From contig CBDAQZ010000004.1 of assembly GCA_965199335.1 (NCBI GenBank), forward strand, positions 128,666 to 192,665: a stretch of DNA of 64,000 bases, read 5' to 3'. This document shows, piece by piece, positions 1-64,000 of this stretch; within the stretch, counting starts at the first letter, position 1; each line of letters starts with the position of its first letter. This DNA comes from Alphaproteobacteria bacterium (GTDB lineage: Bacteria > Pseudomonadota > Alphaproteobacteria > CALMVH01). The translations under genes and the position numbers were made by a program. The notes beneath the pieces are model-generated. The model did not search any database and was not told the origin of the DNA. It saw only the letters and a list, made by a program, of their open reading frames with translations.

Positions 1-448
1 AACCGGCGATGCGAAGCGGTTCACTTTCCCACAGCCCCTGCTGGGCCGTCCCGGCTGCGATTTCTCCTTTTCCGGCATGAAGACGGCGGCGCGGACGCTG
101 ATCCAGTCGCTGCCCCAGCCGCTCGGCCCCGGCGACCAGGCGGATGTCGCGGCCTCGTTCCAGGCCGCCATGGCGGGGATCATGGCCGATCGGGTACGCC
201 GGGCATTGAAGATGGTACCGGAGGTTTCGACCCTGGTCGTCGCCGGTGGCGTTGCCGCCAATACCGCCATTCGCGCCGCGCTGCAGGAGGTTTGTCTGCA
301 TGAGGGAATGACGCTGATCGCCCCACCCGCAGCCCTGTGCACCGATAATGCGGCGATGGTGGCCTGGGCCGGCCTGGAGCGATTGCAGCTGGGGCTGATC
401 GACGATCTGGATTTCGCGCCCAAGCCGCGCTGGCCACTGGCCGCATGA
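1..448 (+). CDS. tsaD: tRNA N6-adenosine threonylcarbamoyltransferase TsaD (Gcp/Kae1 family), C-terminal part; 5' end lies outside the window
   Basis: ORF 77..448 is in frame back to the window edge; the C-terminal motifs VVAGGVAANTAIRAAL...CTDNAAMVAWAG are typical of the TsaD/Gcp C-terminus; 4-nt overlap with the gpsA start. Confidence 0.75.
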   Translation, partial: TGDAKRFTFPQPLLGRPGCDFSFSGMKTAARTLIQSLPQPLGPGDQADVAASFQAAMAGIMADRVRRALKMVPEVSTLVVAGGVAANTAIRAALQEVCLHEGMTLIAPPAALCTDNAAMVAWAGLERLQLGLIDDLDFAPKPRWPLAA

Positions 449-1428
449 CCGCGCCGGTCGGCATCGTCGGTGCGGGCGCCTGGGGCACGGCGCTGGGCAT
501 CAGCCTGTCGCATGCCGGGCTGCACGTGGCGCTATGGGGCCGCGACGCCGCGCACCTGGCCGCCGACCGCCAGAATGTGCGCCACCTGCCGGACATCGAG
601 TTTCCCGAAAATCTCACGATCGTGCAGCATCTGGAGGCACTCAGCGGGTGCAGTACCGTGCTGCTTACCGTACCCGCCCAGACGATCCGGGAAATCTGCC
701 GCCTGCTGCTGCCGCATATCGAGCCCGAGTGCCGCATCGTCATCTGCGCCAAGGGAATAGAGCTTGCCACCGGCAGGTTGCTGTCCGAGATCGTGGCCGA
801 GGAGATGCCGCGCAATCCGGTCGCCGTCCTGTCGGGCCCCAGCTTCGCCGCCGAGGTCGCCTTGGGCAAGCCCACCGCCGCGACCATCGCCGCCCGCGAC
901 CGCTTCACCGCCGCCGCGCTGGCCGACCAGCTCAGCAATCCTTCCTTCCGGCTTTATCATTCCACCGATATCGTCGGCGTCCAGATGGCCGGGGCATTGA
1001 AGAACGTCGTGGCCATTGCCTGCGGCATCGTGACCGGCGTCGACCTGGGCGAGAATGCGCGCGCCGCCCTGATGACACGCGGGCTGGCCGAGATCAGCCG
1101 GCTGGCGACGCGGCTCGGCGGACGCGGCGAGACGTTCCTGGGCATGGCCGGGCTGGGCGACCTCGCACTCAGCTGCGCCAGCATGCAGTCGCGCAACTTC
1201 GCGCTCGGCTATCATGTCGGCCACGGCGCCAGCGCCGCCGGCGCCTCGCTCGGCATGGTGGTCGAGGGGATTGCGACGGCTGAGGCCGTCCTGACTTTGG
1301 CCAACCACTACAAGATCGACATGCCCGTCGCCAGCACCGTCCATGCCATCCTGTCCGGCGCCCTGTCGGTCGAGGACGCCATCCCCGTCCTGATGATGCG
1401 CCCGTTGCGCATGGAGTTCGAGGAGTGA
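445..1428 (+). CDS. gpsA: NAD(P)H-dependent glycerol-3-phosphate dehydrogenase
   Basis: 327 aa; N-terminal Rossmann GxGxxG (VGIVGAGAWGTALG); conserved GpsA blocks (LSGPSFAAEVA, KNVVAIACGI, GLGDLALSC). Confidence 0.9.
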   Translation: MTAPVGIVGAGAWGTALGISLSHAGLHVALWGRDAAHLAADRQNVRHLPDIEFPENLTIVQHLEALSGCSTVLLTVPAQTIREICRLLLPHIEPECRIVICAKGIELATGRLLSEIVAEEMPRNPVAVLSGPSFAAEVALGKPTAATIAARDRFTAAALADQLSNPSFRLYHSTDIVGVQMAGALKNVVAIACGIVTGVDLGENARAALMTRGLAEISRLATRLGGRGETFLGMAGLGDLALSCASMQSRNFALGYHVGHGASAAGASLGMVVEGIATAEAVLTLANHYKIDMPVASTVHAILSGALSVEDAIPVLMMRPLRMEFEE

Positions 1429-1435
1429 TGAATTA

Positions 1436-1532
1436 CCTCTCCCCGTGGGAGAGGTCGGCCGGGACGGACGGGTGAGGGGCTGATTGCAGCAGCGGCCAGC
1501 CCCTCACCCTACCCTCTCCCACAGGGAGAGGG
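1436..1532. repeat. Composite palindromic (REP-like) element: CCTCTCCCCGTGGGAGAGG, a GGGTGAGGGGCTG...CAGCCCCTCACCC hairpin, and CCCTCTCCCACAGGGAGAGGG
   Basis: Perfect or near-perfect hairpin-forming inverted repeats read directly in the gpsA/EVE intergenic region; the same core recurs at about 50630 and 59052-59158. Confidence 0.5.
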
Positions 1533-1557
1533 ATATTGACTGTTGAAAGATGGATAG

Positions 1558-1962
1558 ATGAACCATTGGCTTGTTAAATCGGAACCCGACGCCTGGTCCT
1601 GGGACCAGCAGGTCAAGGCCGGCACCACTGAATGGAGCGGCGTCCGCAATTACCAGGCCGCCAATAACCTGAAGGCGATGAAGAAGGGCGACCAGGCATT
1701 CTTCTACCACTCGAATGTCGGCAAGGAGATCGTCGGCATCGTCGAGATCGTGCGCGAAGCCTATCCCGATCCCGGCGATGCGGCCGGGCGGTTCGTGATG
1801 GTGGACGTAAAGGCGGTCGGTCCCCTGGCGCGGCCCGTGACCCTTGAGGAGATCAAGCGCGATCCGGCGCTGGAAAGCATGGCTTTATTGAAACAATCGC
1901 GCCTGTCGGTACAGCCGGTTACGGCGCAGGAATGGCGGCACATTTGCAAGATCGGGCTCTAG
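1558..1962 (+). CDS. EVE (PUA-like) domain protein
   Basis: 134 aa; WLVKSEPD...W...V.NYQA.N.L..MK.GD..FFYHS motif is characteristic of the EVE/ASCH-like PUA fold. Confidence 0.8.
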   Translation: MNHWLVKSEPDAWSWDQQVKAGTTEWSGVRNYQAANNLKAMKKGDQAFFYHSNVGKEIVGIVEIVREAYPDPGDAAGRFVMVDVKAVGPLARPVTLEEIKRDPALESMALLKQSRLSVQPVTAQEWRHICKIGL

Positions 1963-2036
1963 CCCTGGCTGGAAGCATTCGATTCGAAGCTTCCTGTCTC
2001 TGGAACCGCAACCGGTTTGCGGCCCAGATACGGAAG

Positions 2037-2282
2037 TCAGAAAATCTTGACGCGGGATTTCAGCTCGACGCCTGGCAGTGCTACGGTGCGGGCGATTTCT
2101 TCGCTGGCGCGCAATACGTGATGGGCGATGGCGCGGGCGTTGATTACACCTGCGAGGGTTCCGGTTTCCCGGCCTGCCGTACGCATGATCGCATCAAGTG
2201 CCTTGACGCTGGTCTGAACGCTCATCGATCCGAGTTCGGTGGCTAATCTTGCGACCTCCTCGACTGCTCCATCTTTCGCCAT
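2037..2282 (-). CDS. Hypothetical small alanine-rich protein (81 aa)
   Basis: ORF only; plausible codon usage and genome-like GC; no recognisable family. Confidence 0.3.
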   Translation of the reverse strand: MAKDGAVEEVARLATELGSMSVQTSVKALDAIMRTAGRETGTLAGVINARAIAHHVLRASEEIARTVALPGVELKSRVKIF

Positions 2283-2349
2283 GACCCTCTCCCATGTTCT
2301 ATGTTTGATATGATTACACCCGCCTAAGTAAAATCGGAGTTAAGCAGGC

Positions 2350-2961
2350 TTGAAGCAGTGGTTAACAAGTGAAGGCATAATTGCGGCAAGGACAGTGCTG
2401 CCCTGCGACGGCTTAGCGACTCTTTTTCCTGAATCGATGACTCAGGATAAAGCCGATCTTTTGCTTGATACGTTAATCCGCACTATTTCATGGCGAAATG
2501 AAACCGCGACCATCGTCGGCAAGCGCATTCCCCTGCCGCGCCTGACCGCATGGCATGGCGACAAACCCTACCGTTACAGCGGCATTACGCACGATCCGGC
2601 ACCCTGGACCCCAGCTTTGCTGGAATTGAAAACGATCGCCGAAACGACTGCCCAAACCGGCTTCAACAGCGTTCTTCTCAACCTGTACCGCAATGGCCGG
2701 GACAGCATGTCATGGCACGCGGACGACGAGCGCGAGCTGGGTCCCGATCCGGTAATTGCCAGTATTTCGCTGGGCGGTACGCGAAAATTCCAGATGCGGC
2801 ATAAGCGGGATAAAAATAAAAAAGTCGAAATTCTTCTGACCCACGGGTCATGCCTGGTCATGGCAGGCGGCATGCAGTCCCATTGGCTGCATCAAATTCC
2901 GAAAACGGCCCGCCCGGCCCAGCCGCGCATCAACCTGACATTCCGCCGCATCGTCGACTGA
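2350..2961 (+). CDS. AlkB-family 2OG-Fe(II) dioxygenase (alkylated-nucleic-acid demethylase-like)
   Basis: 203 aa; HxD...H iron triad context (SWHADDE ... HWLHQIP) and C-terminal RINLTFRRI, as in AlkB/ALKBH2-3. Confidence 0.8.
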   Translation: MKQWLTSEGIIAARTVLPCDGLATLFPESMTQDKADLLLDTLIRTISWRNETATIVGKRIPLPRLTAWHGDKPYRYSGITHDPAPWTPALLELKTIAETTAQTGFNSVLLNLYRNGRDSMSWHADDERELGPDPVIASISLGGTRKFQMRHKRDKNKKVEILLTHGSCLVMAGGMQSHWLHQIPKTARPAQPRINLTFRRIVD

Positions 2962-4449
2962 TCAAACCTTCTGAAACAGGAAGATCGTGCCATCGACCGG
3001 CTTGCCCACCTGCCTGCGCAGCATTACGTCGGTATCGCGCATCGCACGGAAGCCTTCCTTGCCGGCTGCCATTACATAGGATCGGGCGTGTTTGAAACGG
3101 CCATTGGCGATGACCATGAATTTGCGAGTGTCCTCGCTCGTTTCCAGGCTGAACATGAATAGCCCACCCGGCTTCAGCGCGCCATGGGCAGCGGCGAAAA
3201 CACCTTCCAGAGCACCGAAATAGATCAGTGAGTCAGCTGCGGCAATCAGGTCGAAACGTCCCCTTTGCCCGCCCATGAAGGCCAGCATGTCCTCTTTTAT
3301 CACGCTGTCGTAAAGACCGCTCGCGTCCGCCAGATCGACCATCAGGGGGGAAAGGTCGACGCCTATCAGGCTTCTGGCGAAGGGTTTCAGTACGCGGCCC
3401 AGCAGCCCGTTGCCGCAGCCCGCATCCAGCACATGGCCGCGCCATTCCGTACCGCCCGCATCGGTCAGCATCTTGCCCATATGTTCGGGAACGCGATAAT
3501 CGATCGAGCGCAGGAAGCTGGCATCGATCTGTCCAGCCACGCGGTCGAAATGATGCGCCAGATAGCTGTTCGGCGCGCGGACCAGCGGCTTGCCGGCATA
3601 GACCTGACGGAAATACAGCATGTCCTCGTCATCGGGATAATACTGCGCCCATTCCTCGACCAGCGCCTTGGCCGCATCCCTTTTCTCGAACGAGGCCAGG
3701 AAATTCAGAGCCCGGTTGAAGGCACTTAGCAGCACATTGTCGTCGGTCAGCGGCTTGGCAAATGCGGTGACGGCAGGCTCCGCCTCGCCATCGATCACAC
3801 CGGTCAGCATGGTCAGGAAATCGGCGTTTTCCTTATAGCCGATCTCATTGGGATCCAGAGTCGCCGCGGTCGCGTATTCGGTCAGGGCTTCATGCGGCTG
3901 TCCAAGCTGGAACAGGGTTGCCCCCAACGTCGCATGCAGCGTTGCGTTCCGCCCGCCCGCCTCGATCGCATGGCGCAGGTATTCCATCGCCTCGGTATAA
4001 TCCGCGCGTTCCAGCTCGATGCTGCCCAGCGCCATGAAGGCCTCGGCGGAGGTGGTGGCATGGCTTGCGGCAGTAGCCAGGGCTTCTTCGGCCTCCTCCA
4101 TTCTGCCGAGGCGCTTGAGCGAATAGGCTATGTTCAGCCATATCTGCGGCTGGTCCTGTTGCAGCGCCAGCGAGGCGCGGAAGGATTCCACCGCCCCCGA
4201 AAAATCTTTCTGCGCATCCAGCGCCACACCCAGATTGTTGTGATAGATCGCATGATCGGGGCGCAACGCCGCAGCGGCAGAGAAAGCCTTGACCGCCATC
4301 GAAGTGTCGCTGGCCTGGAACCGCTCCATGCCATATTGCTCCAGCGCCACCGCCGGATACTGCTTTTCACGCAACAGCTCAGCAATGCGCGGATTGCCGG
4401 CCGCCCAGTTCGGCAGCATGCTCAGCAGCTTTTCAGGATCGAGGGTCAT
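2962..4449 (-). CDS. TPR-repeat protein fused to a class I SAM-dependent methyltransferase domain
   Basis: 495 aa; N-terminal half has TPR-like helical repeats (AIYHNNLGVAL, AEAFMALGSIE); C-terminal half has methyltransferase motif I VLDAGCGNGLLG and motif post-I/II (DLIAAADSLIYF, LKPGGLFMFS). Confidence 0.75.
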   Translation of the reverse strand: MTLDPEKLLSMLPNWAAGNPRIAELLREKQYPAVALEQYGMERFQASDTSMAVKAFSAAAALRPDHAIYHNNLGVALDAQKDFSGAVESFRASLALQQDQPQIWLNIAYSLKRLGRMEEAEEALATAASHATTSAEAFMALGSIELERADYTEAMEYLRHAIEAGGRNATLHATLGATLFQLGQPHEALTEYATAATLDPNEIGYKENADFLTMLTGVIDGEAEPAVTAFAKPLTDDNVLLSAFNRALNFLASFEKRDAAKALVEEWAQYYPDDEDMLYFRQVYAGKPLVRAPNSYLAHHFDRVAGQIDASFLRSIDYRVPEHMGKMLTDAGGTEWRGHVLDAGCGNGLLGRVLKPFARSLIGVDLSPLMVDLADASGLYDSVIKEDMLAFMGGQRGRFDLIAAADSLIYFGALEGVFAAAHGALKPGGLFMFSLETSEDTRKFMVIANGRFKHARSYVMAAGKEGFRAMRDTDVMLRRQVGKPVDGTIFLFQKV

Positions 4450-4497
4450 TCTGCACTTTTAACCGCGATTACTGGCCAATCGGTTAAAGCCGTGGAA

Positions 4498-5712
4498 TTA
4501 TGACCGCATGGCTTCCATTGCCGCAACGAACCGCTCGAACAGGTAATGGCTGTCCTGCGGGCCGGGCGAGGCCTCGGGGTGGTACTGGACCGAGAATACG
4601 GGCTTGTCCTTGACCCTGAACCCCTCGTTCGAACCGTCGAACAGGCTGACATGCGTAACCTCGACGCTGTCCGGCAGCGTCTCGGGCAGCACCGCGAAGC
4701 CATGGTTCTGACTGGTGATCTCGACCTTGCCGGTCATCAGGTCCTTGACCGGGTGGTTGGCGCCGCGATGGCCGCGCGGCATCTTCGCCGTCTTGCCGCC
4801 CAGCGCCAGGGCCAGCAGCTGATGACCGAGGCAGATGCCGAATAGCGGCTTGCCGGTCGCAAGCAGGCCCTGGATCGTCGGCACGGCGTAAACGCCCGTC
4901 GCCGCCGGATCGCCCGGCCCGTTCGACAGGAAAATCCCGTCAGGCTCATGGCGCATGATATCCTCGACCGTCGCATCCGCCGGCACAACGGTGACATGGC
5001 AACCGGACGAAGCGAGAGCCCGCAATATATTACGCTTGGCCCCGTAATCGACCGCCACCACGCGATGGCGCGGCGCGGTCTGCGTGCCATAGCCGGTGCC
5101 CAGGTCCCAGCGCGTCTCGTTCCAGGTAGAGATCTGGCGCGAACAGACCTCGAGCGCCAGATCCATGCCTTCCAGCCCCGGCCATTTTTGCGATTGCGCC
5201 AGCAGGCCTTCGAGATCGAAGCGGCCATCGGGGGCATGCGCGATGACGCCGTTCGGCGCGCCGAGGTCGCGGATGCGCCGCGTCAGGCGGCGCGTATCGA
5301 TCCCGGCCAGCCCGATCAGCCCCCACGAATCCAGCCAGTCGTTGAAATGCCGCGTCGCCCGCCAGTTGGCCGGCTGGGTCAGATCGGTGCTGACGACCAG
5401 CCCGCGCGCGAACGGGGTCGTGGATTCGATATCCTCCGGATTGGCGCCGACATTGCCGATATGCGGAAAGGTGAAATTGATGATCTGCCCGGCATAGGAC
5501 GGATCGGTCAGGATTTCCTGGTAGCCAGTGATCGAAGTGTTGAAGCACACCTCCCCTACCGCCGCGCCCGCCGCGCCGATCCCGCGCCCCCAGAACACGC
5601 TGCCATCCGCCAGCACCAGGGCAGCCGTCGCGCCGTCGGGCTGGATGATCGGGGCTGAAAAGGATGGTCCTGGCGTGGGCAAGCGCTCCTCGCGCGCATC
5701 GTCAAGCGGCAT
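4498..5712 (-). CDS. carA: Carbamoyl-phosphate synthase small (glutamine amidotransferase) subunit
   Basis: 404 aa; FNTSITGYQEILTDPSY, GICLGHQLLALALG (class I amidotransferase catalytic Cys) and the HGFAV/YHPE region; true start may be internal or non-ATG. Confidence 0.9.
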   Translation of the reverse strand: MPLDDAREERLPTPGPSFSAPIIQPDGATAALVLADGSVFWGRGIGAAGAAVGEVCFNTSITGYQEILTDPSYAGQIINFTFPHIGNVGANPEDIESTTPFARGLVVSTDLTQPANWRATRHFNDWLDSWGLIGLAGIDTRRLTRRIRDLGAPNGVIAHAPDGRFDLEGLLAQSQKWPGLEGMDLALEVCSRQISTWNETRWDLGTGYGTQTAPRHRVVAVDYGAKRNILRALASSGCHVTVVPADATVEDIMRHEPDGIFLSNGPGDPAATGVYAVPTIQGLLATGKPLFGICLGHQLLALALGGKTAKMPRGHRGANHPVKDLMTGKVEITSQNHGFAVLPETLPDSVEVTHVSLFDGSNEGFRVKDKPVFSVQYHPEASPGPQDSHYLFERFVAAMEAMRS

Positions 5713-5771
5713 GGCGGACCTTCCGGGGCGAATTCGTGATGTACCTGAAGATGATTAGATAGAATACCGCG

Positions 5772-6080
5772 ATGGAAAATGCTAGGTGTCCCGCTCAACT
5801 TTTGGAGAAAATCCCAACGCGTCAACTCGCACCGGCATGGAGGCAGGCTATGGACATTATAATCGAGTTGGTTGTCCGTGAGGAAAATAAGCAAAAACTG
5901 GACGATATGATGACCAGGGAAGGGGTCGAGAAACCTGTCGATCTCCTGAACAGAGGTTTGCAGGTTTTGCATGATAGGCATCAAAGTTCTGTCGGCGGCG
6001 ACGCGGTAAGGCTGATGCAACGCGTTTTCGGTTTCAGGCCGGCTACATCTACAAAGCCGAAGCTAACGGTCGCGAAGTAA
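5772..6080 (+). CDS. Hypothetical small protein (102 aa) in an AT-richer intergenic region
   Basis: ORF only; its 3' end overlaps the 3' end of the convergent TPR-GT9 gene by 18 nt; could be spurious. Confidence 0.2.
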   Translation: MENARCPAQLLEKIPTRQLAPAWRQAMDIIIELVVREENKQKLDDMMTREGVEKPVDLLNRGLQVLHDRHQSSVGGDAVRLMQRVFGFRPATSTKPKLTVAK

Positions 6081-7604
6081 CGCCTCCGCAACCACCTGGA
6101 TCACATCGCCCCACTGGCCACGAACGCTCTGGCGGAAAATTCGCATCGTCGGATACCATACGGTCGCTTCGCCCTCGTTCAGCCATCGCCAGTCGGGCAT
6201 CATCGGGATCATCAGCCATACCGGCTTGCCGAGCGCGCCCGCCAGGTGACAGACCGAGGTATCGACCGTGATGACCAGGTCGAGCGCCAGGATCGCCGCC
6301 GCCGTCTGGGTGAAGTCGGTCAGTTCCGGCCCCAGCTTCACTAGGTTGCCGCGTCCGGACTCGTGATCCGCCGACGGGCCTTTCTGCAGCGAATAGAACG
6401 TCACATCCGGCGTATCCAGCAAGGGCCCCAGCATCTGCGCCGGGATGGAGCGCGCGAAATCGTTGAGGTTCTTCGGATTGCCCGCCCATACAAGGCCGAT
6501 TTTCAAACCATCGCCCGTCAATCGCGATTGCCACTGCGCAGCCTTCTTCGGCGCAACCTTTACATATGGCACGTCATTCGGAACCGTCGCCAGCGTCGTC
6601 GCGAAGCGTTCCGGCAGGCTCATGACGCCGACCCAGGCGGCGAAGGGCAGGTTGCCCTCCACTTCCAGCGGCGCATCGATGCGCGGGATGACGCGGATGT
6701 TGGGATGATCGAAGCCCTCGGCGAACAGCGTCGTCAGCTCGGGCAGCGTCTCGAACAATATGTCGTGGCCCTGCGCCGCTAGCAGCGGCACGTAGCGGGC
6801 GAACTGGATGATGTCGCCCAGCCCCTGCTCGGCGATGACCAGCAGCGTGCCGCCCAGTTCCTGCGGCGTCTCGCCGTGCCATACCGGCTGGCGGAACTGC
6901 CCGCGCGGTTCGCGGAAGCCGCCGTCGCGGTTCCAGCGCCACTCATATTCCTTCCAGCCCTCCGCCATGTCGCCCAGCCGCAACCGCAGCAACGCGCGTG
7001 AACAATGCGCCGATACGTTCCGCGGCTCGATTTCCAGCATGCGCGTATAGATCTCGATCGCCTGTTGCGACCGGCCGAGACCCGACAGGGCATTGGCCAC
7101 GTTCAGCAGCCCCGCAGGATCGTCCGGCTGTCCCAGCCGTTCGAGCGCCAGGGTGAAATCGGCGGCGGCTTCCAGATAGCGCCCCAACCGATCGAACGCC
7201 GAGCCGCGATTGATCAATACCGAAGTGAAATCGGGTTTCAGTTCCAGCGCGCGGGTATAGGGCGCCATCGTGTCGGCGAAGCGGCATTGTTCCTGCAGCG
7301 CGTTGCCCAGCTTGTTATAGGTTTCGGCCGCCTTGATCGTATTGCCTGCCGCTTCGTAGCTGAACGCCAGGTTCTGGAAATAATCGGGCACGCCCGGCTT
7401 CAGCATTATGGCCAGAGAGATGTATCGGATTGCCTCCTCGAAGTCCCCTTTGTGCGCGGACAGCAATCCCTTGAAGTGCCACAGATCGGGATCGTTCGGA
7501 TTTTCCTCGATCAGCTCCTGATAGATTTTCCCAGCCTCGTCGAAACGGCCTGCCTTGTGCAGCTCGGCGGCTTCGCGGAAGCGGGGATGTTCGAGCAGGC
7601 TCAT
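6063..7604 (-). CDS. TPR-repeat protein with C-terminal glycosyltransferase family 9 (heptosyltransferase)-like domain, paralog 4 of 4
   Basis: ORF 6063..7769; the likely start is MSLLEHPRFREAAELHKAGRFDEAG (M56), which gives an ATGA overlap with the upstream paralog's stop; N-terminal TPRs; GT9-like motif LVIAEQGLGDIIQFARYVPLLAAQGHDILFE and C-terminal TAAAILALDLVITVDTSVCHLAGALGKPVWLM. Confidence 0.8.
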   Translation of the reverse strand: MSLLEHPRFREAAELHKAGRFDEAGKIYQELIEENPNDPDLWHFKGLLSAHKGDFEEAIRYISLAIMLKPGVPDYFQNLAFSYEAAGNTIKAAETYNKLGNALQEQCRFADTMAPYTRALELKPDFTSVLINRGSAFDRLGRYLEAAADFTLALERLGQPDDPAGLLNVANALSGLGRSQQAIEIYTRMLEIEPRNVSAHCSRALLRLRLGDMAEGWKEYEWRWNRDGGFREPRGQFRQPVWHGETPQELGGTLLVIAEQGLGDIIQFARYVPLLAAQGHDILFETLPELTTLFAEGFDHPNIRVIPRIDAPLEVEGNLPFAAWVGVMSLPERFATTLATVPNDVPYVKVAPKKAAQWQSRLTGDGLKIGLVWAGNPKNLNDFARSIPAQMLGPLLDTPDVTFYSLQKGPSADHESGRGNLVKLGPELTDFTQTAAAILALDLVITVDTSVCHLAGALGKPVWLMIPMMPDWRWLNEGEATVWYPTMRIFRQSVRGQWGDVIQVVAEALLRDR

Positions 7605-9142
7605 GCGGCCAGCCTGTCGAGCTCGCGCCCGATCTGTGCAACCACGCCCGTCCAATCGTCCGGCTTCCTCTGCCGGAACAATCGGGTCTTCGGGTACCAC
7701 GGCATATCCCGGCGCTTCATCTGCATCCGCCAGTCGAGGATGCGCGGCATCATGATCCAGACCGGGCAATCGAGCGCGCCCGCCAGATGCGCGACGGACG
7801 AGTCGATGCTGATCACCAGATCCAGGTTCCCGATCGCGGCTGCCGTATCCGCGAAATCGTGCAATCGCTCGTCGAGCGATAAAATGTTCTGTGACGCGAA
7901 GACGTGGCGCGCCGCTTCGCCTTTCTGCAACGAATAGAAACGAACCTTGTCCCGCGCCAGCAGCGGTTCCAGCACATCCGGCGTCTGGATCGAGCGTATC
8001 CTGTCCAGCGGCGCGGCGGGGCCACCGCGCCAGACCAGGCCGACATTAATCCGCCCGTCGCGCGGCACGATGTCGCCCCACTGCGCGATACGCTGGGGCA
8101 ATACGGACAGATACGGCGTCTGCGCCGGTATGGTCTTAGGCGTGATGCCGAAGCGATGCGGCAGGCTCATCACGCTGACCAGAGCCACGAACGGCAAATC
8201 ACCGAACAGCTTACCCGAAGCTTGTCTAGGGATCACGCGGATGCGTGGCTGGTCGCGCCACGCTTCGCCGAACAGCGCGTGCAGTTCGGGCTGTACCTCG
8301 AACAGCACATCGTGCCCGCGCGCCGCCAGCAGCGGAACGTAGCGGGAGAAATGGATCGTGTCGCCCAGCCCCAGCTCCGCCAGCACCAGCAGAGGCCCCG
8401 CCAGGTCCGCCGGCGACTCGCCGCGCCATACGCGGCCCGACAATCCGGCCCTGGTCTCGTTGTGATGGACGCCGTCAACGCAGCGCCATTCGTATTCGGC
8501 GAAGCCGTCCACCAGATCGCCTTTCATAAGCAGCGCCAGCGACAGGCTGCGATGCGCTTCGATATTGCCGGGATACAGATCGATCGCCTTCCTGAAAGCC
8601 TTGGCCGCCCTCGACGGCTTGCCGAGGAAATAATGGCAGTTGCCGATGTTGGAGAGCACCAGGGACCGTTCCCGCGCATCCTTTAAGGTTCCTTCGACTT
8701 CACGCAGGATTCCCAGTGCGTTTTTATAGTCGCCGACCTCGTTCAGGGTCGCGGCATAATTGATCGCCGCCCAATGGTTCCGTGGGTCTTGAACCATGCC
8801 TTTCTGAAAGGCTTCTTTCGCCTGTAACAGCTGGCCACGCCGCTGCAGCCGAACGCCCTGTTCGTTGTAGTTATGCGACGCCTGCCTGGCATCGCCCGCC
8901 TGCTGGTGGCTGATCGCCAGACTTTGGTAGAACTCCGGTTCCTCCCGAATTTCTATCGCCTGCTCGATCAACGCGATCGCTTGCTTCTGATCGCCTGTAT
9001 GGCTGGCGAGCAGGCCACGAAAATGCAGCAGGTCGGGATCGCGCGGAAACTTCGCCGCAAGTGCGAGGTATTTCCGTTCCGCCTCGTCATGTCGGCCGCT
9101 TTGATGCAGGGCGACCGCTTCGGCCATTTCCGTCCTGTTCAT
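7601..9142 (-). CDS. TPR-repeat protein with GT9-like domain, paralog 3 of 4
   Basis: ORF 7601..9313; likely start MNRTEMAEAVALHQSGRHDEAERKY (M58) overlapping the upstream stop (ATGA); motif LLVLAELGLGDTIHFSRYVPLLAARGHDVLFE; C-terminal TAAAIGNLDLVISIDSSVAHLAGALDCPVWIM. Confidence 0.8.
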   Translation of the reverse strand: MNRTEMAEAVALHQSGRHDEAERKYLALAAKFPRDPDLLHFRGLLASHTGDQKQAIALIEQAIEIREEPEFYQSLAISHQQAGDARQASHNYNEQGVRLQRRGQLLQAKEAFQKGMVQDPRNHWAAINYAATLNEVGDYKNALGILREVEGTLKDARERSLVLSNIGNCHYFLGKPSRAAKAFRKAIDLYPGNIEAHRSLSLALLMKGDLVDGFAEYEWRCVDGVHHNETRAGLSGRVWRGESPADLAGPLLVLAELGLGDTIHFSRYVPLLAARGHDVLFEVQPELHALFGEAWRDQPRIRVIPRQASGKLFGDLPFVALVSVMSLPHRFGITPKTIPAQTPYLSVLPQRIAQWGDIVPRDGRINVGLVWRGGPAAPLDRIRSIQTPDVLEPLLARDKVRFYSLQKGEAARHVFASQNILSLDERLHDFADTAAAIGNLDLVISIDSSVAHLAGALDCPVWIMMPRILDWRMQMKRRDMPWYPKTRLFRQRKPDDWTGVVAQIGRELDRLAA

Positions 9143-10695
9143 GCTGCGCGGCGATTGGCGGTCAGGCGGTCCAGCGCGCGACCGATATCGGTTATCACGC
9201 CCGCCCAGTCGCCCTGTTTTTTCTGCCGGAACAGCTTCGTGCGCGGATACCATGGCGAGTCCTCGCGCTTCAGCATCCAGCGCCAGTCGAGAATGGCGGG
9301 CATCGGCAGCCACACCTCGGCCCCGACTGCGCCTGCCAAATGCGCCACGGCGGAGTCGATGCAGATCACCAGATCCAGGTGGCGGATGGCGGCGGCGGTA
9401 TCGGCGAAGTCGCGCAGCCTTTCGTGAAGCATGACGATGTTGTCAGAGTGGAATTCGTGCGCCGCCGCATCGCCGACCTGCAGCGAATAGAAGCGAACGC
9501 CCTTACGCGCCAGCAACGGTTCCAGCGCATCGGCCGGCATGGAACGGAGATGATCGTGCGGCGTGTTCGCGCTGCCGCGCCAGACCAGACCGACCTTGAA
9601 GGCACCATCGTCGGGCAGCAGCGAATTCCATTGCTTCAGCCGCACCGGGCTGACGGCCAGATACGGAGTGTCTCCCGGTATGCTGGCCAGCGTGGTGCCG
9701 AACCGGTCCGGCAGGCTCATCACGCTGACGAAGGCGGCGAAGGGAAGGCTGTTGAAGACCTTGCCGTTCGGCTGCCGTCGGATGACGCGGATACGATCGT
9801 CGCCCGCCCAGCCTTCGCTGAACAAGGCGTAGAGTTCGGGCTGGACTTCGAACAGCACCCGATGTCCACGGTCCGCCAGCAATTTGACGTAGCGCGAGAA
9901 ATGGATGGTGTCGCCGAAGCCCTGTTCCGATAGCACCAGAATGGCGCCACCCAGTTCCTCGGGCGATTGCCCGCGCCATAGCGGTTGCGTGAAGGACCGC
10001 TTGGCCTCGCTATAGGGAATACCATCCGTGCAGCGCCATTCGTATTCGGCGAACCCCTCGCGGATTTTGCCCTCCGCCAGCAGGATGACCGAGCGATTGC
10101 GGTGCGCCTCGATAGCCTCGGGATAGCTCTCGATCGCCTGGGCGAAGCAGTCCAGCGCGCGGTCGCTCCTGCCGAGATAGTAGTGGCAGTTGCCCATGTT
10201 CGACAGGATGTACGAACGCTCCTTCGGCAGCTTCAGCCGCTTCTCGACCTTGCGCAGGATCTCCAGTGCGCGGTCGTACAGGCCCAGCTCGTTCAGCACC
10301 GCGGCATGATTGGCCACCGCCCAATGATTGTCGGCGTCCTGCGCCTGCGCCTTCTCGAAGGCCAGCAGCGCCTCCGGCAGCTGGCGGCGCTGTTGCAGCA
10401 CGACGCCCTGCTGGTTGTGAGCCATCGACGCCGCCTGCGCTTCGCCCATCGCCTGCAGGGTGATCGCCAGGTTCTGGTGGAATTCAGGTGCGTCGGGTTT
10501 CAGCGCGATGGCTTCGGTGATGAAGCGGACCGCCTCGGCCTGATTGCCGGTGTGGCTGGCCAGCAGGCCGCGAAAATGCATCAGGTCGGGATCGCGCGGA
10601 AACAGCCGCGCCAGCTGGCGGTATCTTTTATCCGCCTCGTCGTGCCGCCCCTGCTGGTGCAGGGCGACGGCCTCGCCCATCGATTTCCGGTTCAT
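9139..10695 (-). CDS. TPR-repeat protein with GT9-like domain, paralog 2 of 4
   Basis: 518 aa; starts MNRKSMGEAVALHQQGRHDEADKRY; motif ILVLSEQGFGDTIHFSRYVKLLADRGHRVLFE; C-terminal TAAAIRHLDLVICIDSAVAHLAGAVGAEVWLPM; ATGA overlaps at both junctions. Confidence 0.8.
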   Translation of the reverse strand: MNRKSMGEAVALHQQGRHDEADKRYRQLARLFPRDPDLMHFRGLLASHTGNQAEAVRFITEAIALKPDAPEFHQNLAITLQAMGEAQAASMAHNQQGVVLQQRRQLPEALLAFEKAQAQDADNHWAVANHAAVLNELGLYDRALEILRKVEKRLKLPKERSYILSNMGNCHYYLGRSDRALDCFAQAIESYPEAIEAHRNRSVILLAEGKIREGFAEYEWRCTDGIPYSEAKRSFTQPLWRGQSPEELGGAILVLSEQGFGDTIHFSRYVKLLADRGHRVLFEVQPELYALFSEGWAGDDRIRVIRRQPNGKVFNSLPFAAFVSVMSLPDRFGTTLASIPGDTPYLAVSPVRLKQWNSLLPDDGAFKVGLVWRGSANTPHDHLRSMPADALEPLLARKGVRFYSLQVGDAAAHEFHSDNIVMLHERLRDFADTAAAIRHLDLVICIDSAVAHLAGAVGAEVWLPMPAILDWRWMLKREDSPWYPRTKLFRQKKQGDWAGVITDIGRALDRLTANRRAA

Positions 10696-12290
10696 GCCGC
10701 CCGCCTTTCCACAAGCTGGTCCAGCGCGCCGCGCATGCCCTCGATCACCGCGCCCCAGTCGCCGTAGCGTGCCTGCCTGAACAGCCGCGCCGAGGGATAC
10801 CAGGGCGACGTATCGCCGCTCATCAGCCAGCGCCAGTCAGGCACATGCGCCAGCATCAGCCACATCGGCGTACCCAGCGCGCCTGCCAGATGCATGACGG
10901 CGGTATCGACCCCGATCATGAGGTCCAAATTCTGCACTGCCGCCGCGGTTTCGGCGAAATCGTTCAGTTCCTCGTCAAGCACCGTCACGTTGTTGCCGGG
11001 GAAACGATAACCCGCGGCCGGTCCTTTCTGCAGCGAATAGAACGCGATGTCGTCGCGTTGCAGCAGGCCGTGCAGGGTCTCCGGCGGCAGCGAGCGTTCG
11101 AAATTCTTCAGGTGCAGCGGGTTGCCGCCCCAGACCAGGCCGACCCGGGGCCGACCCGCCGGATCGCGCAGACGCTCGGCCCAGCGCGACGACCGTTCAG
11201 GCGCGACGCCGAGATAGGGAACGTCCGCCGGTACGTTGTGGATAGTGGTGCCGAACAGGCGTGGCAGGCTGAACGTGCCGGTGTAGGCGGCGAAATGTAT
11301 GTCCGCGTACGCATCGGCATCGCTGCCCTGCGCCCGAACCAGGTGGATGGCGTCGTTCGCCAGCCCCTCCGAGAACAGCGCCCACAGCTCCGGCTTGACC
11401 TCGAACAGCACCTCGTGCCCCCGTTGCGCCAACAGGCGCAGATAGCGGCACAGCATGATCGCATCGCCATATCCCTGTTCACTGAGCACGAACAGCGGAC
11501 CGCCGAGTTCCTCCGGGCTTTCGCCCATCCATACGCGGCGCTCAAGAGCGGCCTTGCTGTATTTGGGATCTTTCCAGCGCCATTCGAATTCACACCAGCC
11601 TTCCTCGTACTGTCCGTTCAGCAGCAACGCGATGGCGAGGTCGTTGTGCCCTTCCGGCAGCATCGGGTTGAGCGACTGCGCGCGGCGATAGGATTCGATT
11701 GCCTCTTCGACCAGGCCGAGGCCGTGCAGCGAGTTGGCGTAGTTGAGATGGACGCCGGGCAGCTGGCGCAGGAATCCCCCGGGCAGCGGCGTGCCGTTCC
11801 AGTGCGCCAGGTCGCGCGGCATGCGCGGGTCGGGCAGCAGCGCGCGGCCCAGGTGATCGCGCGCCTCGGCATAGCGGCCCAGCCGGTTGAGCATCACGCC
11901 GAGATTGTTGGGCGCATGCTCGTTGCGCGGGTCGATCTCCGCCGCCTGCGTGAAGGCGTCGATCGCTTCCTCCAGCCGGTTCTGGTCGCTGAGTATATTG
12001 CCCATCGTGATCAGCACCTCGGCCGCCTTGGGATGATCGCCCAGGCGGCGCAGGGTCACGGACAGGTTCTTTTGGAAATCGGGCACGGCGGGTGACAGCG
12101 CGATGGCACGCCGGATACGCGCCACCGATTCCAGCAGATTGCCGACCTGCCCCGCCAGCACGCCGGTCAGGTGGACCACGTCCGCGTTCTGCGGGTTTTC
12201 CGCCTCCAGCGTGCGGTAGCGGTCCCAGGCCTCGTCGAACCGGCCCGCGGTGTGCAGATCCATCGCTTCCTTCAGGCGGGGGTCGATCAT
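10692..12290 (-). CDS. TPR-repeat protein with GT9-like domain, paralog 1 of 4 (first in operon)
   Basis: 532 aa; starts MIDPRLKEAMDLHTAGRFDEAWDRY; motif LFVLSEQGYGDAIMLCRYLRLLAQRGHEVLFE; C-terminal TAAAVQNLDLMIGVDTAVMHLAGALGTPMWLM. Confidence 0.8.
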   Translation of the reverse strand: MIDPRLKEAMDLHTAGRFDEAWDRYRTLEAENPQNADVVHLTGVLAGQVGNLLESVARIRRAIALSPAVPDFQKNLSVTLRRLGDHPKAAEVLITMGNILSDQNRLEEAIDAFTQAAEIDPRNEHAPNNLGVMLNRLGRYAEARDHLGRALLPDPRMPRDLAHWNGTPLPGGFLRQLPGVHLNYANSLHGLGLVEEAIESYRRAQSLNPMLPEGHNDLAIALLLNGQYEEGWCEFEWRWKDPKYSKAALERRVWMGESPEELGGPLFVLSEQGYGDAIMLCRYLRLLAQRGHEVLFEVKPELWALFSEGLANDAIHLVRAQGSDADAYADIHFAAYTGTFSLPRLFGTTIHNVPADVPYLGVAPERSSRWAERLRDPAGRPRVGLVWGGNPLHLKNFERSLPPETLHGLLQRDDIAFYSLQKGPAAGYRFPGNNVTVLDEELNDFAETAAAVQNLDLMIGVDTAVMHLAGALGTPMWLMLAHVPDWRWLMSGDTSPWYPSARLFRQARYGDWGAVIEGMRGALDQLVERRAA

Positions 12291-12359
12291 GTTTGCTCTG
12301 GCGTTGATTGACAGGGACGGGCGGAGACGGTCAATTGATCCTACACGAGGAGAAACGAA

Positions 12360-12818
12360 ATGTTGCGCGAACGTTTGAACGACACGTTAAAGGATGCGAT
12401 GCGGGCCAAGGAGCAGGGAACGGTTTCGACCCTGCGGATGGTGCTGGCCGCGATCAAGGACAAGGACATCGCCGCCCGGCCCTCCGGCAACGCGGACGGC
12501 ATCGGCGAGCCCGAGATACTGTCGCTGATGCAGGGCATGATCAAGCAGCGCCGCGAATCGATCGCCATGTACCGCCAGGGCAACCGCGAAGACCTCGCCG
12601 CCAAGGAGGAGGAGGAGATCGCGGTGATCGAGCGCTATCTGCCGCAGCAGATGGATGCCGAAGCCGTGAAAACCGCCATCGACGCCGCCGTTGCCGAAAC
12701 AGGCGCGGCGTCGGTCAAGGACATGGGCAAGGTCATGGCCGCGCTGAAGGCCAAATACGCCGGCCAGATGGATTTCGGCGCCATCGGCCCAGAGGTGAAG
12801 GCGCGGCTGGGCGGGTAA
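12360..12818 (+). CDS. GatB/YqeY domain-containing protein
   Basis: 152 aa; LKDAMRAKE...LRMVLAAIKDK...IKQRRESIAMY...EEEIAVIERYLP is the YqeY signature. Confidence 0.85.
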   Translation: MLRERLNDTLKDAMRAKEQGTVSTLRMVLAAIKDKDIAARPSGNADGIGEPEILSLMQGMIKQRRESIAMYRQGNREDLAAKEEEEIAVIERYLPQQMDAEAVKTAIDAAVAETGAASVKDMGKVMAALKAKYAGQMDFGAIGPEVKARLGG

Positions 12819-12819
12819 T

Positions 12820-13173
12820 ATGGGAAATCCGAACGAGACAGTCACCCTCTGGCGGCCTGTAGGGCCGGAAGAGTTGAGGTTGATCGAAGCAAGCGCCATG
12901 AAAGCGTTTCCTCCACGCCTTGCCGAGCAGCCTATTTTCTATCCGGTCCTGACCGAGGCTTATGCTATCAAGATCGCGCGCGACTGGAATGTACCCGCTA
13001 GCGGTGCTGGGTTCGTAACACGCTTCGAAGTACTGAAATCATACCTGAATGATTATCCTGTACAGGAAGCAGGCGGCCGCGATCATCTTGAGTACTGGAT
13101 TCCGGCTGAAGACATGGATAAATTCAATGCGGCGATTGTCGGCAAGATTGGAATAGTCCGTTCATTCCCGTGA
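12820..13173 (+). CDS. Conserved hypothetical protein (117 aa)
   Basis: ORF tightly packed between the yqeY-like gene and the MFS gene, overlapping the MFS start by 4 nt; no family assigned from sequence alone. Confidence 0.45.
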   Translation: MGNPNETVTLWRPVGPEELRLIEASAMKAFPPRLAEQPIFYPVLTEAYAIKIARDWNVPASGAGFVTRFEVLKSYLNDYPVQEAGGRDHLEYWIPAEDMDKFNAAIVGKIGIVRSFP

Positions 13174-14459
13174 AGTTTGGTAAGAAATCCGGCACTGACG
13201 TACTCACCTCTTCCGAACGCAGCATCGTGCGGCTGGTCAGCGCGATCCAGTTCATCAATATCCTGGATTTCCAGATGGTCATGCCGCTGGGCGCGGATTT
13301 CGCCCGCGACCTGGGCATCCCTGCCAGCGACATCGGCTGGGTGACCGGGGCGTACACGGCGGCGGCCTTCCTGTCCGGCATCGCCGGCGCGGCGCTGCTG
13401 AACCGGGTCAACCGGCGGCTGGCGCTGGCGATCAGCCTGTGGGGGCTGGTCATCTCCACCGCCCTTGGCGGCCTGTCGACCAGCTACGCCACGCTGATCT
13501 GCGCCCGCATTCTGGCCGGCTTCTTCGGCGGTCCCGCCGTGTCGCTGTCCTACGCGGTGCTGGCCGACGGCGTCGCCGAGGAACGGCGCGGCCAGGCGAT
13601 GGGCATCGTCTCGGGCATCTATTCCGTGGCGGGCATCGTCGGCCTGCCGATCGGGTTGAAGCTTGCCGAGTGGGGCAGCTGGCGGCTGCCGTTCTTCGCC
13701 ATCGCCCTGGTCGGCGTGGGCCTCGTGCTGATGGTACTGCGCGCCACCCGCCCGATGGCCGCCAACGCCCGCGACGAAAGCGACCGCGTCCAGCAGATTG
13801 CGGCATTGACCCGCGGCAACCGACGCAGCGTCGGGCTGGCCTTCGCCGTCACCTTCATCGCCCTGTTCGGCAATTTCCTGCTGGTACCCAGCGTTGCCGC
13901 CTACCTGCAATTGAACCTGGGCTACCCGCGTAGCCACCTGTCCCTGCTGTATGTGACCGGCGGGATCGTGACCTTCCTGACGACGCGCTTGGTGGGGCGC
14001 ATGACCGACCGCTTCGGCTCGGCACGGATGATCTTGGGAGCGACGCCCTGCATCGTCGGCGTCTATTATTGCCTGTTCGTGCATTATTCGCCGCTGGTGC
14101 CGGTCCTGCTGCTGTTCGTGCTTTCGGGCGTCTGCAATTCCTCGCGCTATGTGATCGTCACCACCGAGACCTCGAAGGTGCCGCCCCCCGACCAGCGCCC
14201 CGGCTTCATGTCGCTGATGAGCGCGGCGCAGGCGCTGGGGCAGAGCCTGGGTGCGTTCGGTTCGTCGCTGATCCTGGTCGATACCGGCACGGACCGGCCG
14301 CTGCTGCACATGGGCCGCGTCGCCTGCCTGGCCTCGTTGCTGGCGGCGATCGTGCCGGTGCTTCTGATCCGGCTGCGGCACATGAACCATCGCCGTGCCA
14401 AGGACCAGGAAACCATCGACGCCCTGAATGCGACGGCCGCCGAGCAGACAGGCGCATGA
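13170..14459 (+). CDS. MFS transporter
   Basis: 429 aa; about 12 predicted TM helices; MFS-type motifs between TM2-3 (LLNRVNRRLALAISL) and the repeat in the second half. Confidence 0.85.
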   Translation: MKFGKKSGTDVLTSSERSIVRLVSAIQFINILDFQMVMPLGADFARDLGIPASDIGWVTGAYTAAAFLSGIAGAALLNRVNRRLALAISLWGLVISTALGGLSTSYATLICARILAGFFGGPAVSLSYAVLADGVAEERRGQAMGIVSGIYSVAGIVGLPIGLKLAEWGSWRLPFFAIALVGVGLVLMVLRATRPMAANARDESDRVQQIAALTRGNRRSVGLAFAVTFIALFGNFLLVPSVAAYLQLNLGYPRSHLSLLYVTGGIVTFLTTRLVGRMTDRFGSARMILGATPCIVGVYYCLFVHYSPLVPVLLLFVLSGVCNSSRYVIVTTETSKVPPPDQRPGFMSLMSAAQALGQSLGAFGSSLILVDTGTDRPLLHMGRVACLASLLAAIVPVLLIRLRHMNHRRAKDQETIDALNATAAEQTGA

Positions 14460-14502
14460 ACAGCCGCTTTGCAACGGCGGCAAATTTGTCCATATAAAGG
14501 GC

Positions 14503-15420
14503 ATGGCACCGAACCCATACGAAACGCTGGGCATCAAGAAGGACGCGAGCGAAGCCGAGATCAAGGCGGCGTATCGCAAGCTTGCCAAGAAGAATCATCC
14601 CGACCTGAATCCCGGCGATACCACCGCCAAGCAGCGTTTCGCCGATATTTCCTCGGCCAACGACCTGTTGTCCGACAAGGACAAGCGCGCCGCCTTCGAC
14701 CGGGGCGAGATCGACGCCAGCGGCCAGCCGCGGCAGCAACAGCCCTTCTATCGCGACTATGCCGGGACCGAAGGCACACAGCGTTACCGCCAGTCGGGCG
14801 GTTTCGGTGGGCAGGCGCCGGGCGGCGGGTTCGAATCCTCGAGCTTCAGCGAAATCTTCGAATCGATGTTCGGCGGCAAGCGTGCCGCGCAACAGGCGGC
14901 ACCGGCGTCGGACGCGCATTATTCGATCGAGATCGACTTCCTGGAAGCCGCCAAGGGCGCATCGAAGCGCGTCACCATGCCCGATGGCGCCGCCCTCGAC
15001 ATCATCATTCCCCCCGGGGTCTCCGAGGGGCAGCAGCTACGGCTGAAAGGCAAGGGCCATGCCAGCAGGAACGGCGACGTCGTCGGCGATGCCTATGTCG
15101 AGCTGCATATCCGGCCGCACGACATGTTCGCGCGCGACGGCAACAACATCACGATCGAACTGCCGGTGGGTTTCCACGAAAGCATCCTGGGCGCCAAGGT
15201 TTCGGTGCCGACCATCCACGGTCCCGTCAGCATGGCGATTCCAAAGGGCGCCACCACCGGCCAGACCCTGCGGCTGAAGGGCAAGGGGATCAAGTCCGGC
15301 GACCAGTTCGTGCGATTGAAGATCGTCATGCCGAAGGTTATCGACCCCGAGCTGGAAAAGCTGGCCGGCGACTGGGCCAAGGCCCATCCCTGGGATCCGC
15401 GCGGTAAAGGGGGCGCGTGA
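14503..15420 (+). CDS. cbpA: DnaJ-class co-chaperone lacking the Zn-finger (curved-DNA-binding protein CbpA-like)
   Basis: ORF 14428..15420; J-domain starts at MAPNPYETLGIKKDASEAEIKAAYRKLAKKNHPDLNP (the HPD motif); C-terminal DnaJ_C beta-domains; no CxxCxGxG repeats. Confidence 0.8.
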   Translation: MAPNPYETLGIKKDASEAEIKAAYRKLAKKNHPDLNPGDTTAKQRFADISSANDLLSDKDKRAAFDRGEIDASGQPRQQQPFYRDYAGTEGTQRYRQSGGFGGQAPGGGFESSSFSEIFESMFGGKRAAQQAAPASDAHYSIEIDFLEAAKGASKRVTMPDGAALDIIIPPGVSEGQQLRLKGKGHASRNGDVVGDAYVELHIRPHDMFARDGNNITIELPVGFHESILGAKVSVPTIHGPVSMAIPKGATTGQTLRLKGKGIKSGDQFVRLKIVMPKVIDPELEKLAGDWAKAHPWDPRGKGGA

Positions 15421-15734
15421 TGATCACGCTGGAGGACACCCTGGCCCGGCTATCGGACGAGCTGGACCGCGATACGCTGGAAACCTATGTCGCCCACGCC
15501 TGGGTCAGGCCGGTGCGCAAGCAGGAAGGCTGGCGCTTCGAGGAAATCGACATCGCCCGCATCCGGCTGGTCCGCCACCTGCAACGCGACATGCTGGTCG
15601 ACGACAACGGCATGGACGTGGTGCTGCATTTGCTGGACCAGATGTACGAGATGCATCGGCGGCTGGAAGCCGCCCGCCATCACGAAATCAACGCCTCCGC
15701 TGCCGAGTTCTGGGAGGAGCGGGAGGAGTTCTGA
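15417..15734 (+). CDS. cbpM: Chaperone modulatory protein CbpM (MerR-like fold)
   Basis: 105 aa; lies immediately downstream of and 4-nt overlapping the cbpA-like gene, as in the E. coli cbpAM operon; the size and motif (WVRPVRKQEGWRFEEIDIARIRLV) fit CbpM. Confidence 0.65.
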   Translation: MMITLEDTLARLSDELDRDTLETYVAHAWVRPVRKQEGWRFEEIDIARIRLVRHLQRDMLVDDNGMDVVLHLLDQMYEMHRRLEAARHHEINASAAEFWEEREEF

Positions 15735-15783
15735 TTGGTAATCACCGCCTGACTTCTGAATAAAACCCGGCTACATTCATTCC

Positions 15784-17640
15784 ATGGCCTTCCCTCCGCA
15801 ATTCCTCGACGAGATCCGGGCGCGCGTGCCGCTGTCCGGGCTGGTAGGGCGCAAGGTCAAGCTGACGCGCGCGGGCCGGGAGTGGAAGAGCCCCTGCCCG
15901 TTCCACAAGGAGAAGACGCCGTCCTTCTACGTCAACGATGCCAAGGGCTTTTTCCACTGCTTCGGCTGCGGGGCGCATGGCGACGCGGTCGGGTTCCTGA
16001 TGCGGCACGACAATTTGTCGTTCCTGGAAGCGGTCGAATCCCTCGCCGCCGAGGCAGGGCTGGAAGTGCCCAAGCCGACCGAGGCCGAGCGTAGCCGCTA
16101 CGAGGCGCAGAAGACCCAGCACGAAATCCTGGAAGCCGCGACCGCCTGGTTCGAGGAGCAGCTGCACAAGCCCGCGGGACGCAAGGCGCTGGAATATTTG
16201 CGCGGCCGCGGTCTCGACGATTCCACCATCGCCGCCTTCCGCCTGGGCTACGCCCCCGCCGACGCGCAGGCGCTCAAGGCCGCGCTGACCCAGATCGCGA
16301 CGGTTAAGGAGGACGATCTCATCGACCTCGGCCTGATCAAGAAGTCCGAGGATGGCGGGCGGACCTATTCCTTTTTCCGCGACCGGGTGATCTTCCCGGT
16401 GATGGACAGGCGCGGCCGGCCGGTCGCCTTCGGCGCGCGATTGATCGAGGGTGAGGGGCCCAAATATATCAACTCGCCCGAACATGCCTTGTTTCACAAG
16501 GGCGAAACGGTATATGGCATCGCCCGCGCCCGGCTGGCGGCGTCGGACGACAAGCCGGTGGTGATCGCGGAAGGCTACATGGACGTTATCGCCCTGAACC
16601 GCGCAGGCTATACCGGCGCGGTCGCCCCGATGGGCACGGCGGTGACCGAGGCGCAGATCGACGCGTTGTGGAAACTGGTTCCGGCGGGCCTGCGCGCGCC
16701 GATCCTGTGCCTGGACGGCGACAACGCCGGCCAGCGCGCCGCCGAACGGGCGGTGGAGCGCATCCTGCCGATCCTGAAACCCGACCACACGCTGAAGATC
16801 GCCTTCATGCCCCCGGGCGAGGACCCTGACTCGCTGCTACGCACCGGCGGAACCCAGGCGATCGCCAAGGTGCTGGACGAGGCGATCCCGCTTTCGGAGA
16901 TGCTGTGGCGGATAACGCTGGCGCAAAAACCGGGCCGCACGCCCGAGGAACAGGCGGGATTCCGTGCCTTTCTGCTGGATCAGGTCGCCCGCATCAACGA
17001 TACGATGGTGCGCGAGGAATACCGCCGCGACATGCTGCGCCGCCTGAGCGAACGCAACTTCGTTCAGCGTGGCCCGGCCGGTTTGCGCAAGCCGCCGCAG
17101 CGCGGCCTGCCCTCGCGCTACGGCCGGAACCAGCCGCAATTCAACGCCTTCGGGCCCAAGCCCACCCGCAAGCCGGGCAGCGCCGGCGACGTGCGAATGA
17201 CCGCGTTGCTGTCGGTCATGGTACGGCATCCTTTCCTGTTCGAGGAATTCTGCGAGGGTTTTCATGACCTTGCCGTGCCGGAGCGCTTGCGTCCGCTGCA
17301 TGAGGCGATCTGCGCCACGCTTGGCCAGCACCACGACATGGAAGCAGCCGCTTTGCATGTCCATCTGGCTGAAAACGGCCACGCCTTGGCGCTGGAGGCA
17401 GTGCTGCACCGCGACATACGGCTGCATTCCGGCTTCGCGCGGGAGGATATGAGCCGTGAACAATTGCGGGAAGGCTGGATCAGCATGATGGCCAGCGGCC
17501 ACAATCCCGTTCTTCTGGCCGATATCAGGCAGGCGGCGGCCGAATTGGCCATCAGCATGGACGAACCCGCCCTGATCAAGCTGCGCGCGTTGCAGGCGCA
17601 GCTGTCTACCGGGACGCCTCTGGACGGCGACGTGGACTGA
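15784..17640 (+). CDS. dnaG: DNA primase
   Basis: 618 aa; zinc-ribbon CPFHKEKTPSFYV...FHCFGCGAHGD, TOPRIM region (VVIAEGYMDVIAL, LCLDGDNAGQRA). Confidence 0.95.
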   Translation: MAFPPQFLDEIRARVPLSGLVGRKVKLTRAGREWKSPCPFHKEKTPSFYVNDAKGFFHCFGCGAHGDAVGFLMRHDNLSFLEAVESLAAEAGLEVPKPTEAERSRYEAQKTQHEILEAATAWFEEQLHKPAGRKALEYLRGRGLDDSTIAAFRLGYAPADAQALKAALTQIATVKEDDLIDLGLIKKSEDGGRTYSFFRDRVIFPVMDRRGRPVAFGARLIEGEGPKYINSPEHALFHKGETVYGIARARLAASDDKPVVIAEGYMDVIALNRAGYTGAVAPMGTAVTEAQIDALWKLVPAGLRAPILCLDGDNAGQRAAERAVERILPILKPDHTLKIAFMPPGEDPDSLLRTGGTQAIAKVLDEAIPLSEMLWRITLAQKPGRTPEEQAGFRAFLLDQVARINDTMVREEYRRDMLRRLSERNFVQRGPAGLRKPPQRGLPSRYGRNQPQFNAFGPKPTRKPGSAGDVRMTALLSVMVRHPFLFEEFCEGFHDLAVPERLRPLHEAICATLGQHHDMEAAALHVHLAENGHALALEAVLHRDIRLHSGFAREDMSREQLREGWISMMASGHNPVLLADIRQAAAELAISMDEPALIKLRALQAQLSTGTPLDGDVD

Positions 17641-17767
17641 ACTATATTTCCGAATCGGGTTTTGATTATTTACGTTTTAACCCTGCCGCGCTAGAAACGC
17701 GTTTCACAACGTCACGGTACCGGGTCTGCGCCTGTTCGGCAGCCCGCTTCTTGAGGTCGATCTAAGC

Positions 17768-19765
<1,998 letters not shown>

Positions 19766-19783
19766 TTGAACTGAACACCTAGT

Positions 19784-19854
19784 GGTCATTCCGGAGCCCG
19801 GAATCCGTACACTATCGACGCACCGCATGAATTCCGGCACTGCGGTGGAATGAC
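19784..19854. repeat. Nested inverted repeat / hairpin downstream of rpoD (GGTCATTCCGG...CCGGAATGAC, with internal ATTCCGG/CCGGAAT)
   Basis: Read directly; likely an rpoD terminator or REP-like element; shares the GTCATYC head with elements at 22093, 40305 and 53929. Confidence 0.4.
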
Positions 19855-19904
19855 AGCAGCAATATAATAGGTAGACCTCACGCATCATGTGATAATGCCA
19901 CGAC

Positions 19905-20324
19905 ATGAAAAATTATCAGAAAGACTGGCTGCTCGAGGCTGTTTCGCAGCCCGTGATGCTTTATTTCCTGATTGCCTATCTGGTGCCTGTTCTGATCGTT
20001 TTGTTTTTACATAATTCCGGTTATCGGCAGGCCTCCGCCCGTATCCTGGCAGGCTGCGGTATTGTCTGGATTCTGGTCAGCGGCATGATTGCTGATGTAT
20101 CGCGGGATGCTGTCATAGTCGGAGCGTTGGCAATCCAGTTAGTTACCGCTTGCCTGGCATTCCTGTCGATAAAGCCCGATCGCGAATGGACCTTCCGGAT
20201 TGCAGTAAGCTTGGCCTTTATGACTACGCTGGCATTCGCCTTCGTGTTGTTTGAGGATTTCCCGCTACATGAACCGACGGTGTTCCATAGCCCTTGTTCG
20301 ATGGAAAAAGGGTGCGTGGATTAG
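19905..20324 (+). CDS. Hypothetical integral membrane protein (139 aa), in an AT-richer patch
   Basis: ORF with 3-4 hydrophobic helices; no family recognised. Confidence 0.4.
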   Translation: MKNYQKDWLLEAVSQPVMLYFLIAYLVPVLIVLFLHNSGYRQASARILAGCGIVWILVSGMIADVSRDAVIVGALAIQLVTACLAFLSIKPDREWTFRIAVSLAFMTTLAFAFVLFEDFPLHEPTVFHSPCSMEKGCVD

Positions 20325-20383
20325 CATCCGCCTTGGCTGACCCGGCTTCACATGATACGGAAACCGGAACTTTGGATTGTATC

Positions 20384-22087
20384 ATGTCCCGCTACCTCAT
20401 CACCTCCGCCCTTCCCTACATCAACGGCGTCAAGCATCTCGGCAATCTGGCGGGGTCGATGTTGCCGGCGGATGTGCATGCGCGCTTCCGCCGCATGCAG
20501 GGGCACGAGGTGCTGTTCCTGTGCGCGACGGACGAGCATGGCACGCCGGCGGAGCTTGCCGCCGCCGAGGCCGGGCAGGACGCGCGCGCCTATTGCGACG
20601 AGCAGTACGCGATCCAGCGCGCGATCTACGAGCAGTTCACCCTTTCGTTCGACTGGTTCGGGCGCAGCTCCAGCCCCGAGAACCGCGCCCTGACGCAGCA
20701 TTTCTGCGACGCGCTGGAGGATAACGGCTACATCGAGGAACGCGCCTCGCAACAGGTCTACTCCATCGACGATGGCCGCTTCCTGCCGGACCGCTATGTC
20801 GAGGGCACCTGCCCGCATTGCGGCTACGAGCTGGCGCGCGGCGACCAGTGCGACAATTGCTCGCGCCTGCTCGACCCGACCGAGCTGATCCACCCGAGCT
20901 CGAAAATCTCCGGCTCGTCGAACCTCGAGGTGCGCGAGACGGCGCATCTCTATCTGCTGCAAAGCAAGCTGGCCGAAGCCATCGGCGCTTGGGTCGAGCG
21001 CGCGAGCGACTGGCCCACCCTCGCCAAATCCATCGCCAACAAATGGCTGGACGAGGGGCTGGACGATCGTTCGATCACCCGCGACCTGGCCTGGGGCGTG
21101 CCGGTCACGCGCCACGGCAAGCCCCGTCCTGGCTTCGAGAATAAGGTATTCTACGTCTGGTTCGATGCGCCGATCGAATATATCGCCTGCGCCCAGGAAT
21201 GGGCTGCCGCCATGGGCGGCGACTGGGAACGCTGGTGGCGGAAAGACAAGGGCGCCGATGACGTGACCTATGTCGAATTCATGGGCAAGGACAACGTCGC
21301 CTTCCACGCGGTGAACTTCCCCGCGACGCTGATCGGCAGCCGCGAGCCGTGGAAGATGGTCGACCAGCTGAAGGCGTTCAACTGGGTGACCTGGTATGGC
21401 GGCAAATTCTCCACCAGCAGCAAGCGCGGCATCTTCATGGACACGGCGCTGGAGCTGCTGCCCGCCGACACCTGGCGCTGGAAGCTGATGGCGAGTTCCC
21501 CCGAAACCTCCGACAGCGCGTTTACCCTGACCGAATTCAGGAATGGCGTGAACTCCGATCTCGGCAATGTCTTCGGCAATTTCATCAACCGCATCGTGCG
21601 TTTCACCGAATCCAAGTTCGAAGGCGTGGTGCCGCAGGGCGGCGCGTGGGGCGAGGCCGAGGACAGGCTGGCCGCCGACCTGGACGCGCGGTTGAAGGAG
21701 CTGACGCAGCACCACGAGGCGATGGAATTCCGCAAGGCCGCCACCGAGACCCGCGCCATCTGGGGCCTTGCCAACGAATACCTGACCGCCTCCGCCCCAT
21801 GGACCGCGATCAAGACCGACCGCGATGCCGCCGCCATCGGCGTGCGTACCGGCTTGAACCTGTGCGTGCTGTGTGCGCTGGTGGCTTCGCCGTTCATCCC
21901 GGGCAGCGCCGCGAAGATACTGGAGGCGTTCGGTATCGGCGACGTAAAATGGCCAGAGGACCCAGCGCAGGATTTTCTGAACCGACTGCCGATCGGACTG
22001 AAGCTGGCAACCCTGCCGGTGCTGTTTCCCCGGATTGAGGATACGCAGGTCGCGGACTGGGAAGCCCGTTTCGGCGCACCCGCCTAA
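20384..22087 (+). CDS. metG: Methionine--tRNA ligase
   Basis: ORF 20294..22087; likely start MSRYLITSALPYINGVKHLGNLAG (class I HIGH-region equivalent); CPHCGYELARGDQCDNC zinc knuckle; KFSTS (KMSKS) motif. Confidence 0.9.
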   Translation: MSRYLITSALPYINGVKHLGNLAGSMLPADVHARFRRMQGHEVLFLCATDEHGTPAELAAAEAGQDARAYCDEQYAIQRAIYEQFTLSFDWFGRSSSPENRALTQHFCDALEDNGYIEERASQQVYSIDDGRFLPDRYVEGTCPHCGYELARGDQCDNCSRLLDPTELIHPSSKISGSSNLEVRETAHLYLLQSKLAEAIGAWVERASDWPTLAKSIANKWLDEGLDDRSITRDLAWGVPVTRHGKPRPGFENKVFYVWFDAPIEYIACAQEWAAAMGGDWERWWRKDKGADDVTYVEFMGKDNVAFHAVNFPATLIGSREPWKMVDQLKAFNWVTWYGGKFSTSSKRGIFMDTALELLPADTWRWKLMASSPETSDSAFTLTEFRNGVNSDLGNVFGNFINRIVRFTESKFEGVVPQGGAWGEAEDRLAADLDARLKELTQHHEAMEFRKAATETRAIWGLANEYLTASAPWTAIKTDRDAAAIGVRTGLNLCVLCALVASPFIPGSAAKILEAFGIGDVKWPEDPAQDFLNRLPIGLKLATLPVLFPRIEDTQVADWEARFGAPA

Positions 22088-22092
22088 TACTC

Positions 22093-22207
22093 GTCATCCA
22101 GGACTTGTTTCAGTACCCATTCATCCGGGTATTCGGTACCACCGCTTATCACTTCAACAGGAGCGCCACGAAAGCGTCGCGATGTCCTGAAACAAGTTCA
22201 GGATGAC
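22093..22207. repeat. About 115-bp element bounded by 21-bp near-perfect inverted repeats (GTCATCCAGGACTTGTTTCAG ... CTGAAACAAGTTCAGGATGAC) in the convergent metG/shc intergenic region
   Basis: Read directly; could be a bidirectional terminator or a MITE-like insertion. Confidence 0.45.
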
Positions 22208-22215
22208 GACGTGCA

Positions 22216-24180
22216 TCACATCCCGTAGGCGACTTCCTTGCTGTTGCTGGCCTGCAAATTGCGATACCGTGCCAGCGCCATCAGCGGAAAGAACAGGCGG
22301 TAGCCGTGGTAGCGCAGGTAGAACACCTTGGCGAAACCGACCGCCGTATATGGTTTTTCTTCCCACTCGCCGTCGGCATCCTGGGTGCGGATCAGGTATT
22401 CGACACCGCGTGCCACCGCCGGGTGATTGACCTCGCCGGCGGCCATCAGGCCCAGCAGCGCCCACGCGGTCTGCGACGGGTTGCTACGGTGATACTGGCC
22501 GGGAGGAGCGGCATCGTAGGATTCGTTGTCCTCGCCCCAGCCGCCATCCTCGCGCTGCGTCGCGGTCAGGAAAGCGACGGCACGGCGCATGGTCATGTCC
22601 TCGTGCGGCATGCCGATCGCGTTCAGCGCGCACAGCACCGACCAGGTGCCGTAGATGTAGTTGGTACCCCAGCGGCCATACCACGAGCCGTCCCTTTCCT
22701 GGTCGGCCTTCAGGTACTCGACCGCCCTGGTGATCGCGGGCTCGAACATCGTATAGCCGCGCTGCGCCAGGAAGCTGAGGCAGCGGGCGGTCACGTCCGC
22801 CGTCGGCGGGTCCAGCAGCGCGCCGTGATCGGCGAACGGGATGTGATTCAGGTAGTAATGCGTATTGTCGGAATCGAACGCGCCCCAGCCGCCGTTCCTG
22901 CTCTGTACGCCCAGTATCCATTCCTCGGCGCGGGCGATCGATTCGCTGTGCTTCTCGGCATCGACGCGGTCCATCAGCATCGCCACCACCGCCGTGTCGT
23001 CGACATCGGGATAATGCGGGTTCTCATACTGGAACGCCCAGCCGCCCGGCCGCACATGCGGCCGCTGTACCGCCCAGTCGCCGACAACGTCCAGGACCTG
23101 CTTCGGCTTCAGCCAGTCGGCGCCGCGCCGCGCCGACTTCAGGCCCTCGCCGCCCATCTCGGCCAGCGCGTGGCCGGCAAGTCCGGTATCCCAGATCGGC
23201 GACAGGCAGGGTTGGCAATAGGTGCGTTCGTCGTCCAGCACCAGTAGCTTGCGCAGCGATTGCTTGGCGATTTCGATATGCGGATGGTCGGCGGTGTAGC
23301 CCAGGCAGTCGAACATCATGACGCTGTTCGCCATCGCCGGGTAAATCGCACCCAGGCCGTCCTCGCCGTTCAGGCGCTCGACCACGAAGGCGACGGCCTT
23401 GTCGATGCAGCGGGCGCGATGGCCCTTGGGGAAAAGCGGCTCGGCGACGCGCAATACGCGGTCGATGCTGCCGAAGATATGGCCCCAGCGCGAACGGTAC
23501 GGTCCGCGGATCCAGTCGGTGATCTGCTGCGGATCGCGGCGGAACAGCTCCTGTATCGCGACTCCGCGCGGGTTACGCGCCTGCGGCTTGCGGCTCATCA
23601 TCACCAGCAGCGGCACCATGACGGTGCGCGACCAGTACGATACCTTGTCGAGGTGGAAGGGGAACCAGCGCGGCAGCTTCATGATCTCGACCGGCATGAC
23701 CGGCACGGCGCGCCATGGCACCTGCCCGAACAGGGCCAACTGGATACGGGTGAAGACGTTGGTCCGCTCGGCGCCGCCATGGGCCAGGATCGCCTCGCGG
23801 GCGCGGATCATGTGCGGCTGGTCGGCATCGTCGCCCACGGCTTTCAGCGCGAAATAGGCTTTTACGCTGGCGGACAGGTCGAACTTGCCGTCATAGAACA
23901 GAGGCCAGCCGCCGTGATCGGCCTGGGTCGAGCGCAGGAAAGCCGCCATGCGGTCCTGCAAAACCTCATCTATCTCGTCGAGGTAATGCTGCAGCAGGAT
24001 GTATTCGGACGGAATGGTTGCATCCGCTTCCAGCTCGAACACCCAATGCCCGTCGGTGTTCTGGCGGCGCATCAAAGCCTCGCCGGCCCGATCGATCGAA
24101 AAGGCAAGTTTCGCCTCCTCGGTAAACTTCGCTGCGGAATTCTGGGAACGGCGGGGAAACTGGACGACGTTTGGACGCAT
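22216..24180 (-). CDS. shc: Squalene-hopene cyclase
   Basis: 654 aa; DVDDTAVV catalytic motif (VDDTAVVAML), multiple QW motifs (GSWYGRWG, GGWGE). Confidence 0.95.
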   Translation of the reverse strand: MRPNVVQFPRRSQNSAAKFTEEAKLAFSIDRAGEALMRRQNTDGHWVFELEADATIPSEYILLQHYLDEIDEVLQDRMAAFLRSTQADHGGWPLFYDGKFDLSASVKAYFALKAVGDDADQPHMIRAREAILAHGGAERTNVFTRIQLALFGQVPWRAVPVMPVEIMKLPRWFPFHLDKVSYWSRTVMVPLLVMMSRKPQARNPRGVAIQELFRRDPQQITDWIRGPYRSRWGHIFGSIDRVLRVAEPLFPKGHRARCIDKAVAFVVERLNGEDGLGAIYPAMANSVMMFDCLGYTADHPHIEIAKQSLRKLLVLDDERTYCQPCLSPIWDTGLAGHALAEMGGEGLKSARRGADWLKPKQVLDVVGDWAVQRPHVRPGGWAFQYENPHYPDVDDTAVVAMLMDRVDAEKHSESIARAEEWILGVQSRNGGWGAFDSDNTHYYLNHIPFADHGALLDPPTADVTARCLSFLAQRGYTMFEPAITRAVEYLKADQERDGSWYGRWGTNYIYGTWSVLCALNAIGMPHEDMTMRRAVAFLTATQREDGGWGEDNESYDAAPPGQYHRSNPSQTAWALLGLMAAGEVNHPAVARGVEYLIRTQDADGEWEEKPYTAVGFAKVFYLRYHGYRLFFPLMALARYRNLQASNSKEVAYGM

Positions 24181-24227
24181 TTATGCTCAACTCGTTTTGA
24201 GTTGTGTGACAAGGTTTGGCAATAATT

Positions 24228-25478
24228 TCAAGTATTTTTAATGACTAGCCGTGCCGCCTCGTGCCCGGACTTGACCGATCCCTCGATGGTGCTGGGCAGG
24301 CCGGTATCGGTCCAGTCGCCCGCCAGGAACAGGTTTTCCCAGCGTGTCTTGCCGTTCGGGCGCAGTTTCAGCTGGTCCGGCGTTGCCGCGAACGTCGCCC
24401 GTTTTTCCTTCACGATGCGCAATTTCGGCCTTTGTTCGGGCAGGTCGTAGATGCGGCTGAGGTCGTTCCACACCATCTGGCCCAGCGACTCGGTCGACAT
24501 ATCGGCCAGATGATCGGCGGCGCTGATGGTGACGGACAGGATGCCGGGCTTGATGAAAACCCATTCCGCCGTACCGCCCACGATCCCGATGAACGGCGGA
24601 ATGCGTGGCGGCAAGTCGACCTTGTAGTGCAGGTTGACGATGGAGCGGTGCTCCGTCGGCGCGGTCAGTCCCGGAAGCAGCATCGCCGCCACCGGCGCGG
24701 TCACGGCCAGGACGATCGGGATACCGGGGGCGATCGGTATGATCTCCCCGCCCGAAACCTCGATCGCCCGCGCGGCGCTGCCGTGGAAGACGATGCGCGA
24801 GATGCGGCTTTGCAGGTGCATCTGCCCGCCCTGCCGTTCGATATAGGAAATGGCCGGAACGACAAGGCTTTCCGACAGCCCCTCCTTCGGCACCAGCGGC
24901 ACGCAGGCAGCGCCTCCCGCTCCAAGCGTTTCGCGGATGATGGTCCAGAACAGCCGCGCAGAACCCTCGCTGGACCGCGTGTTCAGCGCCGAAATGCAAA
25001 GCGGGTCCCACAGGCGGCGATACAGGACGGACGATGTATCGAGCGTTTCCGCCACCGTTGCCTCCGGCCGGGCACGGGCAAGCCGCAACGGCTCGAAGTA
25101 ATCGCGGGCCTTCGTTCCCGGCACGCGGCGCCTGGCGTCGAACAGCCAGAGCGGCAGCTTGCCGCGGCTGGGTGTCAGTTCCCAGCGTTCGCCGGTGGTC
25201 AGGTCGATGAAGGGGAAGAGCGGCTGCTTCGGTCCCACCAGCGTATCGCGCGCGCCGACGGTGGACAGATAGCGCATGACATGCGGATTGCCCGACAGCA
25301 GCAGGTGATTGCCGTTGTCGATCTTGGCATCCAGCTCCTTGTCGTAATACGACCGGCATCGGCCGCCCGCCTGGGGGCCCGCCTCGTAGACCTGCGGCGC
25401 ATAGCCCTTTCTAGCCAGCGCCACGGCGGCGGCAAGGCCGGCCATGCCGGCGCCTATGATGTAGACGGGCTTGCTCAT
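24228..25478 (-). CDS. hpnE: Hydroxysqualene dehydroxylase HpnE (amine-oxidase/phytoene-desaturase family flavoprotein)
   Basis: 416 aa; N-terminal FAD fold IIGAGMAGLAAAVAL; position within the hpn cluster. Confidence 0.85.
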   Translation of the reverse strand: MSKPVYIIGAGMAGLAAAVALARKGYAPQVYEAGPQAGGRCRSYYDKELDAKIDNGNHLLLSGNPHVMRYLSTVGARDTLVGPKQPLFPFIDLTTGERWELTPSRGKLPLWLFDARRRVPGTKARDYFEPLRLARARPEATVAETLDTSSVLYRRLWDPLCISALNTRSSEGSARLFWTIIRETLGAGGAACVPLVPKEGLSESLVVPAISYIERQGGQMHLQSRISRIVFHGSAARAIEVSGGEIIPIAPGIPIVLAVTAPVAAMLLPGLTAPTEHRSIVNLHYKVDLPPRIPPFIGIVGGTAEWVFIKPGILSVTISAADHLADMSTESLGQMVWNDLSRIYDLPEQRPKLRIVKEKRATFAATPDQLKLRPNGKTRWENLFLAGDWTDTGLPSTIEGSVKSGHEAARLVIKNT

Positions 25479-26324
25479 TTACAGGATCGTGTACTTCACC
25501 GCGAACCACAGCTTGCGCCATTTCGGCACCTTCACCGGCTGGTCCAGCTTCGTCCAGCCGCGCTTTTCCAGCGCGGTCAGGGTCGCCTTGTAGCTGGCGG
25601 CCATCAGCCGCGCCGGTCGCATCGCCCTGGCGTTGCAATCGTTCATCGCGGCTTCGGCCTGCTTGAAATAGCGGTGTGCCTGCGCCGCCATGCGCTGGCA
25701 GACCTTGGGCAGGTTGGGGTCGTTCTGCATGCGGATGGCGATGGTCATCTTGACCCCGGCATCGCGCAGCCAGCCGCCCGGCAGGTACATGCGCCCGCGC
25801 TCGGCATCCTCGTGGATGTCGCGCAGGATGTTGGTGAACTGCAGCGCCCGGCCCAGCGCCCATGCCACATCGTCGGCGCGCGGGCTGTCGTCGCCGAACG
25901 CCCGTACCGACAGCCGCCCGACGGCGGAGGCGACACGGTCGCAGTACAGGTCCAGATCGTCCCAGGCGGGGGCCACGATCTCGGCGATGGCGTCGCTTTC
26001 CATGCCGTCGATGATCGCGATGAAGTCTTCCTGCCGCAGCTTGTATTCGGCCACCGGCTTTGCCAGCACCGTGGTGATCGCGTCGCTGGGCCGGCCGCGA
26101 TACAGCTGCGCGATCCGGTCGCGCCATTGCTGCAGCTCGGTCCGTTTCTTTTCCTGCGCACCCGGCTCGTCCGCGATGTCGTCGACCACGCGACAGAAGG
26201 CATAGACGCCGTACATCGCCATGCGCCGGTCCGGCTCCAGGATGCGCATGCCCTGGTAGAACGACGTGCCCGACCGCTTGACGATCGTCTCCACCTCGGC
26301 AGCGGCGGCGCTCAGATCAGCCAT
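25479..26324 (-). CDS. hpnD: Presqualene diphosphate synthase HpnD (squalene/phytoene synthase family)
   Basis: 281 aa; YAFCRVVDDIADE aspartate-rich motif; cluster context. Confidence 0.85.
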   Translation of the reverse strand: MADLSAAAAEVETIVKRSGTSFYQGMRILEPDRRMAMYGVYAFCRVVDDIADEPGAQEKKRTELQQWRDRIAQLYRGRPSDAITTVLAKPVAEYKLRQEDFIAIIDGMESDAIAEIVAPAWDDLDLYCDRVASAVGRLSVRAFGDDSPRADDVAWALGRALQFTNILRDIHEDAERGRMYLPGGWLRDAGVKMTIAIRMQNDPNLPKVCQRMAAQAHRYFKQAEAAMNDCNARAMRPARLMAASYKATLTALEKRGWTKLDQPVKVPKWRKLWFAVKYTIL

Positions 26325-27145
26325 TTCAGGCTCCCGATCAGGCTGAAGGCGAAATCCGGCTTGGTCAGCTTGACCCGCGTCGCCAGCGGATCGCCGCGCT
26401 TCAGCCGCTTCGTCAACCGGTTGGCCAGCGTCACGATCATCGCGGTCTCGACCTTCAGCCTCTTGTCCTTGACCCGCTCCGGCAGCGCCGCCGCCGTGCG
26501 GTTCAACCGCTCGACCTGCTCCAACAGCTCGTCCAGCGTGGTCCGCAGGCCTGGCGAAAGCATGAACCCTTTCACGTCATTCACCGACGAGCGGTTCCGC
26601 GCCAGATCGCTTTCCGGCAGGTAGCAGCGGTCCATCTCGCGCAGGTCCTTGCCGCAATCCTGCAGGTGGTTGAGGATTTGCAGCGAGGCGGTCAACGCGT
26701 CGTTCGGCTCCCACGTCGCTCGGCTTTCGCCGTGCAGGTCGAGTACGTGCCGCCCGACCGGCATCGCCGAATAGCGGCAGTAATCGTACAGCTCGTCCCA
26801 GGTCGCATAGCGCTGCTTGACCGCATCCTGCTTGAAGGCGTGCAACAGGTCGAGCGAGTGCTGCGCCGTGACCCCGCATTGTTTCAGGTCGGCCCGCAGA
26901 GCCTCGGCGGTCGGCGATCCCGCCTCCCCCGATCCCTGGAGGATCGCCGCCATGCGGTTGAGCCGTTCCAGCTTGATCTCGGGCGACAGCCTGGGATTGT
27001 CGGCGATGTCGTCGGCATTGCGCGCGAAGGCATAGAACGCATGCACGTGCGGGCGCAGTTCGCGGCGGATCAGGAACGAACCGACGGGAAAATTCTCGTC
27101 GGACATGCCCTTGCCAGAGGGCGTTTCGAGAGTGACGGTCGTCAT
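26312..27145 (-). CDS. hpnC: Hydroxysqualene synthase HpnC (squalene synthase-like)
   Basis: ORF 26312..27586; likely start MTTVTLETPSGKGMSDENFPVGS (M148), which gives an ATGA overlap with hpnB; YAFARNADDIADN motif. Confidence 0.8.
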   Translation of the reverse strand: MTTVTLETPSGKGMSDENFPVGSFLIRRELRPHVHAFYAFARNADDIADNPRLSPEIKLERLNRMAAILQGSGEAGSPTAEALRADLKQCGVTAQHSLDLLHAFKQDAVKQRYATWDELYDYCRYSAMPVGRHVLDLHGESRATWEPNDALTASLQILNHLQDCGKDLREMDRCYLPESDLARNRSSVNDVKGFMLSPGLRTTLDELLEQVERLNRTAAALPERVKDKRLKVETAMIVTLANRLTKRLKRGDPLATRVKLTKPDFAFSLIGSLKWLI

Positions 27146-28275
27146 GTGGCGGCAGCTTCCGGATAGACGCGGTTTTTCCAGCCGCCGCCCTTGCCGGTGT
27201 AGTGGCGGACGGCGGAGGCGATGGTGGCGCAGAGATAGAACAACCCGATCGGCGGCAACGCCAGTCCCCAGAACGGCGAGCGGCGATAGCGGCGCAGGGT
27301 CGGCTGAAAGGAGAACGCCATCAGCAGCCAGGTCAGGATACCCAGGATGAGCGGCACGCCATGACCGAACGCCACCAGCAGCGGCGGCGCGACATAGATC
27401 GCTGCCATGCCCAGTACGGTACCGAGCAACAGCAGCGGCGAATGCTTCAGCTGCACATAGGCGGTACGCGCGATCATGTTCCAGATGTCCTTCCAGTCGG
27501 CATAGACGCGCAGCGACACGGCTTTCTCGGCATGGCCGAGCCAGATCTTGCCGCCGCCCTCCTTGATCTCCTTCGCCAGCGCGCAATCGTCGATCAGGTT
27601 GTGCCGGATATGGGCGACGCCGTCGCTGCGATCCAGTGCCGCGCGGCTGACCAGCATGGTGCCGCCCGCGGCGGCCGCCAGTTCGCGCGCCGGATCGGCG
27701 GCCCAGGCGAAGGGATAGAGCATCTGGAAGAAGAACACGAAGGCCGGGATCAGCGTCCGCTCGGCCAGGGTAGCGCAGTTCAGCCGCACCATCTCTGAAA
27801 CCAGGTCCAGCCCGTCATGCTCGGCCTTGGCGACCAGCGCCGCGACATGGCCGGGTTCGTGGGCGATGTCGGCATCGGTCAGCAGCACGTAATCCGCCGC
27901 CCTTGCCTTTTCGTGCGCCAGTCCCTGGCTGACGGCCCACATCTTGCCGCTCCATCCGGGCGGCAACGGCTGGCCCTCGATGATGGTCAGCCAGCCGCCG
28001 CTGTCCAGCAGGGATGCGATCTTGCCCGTGCCGTCGCTGCTGTTGTCGTCGACCAGTATGATCGAAAGTTCTCCCGCATAATCCTGCCGGATCAGCGACA
28101 GCAGGCTTTGCCTGATATTTTCCGCCTCGTCGCGCGCCGGAACGACCACCGCCACCCTGGCATTGCCCGAAGGCGCACGGTTCGCCAGTACCGGCGTCGA
28201 CCGCCAGAAGCAGCCGTGGAAGCCGAGCAGGTAGACCCAGATGGCGAATGAGGTGAGGGAAATCATTGTAATCAT
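27142..28275 (-). CDS. hpnB: Hopanoid-associated family-2 glycosyltransferase HpnB
   Basis: ORF 27142..28533; likely start MITMISLT (M87), which gives an ATGA overlap with hpnA; GT2 DxD region (VVVPARDEAENI, ILVDDNSSDGT, LLTDADI). Confidence 0.8.
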   Translation of the reverse strand: MITMISLTSFAIWVYLLGFHGCFWRSTPVLANRAPSGNARVAVVVPARDEAENIRQSLLSLIRQDYAGELSIILVDDNSSDGTGKIASLLDSGGWLTIIEGQPLPPGWSGKMWAVSQGLAHEKARAADYVLLTDADIAHEPGHVAALVAKAEHDGLDLVSEMVRLNCATLAERTLIPAFVFFFQMLYPFAWAADPARELAAAAGGTMLVSRAALDRSDGVAHIRHNLIDDCALAKEIKEGGGKIWLGHAEKAVSLRVYADWKDIWNMIARTAYVQLKHSPLLLLGTVLGMAAIYVAPPLLVAFGHGVPLILGILTWLLMAFSFQPTLRRYRRSPFWGLALPPIGLFYLCATIASAVRHYTGKGGGWKNRVYPEAAAT

Positions 28276-29279
28276 GTCAGATATCCATGGTTGCGGAACC
28301 AGTCGACGGCGTCGGTCAGTCCCTGCCTGGCCGGGCGATGGGCATATCCCAGCTCGCGTTCGGCCTTGGCGGTCGAGAAGTACATCTTCTTGGCCGCCAT
28401 CTTGAGCGTATCGACCGTCGTCATCGGCTCCTTGCCGGTAATATTGGCCATCGCCTCCATGATATAGGCGACCGGATAGATCAAATGGCGCGGCAGCCTG
28501 ACCGTCGGCGGCTTCCTGCCCGCATATTCGCATGTGATCCGCAGCATTTCAGCCAGGCTGAGGTCGTCGCCGCCCAGAATGTATTTCTCGCCCACCCGGC
28601 CCTTGTGCAGGGCCAGCAGGTGGCCGTTGGCCACATCGTCGACATGGGCGAGGTTGAGCCCGGTATCGACATAGGCCGGCATCTTGCCGTTCGCCGCCTC
28701 GACGATTACCCGTCCCGTCGGGGTCGGCTTGACGTCGCGCGGGCCGACCGGGGTCGAGGGGTTGACGATCACGGCAGGCAGGCTGCGCTCGGCCACCAGC
28801 CGCAACACCTCCTGCTCGGCCAAGTACTTCGACTGCTTGTAGGGGCCGACCTTTTCCGCCAGCGAGGTCGGCGTCGTCTCGTCGGCCGGGGAACCGTCCT
28901 TGGTCAGGCCCAGCGCGGCGACGCTGCTGGTATAGACGACACGCTCGACCCCGACATCCAACGCCGCCAGCATCAAAGCGCGGGTGCCGTCGACATTGGT
29001 CTTGAGCATCTCCTCGGGGTGTTTCAGCCACAGCCGGTAGTCGGCGGCGACATGGAACAGGTAGCGGCACCCCTCCAGCGCCCGGCGCAGAGAGGCCGGA
29101 TCGTTCAGGTCGCCGGCGACGAAACCGACATCCAGCCCTTCCAGATGCTGGCGCGGGCTGGTGGAACGGGCCAGCGCCCGCACGCCGAAACCCGCGTCCA
29201 GCAGGCTGCGGGCGACCGCGGAGCCGACAAAACCCGTCGCGCCGGTCACCAGCGCCAAGCCGTTTGATGATGTATTCAT
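28272..29279 (-). CDS. hpnA: Hopanoid-associated NAD-dependent sugar epimerase/dehydratase HpnA
   Basis: ORF 28272..29363; likely start MNTSSNGLALVTGATGFVGSAVAR (Rossmann motif); YxxxK (YKQSKYLAEQ). Confidence 0.8.
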   Translation of the reverse strand: MNTSSNGLALVTGATGFVGSAVARSLLDAGFGVRALARSTSPRQHLEGLDVGFVAGDLNDPASLRRALEGCRYLFHVAADYRLWLKHPEEMLKTNVDGTRALMLAALDVGVERVVYTSSVAALGLTKDGSPADETTPTSLAEKVGPYKQSKYLAEQEVLRLVAERSLPAVIVNPSTPVGPRDVKPTPTGRVIVEAANGKMPAYVDTGLNLAHVDDVANGHLLALHKGRVGEKYILGGDDLSLAEMLRITCEYAGRKPPTVRLPRHLIYPVAYIMEAMANITGKEPMTTVDTLKMAAKKMYFSTAKAERELGYAHRPARQGLTDAVDWFRNHGYLT

Positions 29280-29375
29280 TGCGATGCGAATACCACGGGT
29301 GGAAAAAAATTCCACCCGCCCTTTGCACATACGGGGAAAATCGGGTAGAACTGCCTCAAACAACAGGCGGTAAAG

Positions 29376-30248
29376 ATGGCCAGATTTCGCTTCGTACTTA
29401 CGGTCGGTGCCCTGATTCCGCTTTCGGCTTGCGCCCTATATACCTCGCACGAGCAGCTGGAAGCGTTGAACCATGCGGTGCCTAACGGCTCCAAATTCAC
29501 GGCGCGCCTGACCGTCGAATACCGCGACCTGGCCAACCAGGACGCCGACAAGTTCGACGATTACGTCGATGCCCAGCATTTCTCGCGCAAGGGTTTGCGC
29601 GCTGCAACCAGCGAAAACGTCCTGCCTGAGCAATTATCCGACTGGAGCATCTCGGACAGCGCCACCGGCAGCCTTACCGACAGCCGCCAGAAACTGATGG
29701 ATCTGCTGGACCACGGCGGCCGCACCGGCGCCCCCGATTTCTCCGCCGTGGCGCAGGCGCGCTTCGATTGCTGGGTGGAACGGGCGGACAAGAGCTCGGC
29801 CGGCAAGGACCAGGCGGTCTGCCATGCCCAGTTCGACGAGGCAATGGCGCAGGCCTATGCCGAGCTTAACAAGCCGGCCCCGGTTCCCGAGGTCATCCCG
29901 CAGCAGGACGAACTGCACGCCGCCAAGTTCATCGTCTTCTTCGACTGGAACAAGGCGAACGTGACCCATGCCGGCTCGGCGGTGATCGAAACCGCAATCT
30001 CCGAAGCCAAACGCCTGGGCGCGACCCAGATCGACGTGGTTGGCAATGCCGACCTGTCGGGTACGGAACGCTATAACCAGAAGCTGTCGCTGAAGCGCGC
30101 GCTGGCAGTCAAGGCATTGCTGGTCAAGCACGGCGTACCATCTGCCGAGATCACCACCATGGCCAAGGGCGACGAACAGCCGATCGTGCCGACGGCGCGT
30201 GGCGTGCGTGAACCCGCTAACCGCCGGGTAGAAATCCACTTCGAGTAG
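29376..30248 (+). CDS. OmpA-family lipoprotein
   Basis: 290 aa; lipoprotein signal (LIPLSAC); C-terminal OmpA_C peptidoglycan-binding domain (NQKLSLKRALAVKALLVKHGV...RRVEIHFE). Confidence 0.8.
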   Translation: MARFRFVLTVGALIPLSACALYTSHEQLEALNHAVPNGSKFTARLTVEYRDLANQDADKFDDYVDAQHFSRKGLRAATSENVLPEQLSDWSISDSATGSLTDSRQKLMDLLDHGGRTGAPDFSAVAQARFDCWVERADKSSAGKDQAVCHAQFDEAMAQAYAELNKPAPVPEVIPQQDELHAAKFIVFFDWNKANVTHAGSAVIETAISEAKRLGATQIDVVGNADLSGTERYNQKLSLKRALAVKALLVKHGVPSAEITTMAKGDEQPIVPTARGVREPANRRVEIHFE

Positions 30249-31500
30249 GCTTTGCCTGATCGGGATACAGGCGGCGCGCCAGATGTTTCAGTGTGCTGCC
30301 CTGTACCACGACAGAAAATACGACGACGAAATAGGTCAGAGTCAGGAGTATCTCAGCCTGATCACTATATGGCAAGGATAGCACAAGTGCGATTGGGATG
30401 CCGCCGCGCAGGCCGCCCCATACGAAAATCCCGAAAGCCCGCGTTTCGACCTTGGCGAATAGTGATACCACTGCCATAGGAATGCCGACTGACAACGCCC
30501 GCCCGGCCAGTACGATAGGGATGGCGGCTAGCGCAAGCAGCATGTAAGGGCGAAAGCCTAGCACTGCGACCACTTCCAGCCCGATCAGTACGAACAGCAC
30601 CGAATTCAATATCCCGTCTAGCGTGTGCCAGAAGCTCACGACAGTGGTGCGGCTGCCCTCGGCCATGGCCAGCGGCTTGCCGTAACGGGCGATCACGCAT
30701 CCTGCAACGGCCATCGCCACCACGCTGCTAAGGCCCAGATGCGTGGCCAGCGCATACCCGCCCATGACCAGCGCCACCGTGATGATGGTCTCAATCAGCG
30801 CATCATCGATGACTTTCAGTGAGCGGTAGGTCAGCCAGCCCAGCAACAGCCCGAATGCACCGCCGCCGATGCCCTTGACTGCGAACATCTCCAGCGCCCC
30901 TCCCAACGACAAGTCCTGATGCTCTATCGCGGCTGCGGCGGCGATGCTAAACACCACGACGCCAACGCCGTCGTTGAATAGGCTTTCTGCTGCCACCCGC
31001 GTCTCGACCCGCAGGGGAATGCCGGCATCGCGCAGGATCGCAATGACGGCGACCGGATCGGTCGGGCTGATCAGCGCCCCGAACAGGAAGCACCACGGCA
31101 GGGATAGGGGTAGCGACATAGCACGCGAGGCGAGGAACAGCAGTATCCCGATGATGAACGTCGACAGGAGCACGCCCGCCAGCGACAGGATCAGCACGGG
31201 GCGTCGGCCCGCCTTCAGCTCGGTCATGTCGAGATCAAGCGCGCCGGCGAACAGCAGAAACGACAGCATGCCGTTCATCAGAACCTGGTCGAAGCCGATA
31301 CCGTTGAGCAAGGTTTGCAATACGGCGCGTATGCCCAACCGAGGAAAAAGCACATCTATTCCGGCGACGGCGAACGAGATTGCCATGCCCAACACGGTTA
31401 GACCGATCGCGTGCGGCAGGCGCATGAAGCGATAATTGATAAAGGCGAGGACAGCGGTCAGCGTTATGACAATGCCGGCTACGTCATAGGAAGTCAGCAT
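30217..31500 (-). CDS. Cation:proton (Na+/H+) antiporter, CPA1/NhaP family
   Basis: 427 aa polytopic membrane protein; LFNDGVGVVVF and ALISPTDPVAV motifs typical of NhaP exchangers. Confidence 0.85.
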   Translation of the reverse strand: MLTSYDVAGIVITLTAVLAFINYRFMRLPHAIGLTVLGMAISFAVAGIDVLFPRLGIRAVLQTLLNGIGFDQVLMNGMLSFLLFAGALDLDMTELKAGRRPVLILSLAGVLLSTFIIGILLFLASRAMSLPLSLPWCFLFGALISPTDPVAVIAILRDAGIPLRVETRVAAESLFNDGVGVVVFSIAAAAAIEHQDLSLGGALEMFAVKGIGGGAFGLLLGWLTYRSLKVIDDALIETIITVALVMGGYALATHLGLSSVVAMAVAGCVIARYGKPLAMAEGSRTTVVSFWHTLDGILNSVLFVLIGLEVVAVLGFRPYMLLALAAIPIVLAGRALSVGIPMAVVSLFAKVETRAFGIFVWGGLRGGIPIALVLSLPYSDQAEILLTLTYFVVVFSVVVQGSTLKHLARRLYPDQAKPTRSGFLPGG

Positions 31501-31573
31501 GGATACCTTAAAGGAAAGCCTGGAAGCGTTTGCAGCTTCTAGGCTTTCGCTTAATCAAACGCGTATGTCCGGA

Positions 31574-32140
31574 TTATTCCGCCGCCATCACGGTTGCGCC
31601 GTGGACTGACATTGCATGGATTATCTCATCGCAGAACGCCCCCAGATCGTCCGGCTTGCGACTGGTGATCAAATTTCCGTCGACCACAACCTCTTGATCG
31701 ACCCAGGTCGCGCCTGCGTTGCGAAGGTCGGTCTTGAGCGAGGGCCAGGAGGTCATGGTGCGACCGCGAACCATGTCGGCCTCGATCAAAGTCCAGGGAC
31801 CGTGGCATATCGCGGCCACCAGCTTTCCCGTCTGGTTGAAATATTCCACGAAATCGACCGCTTCCTTGTTCATGCGCAGGGAATCGGGGTTGGCAACGCC
31901 GCCCGGCAGTACCAGGCAGTCGTAATTCTGGGGATCGGCCTGGTCCAGTGTCAGGTCCACCATGACCATCTGGCCCTTCTCCTGGTGATCCATGCCCTGG
32001 ATCTGGCCGCCCCTGGGAGAAACGACCTCTACCTGAGCGCCCGCTTCGCGCAAGCGATTTAGCGGTTCGGTCAGCTCGACCTGTTCAAACCCGTCGGTTG
32101 CCAGAATGGCAACGCGCTTGCCGTATGTTTCGTCGGACAT
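31574..32140 (-). CDS. DJ-1/PfpI family protein (class I glutamine amidotransferase-like)
   Basis: 188 aa; VAAICHGPW nucleophile-elbow motif. Confidence 0.85.
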   Translation of the reverse strand: MSDETYGKRVAILATDGFEQVELTEPLNRLREAGAQVEVVSPRGGQIQGMDHQEKGQMVMVDLTLDQADPQNYDCLVLPGGVANPDSLRMNKEAVDFVEYFNQTGKLVAAICHGPWTLIEADMVRGRTMTSWPSLKTDLRNAGATWVDQEVVVDGNLITSRKPDDLGAFCDEIIHAMSVHGATVMAAE

Positions 32141-32211
32141 AGTAACACTCCTGGTGAAAAATCACTGGAAATGTAACATGCCGGGCGACCCTACGGTTCC
32201 GCCGGTCGCGG

Positions 32212-34551
32212 TTATTCCGCATTGCCGACCGTGGTAAAATCGACGCCGGCGGCCAGACGATCCGCAGCCGATTTCAATATGACGCTGACCTCCAGCCCCA
32301 GGCTCGGATGTACCGGAAAGCCGGGATCGACGGGCATTGCCGGCTTGTCCACGATGATATCCTCGCCCGAGGCGGAATAGGATGGGCGAACCAACCCTTC
32401 CAGCGCATCGTCCATCTCCCGGTCGGGGCTGGGCAGTTGCGCGGCCGGCACGACGACCGTTTCGGCCTCCATGGAGGGCATTTCGGGCATCGTCGCGATT
32501 TCGACCGGCGCCGAGCCGTCATCGTCCAGAGCAACGACGAAGTCCTCGTCCATGCTTTCGTCGCTCGCTTCCAGTTCCGGCTCCTCGGGGCGCATATAGG
32601 CGCACAGGGCGGCGACGGCCATCGATCCGCACTGGATCTGCTCCTGTCCCGACTTTTCCGCCAGGGAGAAACCATAGGCCAGAGCATTGAGTTCGTTCGA
32701 TTGCTCCGCCGGCGGCTCGACATCCAGCGCGCGCCAGTTCGGATCGCGCAGGCGCTTGACCAGCGTATTGATCATGCTGGCCATGGCGGGCGACATCGGC
32801 TCGGGCATCGAAACGCCCAGCAGCTTGTGCACGCGCATCGCCTTGACGCGCTTGGGGGCGGCATAGAACAGACGCCCGGCGATCACCTTCGACTGCCAGG
32901 TCATGTGAACTTCACCTTCCACCTGGTCGCGCAGGTCGGACCAGCCGGCCTTGTCGCGCACCGACAGGTTGGCATTGCGCGAATCGTAATAGTTCATCGA
33001 GAACAGATCGGAGGTCATGGCCATGCCGCTGCTTTCGGTGACCAGCGCCTTGCCGACCGTCTTTTCGAAGAAGTTCTGCGTATCGAGCGATTCCTCCAGC
33101 TTGCCGAAGATTTTCAGGTTACAGTTGGCGGTGATCGACCGCGCTTCCTCGCGCACGCGCAATTCCATGGACGGAATATCCTGGCTGGCGAAGATCAGGG
33201 AGAAGCCAAGACTTCTGGCCTGCGCCGCCATGACCGCCATGCCCTGCGTGGCGTAATAGCCAACCTCGTCGAACACCGTGATGAAAGGGGAGGACGATTT
33301 CGACAGCTTGTTATCGATGACGCCCGCCCAGTCGCCTTCGACGGCGGAGCCCAGCGTCGTACCCATCATGCCCTTGATCGAGGCAGTGACGATCTTGCCG
33401 AGGTTGGCGGCTTCGTCGGCCGATTTTTCCAGCGACGGGATCAGCACGACCAGGATGCGGCGGTTCAGCACCACGTCCTGCATCACGACATCGGCGATCG
33501 GCTTGCCGAAGATGTGCCAGTAGTCGCCCGACAGCGATTGCAGAGCACGGGTGAACTGCATCGACAGGAAGTTATGCTGCTGCGAAACCGTCGAGATATC
33601 GCGTGGCGGATCGTTGGGACCCGGGGGCGCCTCGTTGCCTTGATCGTCGAAGGCGGCGGGAATGTAACCCGGCAACGTTTCGAGATAGGTGGAACTGAGG
33701 GCGCTGCGGATATTCTCGGGGATCGTGACATCGCGCGACAGGCGGATGATCGAAGCCAGCGAGATACTTTCCAGGATGACCTTGACGTCCAGCTGGTGCC
33801 CCTGCTTTTCGCGGCGATGGACCAGTACGGGCATCAGCGCGCCCATCAGCGCGACGGCGCGGCCCTTCCACATGGCGTTCTCGCCCTTTGCCTCGTCCAT
33901 CAGACTGACCAGAAGGTTGGTAAGGTAGGACGACGAGCCGGTGGTGAAGGGGTTGAGCGTGTTACTGACAGCGCCCAGGTCGCTGTTGCCGGTCAGGTAG
34001 TTGAGCACGAACAGATCGTCGTCGCGGCCGAAGCGGCGGGCCAGCGCGTAGATCGACGCCCACAGATCGGTATCGGCCTTGCCGTCGATGTAGATGAATC
34101 CGGAGCCCCAGGCGAGCGCGTTGGAGACGATCGATTTGAGACCTTCGGTCTTACCCGAACCGGTGGTGCCCAGGAACAGGATATGGGTACCGGCATCCTT
34201 GCCGCTCAGCCACAACTCGTCCCCGCTTGGCTTTTCGTTGCCAAGAAACAGGATGCCCTTCGGTTTCTTGTCCTTCTCGTTCTGATCCTTTGCCTTGGCG
34301 AAGGCCGGCATCTTCAGCGGCAGGGTGTGCTTACGGCTGATGAACCAGAAGAAATAGAAAATGCCCGAGAACAGCAGCACGTCGGCGATACTCTCGCCGA
34401 AGTCGGAATAAAGCGAAAAACCACCGGCCATCACCAGCAGCGTCGGGGCTACGGTGGCGTCCTCCATGAACTCGCGCGCCTTGGCATAGGGCGTGCGCGT
34501 ATCGCGCATGAAGTCCTTTAAGTCGCGATGATATTTCTTCTCGATTACCAT
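32212..34551 (-). CDS. Type IV coupling protein-family ATPase resembling DotL/IcmO (TrbC of IncI plasmids)
   Basis: 779 aa; two N-terminal TM helices, then Walker A ILFLGTTGSGKTEG and a Walker B-like hydrophobic stretch ending in D/E (FITVFDEVG); long acidic C-terminal tail (EEPELEASDESMDEDFVVALDDDG), as in DotL; the family call is from memory of the DotL/TrbC architecture and is not verified. Confidence 0.5.
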   Translation of the reverse strand: MVIEKKYHRDLKDFMRDTRTPYAKAREFMEDATVAPTLLVMAGGFSLYSDFGESIADVLLFSGIFYFFWFISRKHTLPLKMPAFAKAKDQNEKDKKPKGILFLGNEKPSGDELWLSGKDAGTHILFLGTTGSGKTEGLKSIVSNALAWGSGFIYIDGKADTDLWASIYALARRFGRDDDLFVLNYLTGNSDLGAVSNTLNPFTTGSSSYLTNLLVSLMDEAKGENAMWKGRAVALMGALMPVLVHRREKQGHQLDVKVILESISLASIIRLSRDVTIPENIRSALSSTYLETLPGYIPAAFDDQGNEAPPGPNDPPRDISTVSQQHNFLSMQFTRALQSLSGDYWHIFGKPIADVVMQDVVLNRRILVVLIPSLEKSADEAANLGKIVTASIKGMMGTTLGSAVEGDWAGVIDNKLSKSSSPFITVFDEVGYYATQGMAVMAAQARSLGFSLIFASQDIPSMELRVREEARSITANCNLKIFGKLEESLDTQNFFEKTVGKALVTESSGMAMTSDLFSMNYYDSRNANLSVRDKAGWSDLRDQVEGEVHMTWQSKVIAGRLFYAAPKRVKAMRVHKLLGVSMPEPMSPAMASMINTLVKRLRDPNWRALDVEPPAEQSNELNALAYGFSLAEKSGQEQIQCGSMAVAALCAYMRPEEPELEASDESMDEDFVVALDDDGSAPVEIATMPEMPSMEAETVVVPAAQLPSPDREMDDALEGLVRPSYSASGEDIIVDKPAMPVDPGFPVHPSLGLEVSVILKSAADRLAAGVDFTTVGNAE

Positions 34552-34581
34552 TCCGTCTCCCCGGCCATACCTTGCAAGGCC

Positions 34582-35154
34582 TTAATGATAGAACGAATCC
34601 ACATCCACCGGCGCACCCGTCGGTACCGTGGCCGGCTTGGCCTGCTGTTGCCGCGCCGCCAACGCCGGCAGAACCGTCTTGGCAAGCGTACCGGGGACGT
34701 AGCTGCCCGGTGGTAGCTTGCTTGCGAAAGACGCTGGAACGCCAGCAGGAGAAGCCGCACCGGTCATGGAAGAGATTTCCCTGAGCAGGTGATTGGCTGC
34801 ATTCAGCTGGATAGTCTCTATGATCGCCAACAGCAGCACGACCACGATGGCCGTCCATTTGGCAATTTTCTTCCACGGCGCCTGGAAGGACAGCAGGGTG
34901 CGCGACAGGCTGGACAGGGCCTGTTCGGCCGCGTCGATCGAGGCAAAGGTCGCGATCGTCATCGGCGTAACACCGCCGTCATAACGAACCAGATCGAACT
35001 TGCCGTCAGCCTGCCTGAGTCCGAAGCCGCTGGAAACATCGCTCACCACCCAGCGCCACAGCACCGGAGGCGTCGCATCGGCAAACCAGGCGACCAGCAT
35101 CTTGCCCCGAATGGCAACTTTCGAACGCGGCAATTCCCTGTCGTATTCACTCAT
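34582..35154 (-). CDS. Hypothetical single-pass membrane protein (190 aa) between the DotM-like and DotL-like genes
   Basis: ORF with a central TM helix (WTAIVVVLLLAIIETIQL); Ala/Pro-rich C-terminus. Confidence 0.4.
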   Translation of the reverse strand: MSEYDRELPRSKVAIRGKMLVAWFADATPPVLWRWVVSDVSSGFGLRQADGKFDLVRYDGGVTPMTIATFASIDAAEQALSSLSRTLLSFQAPWKKIAKWTAIVVVLLLAIIETIQLNAANHLLREISSMTGAASPAGVPASFASKLPPGSYVPGTLAKTVLPALAARQQQAKPATVPTGAPVDVDSFYH

Positions 35155-35211
35155 ACTTGCAGCTCCATCGCAGTTCTTTCGCCTGCATTGATTAAAGTTG
35201 AACCAGAACGA

Positions 35212-36333
35212 TCATTCGGCAAGCCCTGGAAGTGAGCGGCTCAGACGGTGATCGTATTCGTTTAGCGACATGACCGCCTGCGTGACTTTCGGCGACAGAA
35301 GCGGCGTACCGGCGGCACGTTCGGCCATGTAGTGTGAAATCGCGCCCGCGGCCTCGGCGTGGAATGACTGGCGGCCGAGGTTGTTGAGCGGATACCACAG
35401 CGCGCGGTTGGCACCGCGCAGCCACAGGAATTGCGCCGGGGCCAGAACGCCGCCGCGATCGCGCGAATAGCCGAGCAGCCGCAGCATCGCGGTGGTCACG
35501 AACGCATGGTTCGCCGTAACCTTGGCAGCCTCGCCGCCCAGTTTCGGGTCCTTGACGATGCGATCGATCTCCTTGCGCAGCGTCGCGGTGGGACGCAGGG
35601 CCATGTCGCTTTTCGGATCGGCGCACAGCGCCAGCTCACCCAGCAGCTTGTCCGCTTCCTCGCGCTGGCGGGCGGCTTTGAGGGCAAACACCGCGAACAG
35701 CGCCTTGACATGGAACGGCAGGGCATCGGGTCCGCGCCATCTGGGCCCCAGCTGCTCGGCGAATGCCTGCGCGACAGCCACCTGGTCCAGCCCGTCCGGC
35801 CCGTGCGGAATGGAGTTGTATTTCAGCCACTCCTCGGGCGACAGAGCCTCGGCGAACAGCGGCAGTTCGGTCGGTGTCTCGCCATTGGGATCGCGGGCGT
35901 TATCGACAGCGGGGTTGAACTTTATGATCGGGGAGATCACCGGCCATATCTTGGCCTGCGCGGCAATCAGCTTGTCGAGGGAATAGGCCTTGCGGTAGCT
36001 GGATTTGGGCGCCGAAACCATGAGCAGATAGGCCATGGTCACCAGGATGATCATGATCGGCCAGCGCAGGAAATGACCGGCCAGCCGCGCGGCGTAGCGG
36101 ATATAGGGCCAGTCGATGTCGTAGTGCTTGGGATCGTGAAGTATGTCGCGAACGGCGGGAACGGCGGGATCGGATACGATGCGACTCAGCAGCCAGAACT
36201 CGCCGTAGGTGAAGATGCGGAAGAGTTCCGTGACCTGCTTGTGGAAAAAATGCCAGAACAGCCAGGCGAGAACTATAAACCCGGCCATATAGACCGCATA
36301 GGTCGTGTCGCGCGTTTCTATATTTCCGGCCAT
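35212..36333 (-). CDS. Inner-membrane protein resembling DotM/IcmP (TrbA of IncI plasmids), the partner of DotL-type coupling proteins
   Basis: 373 aa, close to the 376 aa of Legionella DotM; N-terminal TM helices then a large soluble domain; adjacent to the DotL-like gene in the same orientation. Confidence 0.4.
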   Translation of the reverse strand: MAGNIETRDTTYAVYMAGFIVLAWLFWHFFHKQVTELFRIFTYGEFWLLSRIVSDPAVPAVRDILHDPKHYDIDWPYIRYAARLAGHFLRWPIMIILVTMAYLLMVSAPKSSYRKAYSLDKLIAAQAKIWPVISPIIKFNPAVDNARDPNGETPTELPLFAEALSPEEWLKYNSIPHGPDGLDQVAVAQAFAEQLGPRWRGPDALPFHVKALFAVFALKAARQREEADKLLGELALCADPKSDMALRPTATLRKEIDRIVKDPKLGGEAAKVTANHAFVTTAMLRLLGYSRDRGGVLAPAQFLWLRGANRALWYPLNNLGRQSFHAEAAGAISHYMAERAAGTPLLSPKVTQAVMSLNEYDHRLSRSLPGLAE

Positions 36334-36440
36334 TAACCGTCATTCCCTGCAGTTGACTACATCACGCCTTGCACCGACACCGGCATTGAGCGATACAGTA
36401 TATCAGAAAAGCCGCAGTAACAAGCCGTACTAAGGCATCG

Positions 36441-36515
<75 letters not shown>

Positions 36516-36632
36516 TATTGTCTCCCTTATTTTCAGCATCTTAACCGTTATTGCACGAATTTATCACAAATCTTTGCACATCGCGCGCAAAACGGTTAGA
36601 TTGCGCATCTAGACCAAAAACGGGCCTGATCA

Positions 36633-37019
36633 ATGAAGAAAATTTTGCTGCCTGCGGTACTGTCCTGCCTTTGCCTCAGCGCCTGTTACGAGCCGCTTGA
36701 GTACTGGCAGCGGACCAGCGGACCTTCCACAGCCTATCTGACAGGCGACCAGTCGCAGTCGTTGCTTGAGAAGGACATCTCGCAGTGCACCTGCGGTACC
36801 GATACGCTGCGCAACATCGTCACCGACGATGAGCAGGCCAAGCAGTACCAGCATGGCTCCCTCGACGATCCGCAGCCGGGCGACCCGCGCGAATTCCGGG
36901 CCTGCATGGAAGCCAGGGGCTGGACGCGCGTCGACCCGTACTTTGCGCAGGGTCAGACCGAGGAACGGCTGGATCACTACCAGGCCGTCCCGAACCACCC
37001 GCTTTGCAACGTACAGTAA
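36633..37019 (+). CDS. Putative lipoprotein (128 aa)
   Basis: Signal peptide with lipobox LSAC; four Cys; no family recognised. Confidence 0.5.
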   Translation: MKKILLPAVLSCLCLSACYEPLEYWQRTSGPSTAYLTGDQSQSLLEKDISQCTCGTDTLRNIVTDDEQAKQYQHGSLDDPQPGDPREFRACMEARGWTRVDPYFAQGQTEERLDHYQAVPNHPLCNVQ

Positions 37020-37093
37020 TCTTGTGACGTTCCCGGGAACTGCCGGGACCCCGCGCGGTTTACACTTCATCGCGCTCCGAAATTCGAGGTGAA

Positions 37094-37177
37094 ATGAAGT
37101 ACGTTCTGTTATGGGCACTGGGCGTGCCGCTTCCGATCCTGCTGGTGATCTACCTGCTGTTCGGAGGACACTCATAA
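37094..37177 (+). CDS. Small hydrophobic peptide (27 aa, MKYVLLWALGVPLPILLVIYLLFGGHS)
   Basis: Short ORF with an AGGT-like RBS (cgaggtgaaATG) and an intrinsic terminator immediately downstream; a single TM helix. Confidence 0.3.
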   Translation: MKYVLLWALGVPLPILLVIYLLFGGHS

Positions 37178-37180
37178 GGA

Positions 37181-37209
37181 AAGCCGGACCGTCGAGGTCC
37201 GGCTTTTTC
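37181..37209 (+). terminator. Rho-independent terminator (AAGCCGGACC-GTCGA-GGTCCGGCTT + TTTTCG)
   Basis: GC-rich 10-bp stem followed by a T-run, read directly. Confidence 0.55.
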
Positions 37210-37226
37210 GTTAAGGACGCGAACGA

Positions 37227-38480
37227 ATGTCAGAGAAGATCGAACGGCGCCGCCATTTCCTGCAGCACTGCTCCCCCGACACCATATCGATCCATGAACC
37301 GATCCTGGACGCCTTCGCCGTCGATGGCGCCCTGAACCCGGCAGGGCTGGGCGATGCCGATATGGCCTCGGGCCGGGCAGGGCTTGGACAAAGCTCGGTC
37401 TGGTTCGATACGCTGGCGGCCTACCGGCATGCCGACGATCTCGGCCTGTCGCCCTATAACGGCACTGCCGAATACGGCATCGTCCGAACGGCATCGGCCG
37501 CCGCGCTCTGCGACAGGCTGACAGCCCTGCACGGCGGCTCCGGCGCCATCGTCTGCCCATCGGGCATGTCGGCCATCGCCGCGGCGATGGAAGCCTTCGC
37601 ACCGAAATCCATCGCCGTTCCCGACTGCGTCTACCGCCCCCTGGTCCGTTATATCGAGTGGCTGAACAGCCGGCATGAAACGCCAGCCATCGCCGTTTTC
37701 CGTTATGCGGGCGCGGCGGACGCGGCCGCGATGGAAACATTGCGCCGCGAGGCGCAGGATGCGGGCACGCCGATAGATACGATCTACCTGGAGGCGCCAG
37801 GCAGCGGTACGTTCGAGATTCCCGACATCGCCGGCATCGTTGCCGTGGCGCAGGCGCACGGTATCCGCACCATGATGGACAATACCTGGGCCAGCCATGT
37901 GCGCTTCCGTCCGCTTGCGCACGGCATCGACATCGCGATCCAGGCGACGACGAAATACGAGGGCGGTTATGCCGACACACCCTCCGGCGCGGTGGTCGCC
38001 CGCACGCCGGAGGATTTCAAGCGCCTGCTTTATGCCTCGCGCGTGCTGGGCATCGGCGCGGTCGCCCCGCAGACCTGCCTGCGCCTGTTGCACAGGATCG
38101 AGTCGACCGAGGCGCGCATGGACCGGCACTATGCCAGCGCCTTGCAGGTCATGACCTGGCTGAACACACAGCCCTATGTCGCCGGCATATTATGCCCGGC
38201 CCTCGAAAGCTCACCCGGTCACGACCGGTTCAGGAAATATTTCGGCAAGGGCAATGGGCTGTTCACCGTGGCGTTCGCAAATTCGATCGGTGTAGCGCAA
38301 GCGGAAGCTTTCATGGATGCACTGACGATATTGCGCATCGCCGAAAGCTGGGGCGGGCATGTGTCGCTGGTGCTGCCGGTGAAAAGCAAGGACGCGCCGA
38401 TGATCCGCTTCAGCATCGGTCTCGAAGACCCGCGGGATCTGATTCGCGATATCGAGACTGCGGCTAGGACATTCGTCTAA
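37227..38480 (+). CDS. Cys/Met-metabolism PLP-dependent enzyme, probable cystathionine beta-lyase
   Basis: 417 aa; fold-type I PLP enzyme with the PLP-lysine motif ATTKYEGGYADT; the size and N-terminal region fit alphaproteobacterial MetC-like enzymes. Confidence 0.7.
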   Translation: MSEKIERRRHFLQHCSPDTISIHEPILDAFAVDGALNPAGLGDADMASGRAGLGQSSVWFDTLAAYRHADDLGLSPYNGTAEYGIVRTASAAALCDRLTALHGGSGAIVCPSGMSAIAAAMEAFAPKSIAVPDCVYRPLVRYIEWLNSRHETPAIAVFRYAGAADAAAMETLRREAQDAGTPIDTIYLEAPGSGTFEIPDIAGIVAVAQAHGIRTMMDNTWASHVRFRPLAHGIDIAIQATTKYEGGYADTPSGAVVARTPEDFKRLLYASRVLGIGAVAPQTCLRLLHRIESTEARMDRHYASALQVMTWLNTQPYVAGILCPALESSPGHDRFRKYFGKGNGLFTVAFANSIGVAQAEAFMDALTILRIAESWGGHVSLVLPVKSKDAPMIRFSIGLEDPRDLIRDIETAARTFV

Positions 38481-40282
38481 GCCGCGAACTCCTCCACCGG
38501 CACGTCCATCATCACCTTGCCGCCGGCCATCACCTGGCGGAAGCGCATCTCGGCCTCGGGCAGGATGCGGGCCATGAAGAATCGGGCGGTGCGCAGGCGC
38601 GAGTCGTAGAACGCGGCGCGGCCGCCGGCGCCCGGCATCTTCTCAGTCGCAACCTTGGCCATGCGCGCCCACATGTAGCCCATCGCCACCAGCGCGAACA
38701 GGCGCAGGTAATCGCTGGACGCCGCGCCCGCTTCGTCGGGATTGGCGAGGCCTTTCTGCGCGATCGTCACCGTCGCCTGCTGCAGCTTGCCGAACGCCTT
38801 GGCGACGGGGATGACGAATTCCTGCAGCGCCGGATCGGCGGCGTTTTCCTCCAGGAACTTTTGCACCGGATGGAAGAACCTTCGCAGCAGCCGGCCCATG
38901 TTCTGCGGCAGCTTGCGCCCGACCAGGTCCAGCGCCTGGATGCCGTTCGCGCCTTCGTAGATCTGCGTGATGCGGGCGTCGCGCACGAACTGCTCCATGC
39001 CCCATTCGTGGATGTAGCCGTGGCCGCCATAGATCTGCATGCCGAGATTGGCGGTGTCGAAACCGACATCGGTGAAATACGCCTTCAGGATCGGCGTCAT
39101 CAGCGAGACCAGCTCGTCCGCTTCCTCGCGCGCCTGTTTGGTTTCACCATGATGCGCGATGTCCAGCTGCATGCCGATCCACAGGCCCAGCGCGCGCGCG
39201 CCTTCGGTGAAGGCCTTCATGGTCAGCAGCATGCGCCTTATGTCGGGGTGGACAATCAGCGGATCGGCCGGCTTGTCGGGCGCCACCGCCCCCTTCAGCG
39301 CGCGTCCCTGCAGGCGGTCGTTGGCGTAGGTCAGTGCGTTCTGGTAGGCGGCCTCGGCCACGCCCAGTCCCTGCAACGCAACGCCCAGACGGGCGGCGTT
39401 CATCATCGTGAACATGGCGCGCATGCCCTTGTGCGGCGCGCCGACCAGCCAGCCGGTCGCATCGTCGAAATTGATGACGCAGGTCGGCGAGGCCTTGATC
39501 CCCATCTTGTGCTCGATCGAGCCGCAGCGTACGCCGTTGCGCGCGCCCACGGTCGCATCCCCGCCCTCGCCCACCGGCAGGAATTTCGGCACCACGAACA
39601 GGCTGATGCCGCGCGTGCCTTCCGGGGCGTCGGGCAGCTTCGCCAGCACCAGATGCACGATGTTGTCGGTCAGATCGTGTTCGCCGGCGGAGATGAATAT
39701 CTTCGATCCCGTGATGCGCACGCTGCCGTCGTCGTTGGGGATCGCCCTGGTGCGGATCAGCCCCAGGTCGGTGCCGCATTGCGATTCCGTCAGGCACATC
39801 GTGCCGCTCCACACGCCGCTGGAAAGCTTGGGCAGGTACAGCGCCTTCTGCTCGGGCGTGCCGTGCATCTCGATCGCGCGATACGCGCCTTGGCTAAGCC
39901 CTGCGAACATGCCGAACGCCATGTTGGCCCCGCTCATCAGCTCCTCGAACGCGGTGCCGATGACATGCGGTACACCCTGCCCGCCAAACTCGGGATCGGC
40001 CGTCAACCCCGCCCAGCCGCCCGCGCACATCGTGTCGTAGGCCTGCTTGAACCCCTTGGGCGTGGTGACCGTGCCGTTCTCGTAACGGCAGCCCTCGGTA
40101 TCGCCCGAAAGATTCAGCGGCGCCGCGACCTGCTCGCACAGTTTCCCCGCTTCCTCCAGCACGCTGTCGAGCGTTTCGGGGGTCATGTCCTCGAGGCCCG
40201 GAAGCTTCGAGATCTGGCCGACATCCAGAACCTCGTTCATGAGGAAGCGATAGTGATCGAGCGGGGCTTTGTAAGTGGGCAT
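38477..40282 (-). CDS. Long-chain acyl-CoA dehydrogenase (FadE-like, with C-terminal extension)
   Basis: 601 aa; ACAD N/M/C domains (GTMCLTESQCGTDLG, YGGHGYIHEWGMEQFVRDARITQIYEGANGIQ); the stop overlaps the upstream PLP gene end. Confidence 0.9.
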   Translation of the reverse strand: MPTYKAPLDHYRFLMNEVLDVGQISKLPGLEDMTPETLDSVLEEAGKLCEQVAAPLNLSGDTEGCRYENGTVTTPKGFKQAYDTMCAGGWAGLTADPEFGGQGVPHVIGTAFEELMSGANMAFGMFAGLSQGAYRAIEMHGTPEQKALYLPKLSSGVWSGTMCLTESQCGTDLGLIRTRAIPNDDGSVRITGSKIFISAGEHDLTDNIVHLVLAKLPDAPEGTRGISLFVVPKFLPVGEGGDATVGARNGVRCGSIEHKMGIKASPTCVINFDDATGWLVGAPHKGMRAMFTMMNAARLGVALQGLGVAEAAYQNALTYANDRLQGRALKGAVAPDKPADPLIVHPDIRRMLLTMKAFTEGARALGLWIGMQLDIAHHGETKQAREEADELVSLMTPILKAYFTDVGFDTANLGMQIYGGHGYIHEWGMEQFVRDARITQIYEGANGIQALDLVGRKLPQNMGRLLRRFFHPVQKFLEENAADPALQEFVIPVAKAFGKLQQATVTIAQKGLANPDEAGAASSDYLRLFALVAMGYMWARMAKVATEKMPGAGGRAAFYDSRLRTARFFMARILPEAEMRFRQVMAGGKVMMDVPVEEFAA

Positions 40283-40304
40283 GGGATTATCCTTCTAACA
40301 AACG

Positions 40305-40655
40305 GTCATCCCCGGCTTGACCCGGGATCTGTTTACGGCACAAACGAACTCATGTTCGTCTACATTATGGGCACCAAGCGGCGCGGCGTTCTTTACACCG
40401 GCGTGACGTCCGATATCATCAAGCGCGTCTATGAGCACAAGACCAAAATCATCGGCGGTTTTACCGCGCGGTACGGTTTGGACAGGCCGATCTATTTCGA
40501 GGAAATCGACGACCCCCTGACTGCGATCGCACGGAAGTTCGAATTGATCGAGGGACTTAATCCTGAGTGGGCCGATCTTTATCCGTCGCTGCTTGGATAA
40601 TTTTTGAAAGCTGTCAAAAGATCCCGGGTCTCCGCTGCGCTTTGCCCGGGATGAC
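40305..40655. mobile_element. Candidate miniature element: GIY-YIG nuclease gene bracketed by imperfect terminal inverted repeats (GTCATCCCCGGCTTGACCCGGGATC ... GATCCCGGGTCTCCGCTGCGCTTTGCCCGGGATGAC)
   Basis: Inverted repeats read directly on either side of the 40352..40600 ORF; inserted in the intergenic spacer of the beta-oxidation operon. Confidence 0.4.
40352..40600 (+). CDS. GIY-YIG nuclease family protein (YhbQ/UPF0213-like, 82 aa)
   Basis: MFVYIMGTKRRGVLYTGVTSDIIKRVYEHK matches the GIY-(x10)-YIG...R..EH core of small stand-alone GIY-YIG proteins. Confidence 0.75.
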   Translation: MFVYIMGTKRRGVLYTGVTSDIIKRVYEHKTKIIGGFTARYGLDRPIYFEEIDDPLTAIARKFELIEGLNPEWADLYPSLLG

Positions 40656-40680
40656 AATGGGAAAAATGAAATCTCCATCG

Positions 40681-43002
40681 TCAATTCCTCAACGGCTTGC
40701 CCGTATCCAGCATGTGCTCGATGCGGTTCAGCGTGCCGTCGTTCTTTACCAGCTTCAGGAACTCGCGGTGTTCCAGCGTCGTCAGATCGTCCTCGGTCAT
40801 CACCTTCGTGATGTCGGTGTCGCCGCCGCTCATCACGGTGGCGACGGCGTCCGCCACCACCACGTCGTAGGCGGTCGCGAGGCCCGATCCGCGGAAGCCC
40901 TGCACCGCCATGTCCAGTGCCAGCTTGGCCGTCGGTCCGGGAAGGCGGATTTCGGGGGGAACCGGTGGGTGATAGTCTTTCGCCAGTTCCAGCGCCTTCG
41001 CCTTCGCGTCTGCCAGCAGGCGGTCCTTGTTCATCGTGATCGCGTCGTTGTCGCGCAGGTATAGCAGCTCCTTCGCCTCGAACGCGGATTTCGACACCTT
41101 GGCGGTGCTGATCGTTTCGAACGCCGCCGCCAGGCCGGGCATCGGGCCGCCGGGGCGTTTCTTGTTCGCGGTGTGGCGCACGACCATTTCCTTGGTGCCG
41201 CCCCAGCCGGGCAGCAGGCCGACGCCGACCTCCACCAGCCCCATGTACAGCTCGGCATGCGCCTGGACATGGGCCGAGTGCAGCAGTATCTCGCAGCCGC
41301 CGCCCAGCGCCATGCCGGTCGGCGCGGACACCACCGGGAATGGCGCATATTTCAGCGCCTTGTAGGTCGCCTGCCCGCCACTCACCATTTCGTCGATCGC
41401 GGGGTAGAGACCGACATTGAGCGCGAACAGCGCCAAGCCCAGATTGGCACCGACGGAGAAATTCTCGCCCTCGTTATGCACCACGATCGCCTTCCAGGGT
41501 CCCTTGCCATCCCCGACGAGTTTCAGAGCGCCCTGCAGCATCTCCATGATCTGCGGGTCCATCGAATTCATCTTCGACGTGAACTCGACGCACACCACGC
41601 CGTCGCCGATATCCCACAGCGATGCCGACGCGTTCCTGGCCAGCGGCTTGGACGCGCGCTTGATGTCGGACAGAAGCAGCACGCCCGGCGCGCGTTTCAG
41701 GTCGCGGTATTCGCCGTCGATGCCAAGGTACTGCAGCCTGCCGTTTTCGGTGCGATAGAAAGGACGGCCCGCCGCCGTCTGCAACAAGGCCGGCACCGGA
41801 AGACCCTCGGCCTGCAGCTTCTGCGCGAACGCGGCGGAGCCCAGCTGGTCGATCAGTTCGAACGGGCCGTATTTCCAATTGTAGCCAAGGCGCATCGCCT
41901 CGTCGATTTCGGGTACGCTGTCCGCGATTTCGGGCACCAGGCCGGCGGCATAGCTCAGCGTGTCGCGCAGCACGGCCCAGGCGTATTTGTTGCCCGCGCC
42001 CGTACCGCCGACCAGCGCGGGCAGCTTGCCGCGATAGGCGTCCTTGTCCGGCTTGCGCTCGGCGCGGTATTCGCCGGTTTTCAGGTCGATGGTTTCCTTG
42101 CGCTTGTCCGCGCCATCGCGCACCAGGCGGTAGAAACCGCCCTTGCCCTTGCGCCCGGTCAGCCCTTCGGAAATCATGTTTCCGATCAGCGGAATGTCGC
42201 GGTAGACACTGCGATAGGCGTCCTTTTCCGGCAGCGTCATCAACAGGCTCTTGGCCAAATGCGGCATCAGGTCGATGCCGACCAGGTCGACCAGGCCGAA
42301 GATGCCGCTCTTGGGAATGCCCATCGGCTTGGACGCGATGGCGTCCGCTTCCTCGACATCCAGGCCGAGGTCGATGGCGTGGTTGATGCCCGCCTGAATC
42401 CACAGCGTGCCGATGCGGTTGGCGATAAAGCCCGGCGTGTCCTTGGCGCGCACCACGCCCTTGCCCAGCCGTATGTCGGCGAAGGCGGAAATCTCGTCGA
42501 CCGCCTCGCTTCGGGTGTCAACGCCCTTCACCACTTCCAGCAGCCGCATGTAGCGCGGCGGGTTGAAGAAGTGGGTGATCAGGAAATCCTTCCTGAACGC
42601 ATCGGACTGCCCCTGCACCAGGTACTGCAACGGGATGGTGGATGTGTTCGACGACACGAACGATCCCGGCTTGCGCACCGCGTCCAGCTTGGCGTACAGC
42701 GCCGACTTGATCTTGGGGTTCTCGATCACCGCCTCGATGATCCAGTCGACATCGCCCAGCTTGTCGAGATCGTCTTCCAGGTTGCCCGGGGTCACCAGCT
42801 TGGCCGCGCGCTTGTGCATGAACGGCGCGGGCTCGGTCTTCAGCAGCTTCTCGATCGCGCCCTTGGCGATGCGGCTGCGGTCGCCTTCCCCTTCCGGCAC
42901 GATGTCCAGCAGCAGGACGGGCACGCCGGCATTGGCGATATGGGCGGCGATCGCCGCGCCCATTACGCCGGCGCCGAGGACGGCGACTTTCTCGATGGCC
43001 AT
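40681..43002 (-). CDS. Fatty-acid oxidation multifunctional protein: N-terminal 3-hydroxyacyl-CoA dehydrogenase, C-terminal enoyl-CoA hydratase/isomerase
   Basis: ORF 40681..43050; likely start MAIEKVAVLGAGVMGAAIAAH (NAD Rossmann); crotonase-fold motifs in the C-terminal third (FSVGANLGLALF, EILLHS). Confidence 0.9.
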   Translation of the reverse strand: MAIEKVAVLGAGVMGAAIAAHIANAGVPVLLLDIVPEGEGDRSRIAKGAIEKLLKTEPAPFMHKRAAKLVTPGNLEDDLDKLGDVDWIIEAVIENPKIKSALYAKLDAVRKPGSFVSSNTSTIPLQYLVQGQSDAFRKDFLITHFFNPPRYMRLLEVVKGVDTRSEAVDEISAFADIRLGKGVVRAKDTPGFIANRIGTLWIQAGINHAIDLGLDVEEADAIASKPMGIPKSGIFGLVDLVGIDLMPHLAKSLLMTLPEKDAYRSVYRDIPLIGNMISEGLTGRKGKGGFYRLVRDGADKRKETIDLKTGEYRAERKPDKDAYRGKLPALVGGTGAGNKYAWAVLRDTLSYAAGLVPEIADSVPEIDEAMRLGYNWKYGPFELIDQLGSAAFAQKLQAEGLPVPALLQTAAGRPFYRTENGRLQYLGIDGEYRDLKRAPGVLLLSDIKRASKPLARNASASLWDIGDGVVCVEFTSKMNSMDPQIMEMLQGALKLVGDGKGPWKAIVVHNEGENFSVGANLGLALFALNVGLYPAIDEMVSGGQATYKALKYAPFPVVSAPTGMALGGGCEILLHSAHVQAHAELYMGLVEVGVGLLPGWGGTKEMVVRHTANKKRPGGPMPGLAAAFETISTAKVSKSAFEAKELLYLRDNDAITMNKDRLLADAKAKALELAKDYHPPVPPEIRLPGPTAKLALDMAVQGFRGSGLATAYDVVVADAVATVMSGGDTDITKVMTEDDLTTLEHREFLKLVKNDGTLNRIEHMLDTGKPLRN

Positions 43003-44141
43003 TATACCGCCTCCAGGATGGTGGAGATACCCATGCCGCCGCCGATACACATTGTCGCCAGCGCCAGATTCTTCTTTTCGCGCTGCAGGATGGCCGCGGC
43101 GTGGCCGACGACACGCGCGCCGCTGGCGCCCAGCGGGTGGCCCAGCGCGATGGCCCCGCCGTCGAGGTTCAGCTTCTCAGGCGGAATGTTCAAATCGCGC
43201 ACCACCGACAGCGACTGTGCGGCGAAGGCCTCGTTCAGCTCGACGATGTCGATGTCGTTCATCGTGACGCCGGCGCGCTTCATCGCCTTCTGCGTCGCCG
43301 GCACCGGGCCGATGCCCATGATGTCGGGCGCGCAGCCCGCGACCGCGATCGACTTGATCCGCGCCATGATGGTCAGGCCGTGGCTTCTGGCATACTCCTC
43401 CGACACGATCAGCGTCGCCGAGGCGCCATCGGTCAGCGGCGAGGAATTGCCCGCCGTCACCGTGCCGCCGTCCTGCTGGAAGGCCAGCTTCAATTCGCCC
43501 AGCTTCTCGATCGTGCTTTCGGGACGAATACAGCCGTCCTTGTCCACCACCCCGTCCGGCGTCGCGATCGGCACGATCTCGGCCGTGTAATGCCCGGCCA
43601 TCCACGCCCTGGCCGCCTTCTGGTGCGAGGCCAGCGCGAATTCGTCCTGCTCGCGCCGCCCGATCTGGTATTTCTTCGCCAGGTTCTCGGCGGTGTCGCC
43701 CATCGAGATGAAGGCCTGGATCGCCGGGTCCATCAGCTTGGGGTTCGGCATCGGGTTGAAGCCCCCCATCGGCACGCGCGTCATCGATTCGACACCCGCC
43801 GCGATGAAGGCATCGCCCGCGCCTGCCGCGATCGCGCCCACCGCCATGTGCACCGCCTGCATCGACGAGCCGCAGAAGCGGTTGACCGTCGTGCCCGCCA
43901 CGCCCAGCGGCAATTTCGCCAGCAGGCCGATCAGGCGGCCGACGTTGAAGCCCTGCTCGCCCTCGGGAAAGGCGCAGCCGACGATCAGGTCTTCAAGCGC
44001 CTGCGTGTCGACTTTGGTTTCATCGACCAGCGCGCGCACGACGGTCGCCGCCAGGTCGTCGGGCCTGACCCTGACCAGCGCGCCCTTGTTCGCGAAATGA
44101 AACGGCGAGCGCTTATAACCCGCGATGACAACGTTGCTCAT
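43002..44141 (-). CDS. fadA: Acetyl-CoA C-acyltransferase (3-ketoacyl-CoA thiolase)
   Basis: 379 aa; thiolase active-site regions (NRFCGSSMQAV, NEAFAAQ, GHPLGASGAR, CIGGGMG). Confidence 0.9.
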   Translation of the reverse strand: MSNVVIAGYKRSPFHFANKGALVRVRPDDLAATVVRALVDETKVDTQALEDLIVGCAFPEGEQGFNVGRLIGLLAKLPLGVAGTTVNRFCGSSMQAVHMAVGAIAAGAGDAFIAAGVESMTRVPMGGFNPMPNPKLMDPAIQAFISMGDTAENLAKKYQIGRREQDEFALASHQKAARAWMAGHYTAEIVPIATPDGVVDKDGCIRPESTIEKLGELKLAFQQDGGTVTAGNSSPLTDGASATLIVSEEYARSHGLTIMARIKSIAVAGCAPDIMGIGPVPATQKAMKRAGVTMNDIDIVELNEAFAAQSLSVVRDLNIPPEKLNLDGGAIALGHPLGASGARVVGHAAAILQREKKNLALATMCIGGGMGISTILEAV

Positions 44142-44557
44142 GGCTTTTCCTTCTGGTGCGATAGATGGGCGATAATCTCGCCTTCGATGGTTTGCAACTC
44201 GGCGATCGTCTGCTTGACGTCTTCCAGCTGCGTCTTCAATGCCGCGATGCGGCCGCGCGCATGGTCCAGCAGATAGCGCATCTGCTCGTGCTGGCCGGCA
44301 TCGACGTCGTAAAGGTTGAGGAATTCCTTGATCTCGGCGACGGAGAAACCCAGCCGCTTGCCGCGGCAGATCAGTTTCAGCCGGGCACGGTCCTGTTTCG
44401 TGAACAGCCGGTTCTGCCCGTCCCGGGAGGGGGCCAACAGGCCCTCGGCCTCGTAGAAGCGAATGGAACGCAGGGTCAGACCGAACTCCTCCGCCAACTC
44501 GCCGATGGTGAAGGTCCTGTCGTCCGCCGAAGCCGTATTGTCCGTAAGAGCCGACAT
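44138..44557 (-). CDS. MerR-family transcriptional regulator (likely regulator of the beta-oxidation operon)
   Basis: ORF 44138..44608; HTH FTIGELAEEFGLTLRSIRFYE; start M18 (or M1 at 44608) is uncertain; 4-nt overlap with the thiolase start. Confidence 0.8.
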   Translation of the reverse strand: MSALTDNTASADDRTFTIGELAEEFGLTLRSIRFYEAEGLLAPSRDGQNRLFTKQDRARLKLICRGKRLGFSVAEIKEFLNLYDVDAGQHEQMRYLLDHARGRIAALKTQLEDVKQTIAELQTIEGEIIAHLSHQKEKP

Positions 44558-45023
44558 GACTGTCTGCCTTCGTTTGACCTTACGTAAAGGTAAGCCTGTT
44601 TGAGACAAATGGCAAGGGTTGTTTGCAGGCTGCTGTATTGGACAAACACCGGCTTCGGGAATTCGGTTGAAAGAATCCCGGATAAGTTCTACAGTTCAGT
44701 ATTGGGATAAACGGAAGGCCTATCAATGAACCACGAACAAACGCCGGCAGCCCATTTCTGCCCCAACACCCCAGGCGTTATCGCCGCGCACGATCCCAGC
44801 GCTTACAGGCTGGTCGGCAGCACTCATGTAAAAGTCGAGGGTGCAACGGAAGCGCCAAAAGCGACGGCGCCCTATGTTGCCGTGGATTATGCGCCCATGG
44901 CATCCGTACCGGCTGGTGATCAAACAGCATGCACAAATCATCATCTCACGTAGATAACGCTATGGCTTTTTGCCATCTGTAACTCATCGGTTTCCGGGCT
45001 GAGCACATCTAAAAGCAGGGTCT

Positions 45024-46280
45024 TTATGGCTGTAGTTCTTGAATCACCGTATTCACGTGATCACAAGCAGATCTCATTCCACCATACCAAATTGCCAGCT
45101 TCCGATTAGGGTCCTTGGATTTCTCAAACTCGTTTTCTTGCTTGAGTTTCCCAACGGCATAAGGGATCGACTCTCCAAAAGCCGTCATGCTCGAAGGATT
45201 CGGACCAAACATATTTGTTATTCTTATTGCTGATGGTGACGACTCCAAAGGGTCACCGCTACCTACGGTAAGCTTGTTGTTGCACGCAAAGTCGATGCTG
45301 ACTACGGGGCGAGGACGATTCTGCTGGAATCGAGTGAATGCACTTCGTACATGCGTATCTACGAAGCTGAAACCAAGAACCAGTAAGGCATCAGCTTTTT
45401 CGACGAGATAATCCAGTCTTGAGTAGTAAGTTCGGAAGGGAACTTGTTGAAGGGCATATGGTTTGCCATACCCAGCAATGATTGTGGAATTAGGGAAAAT
45501 ATATCCTTCTGGTGTTTGAAAACTCATTCGCCCGATAGATTTGGGCGGCGTCCGTTCTAGAGAAGGGTTCCATGAAATAGTTCGTGGAAAATCTAAGTCA
45601 AAATAAACAGACCCATGTAAGTGTAGAAAGCTACTGAACTCCGTGTCTAATAAGAGCCGGCGGGGTACGAACTCGCCAGCCTCATTAAAGCCGGTTTCCA
45701 TATCAGAACACAAGTCGAAGAGGACATTATCGTAATTCGTCGTTATAACCGACACATCGAATTGCAATCTCACCTCTTCAATGAATTTTTTGAGCGCGGT
45801 TACATCACGGTCTAGCTTGCATTCTTGAAAAAATCGCCGAACCAGAAAATCAATTATCCAATCGGAAATAAGTATAAGTTTATTCCTATCTGGCTTACGT
45901 GAACCGTCTTTGATTTTCATTTCCGGTAATTCGGAGAGTGTAACCAAACTGCCCAAGCCATTGGTGAATATTCCGGCCGGAAACATACCGATAAGCTGAT
46001 ATAGCGTGCCTAATACATTCTCGAAATTGATGCCATCAAATGGCCTTGGATGATATGCTTCTATGTGCTTCGAAATACGATCACGCATCCAGTCATATAA
46101 ATTTCCATTTTCATGCGCGAATGGAAAAGCTTCTTTGGAATAGTCTGAAATCCAATTACCAACTGTCGTTGTTGACGGCATACCGAACGGTACCGTTGCA
46201 CCAGCTCCAGCTATTATAAGAAGCTTTTTTCTATCCATACTATGCTCAAACATCGAGGCGATCACCAGAGTGCCACGCAA
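45024..46280 (-). CDS. SIR2-family (SIR2_2-type) protein, candidate defence NADase
   Basis: 418 aa (404 if started at MDRKKLLII); LLIIAGAGATVPFGMPS, ITTNYDNVLFD, HLHGS and LLVLGFSFVDTHV match the defence-associated SIR2 domain; low-GC gene (about 40-45%) in a 62% GC genome. Confidence 0.65.
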   Translation of the reverse strand: MRGTLVIASMFEHSMDRKKLLIIAGAGATVPFGMPSTTTVGNWISDYSKEAFPFAHENGNLYDWMRDRISKHIEAYHPRPFDGINFENVLGTLYQLIGMFPAGIFTNGLGSLVTLSELPEMKIKDGSRKPDRNKLILISDWIIDFLVRRFFQECKLDRDVTALKKFIEEVRLQFDVSVITTNYDNVLFDLCSDMETGFNEAGEFVPRRLLLDTEFSSFLHLHGSVYFDLDFPRTISWNPSLERTPPKSIGRMSFQTPEGYIFPNSTIIAGYGKPYALQQVPFRTYYSRLDYLVEKADALLVLGFSFVDTHVRSAFTRFQQNRPRPVVSIDFACNNKLTVGSGDPLESSPSAIRITNMFGPNPSSMTAFGESIPYAVGKLKQENEFEKSKDPNRKLAIWYGGMRSACDHVNTVIQELQP

Positions 46281-46353
46281 TCAGCCGATGTTAAATAGAC
46301 TTTGCGCTAAGTCTCAATCTACAAGACGTGATTAGTGCATACTTATAATGACT

Positions 46354-46776
46354 CTATTCGGACCCGAAAGCGAACCCTGCGTTCTGCAGCTGCCTGATGC
46401 TGTTGCCGACGACCGCGCGCTGCAACTCATTCAACTGTGATTTGCCAGGATCATAAGCCACTTCAAGGGCTTGTTCCGTCTGCTTCCAGGTTGGTCCATC
46501 GACATATTGTGGACCCATGATACTCAACTGGGTCGCATCGTTGGCTATCTGATCGACCAGGGTATCATTTGGATTCGAATAACTTGCAGGATCAGGATTC
46601 TGGATGGCGGCAACAGTCTCTTGAATTTGAACCGCATCGCGTTTTGAGTCTGCGGCCAAGGTTTTCTTTGCGTTCTTCTGACCTGCCGATTCCCATGGTG
46701 CGGCTTCATATAGGGAAGCTGCACTAATAGCTAGAATTGTGGTCAGCAATATCTGTGAACTACGTGATTTGAACAT
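46354..46776 (-). CDS. Hypothetical secreted protein (140 aa), co-oriented immediately upstream of the SIR2-like gene
   Basis: N-terminal signal peptide (LLTTILAISAASLYEAAP); low GC; no family recognised. Confidence 0.5.
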   Translation of the reverse strand: MFKSRSSQILLTTILAISAASLYEAAPWESAGQKNAKKTLAADSKRDAVQIQETVAAIQNPDPASYSNPNDTLVDQIANDATQLSIMGPQYVDGPTWKQTEQALEVAYDPGKSQLNELQRAVVGNSIRQLQNAGFAFGSE

Positions 46777-46865
46777 GATTTTCCTCCCAAATTGGTTGAA
46801 AATATCACATCTTATTCTGCAATCAAATAAAAAGTTTTATAAAATGTTAATATTAAACATTTCCA

Positions 46866-48722
46866 TTACCCCACCAGCCCTTTCACCGCCAGGTCGCTGA
46901 GCCGCCGCGCAAAGGCCGGCGCGTCCAGAACCGCCTCGCCCTCGGCGATGCGGGCCTGGTCCAATAGCAGCCAGGCGAGGTCCTTGACCTCGTCCGGCGA
47001 GGCGGTAACCTTGCCTGCCAGCGCCGCGATCAGGCGGTGTTTCGGGTTGATCTCAAGCACGCGCTTCACCAACTGGTCGAACTGCTTGTGCGCCTTCAGC
47101 AGGCGTTCCAGGTGCATGTCGACATCGCCCTCGTTCGCGACCAGGCAGACCGCGCTGTCGGTCAGGCGGGTGGAGGCGCGCACGTCCTTGACCTCCGACG
47201 CCAGTGTTTCCTTCATCAGCGCGATCAGCGCCTCGACCGCCTCGGATGGCTTGGTCTCCGGCTCGGCGACATCGTCTGCAGCCTTGATCTTGTCAAGATC
47301 GTCGCCGCCGCGCGTGACCGACTTGAATTCCTTGTCCTTGAACGTGCCGACCGTGGCGGGCCAGAATTCGTCCACCGGATCGGTCAGCAGCAATACCTCG
47401 ACGCCGCGGGCGCGGAAGCCCTCCAGCTGCGGGCTCTGCAACAGCTTCTCCGGATTGTCGCCGGCGATGGTATAGATCGCATCCTGGCCTTCCTTCATGC
47501 GCGACACGTAGGAGTCGAGGCTGGTATAGCCCTCAACCGCCGTCGAGCGGAAACGCACCAGCTTCAGCAGGTCGTCGCGGAACTCGACATCCTCGTACAG
47601 GCCTTCCTTCAGCACGGCGCCGAAGTTTTCCCAGAACTTGGCGTAGTCCGCCTCGTCCTTGGCGCGCTTGGCCAGTTCCGACAGCACGCGCTTGGTCACG
47701 CCCTGGCGGATCTTGGCGATCACCGGGCTGACCTGCAGCATCTCGCGGCTGAGGTTGAGCGGCAAATCCTCGCTGTCAACGACGCCGCGGGTGAAGCGCA
47801 GCCAGGGCGGTATCAGCCCCTGCGCCGCCTCGGAGATGAAGACGCGGCGGACATACAGCTTGACCTCGTGCGCGCGCTGCGGGTCGAACAGGTTGAACGG
47901 CTTGCTGTCGGGTATGAACAGCAGCGCGGAGTAATCGATCACGCCCTCCGCCCGCCAGTGCATCGTCGCCCACGGCGCGTCGAACGCCTTGGAGGTGTGG
48001 TGATAGAATTCCTTGTACTGCTCCTCGGTGATCTCCGACTTGGCGCGCATCCACAGCGCCGACGCCGCGTTCAGCTTGTCGGGGTCGCCGGCCAGCTCGA
48101 TCGGGATCGCGACGTGGTCGGAGTATTTGCGCACGATCTGCTTCAGGCGCGGGGTTTCCAGGTACTCGTCCTCCCCCTCGCGCAAATGCAGGATGATCTC
48201 GACGCCGCGGCTTTCCTTTTCGGCCGGGCTGACAGTGAATTCGCCTCGCCCGTCCGACTCCCAGCGCCAGGCCTCGGCCTCGCCTGCCTTGCGGCTGAGC
48301 ACCGTGACCTTGTCGGCCACCATGTAGGCGGAATAGAAGCCGACGCCGAACTGGCCGATCAGCGCGCTATCCTTCTTGTCCTGCAACGCCTGGCTGAACG
48401 CCGCGGTGCCGGAACGCGCGATTGTGCCCAGGTTCTCGATCAGCTCGGCGCGGTCCATGCCGACGCCGTTGTCGCTGATGGTCAGCGTGCGCGCGTCCTT
48501 GTCGGCCGTGATGACGATCTTGAAATCCGTGCCGCCGGCATCGGCCAGTTCCGGCTTGGTCAGCGACAGGTAGCGCAGCTTGTCGCAGGCGTCGGAGGCG
48601 TTGGAAATCAACTCGCGCAGGAAGATTTCCTTCTCGCTGTACAGCGAATGCGCGACGATATCGAGCAGCCGGCTGACTTCGGCCTGGAAGGAAAGCTTTT
48701 CTGTCGTTGCCGTTTCGGTCAT
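46866..48722 (-). CDS. htpG: Molecular chaperone HtpG (Hsp90)
   Basis: ORF 46866..49664; true start MTETATTEKLSFQAEVSRLLDIVAHSLYSEKEIFLRELISNASDA (GHKL ATPase N-box) at M315. Confidence 0.95.
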   Translation of the reverse strand: MTETATTEKLSFQAEVSRLLDIVAHSLYSEKEIFLRELISNASDACDKLRYLSLTKPELADAGGTDFKIVITADKDARTLTISDNGVGMDRAELIENLGTIARSGTAAFSQALQDKKDSALIGQFGVGFYSAYMVADKVTVLSRKAGEAEAWRWESDGRGEFTVSPAEKESRGVEIILHLREGEDEYLETPRLKQIVRKYSDHVAIPIELAGDPDKLNAASALWMRAKSEITEEQYKEFYHHTSKAFDAPWATMHWRAEGVIDYSALLFIPDSKPFNLFDPQRAHEVKLYVRRVFISEAAQGLIPPWLRFTRGVVDSEDLPLNLSREMLQVSPVIAKIRQGVTKRVLSELAKRAKDEADYAKFWENFGAVLKEGLYEDVEFRDDLLKLVRFRSTAVEGYTSLDSYVSRMKEGQDAIYTIAGDNPEKLLQSPQLEGFRARGVEVLLLTDPVDEFWPATVGTFKDKEFKSVTRGGDDLDKIKAADDVAEPETKPSEAVEALIALMKETLASEVKDVRASTRLTDSAVCLVANEGDVDMHLERLLKAHKQFDQLVKRVLEINPKHRLIAALAGKVTASPDEVKDLAWLLLDQARIAEGEAVLDAPAFARRLSDLAVKGLVG

Positions 48723-48760
48723 TTCGCAAATCTCCAGCGCGTAAAATCCTATTGCGCATA

Positions 48761-48789
48761 GATGATGGCACATAACCGATTGCGCAAGA
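48761..48789 (-). promoter_or_regulatory. Possible sigma-32 (RpoH)-type heat-shock promoter for htpG (CTTGCG-N14-CCATCATCT on the minus strand)
   Basis: Resembles CTTGAA-N13-15-CCCCATNT about 40-70 nt upstream of the htpG start; weak match. Confidence 0.3.
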
Positions 48790-48806
48790 GGGCAGGATGA
48801 TATATA

Positions 48807-48821
48807 GAACATAACATGAAC
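48807..48821 (+). promoter_or_regulatory. Alphaproteobacterial-type LexA (SOS) box GAAC-N7-GAAC overlapping the dinB-like start codon
   Basis: taGAACataacatGAACga read directly; the second GAAC includes the ATG-AAC of the ORF start; the alphaproteobacterial LexA operator is the direct repeat GTTC-N7-GTTC (GAAC-N7-GAAC on the other strand). Confidence 0.5.
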
Positions 48822-50051
48822 GATACATTGGGCATCGTGGCCGGCCTGCGCTGGCTGGTGCTGGACCTCAACAGCTTCTTCGCCAGCTGCGAGCAGCAGG
48901 ACGATCCGGCCCTGCGCGGCAAGCCGGTCGTCGTAGTGCCGACCTCGAACGTAATGAGCACCTGCGCCATCGCCGCCAGCTACGAGGCCAAGACATTCGG
49001 CATCAAGACCGGCACGCTGATCCGCGAGGCGATGGCGCTGTGCCCCGATCTGATAACCATCGAGGCCAGCCACAGAAAATATGTCGAGTATCACCACGCG
49101 GTGCGCACGGCGATCGGGCAGTGCATCCCGATCGAGCATGTGATGTCGATCGACGAAGTCGCCTGTCGCCTCGATCGCATCCAGCAGGACCCGGCGGCGG
49201 CGCGGCAACTGGCGCTGGCGATCAAGGACAGCATCCGTAATACGGTAGGTGAATGCCTGACCAGTTCGATCGGGATCGCCAGCAACAAGTTCCTGGCCAA
49301 GATGGCCTCCAACATGCAGAAGCCGGACGGCCTGACGCTGCTGATGCCCGACAGCCTGCCGCAGGCGCTCCTGAAACTGGACCTGCGCGCCATCCCCGGA
49401 ATCGGCCGCAACATGGAGGCACGGCTGCACGATGCCGGCGTGCGCGACATGGCCACGCTGTGGAACGCCACGCCCGACCAGTGCCGCCGCATCTGGGGCG
49501 GGATCAACGGCGTGAAGTTCCATGCGCTGCTGCACGGCGTCGATTTGTCCGGCCCCAACAACCCGCGCCGCAGCATCGGCCATTCCAAGGTGCTGTCGCC
49601 GGAAGAACGCGGCAAGGCCGCGGCGACACCGGTGATCCGCCGCCTGCTGGTCAAGGCAGGGCAACGCCTGCGTGCCGACGGGCTATACTGCCGCCGGCTG
49701 ACGCTGGACGCGAAATGGGATTTCCACCAGGGTCATTGGGTAAAGGAACAGGTGTTCCTCGAAACCCAGGATACCGGCCTGCTGCTGCAGATGCTGAACC
49801 GGCTGTGGTCGCAGATGCCGGACAAGCGGCCATTGAAAGTCGGTATCACCCTGTCCGGTCTGGTGGAGGCGACCGCACACCAGCCTGACCTGTTCGATGC
49901 GCCGGTAGCGGAAGGCGTCCTGTCCCACGCCCTCGACAAGCTGAACAAACGCTTCGGCGCCAACACCGTCGTCTACGGCACCTGCACACAGAAGCTGGAG
50001 AGCAAGATCGCCTTCCAGCGCGTGCCGGATCTGGCGGAGTATGCGCGGTAA
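48816..50051 (+). CDS. Y-family translesion DNA polymerase (DinB/Pol IV-like)
   Basis: 411 aa; LVLDLNSFFASCEQ (catalytic Asp and FFA motif), SIDEVACRL (catalytic Asp-Glu); little-finger region in the C-terminus. Confidence 0.85.
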   Translation: MNDTLGIVAGLRWLVLDLNSFFASCEQQDDPALRGKPVVVVPTSNVMSTCAIAASYEAKTFGIKTGTLIREAMALCPDLITIEASHRKYVEYHHAVRTAIGQCIPIEHVMSIDEVACRLDRIQQDPAAARQLALAIKDSIRNTVGECLTSSIGIASNKFLAKMASNMQKPDGLTLLMPDSLPQALLKLDLRAIPGIGRNMEARLHDAGVRDMATLWNATPDQCRRIWGGINGVKFHALLHGVDLSGPNNPRRSIGHSKVLSPEERGKAAATPVIRRLLVKAGQRLRADGLYCRRLTLDAKWDFHQGHWVKEQVFLETQDTGLLLQMLNRLWSQMPDKRPLKVGITLSGLVEATAHQPDLFDAPVAEGVLSHALDKLNKRFGANTVVYGTCTQKLESKIAFQRVPDLAEYAR

Positions 50052-50154
50052 ATCATCAATTTAACTTTACTTTAAGAAAGTAATCCTTTAGAAACTCCCG
50101 ATTAAGGAGCACAAAATGTCATGATCTCGTAATCAGATTGCCGAAGTCGTAAGC

Positions 50155-50574
50155 ATGATGGATTTCAGAGCCGCCACAGCAGAATTGCGTGAGGGAAGCG
50201 CAGGACCCTGGAAGGATGCGATGGCGCTCATCGTTGCCAAGGACCCGGATCTTGGCCTCACCCTGGCAGTGGCCGAAGCACGTACCTCTAAACCATGGCA
50301 GCGTGACTGCAATGAAGAAGCAGCGGTTTGGGTCGTCTTGGATACGGTCAAGAATCCCGTGATCCCTTATGACAAAAAGGTTAGGGCCCTTGAGGAAGTT
50401 ACCCAGCTGACATCGGACGCTTTCGGATTACCCTTTGTCCATCGCCTCTGCCGCGATGCCTACGCACAGGCGGTTTCGAACACGCCGACGAAGAACACGG
50501 CTGCTTCTCTCAACCATATTCGTTCGGCGGAAAGTCGTACACCGAAAGTGGACAAGCCTGACCAGCCGGCCTGA
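50155..50574 (+). CDS. Hypothetical protein (139 aa), lower GC
   Basis: ORF only. Confidence 0.35.
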   Translation: MMDFRAATAELREGSAGPWKDAMALIVAKDPDLGLTLAVAEARTSKPWQRDCNEEAAVWVVLDTVKNPVIPYDKKVRALEEVTQLTSDAFGLPFVHRLCRDAYAQAVSNTPTKNTAASLNHIRSAESRTPKVDKPDQPA

Positions 50575-50629
50575 TTGTAGTATCAGCATCGATTCATAGT
50601 CCTTTACCGCCCGCCTCTAGGTCGGTCGA

Positions 50630-50648
50630 CCTCTCCCACGGGGAGAGG
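50630..50648. repeat. REP-like palindrome CCTCTCCCACGGGGAGAGG
   Basis: Same core as at 1436/1512 and 59052/59140. Confidence 0.5.
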
Positions 50649-50685
50649 TGAATACAGTCGCTGCTGTATCCTATATAATGCCCAT

Positions 50686-53109
50686 ATGCACACCCCTCCC
50701 CGCATCACCGCCGTCCTCGGGCCGACCAATACCGGCAAGACGCATTTCGCCATCGAGCGCATGCTGGGGCATCATTCGGGCATGATCGGGCTGCCGCTGC
50801 GCCTGCTGGCGCGCGAGGTCTACGACCGGGTGGTGGCGCAGAAGGGGGCGAAGATCGTCGCGCTGATCACGGGCGAGGAAAAGATCGTGCCCGCGCACGC
50901 GCGCTATTTCATCTGCACCGTCGAGGCGATGCCGCTCGAGCGGCCGGTGGACTGCCTGGTGATCGACGAGATCCAGCTGGCCAGCCATCCCGAGCGCGGC
51001 CATGTCTTCACCGACCGGCTGCTGCATGCGCGCGGCCTGGCGGAAACGATCTTCCTGGGCGCGGAAACGATGAAGCCGGTCATCGCGGCGCTGGTGCCGG
51101 GGGTGGAGATCGTCACCCGCCCGCGCCTGTCGAGCCTGACCTATAGCGGCTACAAGAAGCCGGCACGCCTGCCCGCCCGCTCAGCCATCGTCGCCTTCTC
51201 CGCCGCCGAGGTCTACCGCATCGCCGAATTCATCCGCCAGCATCGCGGCGGCACCGCCGTGGTGCTGGGCGCGCTGAGCCCGCGCACGCGCAACGCGCAG
51301 GTGGATTTGTTCGAGCGCGGCGAGGTCGACTACCTGGTCGCCACCGACGCCATCGGCATGGGCCTGAACCTGGACATCGCGCATGTCGCCTTCGCCCGCG
51401 ATTCCAAGTTCGACGGGCGCAACGGCAGGCGGCTATGGCCGGAGGAAGTCGCCCAGATCGCGGGCCGCGCCGGGCGGCACATGCGCGACGGCACGTTCGG
51501 CACCACCTTCGAATTGAAAGGCTTCACGCCGGAGCTGGTCGAGGCGATCGAGGAACACCGCTTCGACCCGGTGACGAAGCTGTACTGGCGCAACAGCAGC
51601 CTGGACTTCTCCAATCCGCGCATGCTGCTGGCCAGCCTGGAACGGCGGCCCGACCAGCGCGTGTTCGCGCAGATGCACGACGCCGACGACCACCGCGCGC
51701 TGAAGGCGCTGACCCAGCGGCTGGAGGCGGAAAGGAAAACACCGGGCCGGTCGCGCACCGCCCTGCTGTGGGAGGTCTGCCAGATCCCCGATTTCCGCAA
51801 GATCATGTCGGACGATCACATCACCCTGCTGGCCGGCCTCTTCGACCATCTTTCCGCGCGGCCCGGCATCGTGCCCGCCGAGTGGGTCGGGCGGGAGATC
51901 GCGCGGCTGGACAGCGGCCAGGGCACGATCGAGATGCTGACCACCGGCCTCGCCGCGATCCGCACCTGGACCTATGTCACCGCCAAGACCGGCTGGGTCG
52001 AGCATGGGGAGGAGTTGCACGCCAAGGCGCGCGCCACCGAAAACCGCATCTCCGACGCGCTGCATGCCGCGCTCAGCGAGCGCTTTGTCGACAAGCGCAG
52101 CGCCAGCCTGGCGCGCGCCACCTCGGCGAAACAGGACCTGCTGGCCGGCGTGCGCGGCAATGGCGAGGTTGTGGTTGAGGGCCATGTCATGGGCGCGCTG
52201 AAGGGCTTCCGCTTCGTCGTCGACGAAAGCGTAGCGCTGGGCGACCGCGAACTGGTGCTGAAGACCGCCAACCGCGCGCTGGCGCAGGAGATGCGGACGC
52301 GCATCGGCAGCCTGTCGGAGGTACCCGATACCGCCTTCGCGCTTGAACTGGACGGGTCGATCCTGTGGGACAACCAGCCCGTCGCGCGGCTGGCCCCGTC
52401 GGCGAAGCTGCTGGAACCCGCCATCCAGGTGCTGAAGACCGACCTGCTGGACCCGGCGCAGGAAACGCTGGTGGCCCAGCGCGTAGGGCTGTGGCTGCGC
52501 GCCGAAATCCGCCGCCGGTTGCAGACGCTGCTGGGGCTGATGAAGACACGCGACGATGCCGCCCTGGACCCGGAGCTGCGCGGCATCGCCTTCACCCTGC
52601 TGGAGAATTTCGGCGTCGTTCCCAGGGACCATGGCGACTATACCGCCGCCCAGTTGCAATGGCTGCAGAGCCGCGGCGTCACCCTGGGTACGCGCTACCT
52701 GTACATGAAGGGCTTGCTGAAGCCGGACGTGACCGGGTTCATGGCGTTGCTATGGAATGTGCAGCACGGCACCAAGCTGGCGCCCCCGAAACCGAACCGG
52801 GTGTCGGTGCCTGTTGCCAGCGAAGACCAAAACGATTTCCATGCCGCGCTTGGCTACCCGGTCCTAGCCGCCCGCGCGATCCGCATCGACCGGCTGGACG
52901 CCATGGCGGCGGAACTTGCCGAAGGCCGGGAGATCAAGGTCAAGCTGCTGGCGAAGCTGCTGACATGCACGCCGAGGCAGGCGGAGGATGTGATCGCGGC
53001 GTTATGCCGCAAACCGGTAAGGAAGACTCACGGCCATGGGTTCCATCACTCGCCGTTCGCCGGCTTGCGGGAAACCCACGGCTCTACCGGGGATGCAACC
53101 AGGGCTTAA
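50686..53109 (+). CDS. Superfamily-2 helicase, SUV3-like (mitochondrial Suv3-type ATP-dependent RNA helicase homolog common in alphaproteobacteria)
   Basis: 807 aa; Walker A AVLGPTNTGKTHFA, DEIQ (DExH) box, SAT-like and motif VI (QIAGRAGRHMRDG) regions; long C-terminal extension. Confidence 0.75.
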   Translation: MHTPPRITAVLGPTNTGKTHFAIERMLGHHSGMIGLPLRLLAREVYDRVVAQKGAKIVALITGEEKIVPAHARYFICTVEAMPLERPVDCLVIDEIQLASHPERGHVFTDRLLHARGLAETIFLGAETMKPVIAALVPGVEIVTRPRLSSLTYSGYKKPARLPARSAIVAFSAAEVYRIAEFIRQHRGGTAVVLGALSPRTRNAQVDLFERGEVDYLVATDAIGMGLNLDIAHVAFARDSKFDGRNGRRLWPEEVAQIAGRAGRHMRDGTFGTTFELKGFTPELVEAIEEHRFDPVTKLYWRNSSLDFSNPRMLLASLERRPDQRVFAQMHDADDHRALKALTQRLEAERKTPGRSRTALLWEVCQIPDFRKIMSDDHITLLAGLFDHLSARPGIVPAEWVGREIARLDSGQGTIEMLTTGLAAIRTWTYVTAKTGWVEHGEELHAKARATENRISDALHAALSERFVDKRSASLARATSAKQDLLAGVRGNGEVVVEGHVMGALKGFRFVVDESVALGDRELVLKTANRALAQEMRTRIGSLSEVPDTAFALELDGSILWDNQPVARLAPSAKLLEPAIQVLKTDLLDPAQETLVAQRVGLWLRAEIRRRLQTLLGLMKTRDDAALDPELRGIAFTLLENFGVVPRDHGDYTAAQLQWLQSRGVTLGTRYLYMKGLLKPDVTGFMALLWNVQHGTKLAPPKPNRVSVPVASEDQNDFHAALGYPVLAARAIRIDRLDAMAAELAEGREIKVKLLAKLLTCTPRQAEDVIAALCRKPVRKTHGHGFHHSPFAGLRETHGSTGDATRA

Positions 53110-53546
53110 AGGTAAACGCTGGCGTCTTTCATCGGGAAGCCGGCTATCAGCGGCGTGGCGCGTTGATTTTCAGTAACAATCCGTGCTGCTGGTCCAGGCG
53201 CCGGCTTAGATGGCGAATTCGGCACTGTCGCTAATGGAGCGACAGAAACTTGATAAGCTTCGCGCAAGTCGCTGACGATCTGAGCGTTATCACCCTTCTC
53301 GCCGTAATAGATGGCGATTGCAAGAATGCCAGGCGATTCCGTTGCCGGCATTTCAGGATGCTGAACGGCTTTCAAAATCAATTTTCCTGCCGCTTCCATA
53401 TACTGGCCGCGAACCGGATTTTCACAATCATCGTTGGCGCCGTGCATGAAGTCGATAAGGTGATAAGCGGCCACCAGCGGGTTTTTTTCGATCTTTGGAA
53501 GCGTTTCTGAAACCAATATCTTTATTGCCGTAGTATCATCGATCAT
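53106..53546 (-). CDS. Hypothetical protein (146 aa), lower GC
   Basis: ORF only; 4-nt overlap with the helicase stop. Confidence 0.4.
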   Translation of the reverse strand: MIDDTTAIKILVSETLPKIEKNPLVAAYHLIDFMHGANDDCENPVRGQYMEAAGKLILKAVQHPEMPATESPGILAIAIYYGEKGDNAQIVSDLREAYQVSVAPLATVPNSPSKPAPGPAARIVTENQRATPLIAGFPMKDASVYL

Positions 53547-53713
53547 AAATCTTCCTCTTAAAAAGATGCGGCACCCTATAGGGCAACTCTTTTTGCGTCA
53601 ATCGATTTTTACTGTTTCTTAGTCATTTGGCCAATTCGCCCGTTAACCGAACAACTTGCAAACTGGCGTGTTAGAGTCAGTTGGTTCCAACTTCATTATA
53701 CAAGGAGGTTTGC

Positions 53714-53920
53714 ATGGCGTTCGCCGAAAGACTTGAGTCGATGGGGCGTAAAAAGCATGATCTGGAACTGGCAATACACGAGCTGGAAAAACAGCCCCAA
53801 CCGGATGAACTGGCCATCAGACGAATGAAGCGGGAAAAACTGGCGCTGAAGGATCAGATCGCAGCCTTGCTCGATGAGCATGCGCATGTCGAGGAAGCAG
53901 CATTACAGGCAGCGGAATAG
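53714..53920 (+). CDS. DUF465 (YdcH-like) small coiled-coil protein
   Basis: ORF 53681..53920 with likely start MAFAERLESM; HELEKQPQPDELAIRRMKREKLALKDQIAAL fits the DUF465 pattern. Confidence 0.6.
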   Translation: MAFAERLESMGRKKHDLELAIHELEKQPQPDELAIRRMKREKLALKDQIAALLDEHAHVEEAALQAAE

Positions 53921-53928
53921 TTTAAACT

Positions 53929-53978
53929 GTCATTCCGAGCGCAGCGAAAACTTTCGATCGAGATATTTCGCTGCGCTC
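53929..53978 (+). terminator. Hairpin after the DUF465 gene (GTCATTCC-GAGCGCAGCGAAA ... TTTCGCTGCGCTC)
   Basis: 13-bp stem read directly; no clean T-run, so it may be a REP-like element rather than an intrinsic terminator. Confidence 0.4.
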
Positions 53979-54029
53979 AACATGATAATCCTTATCTTTT
54001 CTTGCTTCTGGCAAGACAGAAGAGATCTC

Positions 54030-55010
54030 TCAAGCTCCAACACGAACCACTTGGCTGGTCTTGGGAGCTGCTTGTTGAGCTATGAAAGGTTCAGCGGGCT
54101 GATTGCCAGTAACTTGCACGTTATCAAGAAAAAGAACACCCTCTCTGGTCACCCACGAGGTTCCTTTGTAACGATTTGCAGGATCCGTTTTTTGAACATC
54201 GGTGTGGAGTTTTTCGTAACAATGAAAAACACATTCGACGCCGAGCGTTTTTACTTCCGCAACGGCACTACGAAAATCATAGTCGTTTGTATATTCTGGA
54301 TCGAAGACAACAGATTTTTTACCGTCCATATCTGTCTGGGCAATGCCCGGAGCCATAAAATGGACCTTATGGGTTTCGGGCGTAACATGCTCTTTCAGCA
54401 TCTGCCGAACATTATGAGTTTCCGAAGGTCGGTAGTGCGAAAATGTAATTGTAGCAGGGTTATCGATAAAGGTGCCAAGGCAGCTGCGCAAAGTATCGGT
54501 TGCGACGCTCCTGCCTTTTTCGAGGGTTACCTGCTCGCCCATTTCTACAACGGCGTCAAAACGTTCAGCCAGTTCCTTCGTTATCGATGGTTTAGGCCTT
54601 GCGGCAATTGCCTCGCTAACGGTACTTTCAGACATAACGAAGCCGCCAGCTTGTAATATCTCCTTCAAATCCTGGACGAGTTTTATCACATCGGCGTCTT
54701 TAAAATCTTGTCTATAGGGATTGCTTGCACCATTAAACACAGGAAAAATATTCCCATTGGGAATTTCTTCCAGAAAGCCAGCAATATTTTGGCTGGATTG
54801 CCGGGAAACGAGCATCGTAACGTCGTTTTCGGTTTTGCCCTGAGAGGCAACCATCAGATAGACGGGATTTCCCAGAACTGTGTTTACTCGGCTTGACTCC
54901 GTGGGCTGTATTTCGAGAGTCCTGAATAGCTGGGCGTAGTAATCATGAATGCCGGGGCCGACCAACGGCTCGGTCGAATCCTTAAACGGACCCATGATCG
55001 TATCGGGCAA
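54030..55010 (-). CDS. Hypothetical protein (326 aa) in an AT-rich (about 45% GC) patch
   Basis: Long ORF with atypical composition; no family recognised. Confidence 0.45.
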   Translation of the reverse strand: MPDTIMGPFKDSTEPLVGPGIHDYYAQLFRTLEIQPTESSRVNTVLGNPVYLMVASQGKTENDVTMLVSRQSSQNIAGFLEEIPNGNIFPVFNGASNPYRQDFKDADVIKLVQDLKEILQAGGFVMSESTVSEAIAARPKPSITKELAERFDAVVEMGEQVTLEKGRSVATDTLRSCLGTFIDNPATITFSHYRPSETHNVRQMLKEHVTPETHKVHFMAPGIAQTDMDGKKSVVFDPEYTNDYDFRSAVAEVKTLGVECVFHCYEKLHTDVQKTDPANRYKGTSWVTREGVLFLDNVQVTGNQPAEPFIAQQAAPKTSQVVRVGA

Positions 55011-55183
55011 GTTACTGAAGTAATCAGGCTTTCTGTTACCTGAATCGACGGCTGTTGTGGCATGTTATTCCATTAAAAGATGCTGTAAAATAAGGCATCT
55101 TCCAATAAATTTCAACCATGAAGTGAAAACGCCCGGTACCTTCGGCAAATATTCGGGATATGCCGTACCGGGCGAAACGACGG

Positions 55184-55771
55184 TTACAGATTATACTCGT
55201 TTTCGTGTTCGGTCGGCTGATCGACATACTGGCTGTGATGCAGCCCCTCGGTCGAGATATTCAGCTTGGTCAGTAGCGTGTCCAATTCCGACTGGGTGCA
55301 GAAACCCAGCGCCACCGGGCTGCGCGGCTTGATGTTGGCCGCATTCTCGTGCGTGCGGGTGCGAACGGCGTTGATCGTCGGCTTGGTGGTGCCGATCAGC
55401 TTGCCGATCTGCACGTCGCTGAGATCCGGCACGTTCTTGAGCAGCCACGCGATCGCGTCGGGCTTGTCGCCGCGCTTGTTCACCGGGGTGTAGCGCGGTC
55501 CCTTGGTCCGGCGCGCCGGTTCCGGCAGGCTGCTTTCCAGTGCCACCAGATGCGCCGCCCCGTCCCCCTCGCAACGCGCGATCTCGGTGCGGGTCAGCAA
55601 TCCGGCCAGTACCGGGTCGGTGCCGACCATGCCGATCGCAACCTCGCCATCGGCGATCGCCTGGACTTCCAGCTCGTGCAGGCTGCAGAACTTCGCGATC
55701 TGCACAAAGGTCAGGGTCGTGTTTTCAAGCAGCCACACGGCCGTAGCCTTGGGCATGAGGGGTTGAGCCAT
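55184..55771 (-). CDS. DUF1013-family protein (conserved alphaproteobacterial protein)
   Basis: 195 aa; N-terminus MAQPLMPKATAVWLLENTTLTFVQIAKFCSLHELEVQAIADGEV matches my recollection of DUF1013. Confidence 0.6.
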   Translation of the reverse strand: MAQPLMPKATAVWLLENTTLTFVQIAKFCSLHELEVQAIADGEVAIGMVGTDPVLAGLLTRTEIARCEGDGAAHLVALESSLPEPARRTKGPRYTPVNKRGDKPDAIAWLLKNVPDLSDVQIGKLIGTTKPTINAVRTRTHENAANIKPRSPVALGFCTQSELDTLLTKLNISTEGLHHSQYVDQPTEHENEYNL

Positions 55772-55874
55772 GGAAACTCCAGATACGAAAAGATAATACC
55801 GCGAAATGGGCGGATAATGGCCGCACGCTAAACGATTCCGCCCTCAAATCAACCCCGTATCTGGTCCTTGTTCC

Positions 55875-64000: not shown

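Follow-up and report, generated by a model that had tools for sequence, protein, structure and literature searches.

FlmG, the flagellin O-glycosyltransferase of Caulobacter crescentus (CCNA_01524) and Brevundimonas subvibrioides, carries an N-terminal TPR region and a C-terminal GT-B domain of ~290 aa. It is necessary and sufficient for flagellin O-glycosylation (PMC7591256), and experiments assign flagellin binding to its TPR region and choice of the sugar donor to its GT-B domain (PMC7591256; bioRxiv 10.1101/2022.03.25.485807). A single FlmG serves six flagellins in Caulobacter (PMC7591256), and the enzyme has been portrayed as narrowly distributed and confined to the Caulobacterales (bioRxiv 10.1101/2023.12.03.569772). 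Maf proteins (MAF_flag10) also direct cytoplasmic O-glycosylation to flagellin, sometimes with a TPR domain that binds the acceptor, and two Maf paralogs can differ in site specificity (bioRxiv 10.1101/2023.12.03.569772). HMW1C and the bacterial and eukaryotic OGTs (TPR plus GT41) share the theme of TPR-guided cytoplasmic protein glycosylation. GT9 enzymes are free of TPR repeats, act on lipid A-Kdo acceptors and are located in LPS core clusters. The BAHT enzymes TibC and Aah are iron-containing dodecamers (4rap entry; cited in PMC7591256) whose genes adjoin that of their autotransporter substrate.

We analysed a 64-kb stretch of DNA (the window) in which four consecutive minus-strand genes encode proteins of FlmG-like layout, with TPR followed by GT-B in one polypeptide within the ~500-600 aa range. 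W1 (orthogroup A), which adjoins the YqeY-family gene, lies at 10692-12290 (532 aa; TPR ~11580-12290, GT-B ~10692-11579; motifs EQGYGD at 11463-11480 and VDTAVMHL at 10887-10910), and its TPR region has an insertion of roughly 20 aa. W2 (orthogroup B) lies at 9139-10695 (518 aa; TPR ~10027-10695, GT-B ~9139-10026; EQGFGD at 9910-9927, IDSAVAHL at 9337-9360) and W3 (orthogroup B) at 7601-9142 (513 aa; TPR ~8474-9142, GT-B ~7601-8473; ELGLGD at 8360-8377, IDSSVAHL at 7784-7807). W4 (orthogroup C), which adjoins carA, lies at 6063-7604 (513 aa; TPR helices at residues 7-224, 6933-7604; GT-B at residues 225-513, 6063-6932; EQGLGD at 6813-6830, VDTSVCHL at 6243-6266). The original prediction had placed the four genes correctly, and all translate without internal stops. 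Its proposal of translational coupling also held: the sequence GCATGA occurs at all three minus-strand junctions (W1/W2, 10692-10695; W2/W3, 9139-9142; W3/W4, 7601-7604), with the TGA stop overlapping the following ATG. Public gene calls for the contig include proteins identical to those predicted for W1, W2 and W4, and hold no record of the W3 protein with the predicted start. The promoter of the array presumably lies in the 69 nt that separate W1 from the divergent YqeY gene (12291-12359); a scan of 5600-12500 for sigma-70 promoters, this region included, found none. In the gap from the stop of W4 to the start of carA, a terminator-like hairpin with a T-rich tail (5814-5835, minus strand) matches the consensus only, and the number of such matches in the scan was close to chance expectation.

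All four proteins gave strong Pfam TPR matches over residues ~1-215. An AF2 model of W4 (pLDDT 93.4, pTM 0.87) placed two Rossmann-like halves after the TPR helices, and the solved folds nearest to this GT-B domain were WaaC and WaaF (PDB 2h1f, 1psw), the GT9 protein 3tov and TibC, in agreement with the predicted combination of TPR repeats and a GT9-like fold. WaaC, WaaF and 3tov are 10-16% identical to the window proteins, and sequence models match just ~30 residues; for PF01075 (Glyco_transf_9) the match is a stretch of 30-34 residues near residue 430-476, corresponding to model positions ~172-205 of 247. The PF01075 cut-off of 22 bits was passed marginally by W1 (24.3 bits) and W4 (22.6) and missed by W2 (16.9) and W3 (17.4). 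The TPR half of the proposed architecture is found in all four proteins; the "GT9 signature" comes down to one short motif, and GT9 membership by sequence is marginal. A search of PDB sequences with a four-protein profile yielded nothing beyond TPR proteins and the TPR regions of OGT, and was uninformative on the catalytic domain.

The two motifs originally described are present in all four proteins, but not in exact form in W2 (GAEVWLP) or W3 (ELGLGD instead of EQGxGD, and LDCPVW). EQGxGD and VDTxxxHLAGA, the latter taking the form [VI]D[TS]xxxHLAGA in W1-W4, are otherwise kept throughout, save for the Q to L change in W3, and both motifs are nearly invariant among ~140 family domains. In an hhalign comparison the family's VDTSvaHL falls on WaaC 260-267 (D261/T262/H266), the ADP-heptose-site motif of GT9 enzymes, which is present in W1-W4. 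With these motifs intact, all four proteins look catalytically active. Pairwise identity is ~40-43% between paralog groups and 60% between W2 and W3. Between groups, the TPR halves are 31-38% identical and the GT halves 46-50%. TPR repeats evolve fast in general, and their greater divergence here is therefore weak evidence for different acceptors.

We then compared the array with FlmG. The comparison sequence came from one metagenome contig matched by an FlmG primer from the literature (PMC7591256, supplementary file 3). On this contig an ORF of 598 aa, with Caulobacter proteins as its closest relatives, has flbT and genes for a cytidylyltransferase and a GNAT protein as neighbours, an arrangement shared with the flmG locus of Caulobacter. 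BLASTP aligned this FlmG ortholog with W4 over both domains (26% identity, E 4e-31), and hhalign matched it to the family alignment with a probability of 100% (E 5.5e-41, 490 columns). The GT-domain profile alone scored 116 bits on it (E 1e-37, profile positions 22-289 of 294) versus 7-21 bits on E. coli WaaC, WaaF and WaaU. The resemblance to FlmG, originally offered as an analogy, is thus homology over both domains, and FlmG and the array share the EQGLGD motif, an LDLxI...NLAGAxGxPxW block and a WYP...F tail. A literature search combining heptosyltransferase, flagellin glycosylation and TPR returned the FlmG paper only, and to our knowledge FlmG is the superfamily's only characterised member.

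The kinship is nevertheless distant, with identity between FlmG and W1-W4 of only 22-28%, and the donor site differs. All 120 Caulobacter-type FlmG orthologs examined carry [FY]SNATxNL at this position, whereas W1-W4 and the rest of the family carry VDTxxxHL; the extended [FY]SNATxNLAGA form, found in orthologs that use CMP-Pse or CMP-Leg, is absent from W1-W4. Genomic context differs as well: flmG is a single gene beside flagellins and Pse-pathway genes, whereas the window has four coupled paralogs and, in its 64 kb, none of the flagellin, flbT, flaF, Pse or Leg linkage of flmG. TibC and Aah have no TPR domain, unlike W1-W4, and no autotransporter gene was found in the window. The GT41 catalytic domain (PF13844) has no match in W1-W4, although the model readily detects TPR-GT41 neighbours at other loci, and the Maf catalytic fold is GT-A, unrelated to the GT-B of the window proteins.

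The array lies between carA (carbamoyl-phosphate synthase small subunit; 4498-5712, minus strand) and the divergently transcribed YqeY-family gene (12360-12818, plus strand), both conserved flanks, and downstream of carA is a gene for a 495-aa protein joining TPR repeats to a class I SAM-methyltransferase (2962-4449, minus strand); these three neighbours are all as originally described. Four related genomes (L001-L004) also have family members between yqeY and carA, in one to three copies. Orthologs of W1 at the equivalent position are 67% (L001), 72% (L004), 54% (L003) and 50% (L002) identical, and those of W4 are 69% (L001), 69% (L003), 71% (L004) and 56% (L002) identical. Orthogroups A and C, with ~43% mutual identity, are retained in five of five related genomes, which bears out the view of the copies as old and maintained. 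Orthogroup B is dispensable among related genomes; W2 is 62% identical to the middle gene of L001, and W3 is a lineage-specific duplicate of W2. The G+C content of the array (0.64) is close to that of carA (0.66) and yqeY (0.65), so composition shows no sign of recent import. The array had been taken for an accessory insertion, and we reject a recent one because both composition and synteny speak against it, with the family at yqeY-carA in four relatives and two orthologous copies always present. In three of these four relatives the TPR-methyltransferase likewise lies downstream of carA, and it may act as an additional modifier of the array's target. It co-occurs with the array in the closest relatives only, and we rejected it as a general companion of the family. 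A small plus-strand ORF in the W4-carA gap (5850-6080), considered as a GlfM-like specificity factor, has no significant similarity to the equivalent ORFs of relatives.

The family extends far beyond this locus: a library clustered at 50% identity gives 22,341 representatives at a threshold of E <= 1e-30, which databases label merely as "tetratricopeptide repeat protein". FlmG is thereby placed on a divergent branch of a family that is very large and almost unstudied. Of 83 related loci, 18 have flagellin genes within 10 kb of the family member, and these span Alphaproteobacteria, Nitrospirota, Thermodesulfobacteriota, Bacteroidota and Geobacterales; 11 loci have FlbT and several have FlaF. 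TPR-GT41 genes co-occur with the family at ~15 loci. In Azospirillum, the nearest outgroup, the gene follows tpsA-tpsB, a two-partner-secretion (TPS) adhesin pair, and precedes a TPR-GT41 gene, a tpsA-tpsB-GT-GT layout that mirrors hmw1A-B-C. Tandem arrays of three to six genes occur in several phyla, alongside fused [TPR-GT]n proteins, and 149 of the best-scoring 150 representatives are fused polypeptides of 2-6 modules. Such natural single-polypeptide fusions number in the hundreds and lend support to the idea of copies working together. Fusion in other lineages is not proof of a physical association of W1-W4.

The original prediction held that the substrate is not encoded in the window, and our searches agree. 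Queries of the 64-kb window by tblastn with flagellin, FlbT, FlaF, TpsA, TpsB and GT41 found nothing, and the window contains no flagellin, FlbT, FlaF, TPS, autotransporter, nonulosonic-acid or heptose-pathway gene; none of these was found within 10 kb of the array in the four closest relatives either. With no flagellin or sugar-pathway gene in the window, the substrate and donor proposed below stay putative. Two candidates for further paralogs (55875-57434 and 57431-59023) proved to be Acyl_transf_3 proteins, and two ORFs of 787 and 805 aa that lack Pfam matches, considered as substrates, turned out to be artefacts that run antisense to squalene-synthase/oxidase and fatty-acid-oxidation genes.

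The reading that we favour, with some confidence, is that one operon encodes four paralogous cytoplasmic, TPR-guided protein glycosyltransferases of the FlmG superfamily that probably work jointly on a target whose gene lies outside the window. From homology with FlmG, we infer that the N-terminal TPR solenoid would bind an unfolded or secretion-competent acceptor protein and that the C-terminal GT-B domain would transfer a sugar from a nucleotide-activated donor to Ser/Thr before the acceptor is exported. Catalytic activity, acceptor, donor and cooperation among W1-W4 are put forward here on the same footing. The candidate target is flagellin, the family's most frequent partner; failing that, it would be a large secreted adhesin of the kind seen in the Azospirillum sister group. 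The paralogs may each have their own acceptor surface or site and possibly their own sugar. As donor, a GT9-type NDP-sugar (for instance ADP-heptose) would be more likely than CMP-pseudaminic or CMP-legionaminic acid, the donors of FlmG, because VDTxxxHL is kept in W1-W4 and replaced in FlmG orthologs. Weighing against the favoured reading are the empty search for substrate and sugar-pathway genes in the window and near the array in its four closest relatives, the tie of the nearest outgroup to a TPS exoprotein and not to flagellin, the low identity to FlmG and the different donor-site motif. The original prediction thus stands as to what was observed and, in part, as to what it means, gaining kinship with FlmG, with its GT9 signature weakened and its insertion unsupported; the hetero-oligomer or sequential action that it suggested, and the nature of the substrate, are likewise what we infer.

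These data leave a modest chance, which we consider unlikely to be borne out, that the four are independent enzymes for separate protein substrates or conditions, co-transcribed as a result of tandem duplication and forming neither a complex nor a sequential pathway. The variable copy number at yqeY-carA and the dispensability of orthogroup B fit independence, as do the greatest divergence falling in the TPR halves, the acceptor-binding part in FlmG, and the sufficiency of one FlmG for six flagellins (PMC7591256), but orthogroups A and C are both retained in every genome compared, ATGA overlaps at every junction favour stoichiometric co-expression, and multi-module fusions are very common in the family. 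That the four instead act on glycolipids or polysaccharides, as GT9-type LPS core heptosyltransferases or similar enzymes with the TPR region serving as a scaffold rather than a protein-acceptor binder, seems to us highly improbable despite the nearest solved folds, the conserved WaaC motif, the marginal PF01075 matches of W1 and W4 and the JGI label "ADP-heptose:LPS heptosyltransferase" on some relatives. The NCBIfam heptosyltransferase models (WaaC, WaaF, WaaQ) score at most 20 bits on the window proteins against cut-offs of 170-467, the GT-domain profile prefers FlmG to the E. coli heptosyltransferases by a wide margin, and no LPS core or heptose genes lie near the array; the family's links are to protein substrates, of the flagellin and TPS kinds, and its sole experimentally studied member glycosylates a protein (PMC7591256). 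We give equally little credence to the notion that catalysis has been lost from some of the copies, or from all, leaving TPR adaptors or pseudoenzymes that regulate or chaperone a secreted protein, as FlbT and FlaF do flagellin: none of the four has lost either the D-T/S...H donor motif or the Asp of the GD motif that is presumed to be catalytic, these motifs hardly vary across the family, and the GT halves of W2 and W3 are still 46-50% identical to other GT halves.

Returning to the favoured set of protein glycosyltransferases, we tentatively raise a broader and rather doubtful version of it, in which the modules of the array, like those of the fused giants elsewhere, would form a protein-glycosylation assembly line. 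The modules would each bind one exported protein at a separate surface and add a sugar of their own, taken from an NDP-sugar donor of GT9 type, to a defined multi-site or multi-sugar coat that they build together; in this lineage the protein would be a secreted one other than flagellin. FlmG would in that case be a single-module branch that split off late and was re-tooled for CMP-nonulosonates. FlmG, held to be narrow in the literature, is here placed within a very large multi-phylum family that has ties to the flagellins of several phyla and, in Azospirillum, to a two-partner-secretion adhesin, and that repeatedly forms coupled arrays or multi-module fusions. If the modules split the work by acceptor site and sugar, the family would offer a simple, genetically tractable system for the site specificity of cytoplasmic O-glycosylation and a toolbox of TPR-addressed glycosyltransferases for glyco-engineering, and the window's four-gene operon, which is compact and has clear orthogroups, could serve to test this.

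The four minus-strand paralogs between the YqeY gene and carA, W1 (10692-12290, 532 aa), W2 (9139-10695, 518 aa), W3 (7601-9142, 513 aa) and W4 (6063-7604, 513 aa), were recovered at the coordinates of the original prediction, and all translate cleanly with no internal stops. GCATGA is found at all three of their junctions, the stop codon overlapping the next start each time. Exact W1, W2 and W4 proteins are present in a public protein collection, from one 1.04-Mb contig, and the collection holds no entry for W3 with the start used here. Protein identity between the paralog groups of the array is 40-43%, and W2 and W3 are 60% identical. The earlier descriptions of carA, the YqeY gene and the TPR-methyltransferase gene also hold (Pfam, NCBIfam).

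Because flagellin emerged in our neighbourhood analysis, we sought FlmG, the Caulobacter flagellin O-glycosyltransferase whose TPR domain spans residues 1-313 and whose GT-B domain spans 309-596 (PMC7591256), as a relative. An exact DNA search with the published cloning primer FlmG_N (PMC7591256, supplementary file 3) matched one metagenome contig, on which a 598-aa ORF begins at the primer site. This ORF lies divergently to flbT, with cytidylyltransferase and GNAT genes following it, in agreement with the flmG-flmH neighbourhood, and its closest relatives are Caulobacter proteins of 596-599 aa. The alignment of W4 with this FlmG ortholog spans both domains (E 4e-31, 26% identity), and an alignment of the family, meaning TPR plus GT9-like GT-B proteins related to W1-W4, matched it over 490 columns (hhalign probability 100%, E 5.5e-41). 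A GT-domain-only profile scored 116 bits on the ortholog (E 1e-37), and E. coli WaaC, WaaF and WaaU gave just 7-21 bits with it. What had been proposed as an analogy with FlmG is, on these alignments and scores, true homology. However, FlmG carries [FY]SNATxNL in 120 of 120 orthologs examined, whereas W1-W4, in common with virtually all of the wider family, have [VI]D[TS]xxxHL at the same place. Given this difference, and given that the FlmG GT-B domain picks CMP-pseudaminic or CMP-legionaminic acid (bioRxiv 10.1101/2022.03.25.485807), the donor of W1-W4 is probably a GT9-type NDP-sugar, unlike that of FlmG.

Each of W1-W4 gives strong TPR matches across its first ~215 residues (Pfam). PF01075 scored 24.3, 16.9, 17.4 and 22.6 bits on W1 to W4 against a cut-off of 22, in a stretch of only 30-34 residues, and NCBIfam heptosyltransferase models, whose cut-offs are 170-467 bits, reached no more than 20. 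For W4, a confident AlphaFold2 model built from an input alignment of 40 sequences (mean pLDDT 93.4, pTM 0.87) places TPR helices at residues 7-224, with two Rossmann-like halves after them, and aligned with each of the nearest solved GT9-type folds over 231-243 residues at 10-16% identity. In a profile comparison with E. coli WaaC a single block aligned, with the family's LDLVItVDTSvaHLAGALG falling on WaaC 245-275 and VDT...H on D261, T262 and H266. With weak model scores and a single WaaC block, the label "GT9-like" is right for the fold and one donor-site motif and not for sequence-family membership, and W1-W4 are improbable as true LPS or polysaccharide GT9 enzymes. All four appear catalytically intact, and we give even a little less weight to their being non-catalytic adaptors. 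Our preferred reading, which we hold to be reasonably likely, is that W1-W4 form an operon of TPR-guided protein glycosyltransferases of the FlmG superfamily, a set acting on an exported protein encoded elsewhere.

Whether the four would work jointly bears on the remaining alternative, that they are independent enzymes without cooperation, which we consider rather unlikely. Multiplicity of modules is a trait of the family. Tandem arrays of 3-6 family genes occur in Planctomycetota (locus L008), Tepidisphaeraceae (L071) and two contigs labelled uncultured Bacteroidetes (L062) and uncultured Pseudomonadota (L083). Loci L062 (9974-16037, plus strand), L080 (2771-9818, plus), L072 (13677-20378, minus; 2,233 aa) and L079 (18-6143, plus; 2,041 aa) encode fused [TPR-GT]n polypeptides, and in these four loci the giants directly adjoin short flagellin genes (271-281 aa). 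One natural 2-module fusion is encoded at L062 9974-13117. Among the best-scoring 150 proteins of the representative library, 149 contain 2-6 modules, up to 3,140 aa; proteins P0245-P0393 are such giants of 2-6 repeated [TPR-GT] modules, with the same maximum. Gene fusion is classical evidence that separately encoded modules work jointly, and the earlier idea of a multi-protein machine draws support from these natural fusions, although fusions are no proof of it. On the preferred reading of a TPR-guided set, W1-W4 would act together on one exported protein, probably with a GT9-type NDP-sugar as donor; flagellin would be the leading candidate acceptor, with a large secreted adhesin as the main alternative.

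In each of four related metagenome contigs from alphaproteobacteria (L001-L004), yqeY is followed by 1-3 family genes, small variable genes that are often toxin-antitoxin pairs, and then carA, with the TPR-methyltransferase directly after carA in three. Orthogroup A (W1) always lies beside yqeY, at 50-72% identity to its counterparts, and orthogroup C (W4) on the carA side, at 56-71%; orthogroup B (W2 and W3), which shares 58-62% identity with the middle gene of L001, is missing in two relatives. A and C, with ~43% mutual identity, are kept in all five genomes, which bears out the view of an old, maintained array, and on sequence comparison W2/W3 is a younger duplication. The array had also been read as an accessory insertion; the relatives share the frame with 1-3 copies, and the G+C of the array (0.64) is the same as that of its flanks, which speaks against this. 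From the shared frame and orthogroups, we conclude that the array is long established in this lineage, varies in copy number and is not a recent accessory insertion. Comparison of the paralog groups gives identities of 31-38% for the TPR halves and 46-50% for the GT halves; orthologs show similar identity in both halves, a pattern compatible with paralogs that differ mainly in what they bind.

The TPR-methyltransferase is confined to the window's lineage and is not general to the wider family. In L004 (13001-15663) the carA stop overlaps its start (14188-14191), so the two are probably co-translated there; in the window (2962-5712) a 48-nt gap separates them. A 76-aa plus-strand ORF at 5850-6080, with a GGAGG box 7 nt upstream, converges with W4 and overlaps its last 18 nt, and small convergent ORFs occupy the same spot in L001 (11603-11929) and L004 (12588-12833). 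These three have no significant mutual similarity and share a strand-plus-helix, ribbon-helix-helix-like look.

Pfam scans of the window's remaining ORFs found no flagellar, TPS, autotransporter, nonulosonate or heptose-pathway genes, and tblastn of the window with flagellin, FlbT, FlaF, TpsA, TpsB and GT41 queries gave no match, in line with the earlier statement that the substrate is not encoded there. Several other arrays likewise sit amid housekeeping genes without a substrate nearby. The window's remaining ORFs include the housekeeping genes dnaG, rpoD and metG as well as fatty-acid oxidation genes (Pfam). Its second translationally coupled paralog set is a pair of Acyl_transf_3 (PF01757) genes (55875-57434 and 57431-59023, minus; 519 and 530 aa; 4-nt overlap). 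A TraG/DotL-like coupling protein (32212-34551, minus) and a DotM_C-domain protein (35212-36333, minus) are components of a Dot/Icm-like type IVB secretion system and hint at a setting that is host-associated or part of a conjugative element. An HSP90-family protein of 932 aa, extended by ~340 aa at its N-terminus (46866-49664, minus), adjoins a SIR2_2-domain protein (45024-46280, minus), a pair reminiscent of defence-type loci. A hopanoid/squalene cluster (22216-26324, minus) encodes a squalene-hopene cyclase and a squalene/phytoene synthase together with an amine-oxidase-type flavoprotein. Two long antisense ORFs, 787 and 805 aa in length (in this cluster and at 41173-43590), were dismissed as artefacts of high G+C.

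The family is large. A word-indexed search with a limit of E <= 1e-5 returned 7,716 relatives, nearly all of them labelled "tetratricopeptide repeat protein". In a library of 1.84 billion representatives, clustered at 50% identity, the GT-domain-only profile matched 42,478 proteins at E <= 1e-3, of which 22,341 reach E <= 1e-30. We surveyed 83 related loci, drawn from metagenomes and a species-level genome collection, calling ORFs, identifying family members by GT-domain HMM, clustering the other ORFs and annotating the commonest clusters. In 18 of the 83 loci, flagellin genes occur within 10 kb; FlbT is encoded in 11 loci and FlaF in several. Of the 18, twelve are Bradyrhizobium-like alphaproteobacteria and six belong to Nitrospirota, Thermodesulfobacteriota, Bacteroidota and Geobacterales; in these six the flagellins are short (271-287 aa) and ~1 kb or less from a family gene, mostly directly adjacent. 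A CheW-receiver gene adjoins Paraburkholderia family copies, and TPR-GT41 genes accompany the family in ~15 loci. In Azospirillum, which a neighbour-joining tree of GT domains places as sister to the window's clade, the order is tpsA-tpsB-[TPR-GT9-like]-[TPR-GT41], an operon-like row in A. cavernae (L086, 2830-13800) and A. doebereinerae (L087, 2419-13881) with a tpsA product of 1790-1922 aa and a ShlB/POTRA_2 tpsB; the layout resembles hmw1A-B-C, but with two cytoplasmic glycosyltransferases from different families.

The literature we searched holds no description of the family's breadth, its GT9-type donor motif or its multi-module organisation, nor of a four-gene array unlinked to flagellin. 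Given the mixed company of flagellin, TPS adhesin and GT41 genes, the family looks like a broad class of cytoplasmic, TPR-addressed glycosyltransferases acting on exported proteins, of which flagellin is the commonest partner with others besides, in an enzyme class known so far from a single characterised member.

Follow-up and report, generated by a model that had tools for sequence, protein, structure and literature searches.

This study identified a three-gene locus in Alphaproteobacteria that we consider, with a probability of about 0.7, to be the operon for the coupling complex of a chromosomal type IVB secretion system (T4BSS) of the Dot/Icm type, one that is inherited vertically and has its operons dispersed. 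The locus lies in a 64-kb stretch of DNA (hereafter the window) and consists of homologues of dotM (icmP) and dotL (icmO) separated by a gene for a small membrane protein. The first-pass annotation had described it as an orphan module. The isolation within 64 kb is real, whereas the orphan reading is probably wrong, because related genomes carry the module as part of a T4BSS whose operons are scattered over the chromosome. Of the three options that had been put forward, the best supported is therefore that the dotM-dotL module partners a T4SS whose genes lie elsewhere, and the module is probably not a true orphan.

All three open reading frames (373, 190 and 779 aa) were confirmed on the minus strand, exactly where the first-pass annotation had placed them (Table 1); dotM lies 660 bp upstream of dotL in the same orientation, and the small ORF is the only gene between them. 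The assignment of the 779-aa ATPase to the DotL/IcmO family proved correct: its residues 4-659 matched residues 6-661 of IcmO (DotL) in PDB 6SZ9_A (E=1.5e-139, 470 bits), a match that takes in both the all-alpha and the nucleotide-binding domain. Its best NCBIfam match is TrbC_conju (NF041447; 348.4 bits, below the 800-bit equivalog cutoff), and Pfam reports TraG-D_C (8e-8). The previously noted Walker A motif GTTGSGKT was found, and together with the ITVFDE motif it is invariant in 15 relatives; the catalytic residues are invariant across sets of 15 and 12 relatives. With regard to the two N-terminal transmembrane helices that had been proposed, a Kyte-Doolittle scan supports one strong segment (residues 54-72) as the membrane anchor, whereas the other, a weaker hydrophobic stretch read by eye at residues ~33-48, falls below the scan threshold. 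The long acidic C-terminal tail is borne out by its composition, with 29 D/E against 5 K/R in the last 125 residues. Within the clade of the window, neither the catalytic motifs nor those of the tail vary, and the tail motifs are common to this clade and to DotL proteins embedded in T4BSS clusters.

The 373-aa protein had rightly been called DotM/IcmP. It matches Pfam DotM_C (PF23127) with E=1.5e-50 and 172.2 bits against a gathering cutoff of 27, and PDB 6SZ9_B, IcmP (DotM), with E=8.7e-35 over residues 20-358. The NCBIfam model DotM_IcmP_IVB scores 207.2 bits over residues 15-359, narrowly under its 230-bit cutoff, so the protein is a divergent member of the DotM family and does not rank as a strict equivalog of its gammaproteobacterial counterparts. 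Two strong N-terminal transmembrane segments (residues 12-30 and 88-106) were found by the Kyte-Doolittle scan.

The 190-aa protein is single-pass, as had been claimed, with one transmembrane segment in the hydropathy scan. It comprises an N-terminal domain of ~95 aa, predicted to be cytoplasmic and bearing the motif A..PPVLWRW, as well as a low-complexity linker and a C-terminal G.P.D.D motif; basic residues ahead of the helix suggest an N-in topology. No relatives were found in Pfam, NCBIfam, PADLOC or PDB. The gene is retained in loci with a contiguous T4BSS (L058, L063, L065, L079 and L162), and its product is a candidate for a coupling-complex subunit specific to this lineage. A conserved middle gene without detectable relatives appears to be new.

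Table 1. Features of the dotM-dotL locus, in window coordinates.
Feature	Residues	Position	Strand	Basis
DJ-1/PfpI family gene		31574-32140	-	Pfam DJ-1_PfpI 9.5e-60
dotL/icmO homologue, 779 aa, type IV coupling-protein ATPase		32212-34551	-	PDB, NCBIfam, Pfam
DotL acidic C-terminal tail, 125 aa		32215-32589	-	composition
DotL tail terminal helix HPSLGLEVSVILKSAADRLAAGV		32242-32310	-	conserved among relatives
DotL tail motif LPSPD		32422-32436	-	conserved among relatives
DotL Walker B ITVFDE	424-429	33265-33282	-	sequence motif
DotL Walker A GTTGSGKT	128-135	34147-34170	-	sequence motif
Small single-pass membrane protein gene, 190 aa		34582-35154	-	ORF listing, hydropathy scan
Transmembrane helix of the 190-aa protein	97-115	34810-34866	-	Kyte-Doolittle scan
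dotM/icmP homologue, 373 aa		35212-36333	-	ORF listing, Pfam, NCBIfam, PDB match
DotM_C cytoplasmic domain	188-358	35260-35772	-	Pfam PF23127
Candidate extended -10 element TGATATACT		36397-36405	-	consensus match among related sequences
tRNA-Thr (anticodon TGT), divergent from dotM		36441-36515	+	ARAGORN

The local isolation of the module was corroborated by Pfam scans of 40 other ORFs and by tblastn with 26 Dot/Icm probe proteins, neither of which found a further T4SS gene in the 64-kb window. The description of the flanks as housekeeping and of the composition as genome-like also holds: the surroundings comprise hopanoid genes, OmpA, a Na+/H+ exchanger, DJ-1, a PLP enzyme, beta-oxidation genes, dnaG-rpoD and metG, and the GC content of the module is 0.60-0.62 compared with 0.62-0.65 for most of the window. 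The DJ-1/PfpI gene starts 71 bp downstream of dotL in the same orientation. It is found directly 3' of dotL in all loci of the window clade (L001, L002, L007, L008, L158-L161) and not at this position in other clades; its membership of the dotM-dotL operon is uncertain. Searches with IcmB and DotB gave no hit on the 1,037,687-bp contig of the window among the best 120 matches listed for each.

The window DotL has more than 4,500 database relatives, the best 120 of which share at least 47% identity with it. The three-gene unit, whose conservation the first-pass annotation had proposed to check, is indeed conserved: it is present in at least 416 species-level (species-representative) genomes, mostly of uncultured Alphaproteobacteria and Micavibrio-like predators, and nearly always stands alone amid housekeeping genes. 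Of 87 loci, 86 have dotL, 79 have the small gene, lying between dotM and dotL, and 78 have dotM; most of the loci without dotM are on contigs that end early. The identities between the window and L007 (DotL 75%, DotM 62%) match those of their neighbours (DJ-1 71%, OmpA 71%, PLP enzyme 62%), which indicates that DotL and DotM are constrained at the level of housekeeping proteins. The window clade is separate, rarer and GC-rich, with 57-77% identity; the window DotL shares 47-53% identity with Micavibrio-like DotL proteins. In the DotL tree, the window clade is placed between a clade with adjacent dotO, L010 and the Micavibrio-like clade.

In relatives, the module is included in Dot/Icm clusters. 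One clade has it contiguous with icmL, dotH, dotG, dotF, dotN and dotO, and dotO lies directly upstream of dotM in L058, L063, L065, L079, L098-L100, L102 and L137. The cluster of L065 reads dotG, dotF, a traQ-like gene, dotN, dotO, dotM, the small gene and dotL, followed by genes for a lytic transglycosylase and a DsbG-like protein and then dotD, dotC and dotB. L162 carries two copies of icmL with dotH and dotG, then dotO, dotM, the small gene and dotL, and in L053 dotD-dotC-dotB-icmT lies upstream of tRNA-Thr and dotM. Core T4BSS genes thus co-occur with the module in L065, L162 and L053, as well as in L063, L079 and L083, and neither the contiguous clusters nor the 64-kb window contain a relaxase/oriT (nikAB) region or other tra genes. 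In other relatives the module is dispersed. A further Dot/Icm gene was present in only 14 of the 159 loci, for which up to 10 kb was examined on each side, and the remaining 145 look isolated. DotB was nevertheless found on contigs of exactly the same length as those carrying DotL: 563,513 bp for L083 (both MAGs labelled 'Alcanivorax sp.'), 2,331,622 bp for the DotL match P0118, and 23,430 bp for L010, where the agreement in length may be a coincidence (estimated p ~0.1). No dotB is present within 10 kb on either side of the L083 and L010 modules; in such genomes it lies on the same contig at a distance of more than 10 kb.

The dispersed type of module has a conserved neighbour, a divergent tRNA-Thr(TGT) upstream of dotM. 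It occurs in six of eight window-clade contexts (window counted), in L009-L011 and in 38 of 52 other loci, and is missing where dotO directly precedes dotM. This persistent link of tRNA-Thr(UGU) to dotM appears to be new. The element TGATATACT, located 63 nt upstream of the dotM ATG with a T-run just before it, may be a dotM promoter element, a candidate rather than a proven one. The corresponding motif T[TC]TGnTAn[AT]nT occurs in dotM orientation in 15 of 41 tRNA-dotM intergenic regions, compared with 1.8 +/- 1.3 in shuffled controls and 4 in reverse orientation; a generic promoter scan returned nothing in this intergenic region of the window.

Both proteins are homologous over their full length to the Legionella pneumophila DotL (IcmO)-DotM (IcmP) coupling complex (PDB 6SZ9, 7OVB), with which they share the N-terminal anchor, the Walker A and B motifs, the DotM_C domain and a long DotL C-terminal extension. 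The adjacent order dotM then dotL is also that of Legionella, where icmP and icmO are neighbours in dot/icm region II, and the operon substructure of relatives (dotD-dotC-dotB, dotN-dotO, dotM-dotL) mirrors the Legionella arrangement. In contrast, the small single-pass gene has no detected Legionella counterpart, the module belongs to an alphaproteobacterium, and its operon lies by itself beside tRNA-Thr. The DotL tail cannot be aligned to that of Legionella, as the 6SZ9_A alignment stops at about residue 659, and has its own conserved motifs instead. The Legionella extension binds the adaptors DotN, IcmS/W and LvgA; dotN was found in relatives' clusters, and searches around the modules of relatives revealed neither IcmS nor IcmW. 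The Dot/Icm cluster of Piscirickettsia salmonis (L089, NZ_CP039048.1; DotL 42%, DotM 28% identity) also has a small ORF between the two genes. However, its order is inverted (dotL, small ORF, dotM), it is contiguous with the whole system, and its small ORF is unrelated to the 190-aa protein by profile comparison (hhalign probability 0.2%).

A pT4SSi system (VirB4/IcmB plus more than 6 components) has been recorded in seven marine Micavibrionales, in one sentence within an automated survey of MAGs (Needham et al. 2022, PMC9418006), and IcmB and IcmO are annotated in MAGs of Alphaproteobacteria. These bacteria have the same DotL family and three-gene unit as the window, which belongs to a separate clade where no other Dot/Icm gene has been seen so far. 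The dispersed architecture, the small gene and the tRNA linkage are absent from that published description. A point against the T4BSS reading is that no T4SS was reported when the M. aeruginosavorus genome was published in 2011 (PMC3189940).

Isolation is also what a true orphan would display, i.e. a module that lost its T4BSS channel in the window clade and was kept for another job, for example channel-independent, membrane-associated handling of DNA or protein, possibly with the clade-specific DJ-1/PfpI protein. None of the eight window-clade contexts (the window, which extends 28-32 kb to either side of the module, and L001, L002, L007 and L158-L161, each covered for up to 10 kb per side) contains a Dot/Icm gene besides dotM and dotL. 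An invariant block particular to this clade runs lipoprotein, tRNA-Thr, dotM, small gene, dotL, DJ-1, and the module proteins are still under strong constraint. We nevertheless regard this reading as doubtful, since the family is embedded in complete Dot/Icm clusters of related genomes and dotB lies elsewhere on the contig in genomes whose dotL looks equally isolated. Such isolation is normal, even in lineages with dotB or dotO elsewhere; the window clade is nested among T4BSS-bearing lineages in the DotL tree, and it retains the tail motifs of T4BSS-embedded DotL proteins. We know of no DotL/DotM-type complex to which a channel-independent function has been ascribed. It is very unlikely that the module serves a non-IVB machine elsewhere, such as a VirB-type T4ASS or an apparatus resembling a type IV pilus or T2SS: it adjoins a cluster of secretin and prepilin-peptidase genes in L003 and L004 alone, which are two copies of the same place with divergent genes, whereas wherever it is clustered its partners are Dot/Icm genes. 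On what is established for the Legionella complex, DotM is a component peculiar to coupling complexes of the IVB type.

The first-pass annotation had also drawn a parallel to TrbA-TrbB-TrbC of the IncI1 plasmid R64. The gene order supports it, with homologous TrbA/DotM-like and TrbC/DotL-like proteins around a small gene, but the TrbC_conju score (348 against 800) and the middle protein, which belongs to no detectable family, do not. R64 TrbB is a disulfide isomerase-type protein, and the middle protein cannot be one of this type because it contains no cysteine. The proposed deep remnant of an I-type conjugative element, inserted at tRNA-Thr and then decayed, would account for the adjacent tRNA gene, the gene order and the best NCBIfam model. 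It is not favoured and we judge it highly improbable, as it is largely refuted by plasmid coupling proteins of at most 44% identity, none of which spans the DotL tail, by the synteny and vertical conservation of the block over hundreds of species and by the lack of relaxase/nik genes. No integrase, relaxase or repeats were found in the window, conservation equals that of the housekeeping neighbours, and the tRNA-dotM linkage is ancient, extending across hundreds of species with differing outer flanks. Membership of an anti-phage MADS system, suggested by a PADLOC mad8 match to ATPase residues 101-549 (7e-41, 139 bits), is hardly credible: the match to Legionella DotL is far stronger, spanning residues 4-659 of 779; the neighbourhood is housekeeping with DotM adjacent and lacks further MADS genes as well as any methyltransferase or restriction partner; and neither DotM nor the small protein matches a MADS model. 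We read the mad8 match as shared ancestry of type IV coupling proteins.

Given the homology with the Legionella coupling complex, DotL of the proposed dispersed T4BSS would act at the inner membrane as the ATPase that accepts substrates and powers their transfer, and DotM would be its membrane partner, whose cytoplasmic domain would dock substrates. The small N-in protein may be an extra subunit. The complex would feed substrates to a channel powered by DotO/DotB and built from DotC/D/F/G/H, DotA, IcmL and further components, the genes for which would lie in separate operons at other sites of the genome; it is quite probable that the window's own genome carries the rest of the T4BSS. For the high-GC clade, with its nearby hopanoid and beta-oxidation genes, it is unlikely that a stand-alone coupling complex has been exapted for a T4SS-independent inner-membrane function. 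If true, this would be an exaptation in which the Dot/Icm channel was lost and dotM, the small gene and dotL, together with DJ-1/PfpI, were kept under housekeeping-level constraint.

This analysis revealed that the window's 779-aa ATPase and 373-aa membrane protein are homologues of DotL (IcmO) and DotM (IcmP), an identification that we regard as close to certain. Over residues 4-659, the ATPase aligned with IcmO(DotL) from the Legionella coupling complex of known structure (6SZ9/7OVB; E=1.5e-139). The 373-aa protein aligned over residues 20-358 with IcmP(DotM) (E=8.7e-35) and matched the Pfam family DotM_C (1.5e-50). The family assignment proposed in the first-pass annotation was borne out. 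Given that both proteins score under the NCBIfam equivalog cutoffs (DotM_IcmP_IVB, 207 bits with a cutoff of 230; TrbC_conju, 348 bits with a cutoff of 800), they are divergent family members rather than strict equivalogs. The ATPase exhibits the motifs GTTGSGKT (residues 128-135) and ITVFDE (residues 424-429), and its 125-residue tail comprises 29 acidic versus 5 basic residues, in agreement with the Walker A motif and acidic C-terminus described earlier. Hydropathy gave two strong TM helices for the 373-aa protein and a single one each for the 190-aa protein and the ATPase. Of the two N-terminal helices initially proposed for the ATPase, only one is strong; the other is a weaker hydrophobic stretch ahead of it, read by eye from the sequence.

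The three co-oriented ORFs were recovered exactly as first described, with gaps of 57 and 30 bp between successive ORFs and a DJ-1/PfpI gene 71 bp downstream of dotL. The GC content of the module (0.60-0.62) is near that of the remaining window, which supports the earlier impression of a chromosome-like composition. The content of the window is core chromosome, including gpsA, carA, dnaG-rpoD, metG, hopanoid synthesis, OmpA, a Na+/H+ exchanger, beta-oxidation genes, htpG and trcR. The reported lack of other secretion or relaxase genes nearby also held: Pfam searches of 40 further ORFs and tblastn with 26 Dot/Icm probe proteins revealed no T4SS gene beyond dotM and dotL, no relaxase and no integrase in the 64 kb.

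Coordinates of the module and of other features in the window
Feature	Position	Strand	Remark
dotL homologue, ATPase, 779 aa	32212-34551	minus	ORF call
small membrane protein, 190 aa	34582-35154	minus	ORF call
dotM homologue, 373 aa	35212-36333	minus	ORF call
extended -10-like motif, TGATATACT	36397-36405	minus	tRNA-dotM spacer; possible promoter
tRNA-Thr(TGT)	36441-36515		divergent, upstream of dotM
predicted lipoprotein, 128 aa	36633-37019	plus	beyond tRNA, divergent from dotM; signal peptide ending LSAC; no Pfam family
TPR fusion proteins	2962-12290		several, large
low-GC island	44600-46800		GC 0.46-0.51 vs ~0.63
SIR2_2-domain protein, 418 aa	45024-46280		within the 44600-46800 island
HtpG	46866-49664		longest ORF 932 aa
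low-GC island	53100-54700		GC ~0.49
ORF	53106-53546	minus	no Pfam/PADLOC family
ORF	53874-54656	plus	no Pfam/PADLOC family

Several other features of the window were observed. The first low-GC island encodes the SIR2_2-domain protein, which is matched by PADLOC SIR2 models down to 4e-13, and a 140-aa ORF without a family; the two probably entered by horizontal transfer as a pair of defence genes. The HATPase/HSP90 domains of HtpG begin near residue 346, and its true start codon probably lies far downstream, unless the protein has an unusual N-terminal extension. The TPR proteins are fused to methyltransferase- or glycosyltransferase-like domains. TPR-GT41 and TPR-methyltransferase genes also occur near the module in two relative loci, L005 (12847-16435), where they lie beside flagellin genes, and L006 (3070-5715). 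This proximity is probably coincidental and reflects the flagellin-modification genes of Alphaproteobacteria.

With regard to the small middle protein, no relatives were found in Pfam, NCBIfam, PADLOC or the PDB, and neither a profile search against the PDB nor hhalign against the Piscirickettsia small ORF revealed a relationship. PDB matches to TAL effectors were rejected as noise that accumulates over repeats, with no stretch exceeding 3.5 bits. The protein is fast-evolving, as phmmer retrieved just 19 matches among 1.84 billion representatives, and a single-sequence structure model reached a pLDDT of 47.8. Its layout comprises an N-terminal domain with an L..S.PDA..P.VWR motif, one TM helix, a variable linker and a C-terminal G(V)P.sADDFL motif; the orientation is probably N-in, C-out. 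As it is inherited with the DotM/DotL pair and is present in contiguous clusters, we propose from its distribution that it may be an additional, candidate new subunit of the coupling complex.

The DotL-like family comprises thousands of relatives, nearly all in uncultured Alphaproteobacteria, and several sources already use the name IcmO. At least 416 species-level genomes contain a DotL relative (one genome scanned per species); many are Micavibrio-like, and the cultured predator M. aeruginosavorus (strain HCB189), a known representative of that group, is among them. When all ORFs of 87 loci were clustered, DotL was recovered at 86 of them, the small protein at 79 and DotM at 78, so the three-gene unit is conserved in relatives. 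Where DotM was missing, the match mostly lay close to the edge of its contig. Further recurrent neighbours were housekeeping genes (argS, gyrB-recF-dnaN-dnaA). The clustering therefore shows a genuine, conserved unit that usually stands by itself. Across many Micavibrio-like genomes, the module is found less than 10 kb from gyrB-recF-dnaN-dnaA, i.e. near the replication origin (43 loci among L003-L086; e.g. L003 15108-22487). Directly downstream of dotL, ~2.3 kb from its start, 49 Micavibrio-like loci encode a recurrent ~265-aa protein whose N-terminus contains a hydrophobic segment (e.g. L039 2847-3644) and which is absent from the window. In one Rhodospirillaceae MAG (L003/L004 2412-8531), a divergent module without a recognisable small middle ORF lies beside a secretin, prepilin peptidase and pilin-like gene cluster.

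At 38 of 52 further loci across the dispersed type, a tRNA-Thr(UGU) gene lies divergent to dotM, as it does in the window clade and its outgroups. Loci with this link include L001, L007, L009-L011, L017, L019, L025 and others, at ~7.7-8.1 kb, and it persists while the genes past the tRNA differ between loci. It is missing exactly where dotO precedes dotM. The retention of a tRNA gene beside a secretion operon across ~50% protein divergence is unusual. The -10-like motif of the spacer could be a promoter of the module operon. A T-run followed by TGnTAnAnT precedes dotM at 15 of 41 loci versus 1.8 in shuffles, an enrichment that is just suggestive because the compared spacers are related. No CtrA box (TTAA-N7-TTAA) was found in the 41 tRNA-dotM intergenic regions, and a generic promoter/terminator scan of the window locus was uninformative.

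Links to other Dot/Icm genes were sought by searching all loci with probes from an annotated, plasmid-borne Dot/Icm cluster of Piscirickettsia. Plasmid loci of Bosea and Pseudomonas were left out as a probe source because their annotation is too poor; the 1010-aa "ATP-binding protein" at these loci is not DotO. A minority of loci have the module inside a T4BSS cluster: another Dot/Icm gene was found in the available flank (up to 10 kb per side) of 14 of 159 loci. Full-length DotO/IcmB is encoded directly upstream of dotM in L058, L063, L065, L079, L098-L100, L102 and L137. The order in L065 is dotG, dotF, a traQ-like gene, dotN, dotO, dotM, the small gene and dotL, then a lytic transglycosylase, a dsbG-like gene, dotD, dotC and dotB. 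L162 exhibits two icmL copies, dotH and dotG, followed by dotO, dotM, the small gene and dotL. In L053, dotD-dotC-dotB-icmT lies upstream of tRNA-Thr and dotM; dotB is ~10 kb from the module in L086, and L124 has icmL in its flank. These sub-operons mirror those of Legionella (dotDCB, icmJ-icmB, icmP-icmO).

In Alphaproteobacteria, the IcmB and DotB families are both large and very conserved (72-84% and 82-96% identity, respectively, among the 120 nearest matches listed for each), and some sources already name these matches IcmB or DotB. Three DotB matches lie on contigs equal in length to contigs on which dotL looks isolated, those of L083, of the DotL match P0118 and of L010: 563,513 bp for L083 (both with an "Alcanivorax sp." MAG label), 2,331,622 bp for P0118 and 23,430 bp for L010, where chance is possible (p estimated at ~0.1). 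DotB was absent within +/-10 kb of dotL at L083 and L010. This indicates that an isolated dotM-x-dotL unit is the usual state in genomes carrying the rest of the system.

The clade of the window is rare. A scan of JGI metagenomes with the clade alignment yielded 68 loci, none of this clade (best, 56%), and a single-protein scan gave no match. Among its other members, DotL identity to the window is 75% for L007, 77% for L008 and 57-73% for L158, L001, L159, L161, L002 and L160. Among eight clade contexts (the window, L001, L002, L007 and L158-L161; up to 10 kb per side except for the window), dotM, the small gene, dotL and DJ-1/PfpI were present in all eight, tRNA-Thr in six and the divergent ~128-aa lipoprotein gene in seven (60-82% identity; L160 is without it). 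Most contexts share this whole block, and the outer housekeeping flanks vary. DotL (75%) and DotM (62%) of the window and L007 are as conserved as their neighbours (DJ-1 71%, OmpA 71%, PLP enzyme 62%, SHC 83%), and the catalytic and tail motifs of DotL are invariant inside the clade; the module genes are therefore functional and vertically inherited. A crude NJ tree of DotL nested the clade among L009, L010/L011, the dotO-adjacent clade and the Micavibrio-like clade.

Taken as a whole, the locus is best read as the coupling-complex operon of a dispersed Dot/Icm-type T4BSS, to which we assign a probability of about 0.72. That the channel genes lie elsewhere in the window's own genome is likely. 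In Legionella, DotL is the inner-membrane ATPase that receives substrates, and DotM is its membrane partner, whose cytoplasmic domain docks them. By homology, the window's DotL would take in substrates at the inner membrane, with DotM as its partner docking them through its cytoplasmic domain and the small protein joining the pair as a further subunit. Adaptor recruitment would fall to the acidic tail of DotL and its two conserved elements, an LPSPD motif and a terminal helix; DotN is encoded in relatives. Substrates would then be passed to a DotO/DotB-powered channel encoded elsewhere in the genome.

The main competing explanation, that the clade lost its channel and the module was retained or exapted, is rather improbable. 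It is consistent with the finding that no Dot/Icm gene besides dotM and dotL occurs in the eight clade contexts. Among the 120 nearest matches listed in each of the IcmB and DotB searches, none lies on the window's 1,037,687-bp contig. The orphan or exapted module, one of the options of the first-pass annotation, is not preferred here, given the relatives whose isolated dotL is accompanied by DotB elsewhere on the contig and the loci with nearby Dot/Icm genes. A remnant of an IncI element is unlikely; the ATPase matches TrbC_conju far below its cutoff, and plasmid-borne T4CPs, including those of alphaproteobacterial megaplasmids and Piscirickettsia plasmids, show at most 44% identity to the window DotL. 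The PADLOC mad8 model matched the ATPase (7e-41, 139 bits), but a MADS component is unlikely, as no MADS partners lie nearby and DotM adjoins; for the same reasons, we attribute the match to common T4CP ancestry. Defence-annotation pipelines may consequently mislabel T4BSS coupling proteins. A partnership with another machine is also unlikely; the genes recovered beside the module in relatives include dotO, dotB and icmL.

The Dot/Icm T4BSS is generally regarded as a hallmark of Legionellales and related Gammaproteobacteria, for instance in a 2024 review (PMC11338181), and a passage of Needham et al. 2022 (PMC9418006) reports the Dot/Icm-type class pT4SSi in seven Micavibrionales. The 2011 genome paper on M. 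aeruginosavorus found no evidence for a T4SS (PMC3189940). The whole three-gene unit is present in strain HCB189 (L070, NZ_CP195303.1), so a Dot/Icm-type system seems to have been overlooked in this species. DotB matches P0250, P0251 and P0340 lie on contigs of 2.43-2.51 Mb, the size of Micavibrio chromosomes. The system is split into small operons in these alphaproteobacteria and is thereby missed by neighbourhood-based annotation, and isolated T4CP-like genes should be judged at the whole-genome level before they are called orphans. We know of no earlier case of a natural DotL/DotM complex retained alone; if the window clade truly has no channel, it would be the first. The locus belongs to a large and scarcely described alphaproteobacterial Dot/Icm branch with a lineage-specific extra gene, which includes Micavibrio-like bacteria and whose members are likely to inject proteins into prey or host cells.

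Follow-up and report, generated by a model that had tools for sequence, protein, structure and literature searches.

A stand-alone SIR2_2-type gene in a foreign AT-rich segment beside htpG as a candidate single-gene anti-phage NADase

Described SIR2 systems and the present locus

SIR2 NADases rank with the most common anti-phage effectors. To our knowledge, every well-understood member depends for its firing on a distinct sensor, which is a partner protein in some and a large fused domain in others. A 404-aa SIR2 protein encoded in a 64-kb stretch of alphaproteobacterial DNA (the window, meaning the whole stretch analysed) was compared with these systems. Its best match, by profile as well as by fold, is the SIR2 subunit of SIR2-HerA (Nezha), solved from Paenibacillus sp. 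453MF (PDB 8W9L/8WLD) and E. coli (8SUB/8J4U). The length is similar and the layout is collinear, with a Rossmann large domain, a helical small domain and C-terminal helices. The SIR2 of SIR2-HerA forms a dodecameric or tetradecameric ring that HerA activates. Unlike in SIR2-HerA, neither the window nor the vicinity of any homologue contained a HerA gene. In the described system, SIR2 is autoinhibited by its own small domain, and it is essentially inactive alone, HerA being required (PMC11472057).

The closest functional precedent is the small stand-alone "sole-Sir2", also a partner-less single gene of ~400-440 aa whose product has a Sir2 domain; that protein hydrolyzes NAD+ to ADPR in vitro, and a homologue protects E. 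coli from T2 and T4 (bioRxiv 10.1101/2024.12.27.630466). As described, the Sir2 domain of sole-Sir2 is C-terminal, resembles DSR2 and follows an N-terminal part that is not Sir2, whereas the present protein has its NAD-binding loop from residue 10 on. Unlike for sole-Sir2, no CRISPR association was seen for the family. Compared by description alone, the published account suggests that sole-Sir2 belongs to a different subfamily from the 404-aa protein.

The defence-associated sirtuins DSR1 and DSR2 are likewise single-gene SIR2 NADases, which abort infection by NAD+ depletion, but they are about 1000 aa long with a large C-terminal sensor domain, while the protein here has 404 aa and no extra domain. 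The original prediction, made from the DNA alone, had rightly called it much shorter than these sirtuins. Since it is a single compact unit and the family profile matched DSR2 only marginally (E = 0.008 over only 35 residues), a DSR assignment was rejected. With ThsA of Thoeris and SIR2-APAZ of SPARSA, the protein has the PF13289-type SIR2 catalytic domain in common, and weak matches to the PADLOC Aga_SIR2 model and to the ThsA fold were obtained. It differs from both: SLOG, Macro and APAZ domains are all missing, and its surroundings contain neither a ThsB/TIR nor an Argonaute gene. Thoeris was rejected because the only SLOG-like match was noise (cpYpsA, E = 0.25, below the cut-off) and there is no ThsB/TIR in the window, and SPARSA because the Aga_SIR2 matches were weak (E = 3e-7) and Argonaute occurs neither in the window nor among conserved neighbours. 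The human proteins FAM118A and FAM118B are also short, single-domain, partner-less non-canonical SIR2_2-type sirtuins related to bacterial anti-phage sirtuins, but they are vertebrate proteins and did not appear among the best 50 PDB fold matches.

An enzyme of 400 aa with neither partner nor extra domain raises the question of how a minimal SIR2 senses infection and spares its host. The family is tractable for this purpose, since it is compact, gives a confident model and is closest to a solved autoinhibited enzyme.

The foreign segment between merR and htpG

An AT-rich island had been predicted at 44950-46860. The island is real, but these borders were slightly too narrow: blastn homology to the two closest relatives (L082 and L083) stops at 46876 and picks up again at 44617, which delimits a foreign segment of 2258 bp at 44618-46875 (no strand assigned). 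Its GC content is 0.456 (45.6% versus 61.8% across the window), making it the most AT-rich part of the 64 kb. In 300-bp windows, GC is 0.40-0.49 over about 44800-46900 and 0.63-0.69 in the flanks, and in 500-bp windows the mean over the 64 kb is 0.618 (sd 0.056), with the minimum of 0.408 falling in the insert stretch; the anticipated drop from a background of about 62% was thus seen. The SIR2 coding sequence has a GC of 0.435 and a GC3 of 0.41, versus GC3 values of 0.81 for merR and 0.89 for htpG.

The site is also the one foreseen, between the MerR gene and htpG. On the left, the segment is bounded by core DNA with merR, the regulator of the beta-oxidation operon (44138-44557, minus strand), whose product is 85% identical to the MerR of L082 and takes its Pfam annotation from a homologue. 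On the right, core DNA resumes with htpG (46866-48722, minus strand), encoding a 618-aa protein with an HSP90 Pfam match and 89% and 87% identity to HtpG of L082 and L083, respectively. HtpG similarity marks the source as a Rhodospirillales-like alphaproteobacterium. Both relatives keep the synteny dinB-htpG-[X]-merR-thiolase without the insert. The comparison of relatives that had been proposed thus found the island absent and other cargo at the same junction, namely GFO_IDH_MocA and an AAA_33 kinase in one and AAA_33 alone in the other. As its composition deviates and close relatives lack it at a junction that is otherwise conserved, the insert is identified as a recent horizontal acquisition. 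The junction beside htpG is a small integration hotspot at which cargo is swapped among close relatives with no visible mobility gene.

As for mobility signatures, the insert contained no integrase ORF and gave no Rfam match at E ≤ 1. The only repeat candidate was an imperfect direct repeat (14/18) at 44660-44677 and 46789-46806, which may be due to chance. Between merR and the SIR2 gene, the insert includes a 406-bp spacer (44618-45023, no strand assigned) of intermediate GC (0.53), which had no match in Pfam, PHROG or Rfam and no similarity to any fetched locus; a remnant of the AAA_33 kinase of the relatives was sought there by tblastn and was not found. The spacer contains an unconfirmed 75-aa ORF (44726-44953, plus strand) that is absent from the gene calls of the source database; its ribosome-binding site reads GGAAGG, and a promoter-like site lies at 44667-44695.

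The SIR2 protein, its family and its surroundings

The stand-alone SIR2_2 (SIRim-type) gene lies at 45024-46238 on the minus strand and encodes 404 aa from an ATG at 46238. This start is favoured by the database copy of the protein (P0001) and by the family alignment; an alternative TTG start at 46280 would give 418 aa (45024-46280). The protein matched Pfam SIR2_2 (PF13289) over residues 177-324 with 31.7 bits, against a gathering cut-off of 24.5, and a precomputed PF13289 match was present in 78 of 81 homologues. In contrast, no match to the canonical sirtuin family PF02146 was obtained even at E ≤ 1, and no CxxC zinc motif was found, the four cysteines (140, 177, 319 and 392) being scattered. 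A canonical sirtuin deacylase (CobB/Sir2) was therefore rejected for want of the PF02146 match and the zinc-binding Cys4, and the HMM check bore out the predicted assignment to SIR2_2 rather than to a CobB-like type.

All four SIR2 motifs quoted in the original prediction are present in the sequence: IAGAGATVPFGMPS, TTNYDN, HLHGS and LVLGFSFVD. The AGAGA glycine-rich NAD-binding loop (46197-46211, minus strand; residues 10-14), as read from the sequence, lies at the first Rossmann strand, and conservation across the family alignment reaches at least 90% for its G11 and G13. TTNYDN (45726-45743, minus strand; residues 166-171) contains the putative catalytic residues Asn168 and Asp170, and HLHGS (45609-45623, minus strand; residues 206-210) the putative catalytic histidine, His208; they align with TTNYD and LHGS, respectively, of the Paenibacillus SIR2 chain 8w9l. 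The GFSFVDTH motif (45351-45374, minus strand; residues 289-296) lies where the PADLOC SIR2 models and the SIR2_2 model of Pfam fit the protein best. N168, Y169, D170, H208, G209, S210, G289, D294 and H296 were invariant in the 47 aligned family members.

The AlphaFold model of the protein is one compact unit of high confidence (pLDDT 92.7, pTM 0.92). The top Foldseek matches in the PDB were SIR2 subunits of SIR2-HerA (8wld_J with E = 8e-13 and TM 0.57/0.67, followed by 8sub, 8uae and 8j4u), and the family profile matched 8w9l at E = 8e-14. The catalytic residues have nearly equal numbers, N168/D170/H208 here and N163/D165/H212 in the Paenibacillus enzyme (PMC11472057). The fold alignment with the 340-400-aa SIR2 subunit spans the whole length of the protein. 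A C-terminal region of unknown fold had been proposed, but that region is part of the same SIR2 fold, and a separate C-terminal domain was rejected. The least conserved parts of the family are the small domain and a C-terminal insert, with an entropy of about 2.5-2.6 bits compared with 1.1-1.5 in the core.

More than 80 full-length relatives, each of 400-430 aa, were found in several phyla, including Proteobacteria, Bacteroidota, Acidobacteriota and Verrucomicrobiota. PADLOC SIR2 or Aga_SIR2 models matched all 47 aligned members, with matches to the SIR2 models weak and partial (best E = 2.5e-19). Judged at the sequence level from these weak matches, the family is probably a lineage separate from the SIR2 of SIR2-HerA. 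PADLOC v2.0 has no full-length model of the family, so such loci would go unreported as a defence system. Within a defence superfamily that is itself well known, the gene belongs to a rare branch with no characterised member.

A genome scan keyed to the peptide HGSVH[FH] left out the source genome of the window, in whose protein the corresponding stretch is HGSVYF. PADLOC found no HerA, TIR or pAgo among the 55 ORFs of the window, and no HerA, TIR, Argonaute or SLOG partner was present in the window or in the roughly 73 non-redundant homologue loci, so the predicted lack of the usual partners extends to the family. Clustering of the flanking ORFs of these loci gave no shared partner family. 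A closely spaced gene on the same strand occurred upstream in only 12 of 68 loci and downstream in 7 of 69, and these neighbours showed no homology to one another outside close relatives.

Restriction enzymes were the only recurring neighbours: 7 loci have a type I R subunit, a type ISP enzyme or an Mrr-helicase no further than two genes from the SIR2 gene, a raw count without a matched background. L006, L031 and L073 are among the restriction-linked loci. In one locus, the SIR2 gene is flanked by type I R-M and Zorya (L006), in another it adjoins Mrr (L007), and HigBA (L010) or TacAT (L003) lies next to it elsewhere. ApeA (L017), RES (L014) and ImmA/IrrE (L013) were also seen. PADLOC matches to GajA, mad3, mad5 and AriA among 148 flanking ORFs are qualitative, the family counts not being assigned to loci. 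Altogether, Gabija, MADS, PARIS, Zorya, ApeA, RES and toxin-antitoxin genes are occasional neighbours, again as raw observations. Many loci, including the window and L008, L012, L015, L018 and L019, have housekeeping surroundings. Across the family, the SIR2 gene tends to have a lower GC content than the DNA on either side (median GC difference −0.04; below −0.05 in 35 of 77 loci).

No family member was found in 50,697 phage records and only two viral contigs, both short, carried one, so phage carriage speaks neither for nor against a defence role. Plasmid matches were only distant solo SIR2 proteins with 24-26% identity, and BFVD contained canonical viral sirtuins only.

Proposed function and alternative readings

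The original prediction left two possibilities, of which a minimal single-gene SIR2 module fits the family, uniformly stand-alone and of 400-430 aa; the SIR2_2 type, the absence of the island in relatives and the lack of any partner agree with it. We give slightly better than an even chance to the insert carrying a self-contained, horizontally mobile, partner-less SIR2 NADase for abortive-infection defence, of which we infer the NADase activity, the anti-phage role and the trigger. The enzyme would be a single bilobed unit, one lobe being the Rossmann catalytic core with the putative catalytic residues Asn168, Asp170 and His208, and the other a variable helical small domain (about 23-159) together with the variable C-terminal insert (about 316-378). 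On the model of the SIR2-HerA subunit, the small domain probably covers the NAD+ pocket at rest and so keeps the enzyme inactive. A cue from phage infection may relieve this block, either through the variable regions directly or through a changed oligomeric state, and the released enzyme would then hydrolyze cellular NAD+ and abort the infection.

Since identity to the solved subunits is 13-15% with a TM of about 0.57 (Foldseek), mechanistic transfer from SIR2-HerA is loose. Moreover, SIR2 alone is essentially inactive without HerA in this closest solved relative, and therefore a HerA-less enzyme must be activated in a way not yet seen.

The most serious alternative, which is nevertheless thought unlikely, is that the gene encodes a non-immune enzyme with no anti-phage role, such as an NAD+-dependent deacylase, an ADP-ribosyltransferase, or an NAD-consuming selfish or addiction gene. 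Protein deacylases do share the SIR2 fold and appear lower down in the Foldseek list, many loci place the gene among housekeeping genes, and no other defence gene adjoins it in the window. This reading is, however, at odds with the missing PF02146 match and zinc-binding cysteine motif, the patchy distribution, the foreign composition, the absence from close relatives and the repeated location beside restriction, Zorya, ApeA, RES and toxin-antitoxin genes. In addition, published phylogeny ties the PF13289 (SIRim) branch to immunity, neighbourhoods of the SIRim clade being 12-fold enriched in defence systems (bioRxiv 10.1101/2024.09.18.613514).

Returning to the partner-less defence NADase, a more specific version is speculative and is rated as a long shot: the HerA-less lineage would combine sensor and effector in one 400-aa polypeptide, with the hypervariable small domain and C-terminal insert recognising a phage component and thereby freeing the NADase, and in some hosts it would serve as a backup to restriction, set off once the latter is evaded or inhibited, like the PrrC anticodon nuclease. 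The backup role is hinted at by loci from several phyla in which the gene just upstream of the SIR2 gene is a type I, type ISP or Mrr restriction gene. The small domain may be more variable simply because it is under weaker constraint.

It is improbable that the gene is an inert remnant, the orphaned SIR2 subunit of a decayed SIR2-HerA or other multi-gene system with no function of its own. The dependence of the closest solved relatives on HerA would agree with decay, as would the several family copies that look truncated or frame-shifted (L044, L050, L053, L068 and L079-L081). The ORF in the window is intact, however, and keeps every invariant residue; the full-length relatives have the same architecture in several phyla with no HerA nearby, and the weak PADLOC matches point to a separate lineage rather than to recent SIR2-HerA debris.

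The second possibility in the original prediction concerned a 140-aa ORF (46354-46776, minus strand) within the insert, which was correctly placed upstream of the SIR2 gene in the same orientation; the two lie 115 bp apart. The ORF is preceded by a GGGAGG ribosome-binding site, and its N-terminus reads as signal-peptide-like, with a basic n-region followed by ILLTTILAISAASL. It matched only itself in a word-indexed search of 5.8 billion proteins and in a full HMMER search over 1.84 billion representatives, and nothing passed the curated cut-offs of Pfam, NCBIfam, PADLOC and PHROG; NCBIfam and PHROGs gave nothing for the SIR2 protein either. Its only Pfam match, Neurokinin_B, was noise (E = 0.048; 14.1 bits, cut-off 25.1), and the single-sequence AlphaFold model (pLDDT 41.8) was uninformative. 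The ORF is an unrelated orphan and not a conserved partner of the SIR2 gene. In the gap between the two genes, a consensus scan found a promoter-like −35/−10 pair (TTGAGA, 18 nt, TAACAT; 46288-46317, minus strand) 50 nt upstream of the SIR2 ATG, which is weak evidence, as five such sites were found in the region and 3.6 were expected from shuffles.

A two-gene module, in which this signal-peptide-like protein is the sensor or antitoxin of the SIR2 effector or toxin, gains from the shared strand, the short gap, the common location in the foreign segment and the strong ribosome-binding site, but it is very improbable, given the self-only matches in two exhaustive searches, the uninformative model, the intervening promoter-like site, and the doubtful fitness of an exported protein as a cytoplasmic antitoxin or sensor. 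The idea of a secreted sensor is not supported by the comparison of loci, none of which had a related or consistently placed small partner: a related upstream gene was found in 0 of 68, and a small, closely spaced upstream gene in only 3 of 68, all from one syntenic Methylobacterium group and encoding a CsoR-type repressor. The two genes also differ in GC content, 0.50 for the 140-aa ORF versus 0.435 for the SIR2 gene.

The SIR2 protein, its family and its fold

The SIR2 open reading frame runs over 45024-46280 on the minus strand and would encode 418 aa if started at TTG. Since the database copy of the protein (P0001) has 404 aa and the family alignment opens at the matching M-x-KKKLL, translation probably begins at the ATG at 46238, and residue numbers follow this shorter form. 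All four SIR2 motifs quoted in the original prediction are present in the translated sequence. The protein matched Pfam SIR2_2 (PF13289) with 31.7 bits (cut-off 24.5), and the canonical sirtuin model PF02146 gave no match even at E ≤ 1. Its four cysteines are scattered and form no CxxC pair, so the zinc ribbon is missing. With PF02146 silent and no CxxC pair, a CobB-like sirtuin identity was rejected, and the assignment to the SIR2_2 type rather than to the canonical deacetylases stands.

Among 5.8 billion proteins, 81 relatives were found, the closest only 40% identical. Because nearly all of them have 400-430 aa and align across 94-97% of the query, they are a family related over the whole protein, not a set of domain matches. 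Named matches and genome loci place it in Alpha-, Beta-, Gamma- and Deltaproteobacteria, Bacteroidota, Acidobacteriota, Verrucomicrobiota and Nitrospirae. In the 47-sequence alignment, E73, N168, Y169, D170, G183, F184, F190, H208, G209, S210, W223, G256, P267, G289, D294, H296 and G387 are invariant. Column entropy is 1.1-1.5 bits in the conserved catalytic core (residues 1-22, 160-215 and 253-315) and reaches 2.5-2.6 bits in the most variable parts, the helical small domain (23-159) and a C-terminal insert (316-378).

The AlphaFold2 model built from this alignment had a pLDDT of 92.7 and a pTM of 0.92, and no part of it was of low confidence. In Foldseek against the PDB, the top 20 places all went to SIR2 subunits of SIR2-HerA (Nezha) complexes, led by 8wld_J (E = 8e-13, TM 0.57 for the query and 0.67 for the target) and followed by 8sub, 8uae, 8j4u and 8sxx, while canonical sirtuins and ThsA came lower in the list (E ~1e-6 to 1e-5). 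A separate C-terminal region, as originally predicted, was not borne out, since the model is confident throughout and the alignments to SIR2-HerA subunits exceed 420 columns. The family profile searched against PDB sequences hit 8w9l at E = 8e-14, with E. coli Nezha SIR2, DSR2 and KomC all marginal. 8w9l comes from the SIR2-HerA system of Paenibacillus sp. 453MF. This SIR2 is bilobed and 381 aa long: its large domain has a Rossmann fold, its small domain spans residues 53-130, its catalytic residues are N163, D165 and H212, and its C-terminal helix returns to pack against the large domain (PMC11472057).

Genes around the SIR2 gene here and elsewhere

The SIR2 gene is a stand-alone unit. PADLOC on the 55 ORFs of the window detected no HerA, TIR or Argonaute, confirming the partner-less status noted originally; its matches were housekeeping look-alikes only (e.g., MzaA, a DnaG-like model and ZorB). 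The upstream neighbour, a 140-aa ORF at 46354-46776 (minus strand) with a GGGAGG ribosome-binding site in front, matched only itself in a word-indexed search and in a complete HMMER run against 1.84 billion representatives, and nothing above the curated cut-off in any family library. Its single-sequence structure model was uninformative, and a promoter-like site lies within the 115-bp gap between it and the SIR2 start.

Homologue loci were collected by exact protein look-up (11 loci for seven homologues) and by a pattern scan (70 genome loci), and all flanking ORFs were clustered. No neighbour family recurred past the synteny of close relatives and generic ABC ATPases, which supports the single-gene interpretation; with no recurring partner and an ORF that matches only itself, the secreted neighbour is not supported as the sensor. 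A same-strand gene within 60 bp was found upstream of SIR2 in 12 of 68 loci and downstream in 7 of 69, in a test limited to ORFs of at least 100 aa, and clustering of flanking ORFs at 60 aa gave no conserved small partner.

Within two genes of SIR2 in either direction, a restriction helicase-nuclease, present in 7 loci, was the sole family in more than three. Type I R subunits were identified beside the SIR2 gene in L006 (precomputed Pfam annotation) and in L031, L054 and L074 by direct Pfam scan, which also identified the L073 neighbour as a type ISP enzyme and the L046 neighbour as an Mrr-helicase; the restriction neighbour in L034 was assigned through homology to L031. In L006, L031, L034 and L073 the two genes share a strand, with SIR2 3' of the restriction gene. 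In several unrelated genomes SIR2 is directly downstream of the type I R subunit or type ISP enzyme (L006 4672-8221, L031 5984-11242, L073 3359-9726), the order in L031 being HsdR, a YgjP-like peptidase and SIR2. Co-transcription may occur in these loci.

Other neighbours were Zorya (L006), Mrr (L007), HigBA (L010), TacAT and DUF4145 (L003), a TrfA/H-NS plasmid-like element (L001), ApeA (L017), a RES-domain protein (L014) and ImmA/IrrE (L013), and the 148 flanking ORFs included strong PADLOC matches to GajA, mad3, mad5, AriA and a type I S subunit. Other loci, that of the window among them, are single-gene insertions amid housekeeping genes. Family genes are usually AT-richer than their own flanks, and copies in L044, L050, L053, L068, L079, L080 and L081 are truncated or broken into partial ORFs, which suggests frequent decay. 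Taken as raw counts, the neighbours, together with the AT-richness and the disrupted copies, fit a mobile, often-lost defence gene. Separate SIR2 matches of ~310 residues, with ~23% identity to the query, occur on ~30 IMG/VR viral contigs of 30-59 kb (L093-L122) and may represent a phage-encoded SIR2 family other than that of the window.

Relation to known SIR2 systems and proposed mechanism

The locus encodes a relative of the SIR2-HerA NADase with a single domain and without HerA. All 47 aligned members matched the PADLOC SIR2 and Aga_SIR2 models weakly (best E = 2.5e-19 and 3.5e-22), and the query itself aligned to both kinds of model over only part of its length, either the GFSFVD region or residues 149-317; the family therefore has no full-length PADLOC v2 model. 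The window protein shares the PF13289 domain with known antiphage SIR2 proteins, a likeness in domain content. In a SIR2 phylogeny separating sirtuins from an immunity-linked "SIRim" clade, the latter holds every bacterial antiphage SIR2 protein detected by DefenseFinder, and defence systems show a 12-fold enrichment around its members (bioRxiv 10.1101/2024.09.18.613514).

The nearest functional precedent is sole-Sir2. This lone Sir2 protein (~440 aa) turns NAD+ into ADPR, and a homologue of it protects E. coli from T2 and T4 (bioRxiv 10.1101/2024.12.27.630466). However, it is described with a DSR2-like C-terminal Sir2 domain and DSR2 is only a marginal match to the window family; on this comparison by description, membership in sole-Sir2 is perhaps unlikely. 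Other identities were rejected because their defining features are missing: HerA for SIR2-HerA, a SLOG or Macro domain and a TIR gene for Thoeris, the ~1000-aa size and sensor domain for DSR1 and DSR2, and the APAZ domain and Argonaute for SPARSA. The locus is a plausible and tractable system, though not a surprising one in view of how broad SIR2 defence is known to be and of sole-Sir2 as a precedent.

By analogy, the best-supported reading is that the window SIR2 acts as a self-contained NAD+ glycohydrolase for abortive infection. Observation reaches as far as a confident SIR2 fold with a conserved active site, and from there on we infer. Because a small domain blocks the NAD+ pocket of the Paenibacillus SIR2 and its deletion activates the NADase (PMC11472057), the window enzyme would likewise be autoinhibited by its small domain over the pocket. 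Opening of the pocket would come from a phage cue that targets either the variable regions or the oligomeric state, and the opened enzyme would hydrolyse NAD+, leading to abortive infection. The main difficulty for a self-contained NADase is the HerA dependence of this closest relative, which needs HerA for activity (PMC11472057).

The AT-rich insert and other variable sites

GC content is 0.40-0.49 over ~44800-46900 versus 0.63-0.69 on both flanks (300-bp windows). The composition drop claimed originally is real and the strongest of the 64 kb, whose lowest value (0.408, against a mean of 0.618 and sd of 0.056 in 500-bp windows) falls within the insert. Since nucleotide homology to the two closest relatives (L082 and L083) ends at 46876 and picks up again at 44617, the foreign segment spans 44618-46875 (2258 bp); the predicted island was retained with its limits so refined. 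Acquisition looks recent, with no drift toward host composition, because GC3 is 0.41 in the SIR2 gene versus 0.81 in merR and 0.89 in htpG. The insert contains no integrase ORF and gave no Rfam match at E ≤ 1. The only repeat at its boundaries is direct, 18 nt long and imperfect (14/18), with copies at 44660-44677 and 46789-46806, just inside both ends (AATTCGGTTGAAAGAATC and AAATTGGTTGAAAATATC); it could be a duplicated target, a promoter fragment or chance. One copy is upstream of the merR start and the other upstream of the start of the 140-aa ORF, both on the minus strand. A promoter-like site (44667-44695) precedes a 75-aa plus-strand ORF at 44726-44953, convergent with the SIR2 gene in the spacer, which has a plausible GGAAGG ribosome-binding site, no family match and no gene call in the source database.

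HtpG is ~67% identical to that of Azospirillum and 89% and 87% to those of two uncultured relatives, placing the host among Rhodospirillales-like alphaproteobacteria on this protein. Both L082 and L083 keep the order dinB-htpG-[X]-merR-thiolase-hydroxyacyl-CoA dehydrogenase-acyl-CoA dehydrogenase, where X in L082 (4602-6267) combines a GFO_IDH_MocA oxidoreductase with an AAA_33 kinase and in L083 (3755-4386) consists of the kinase alone. The SIR2 gene is absent from both junctions, which hold this other cargo in its place, and the window insert has no trace of an AAA_33 kinase remnant. Since the replaced L082 segment is likewise AT-richer than its surroundings (GC 0.496 vs 0.576), the junction acts as a small cargo-swapping hotspot without visible mobility gene.

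A second AT-rich island at 53101-55300 (GC 0.48 vs 0.62) carries ORFs of 146 aa (53106-53546, minus), 326 aa (54030-55010, minus) and 79 aa (53681-53920, plus); Pfam and PADLOC gave no match for the 146-aa ORF or for an overlapping plus-strand ORF of 260 aa. The same scans were empty for the 185-aa (61591-62148) and 196-aa (62173-62763) minus-strand ORFs of a lower-GC patch at 61801-63000 (GC 0.51). Within the beta-oxidation operon, a 129-aa ORF at 40295-40684 (GC 0.52) separates the genes for hydroxyacyl-CoA dehydrogenase and acyl-CoA dehydrogenase. This spot, a second small variable slot and one inside the beta-oxidation operon, is occupied in the relatives by a 141-aa gene (L082 10212-10637) or by a 71-aa gene and a ParE toxin (L083 8528-9060).
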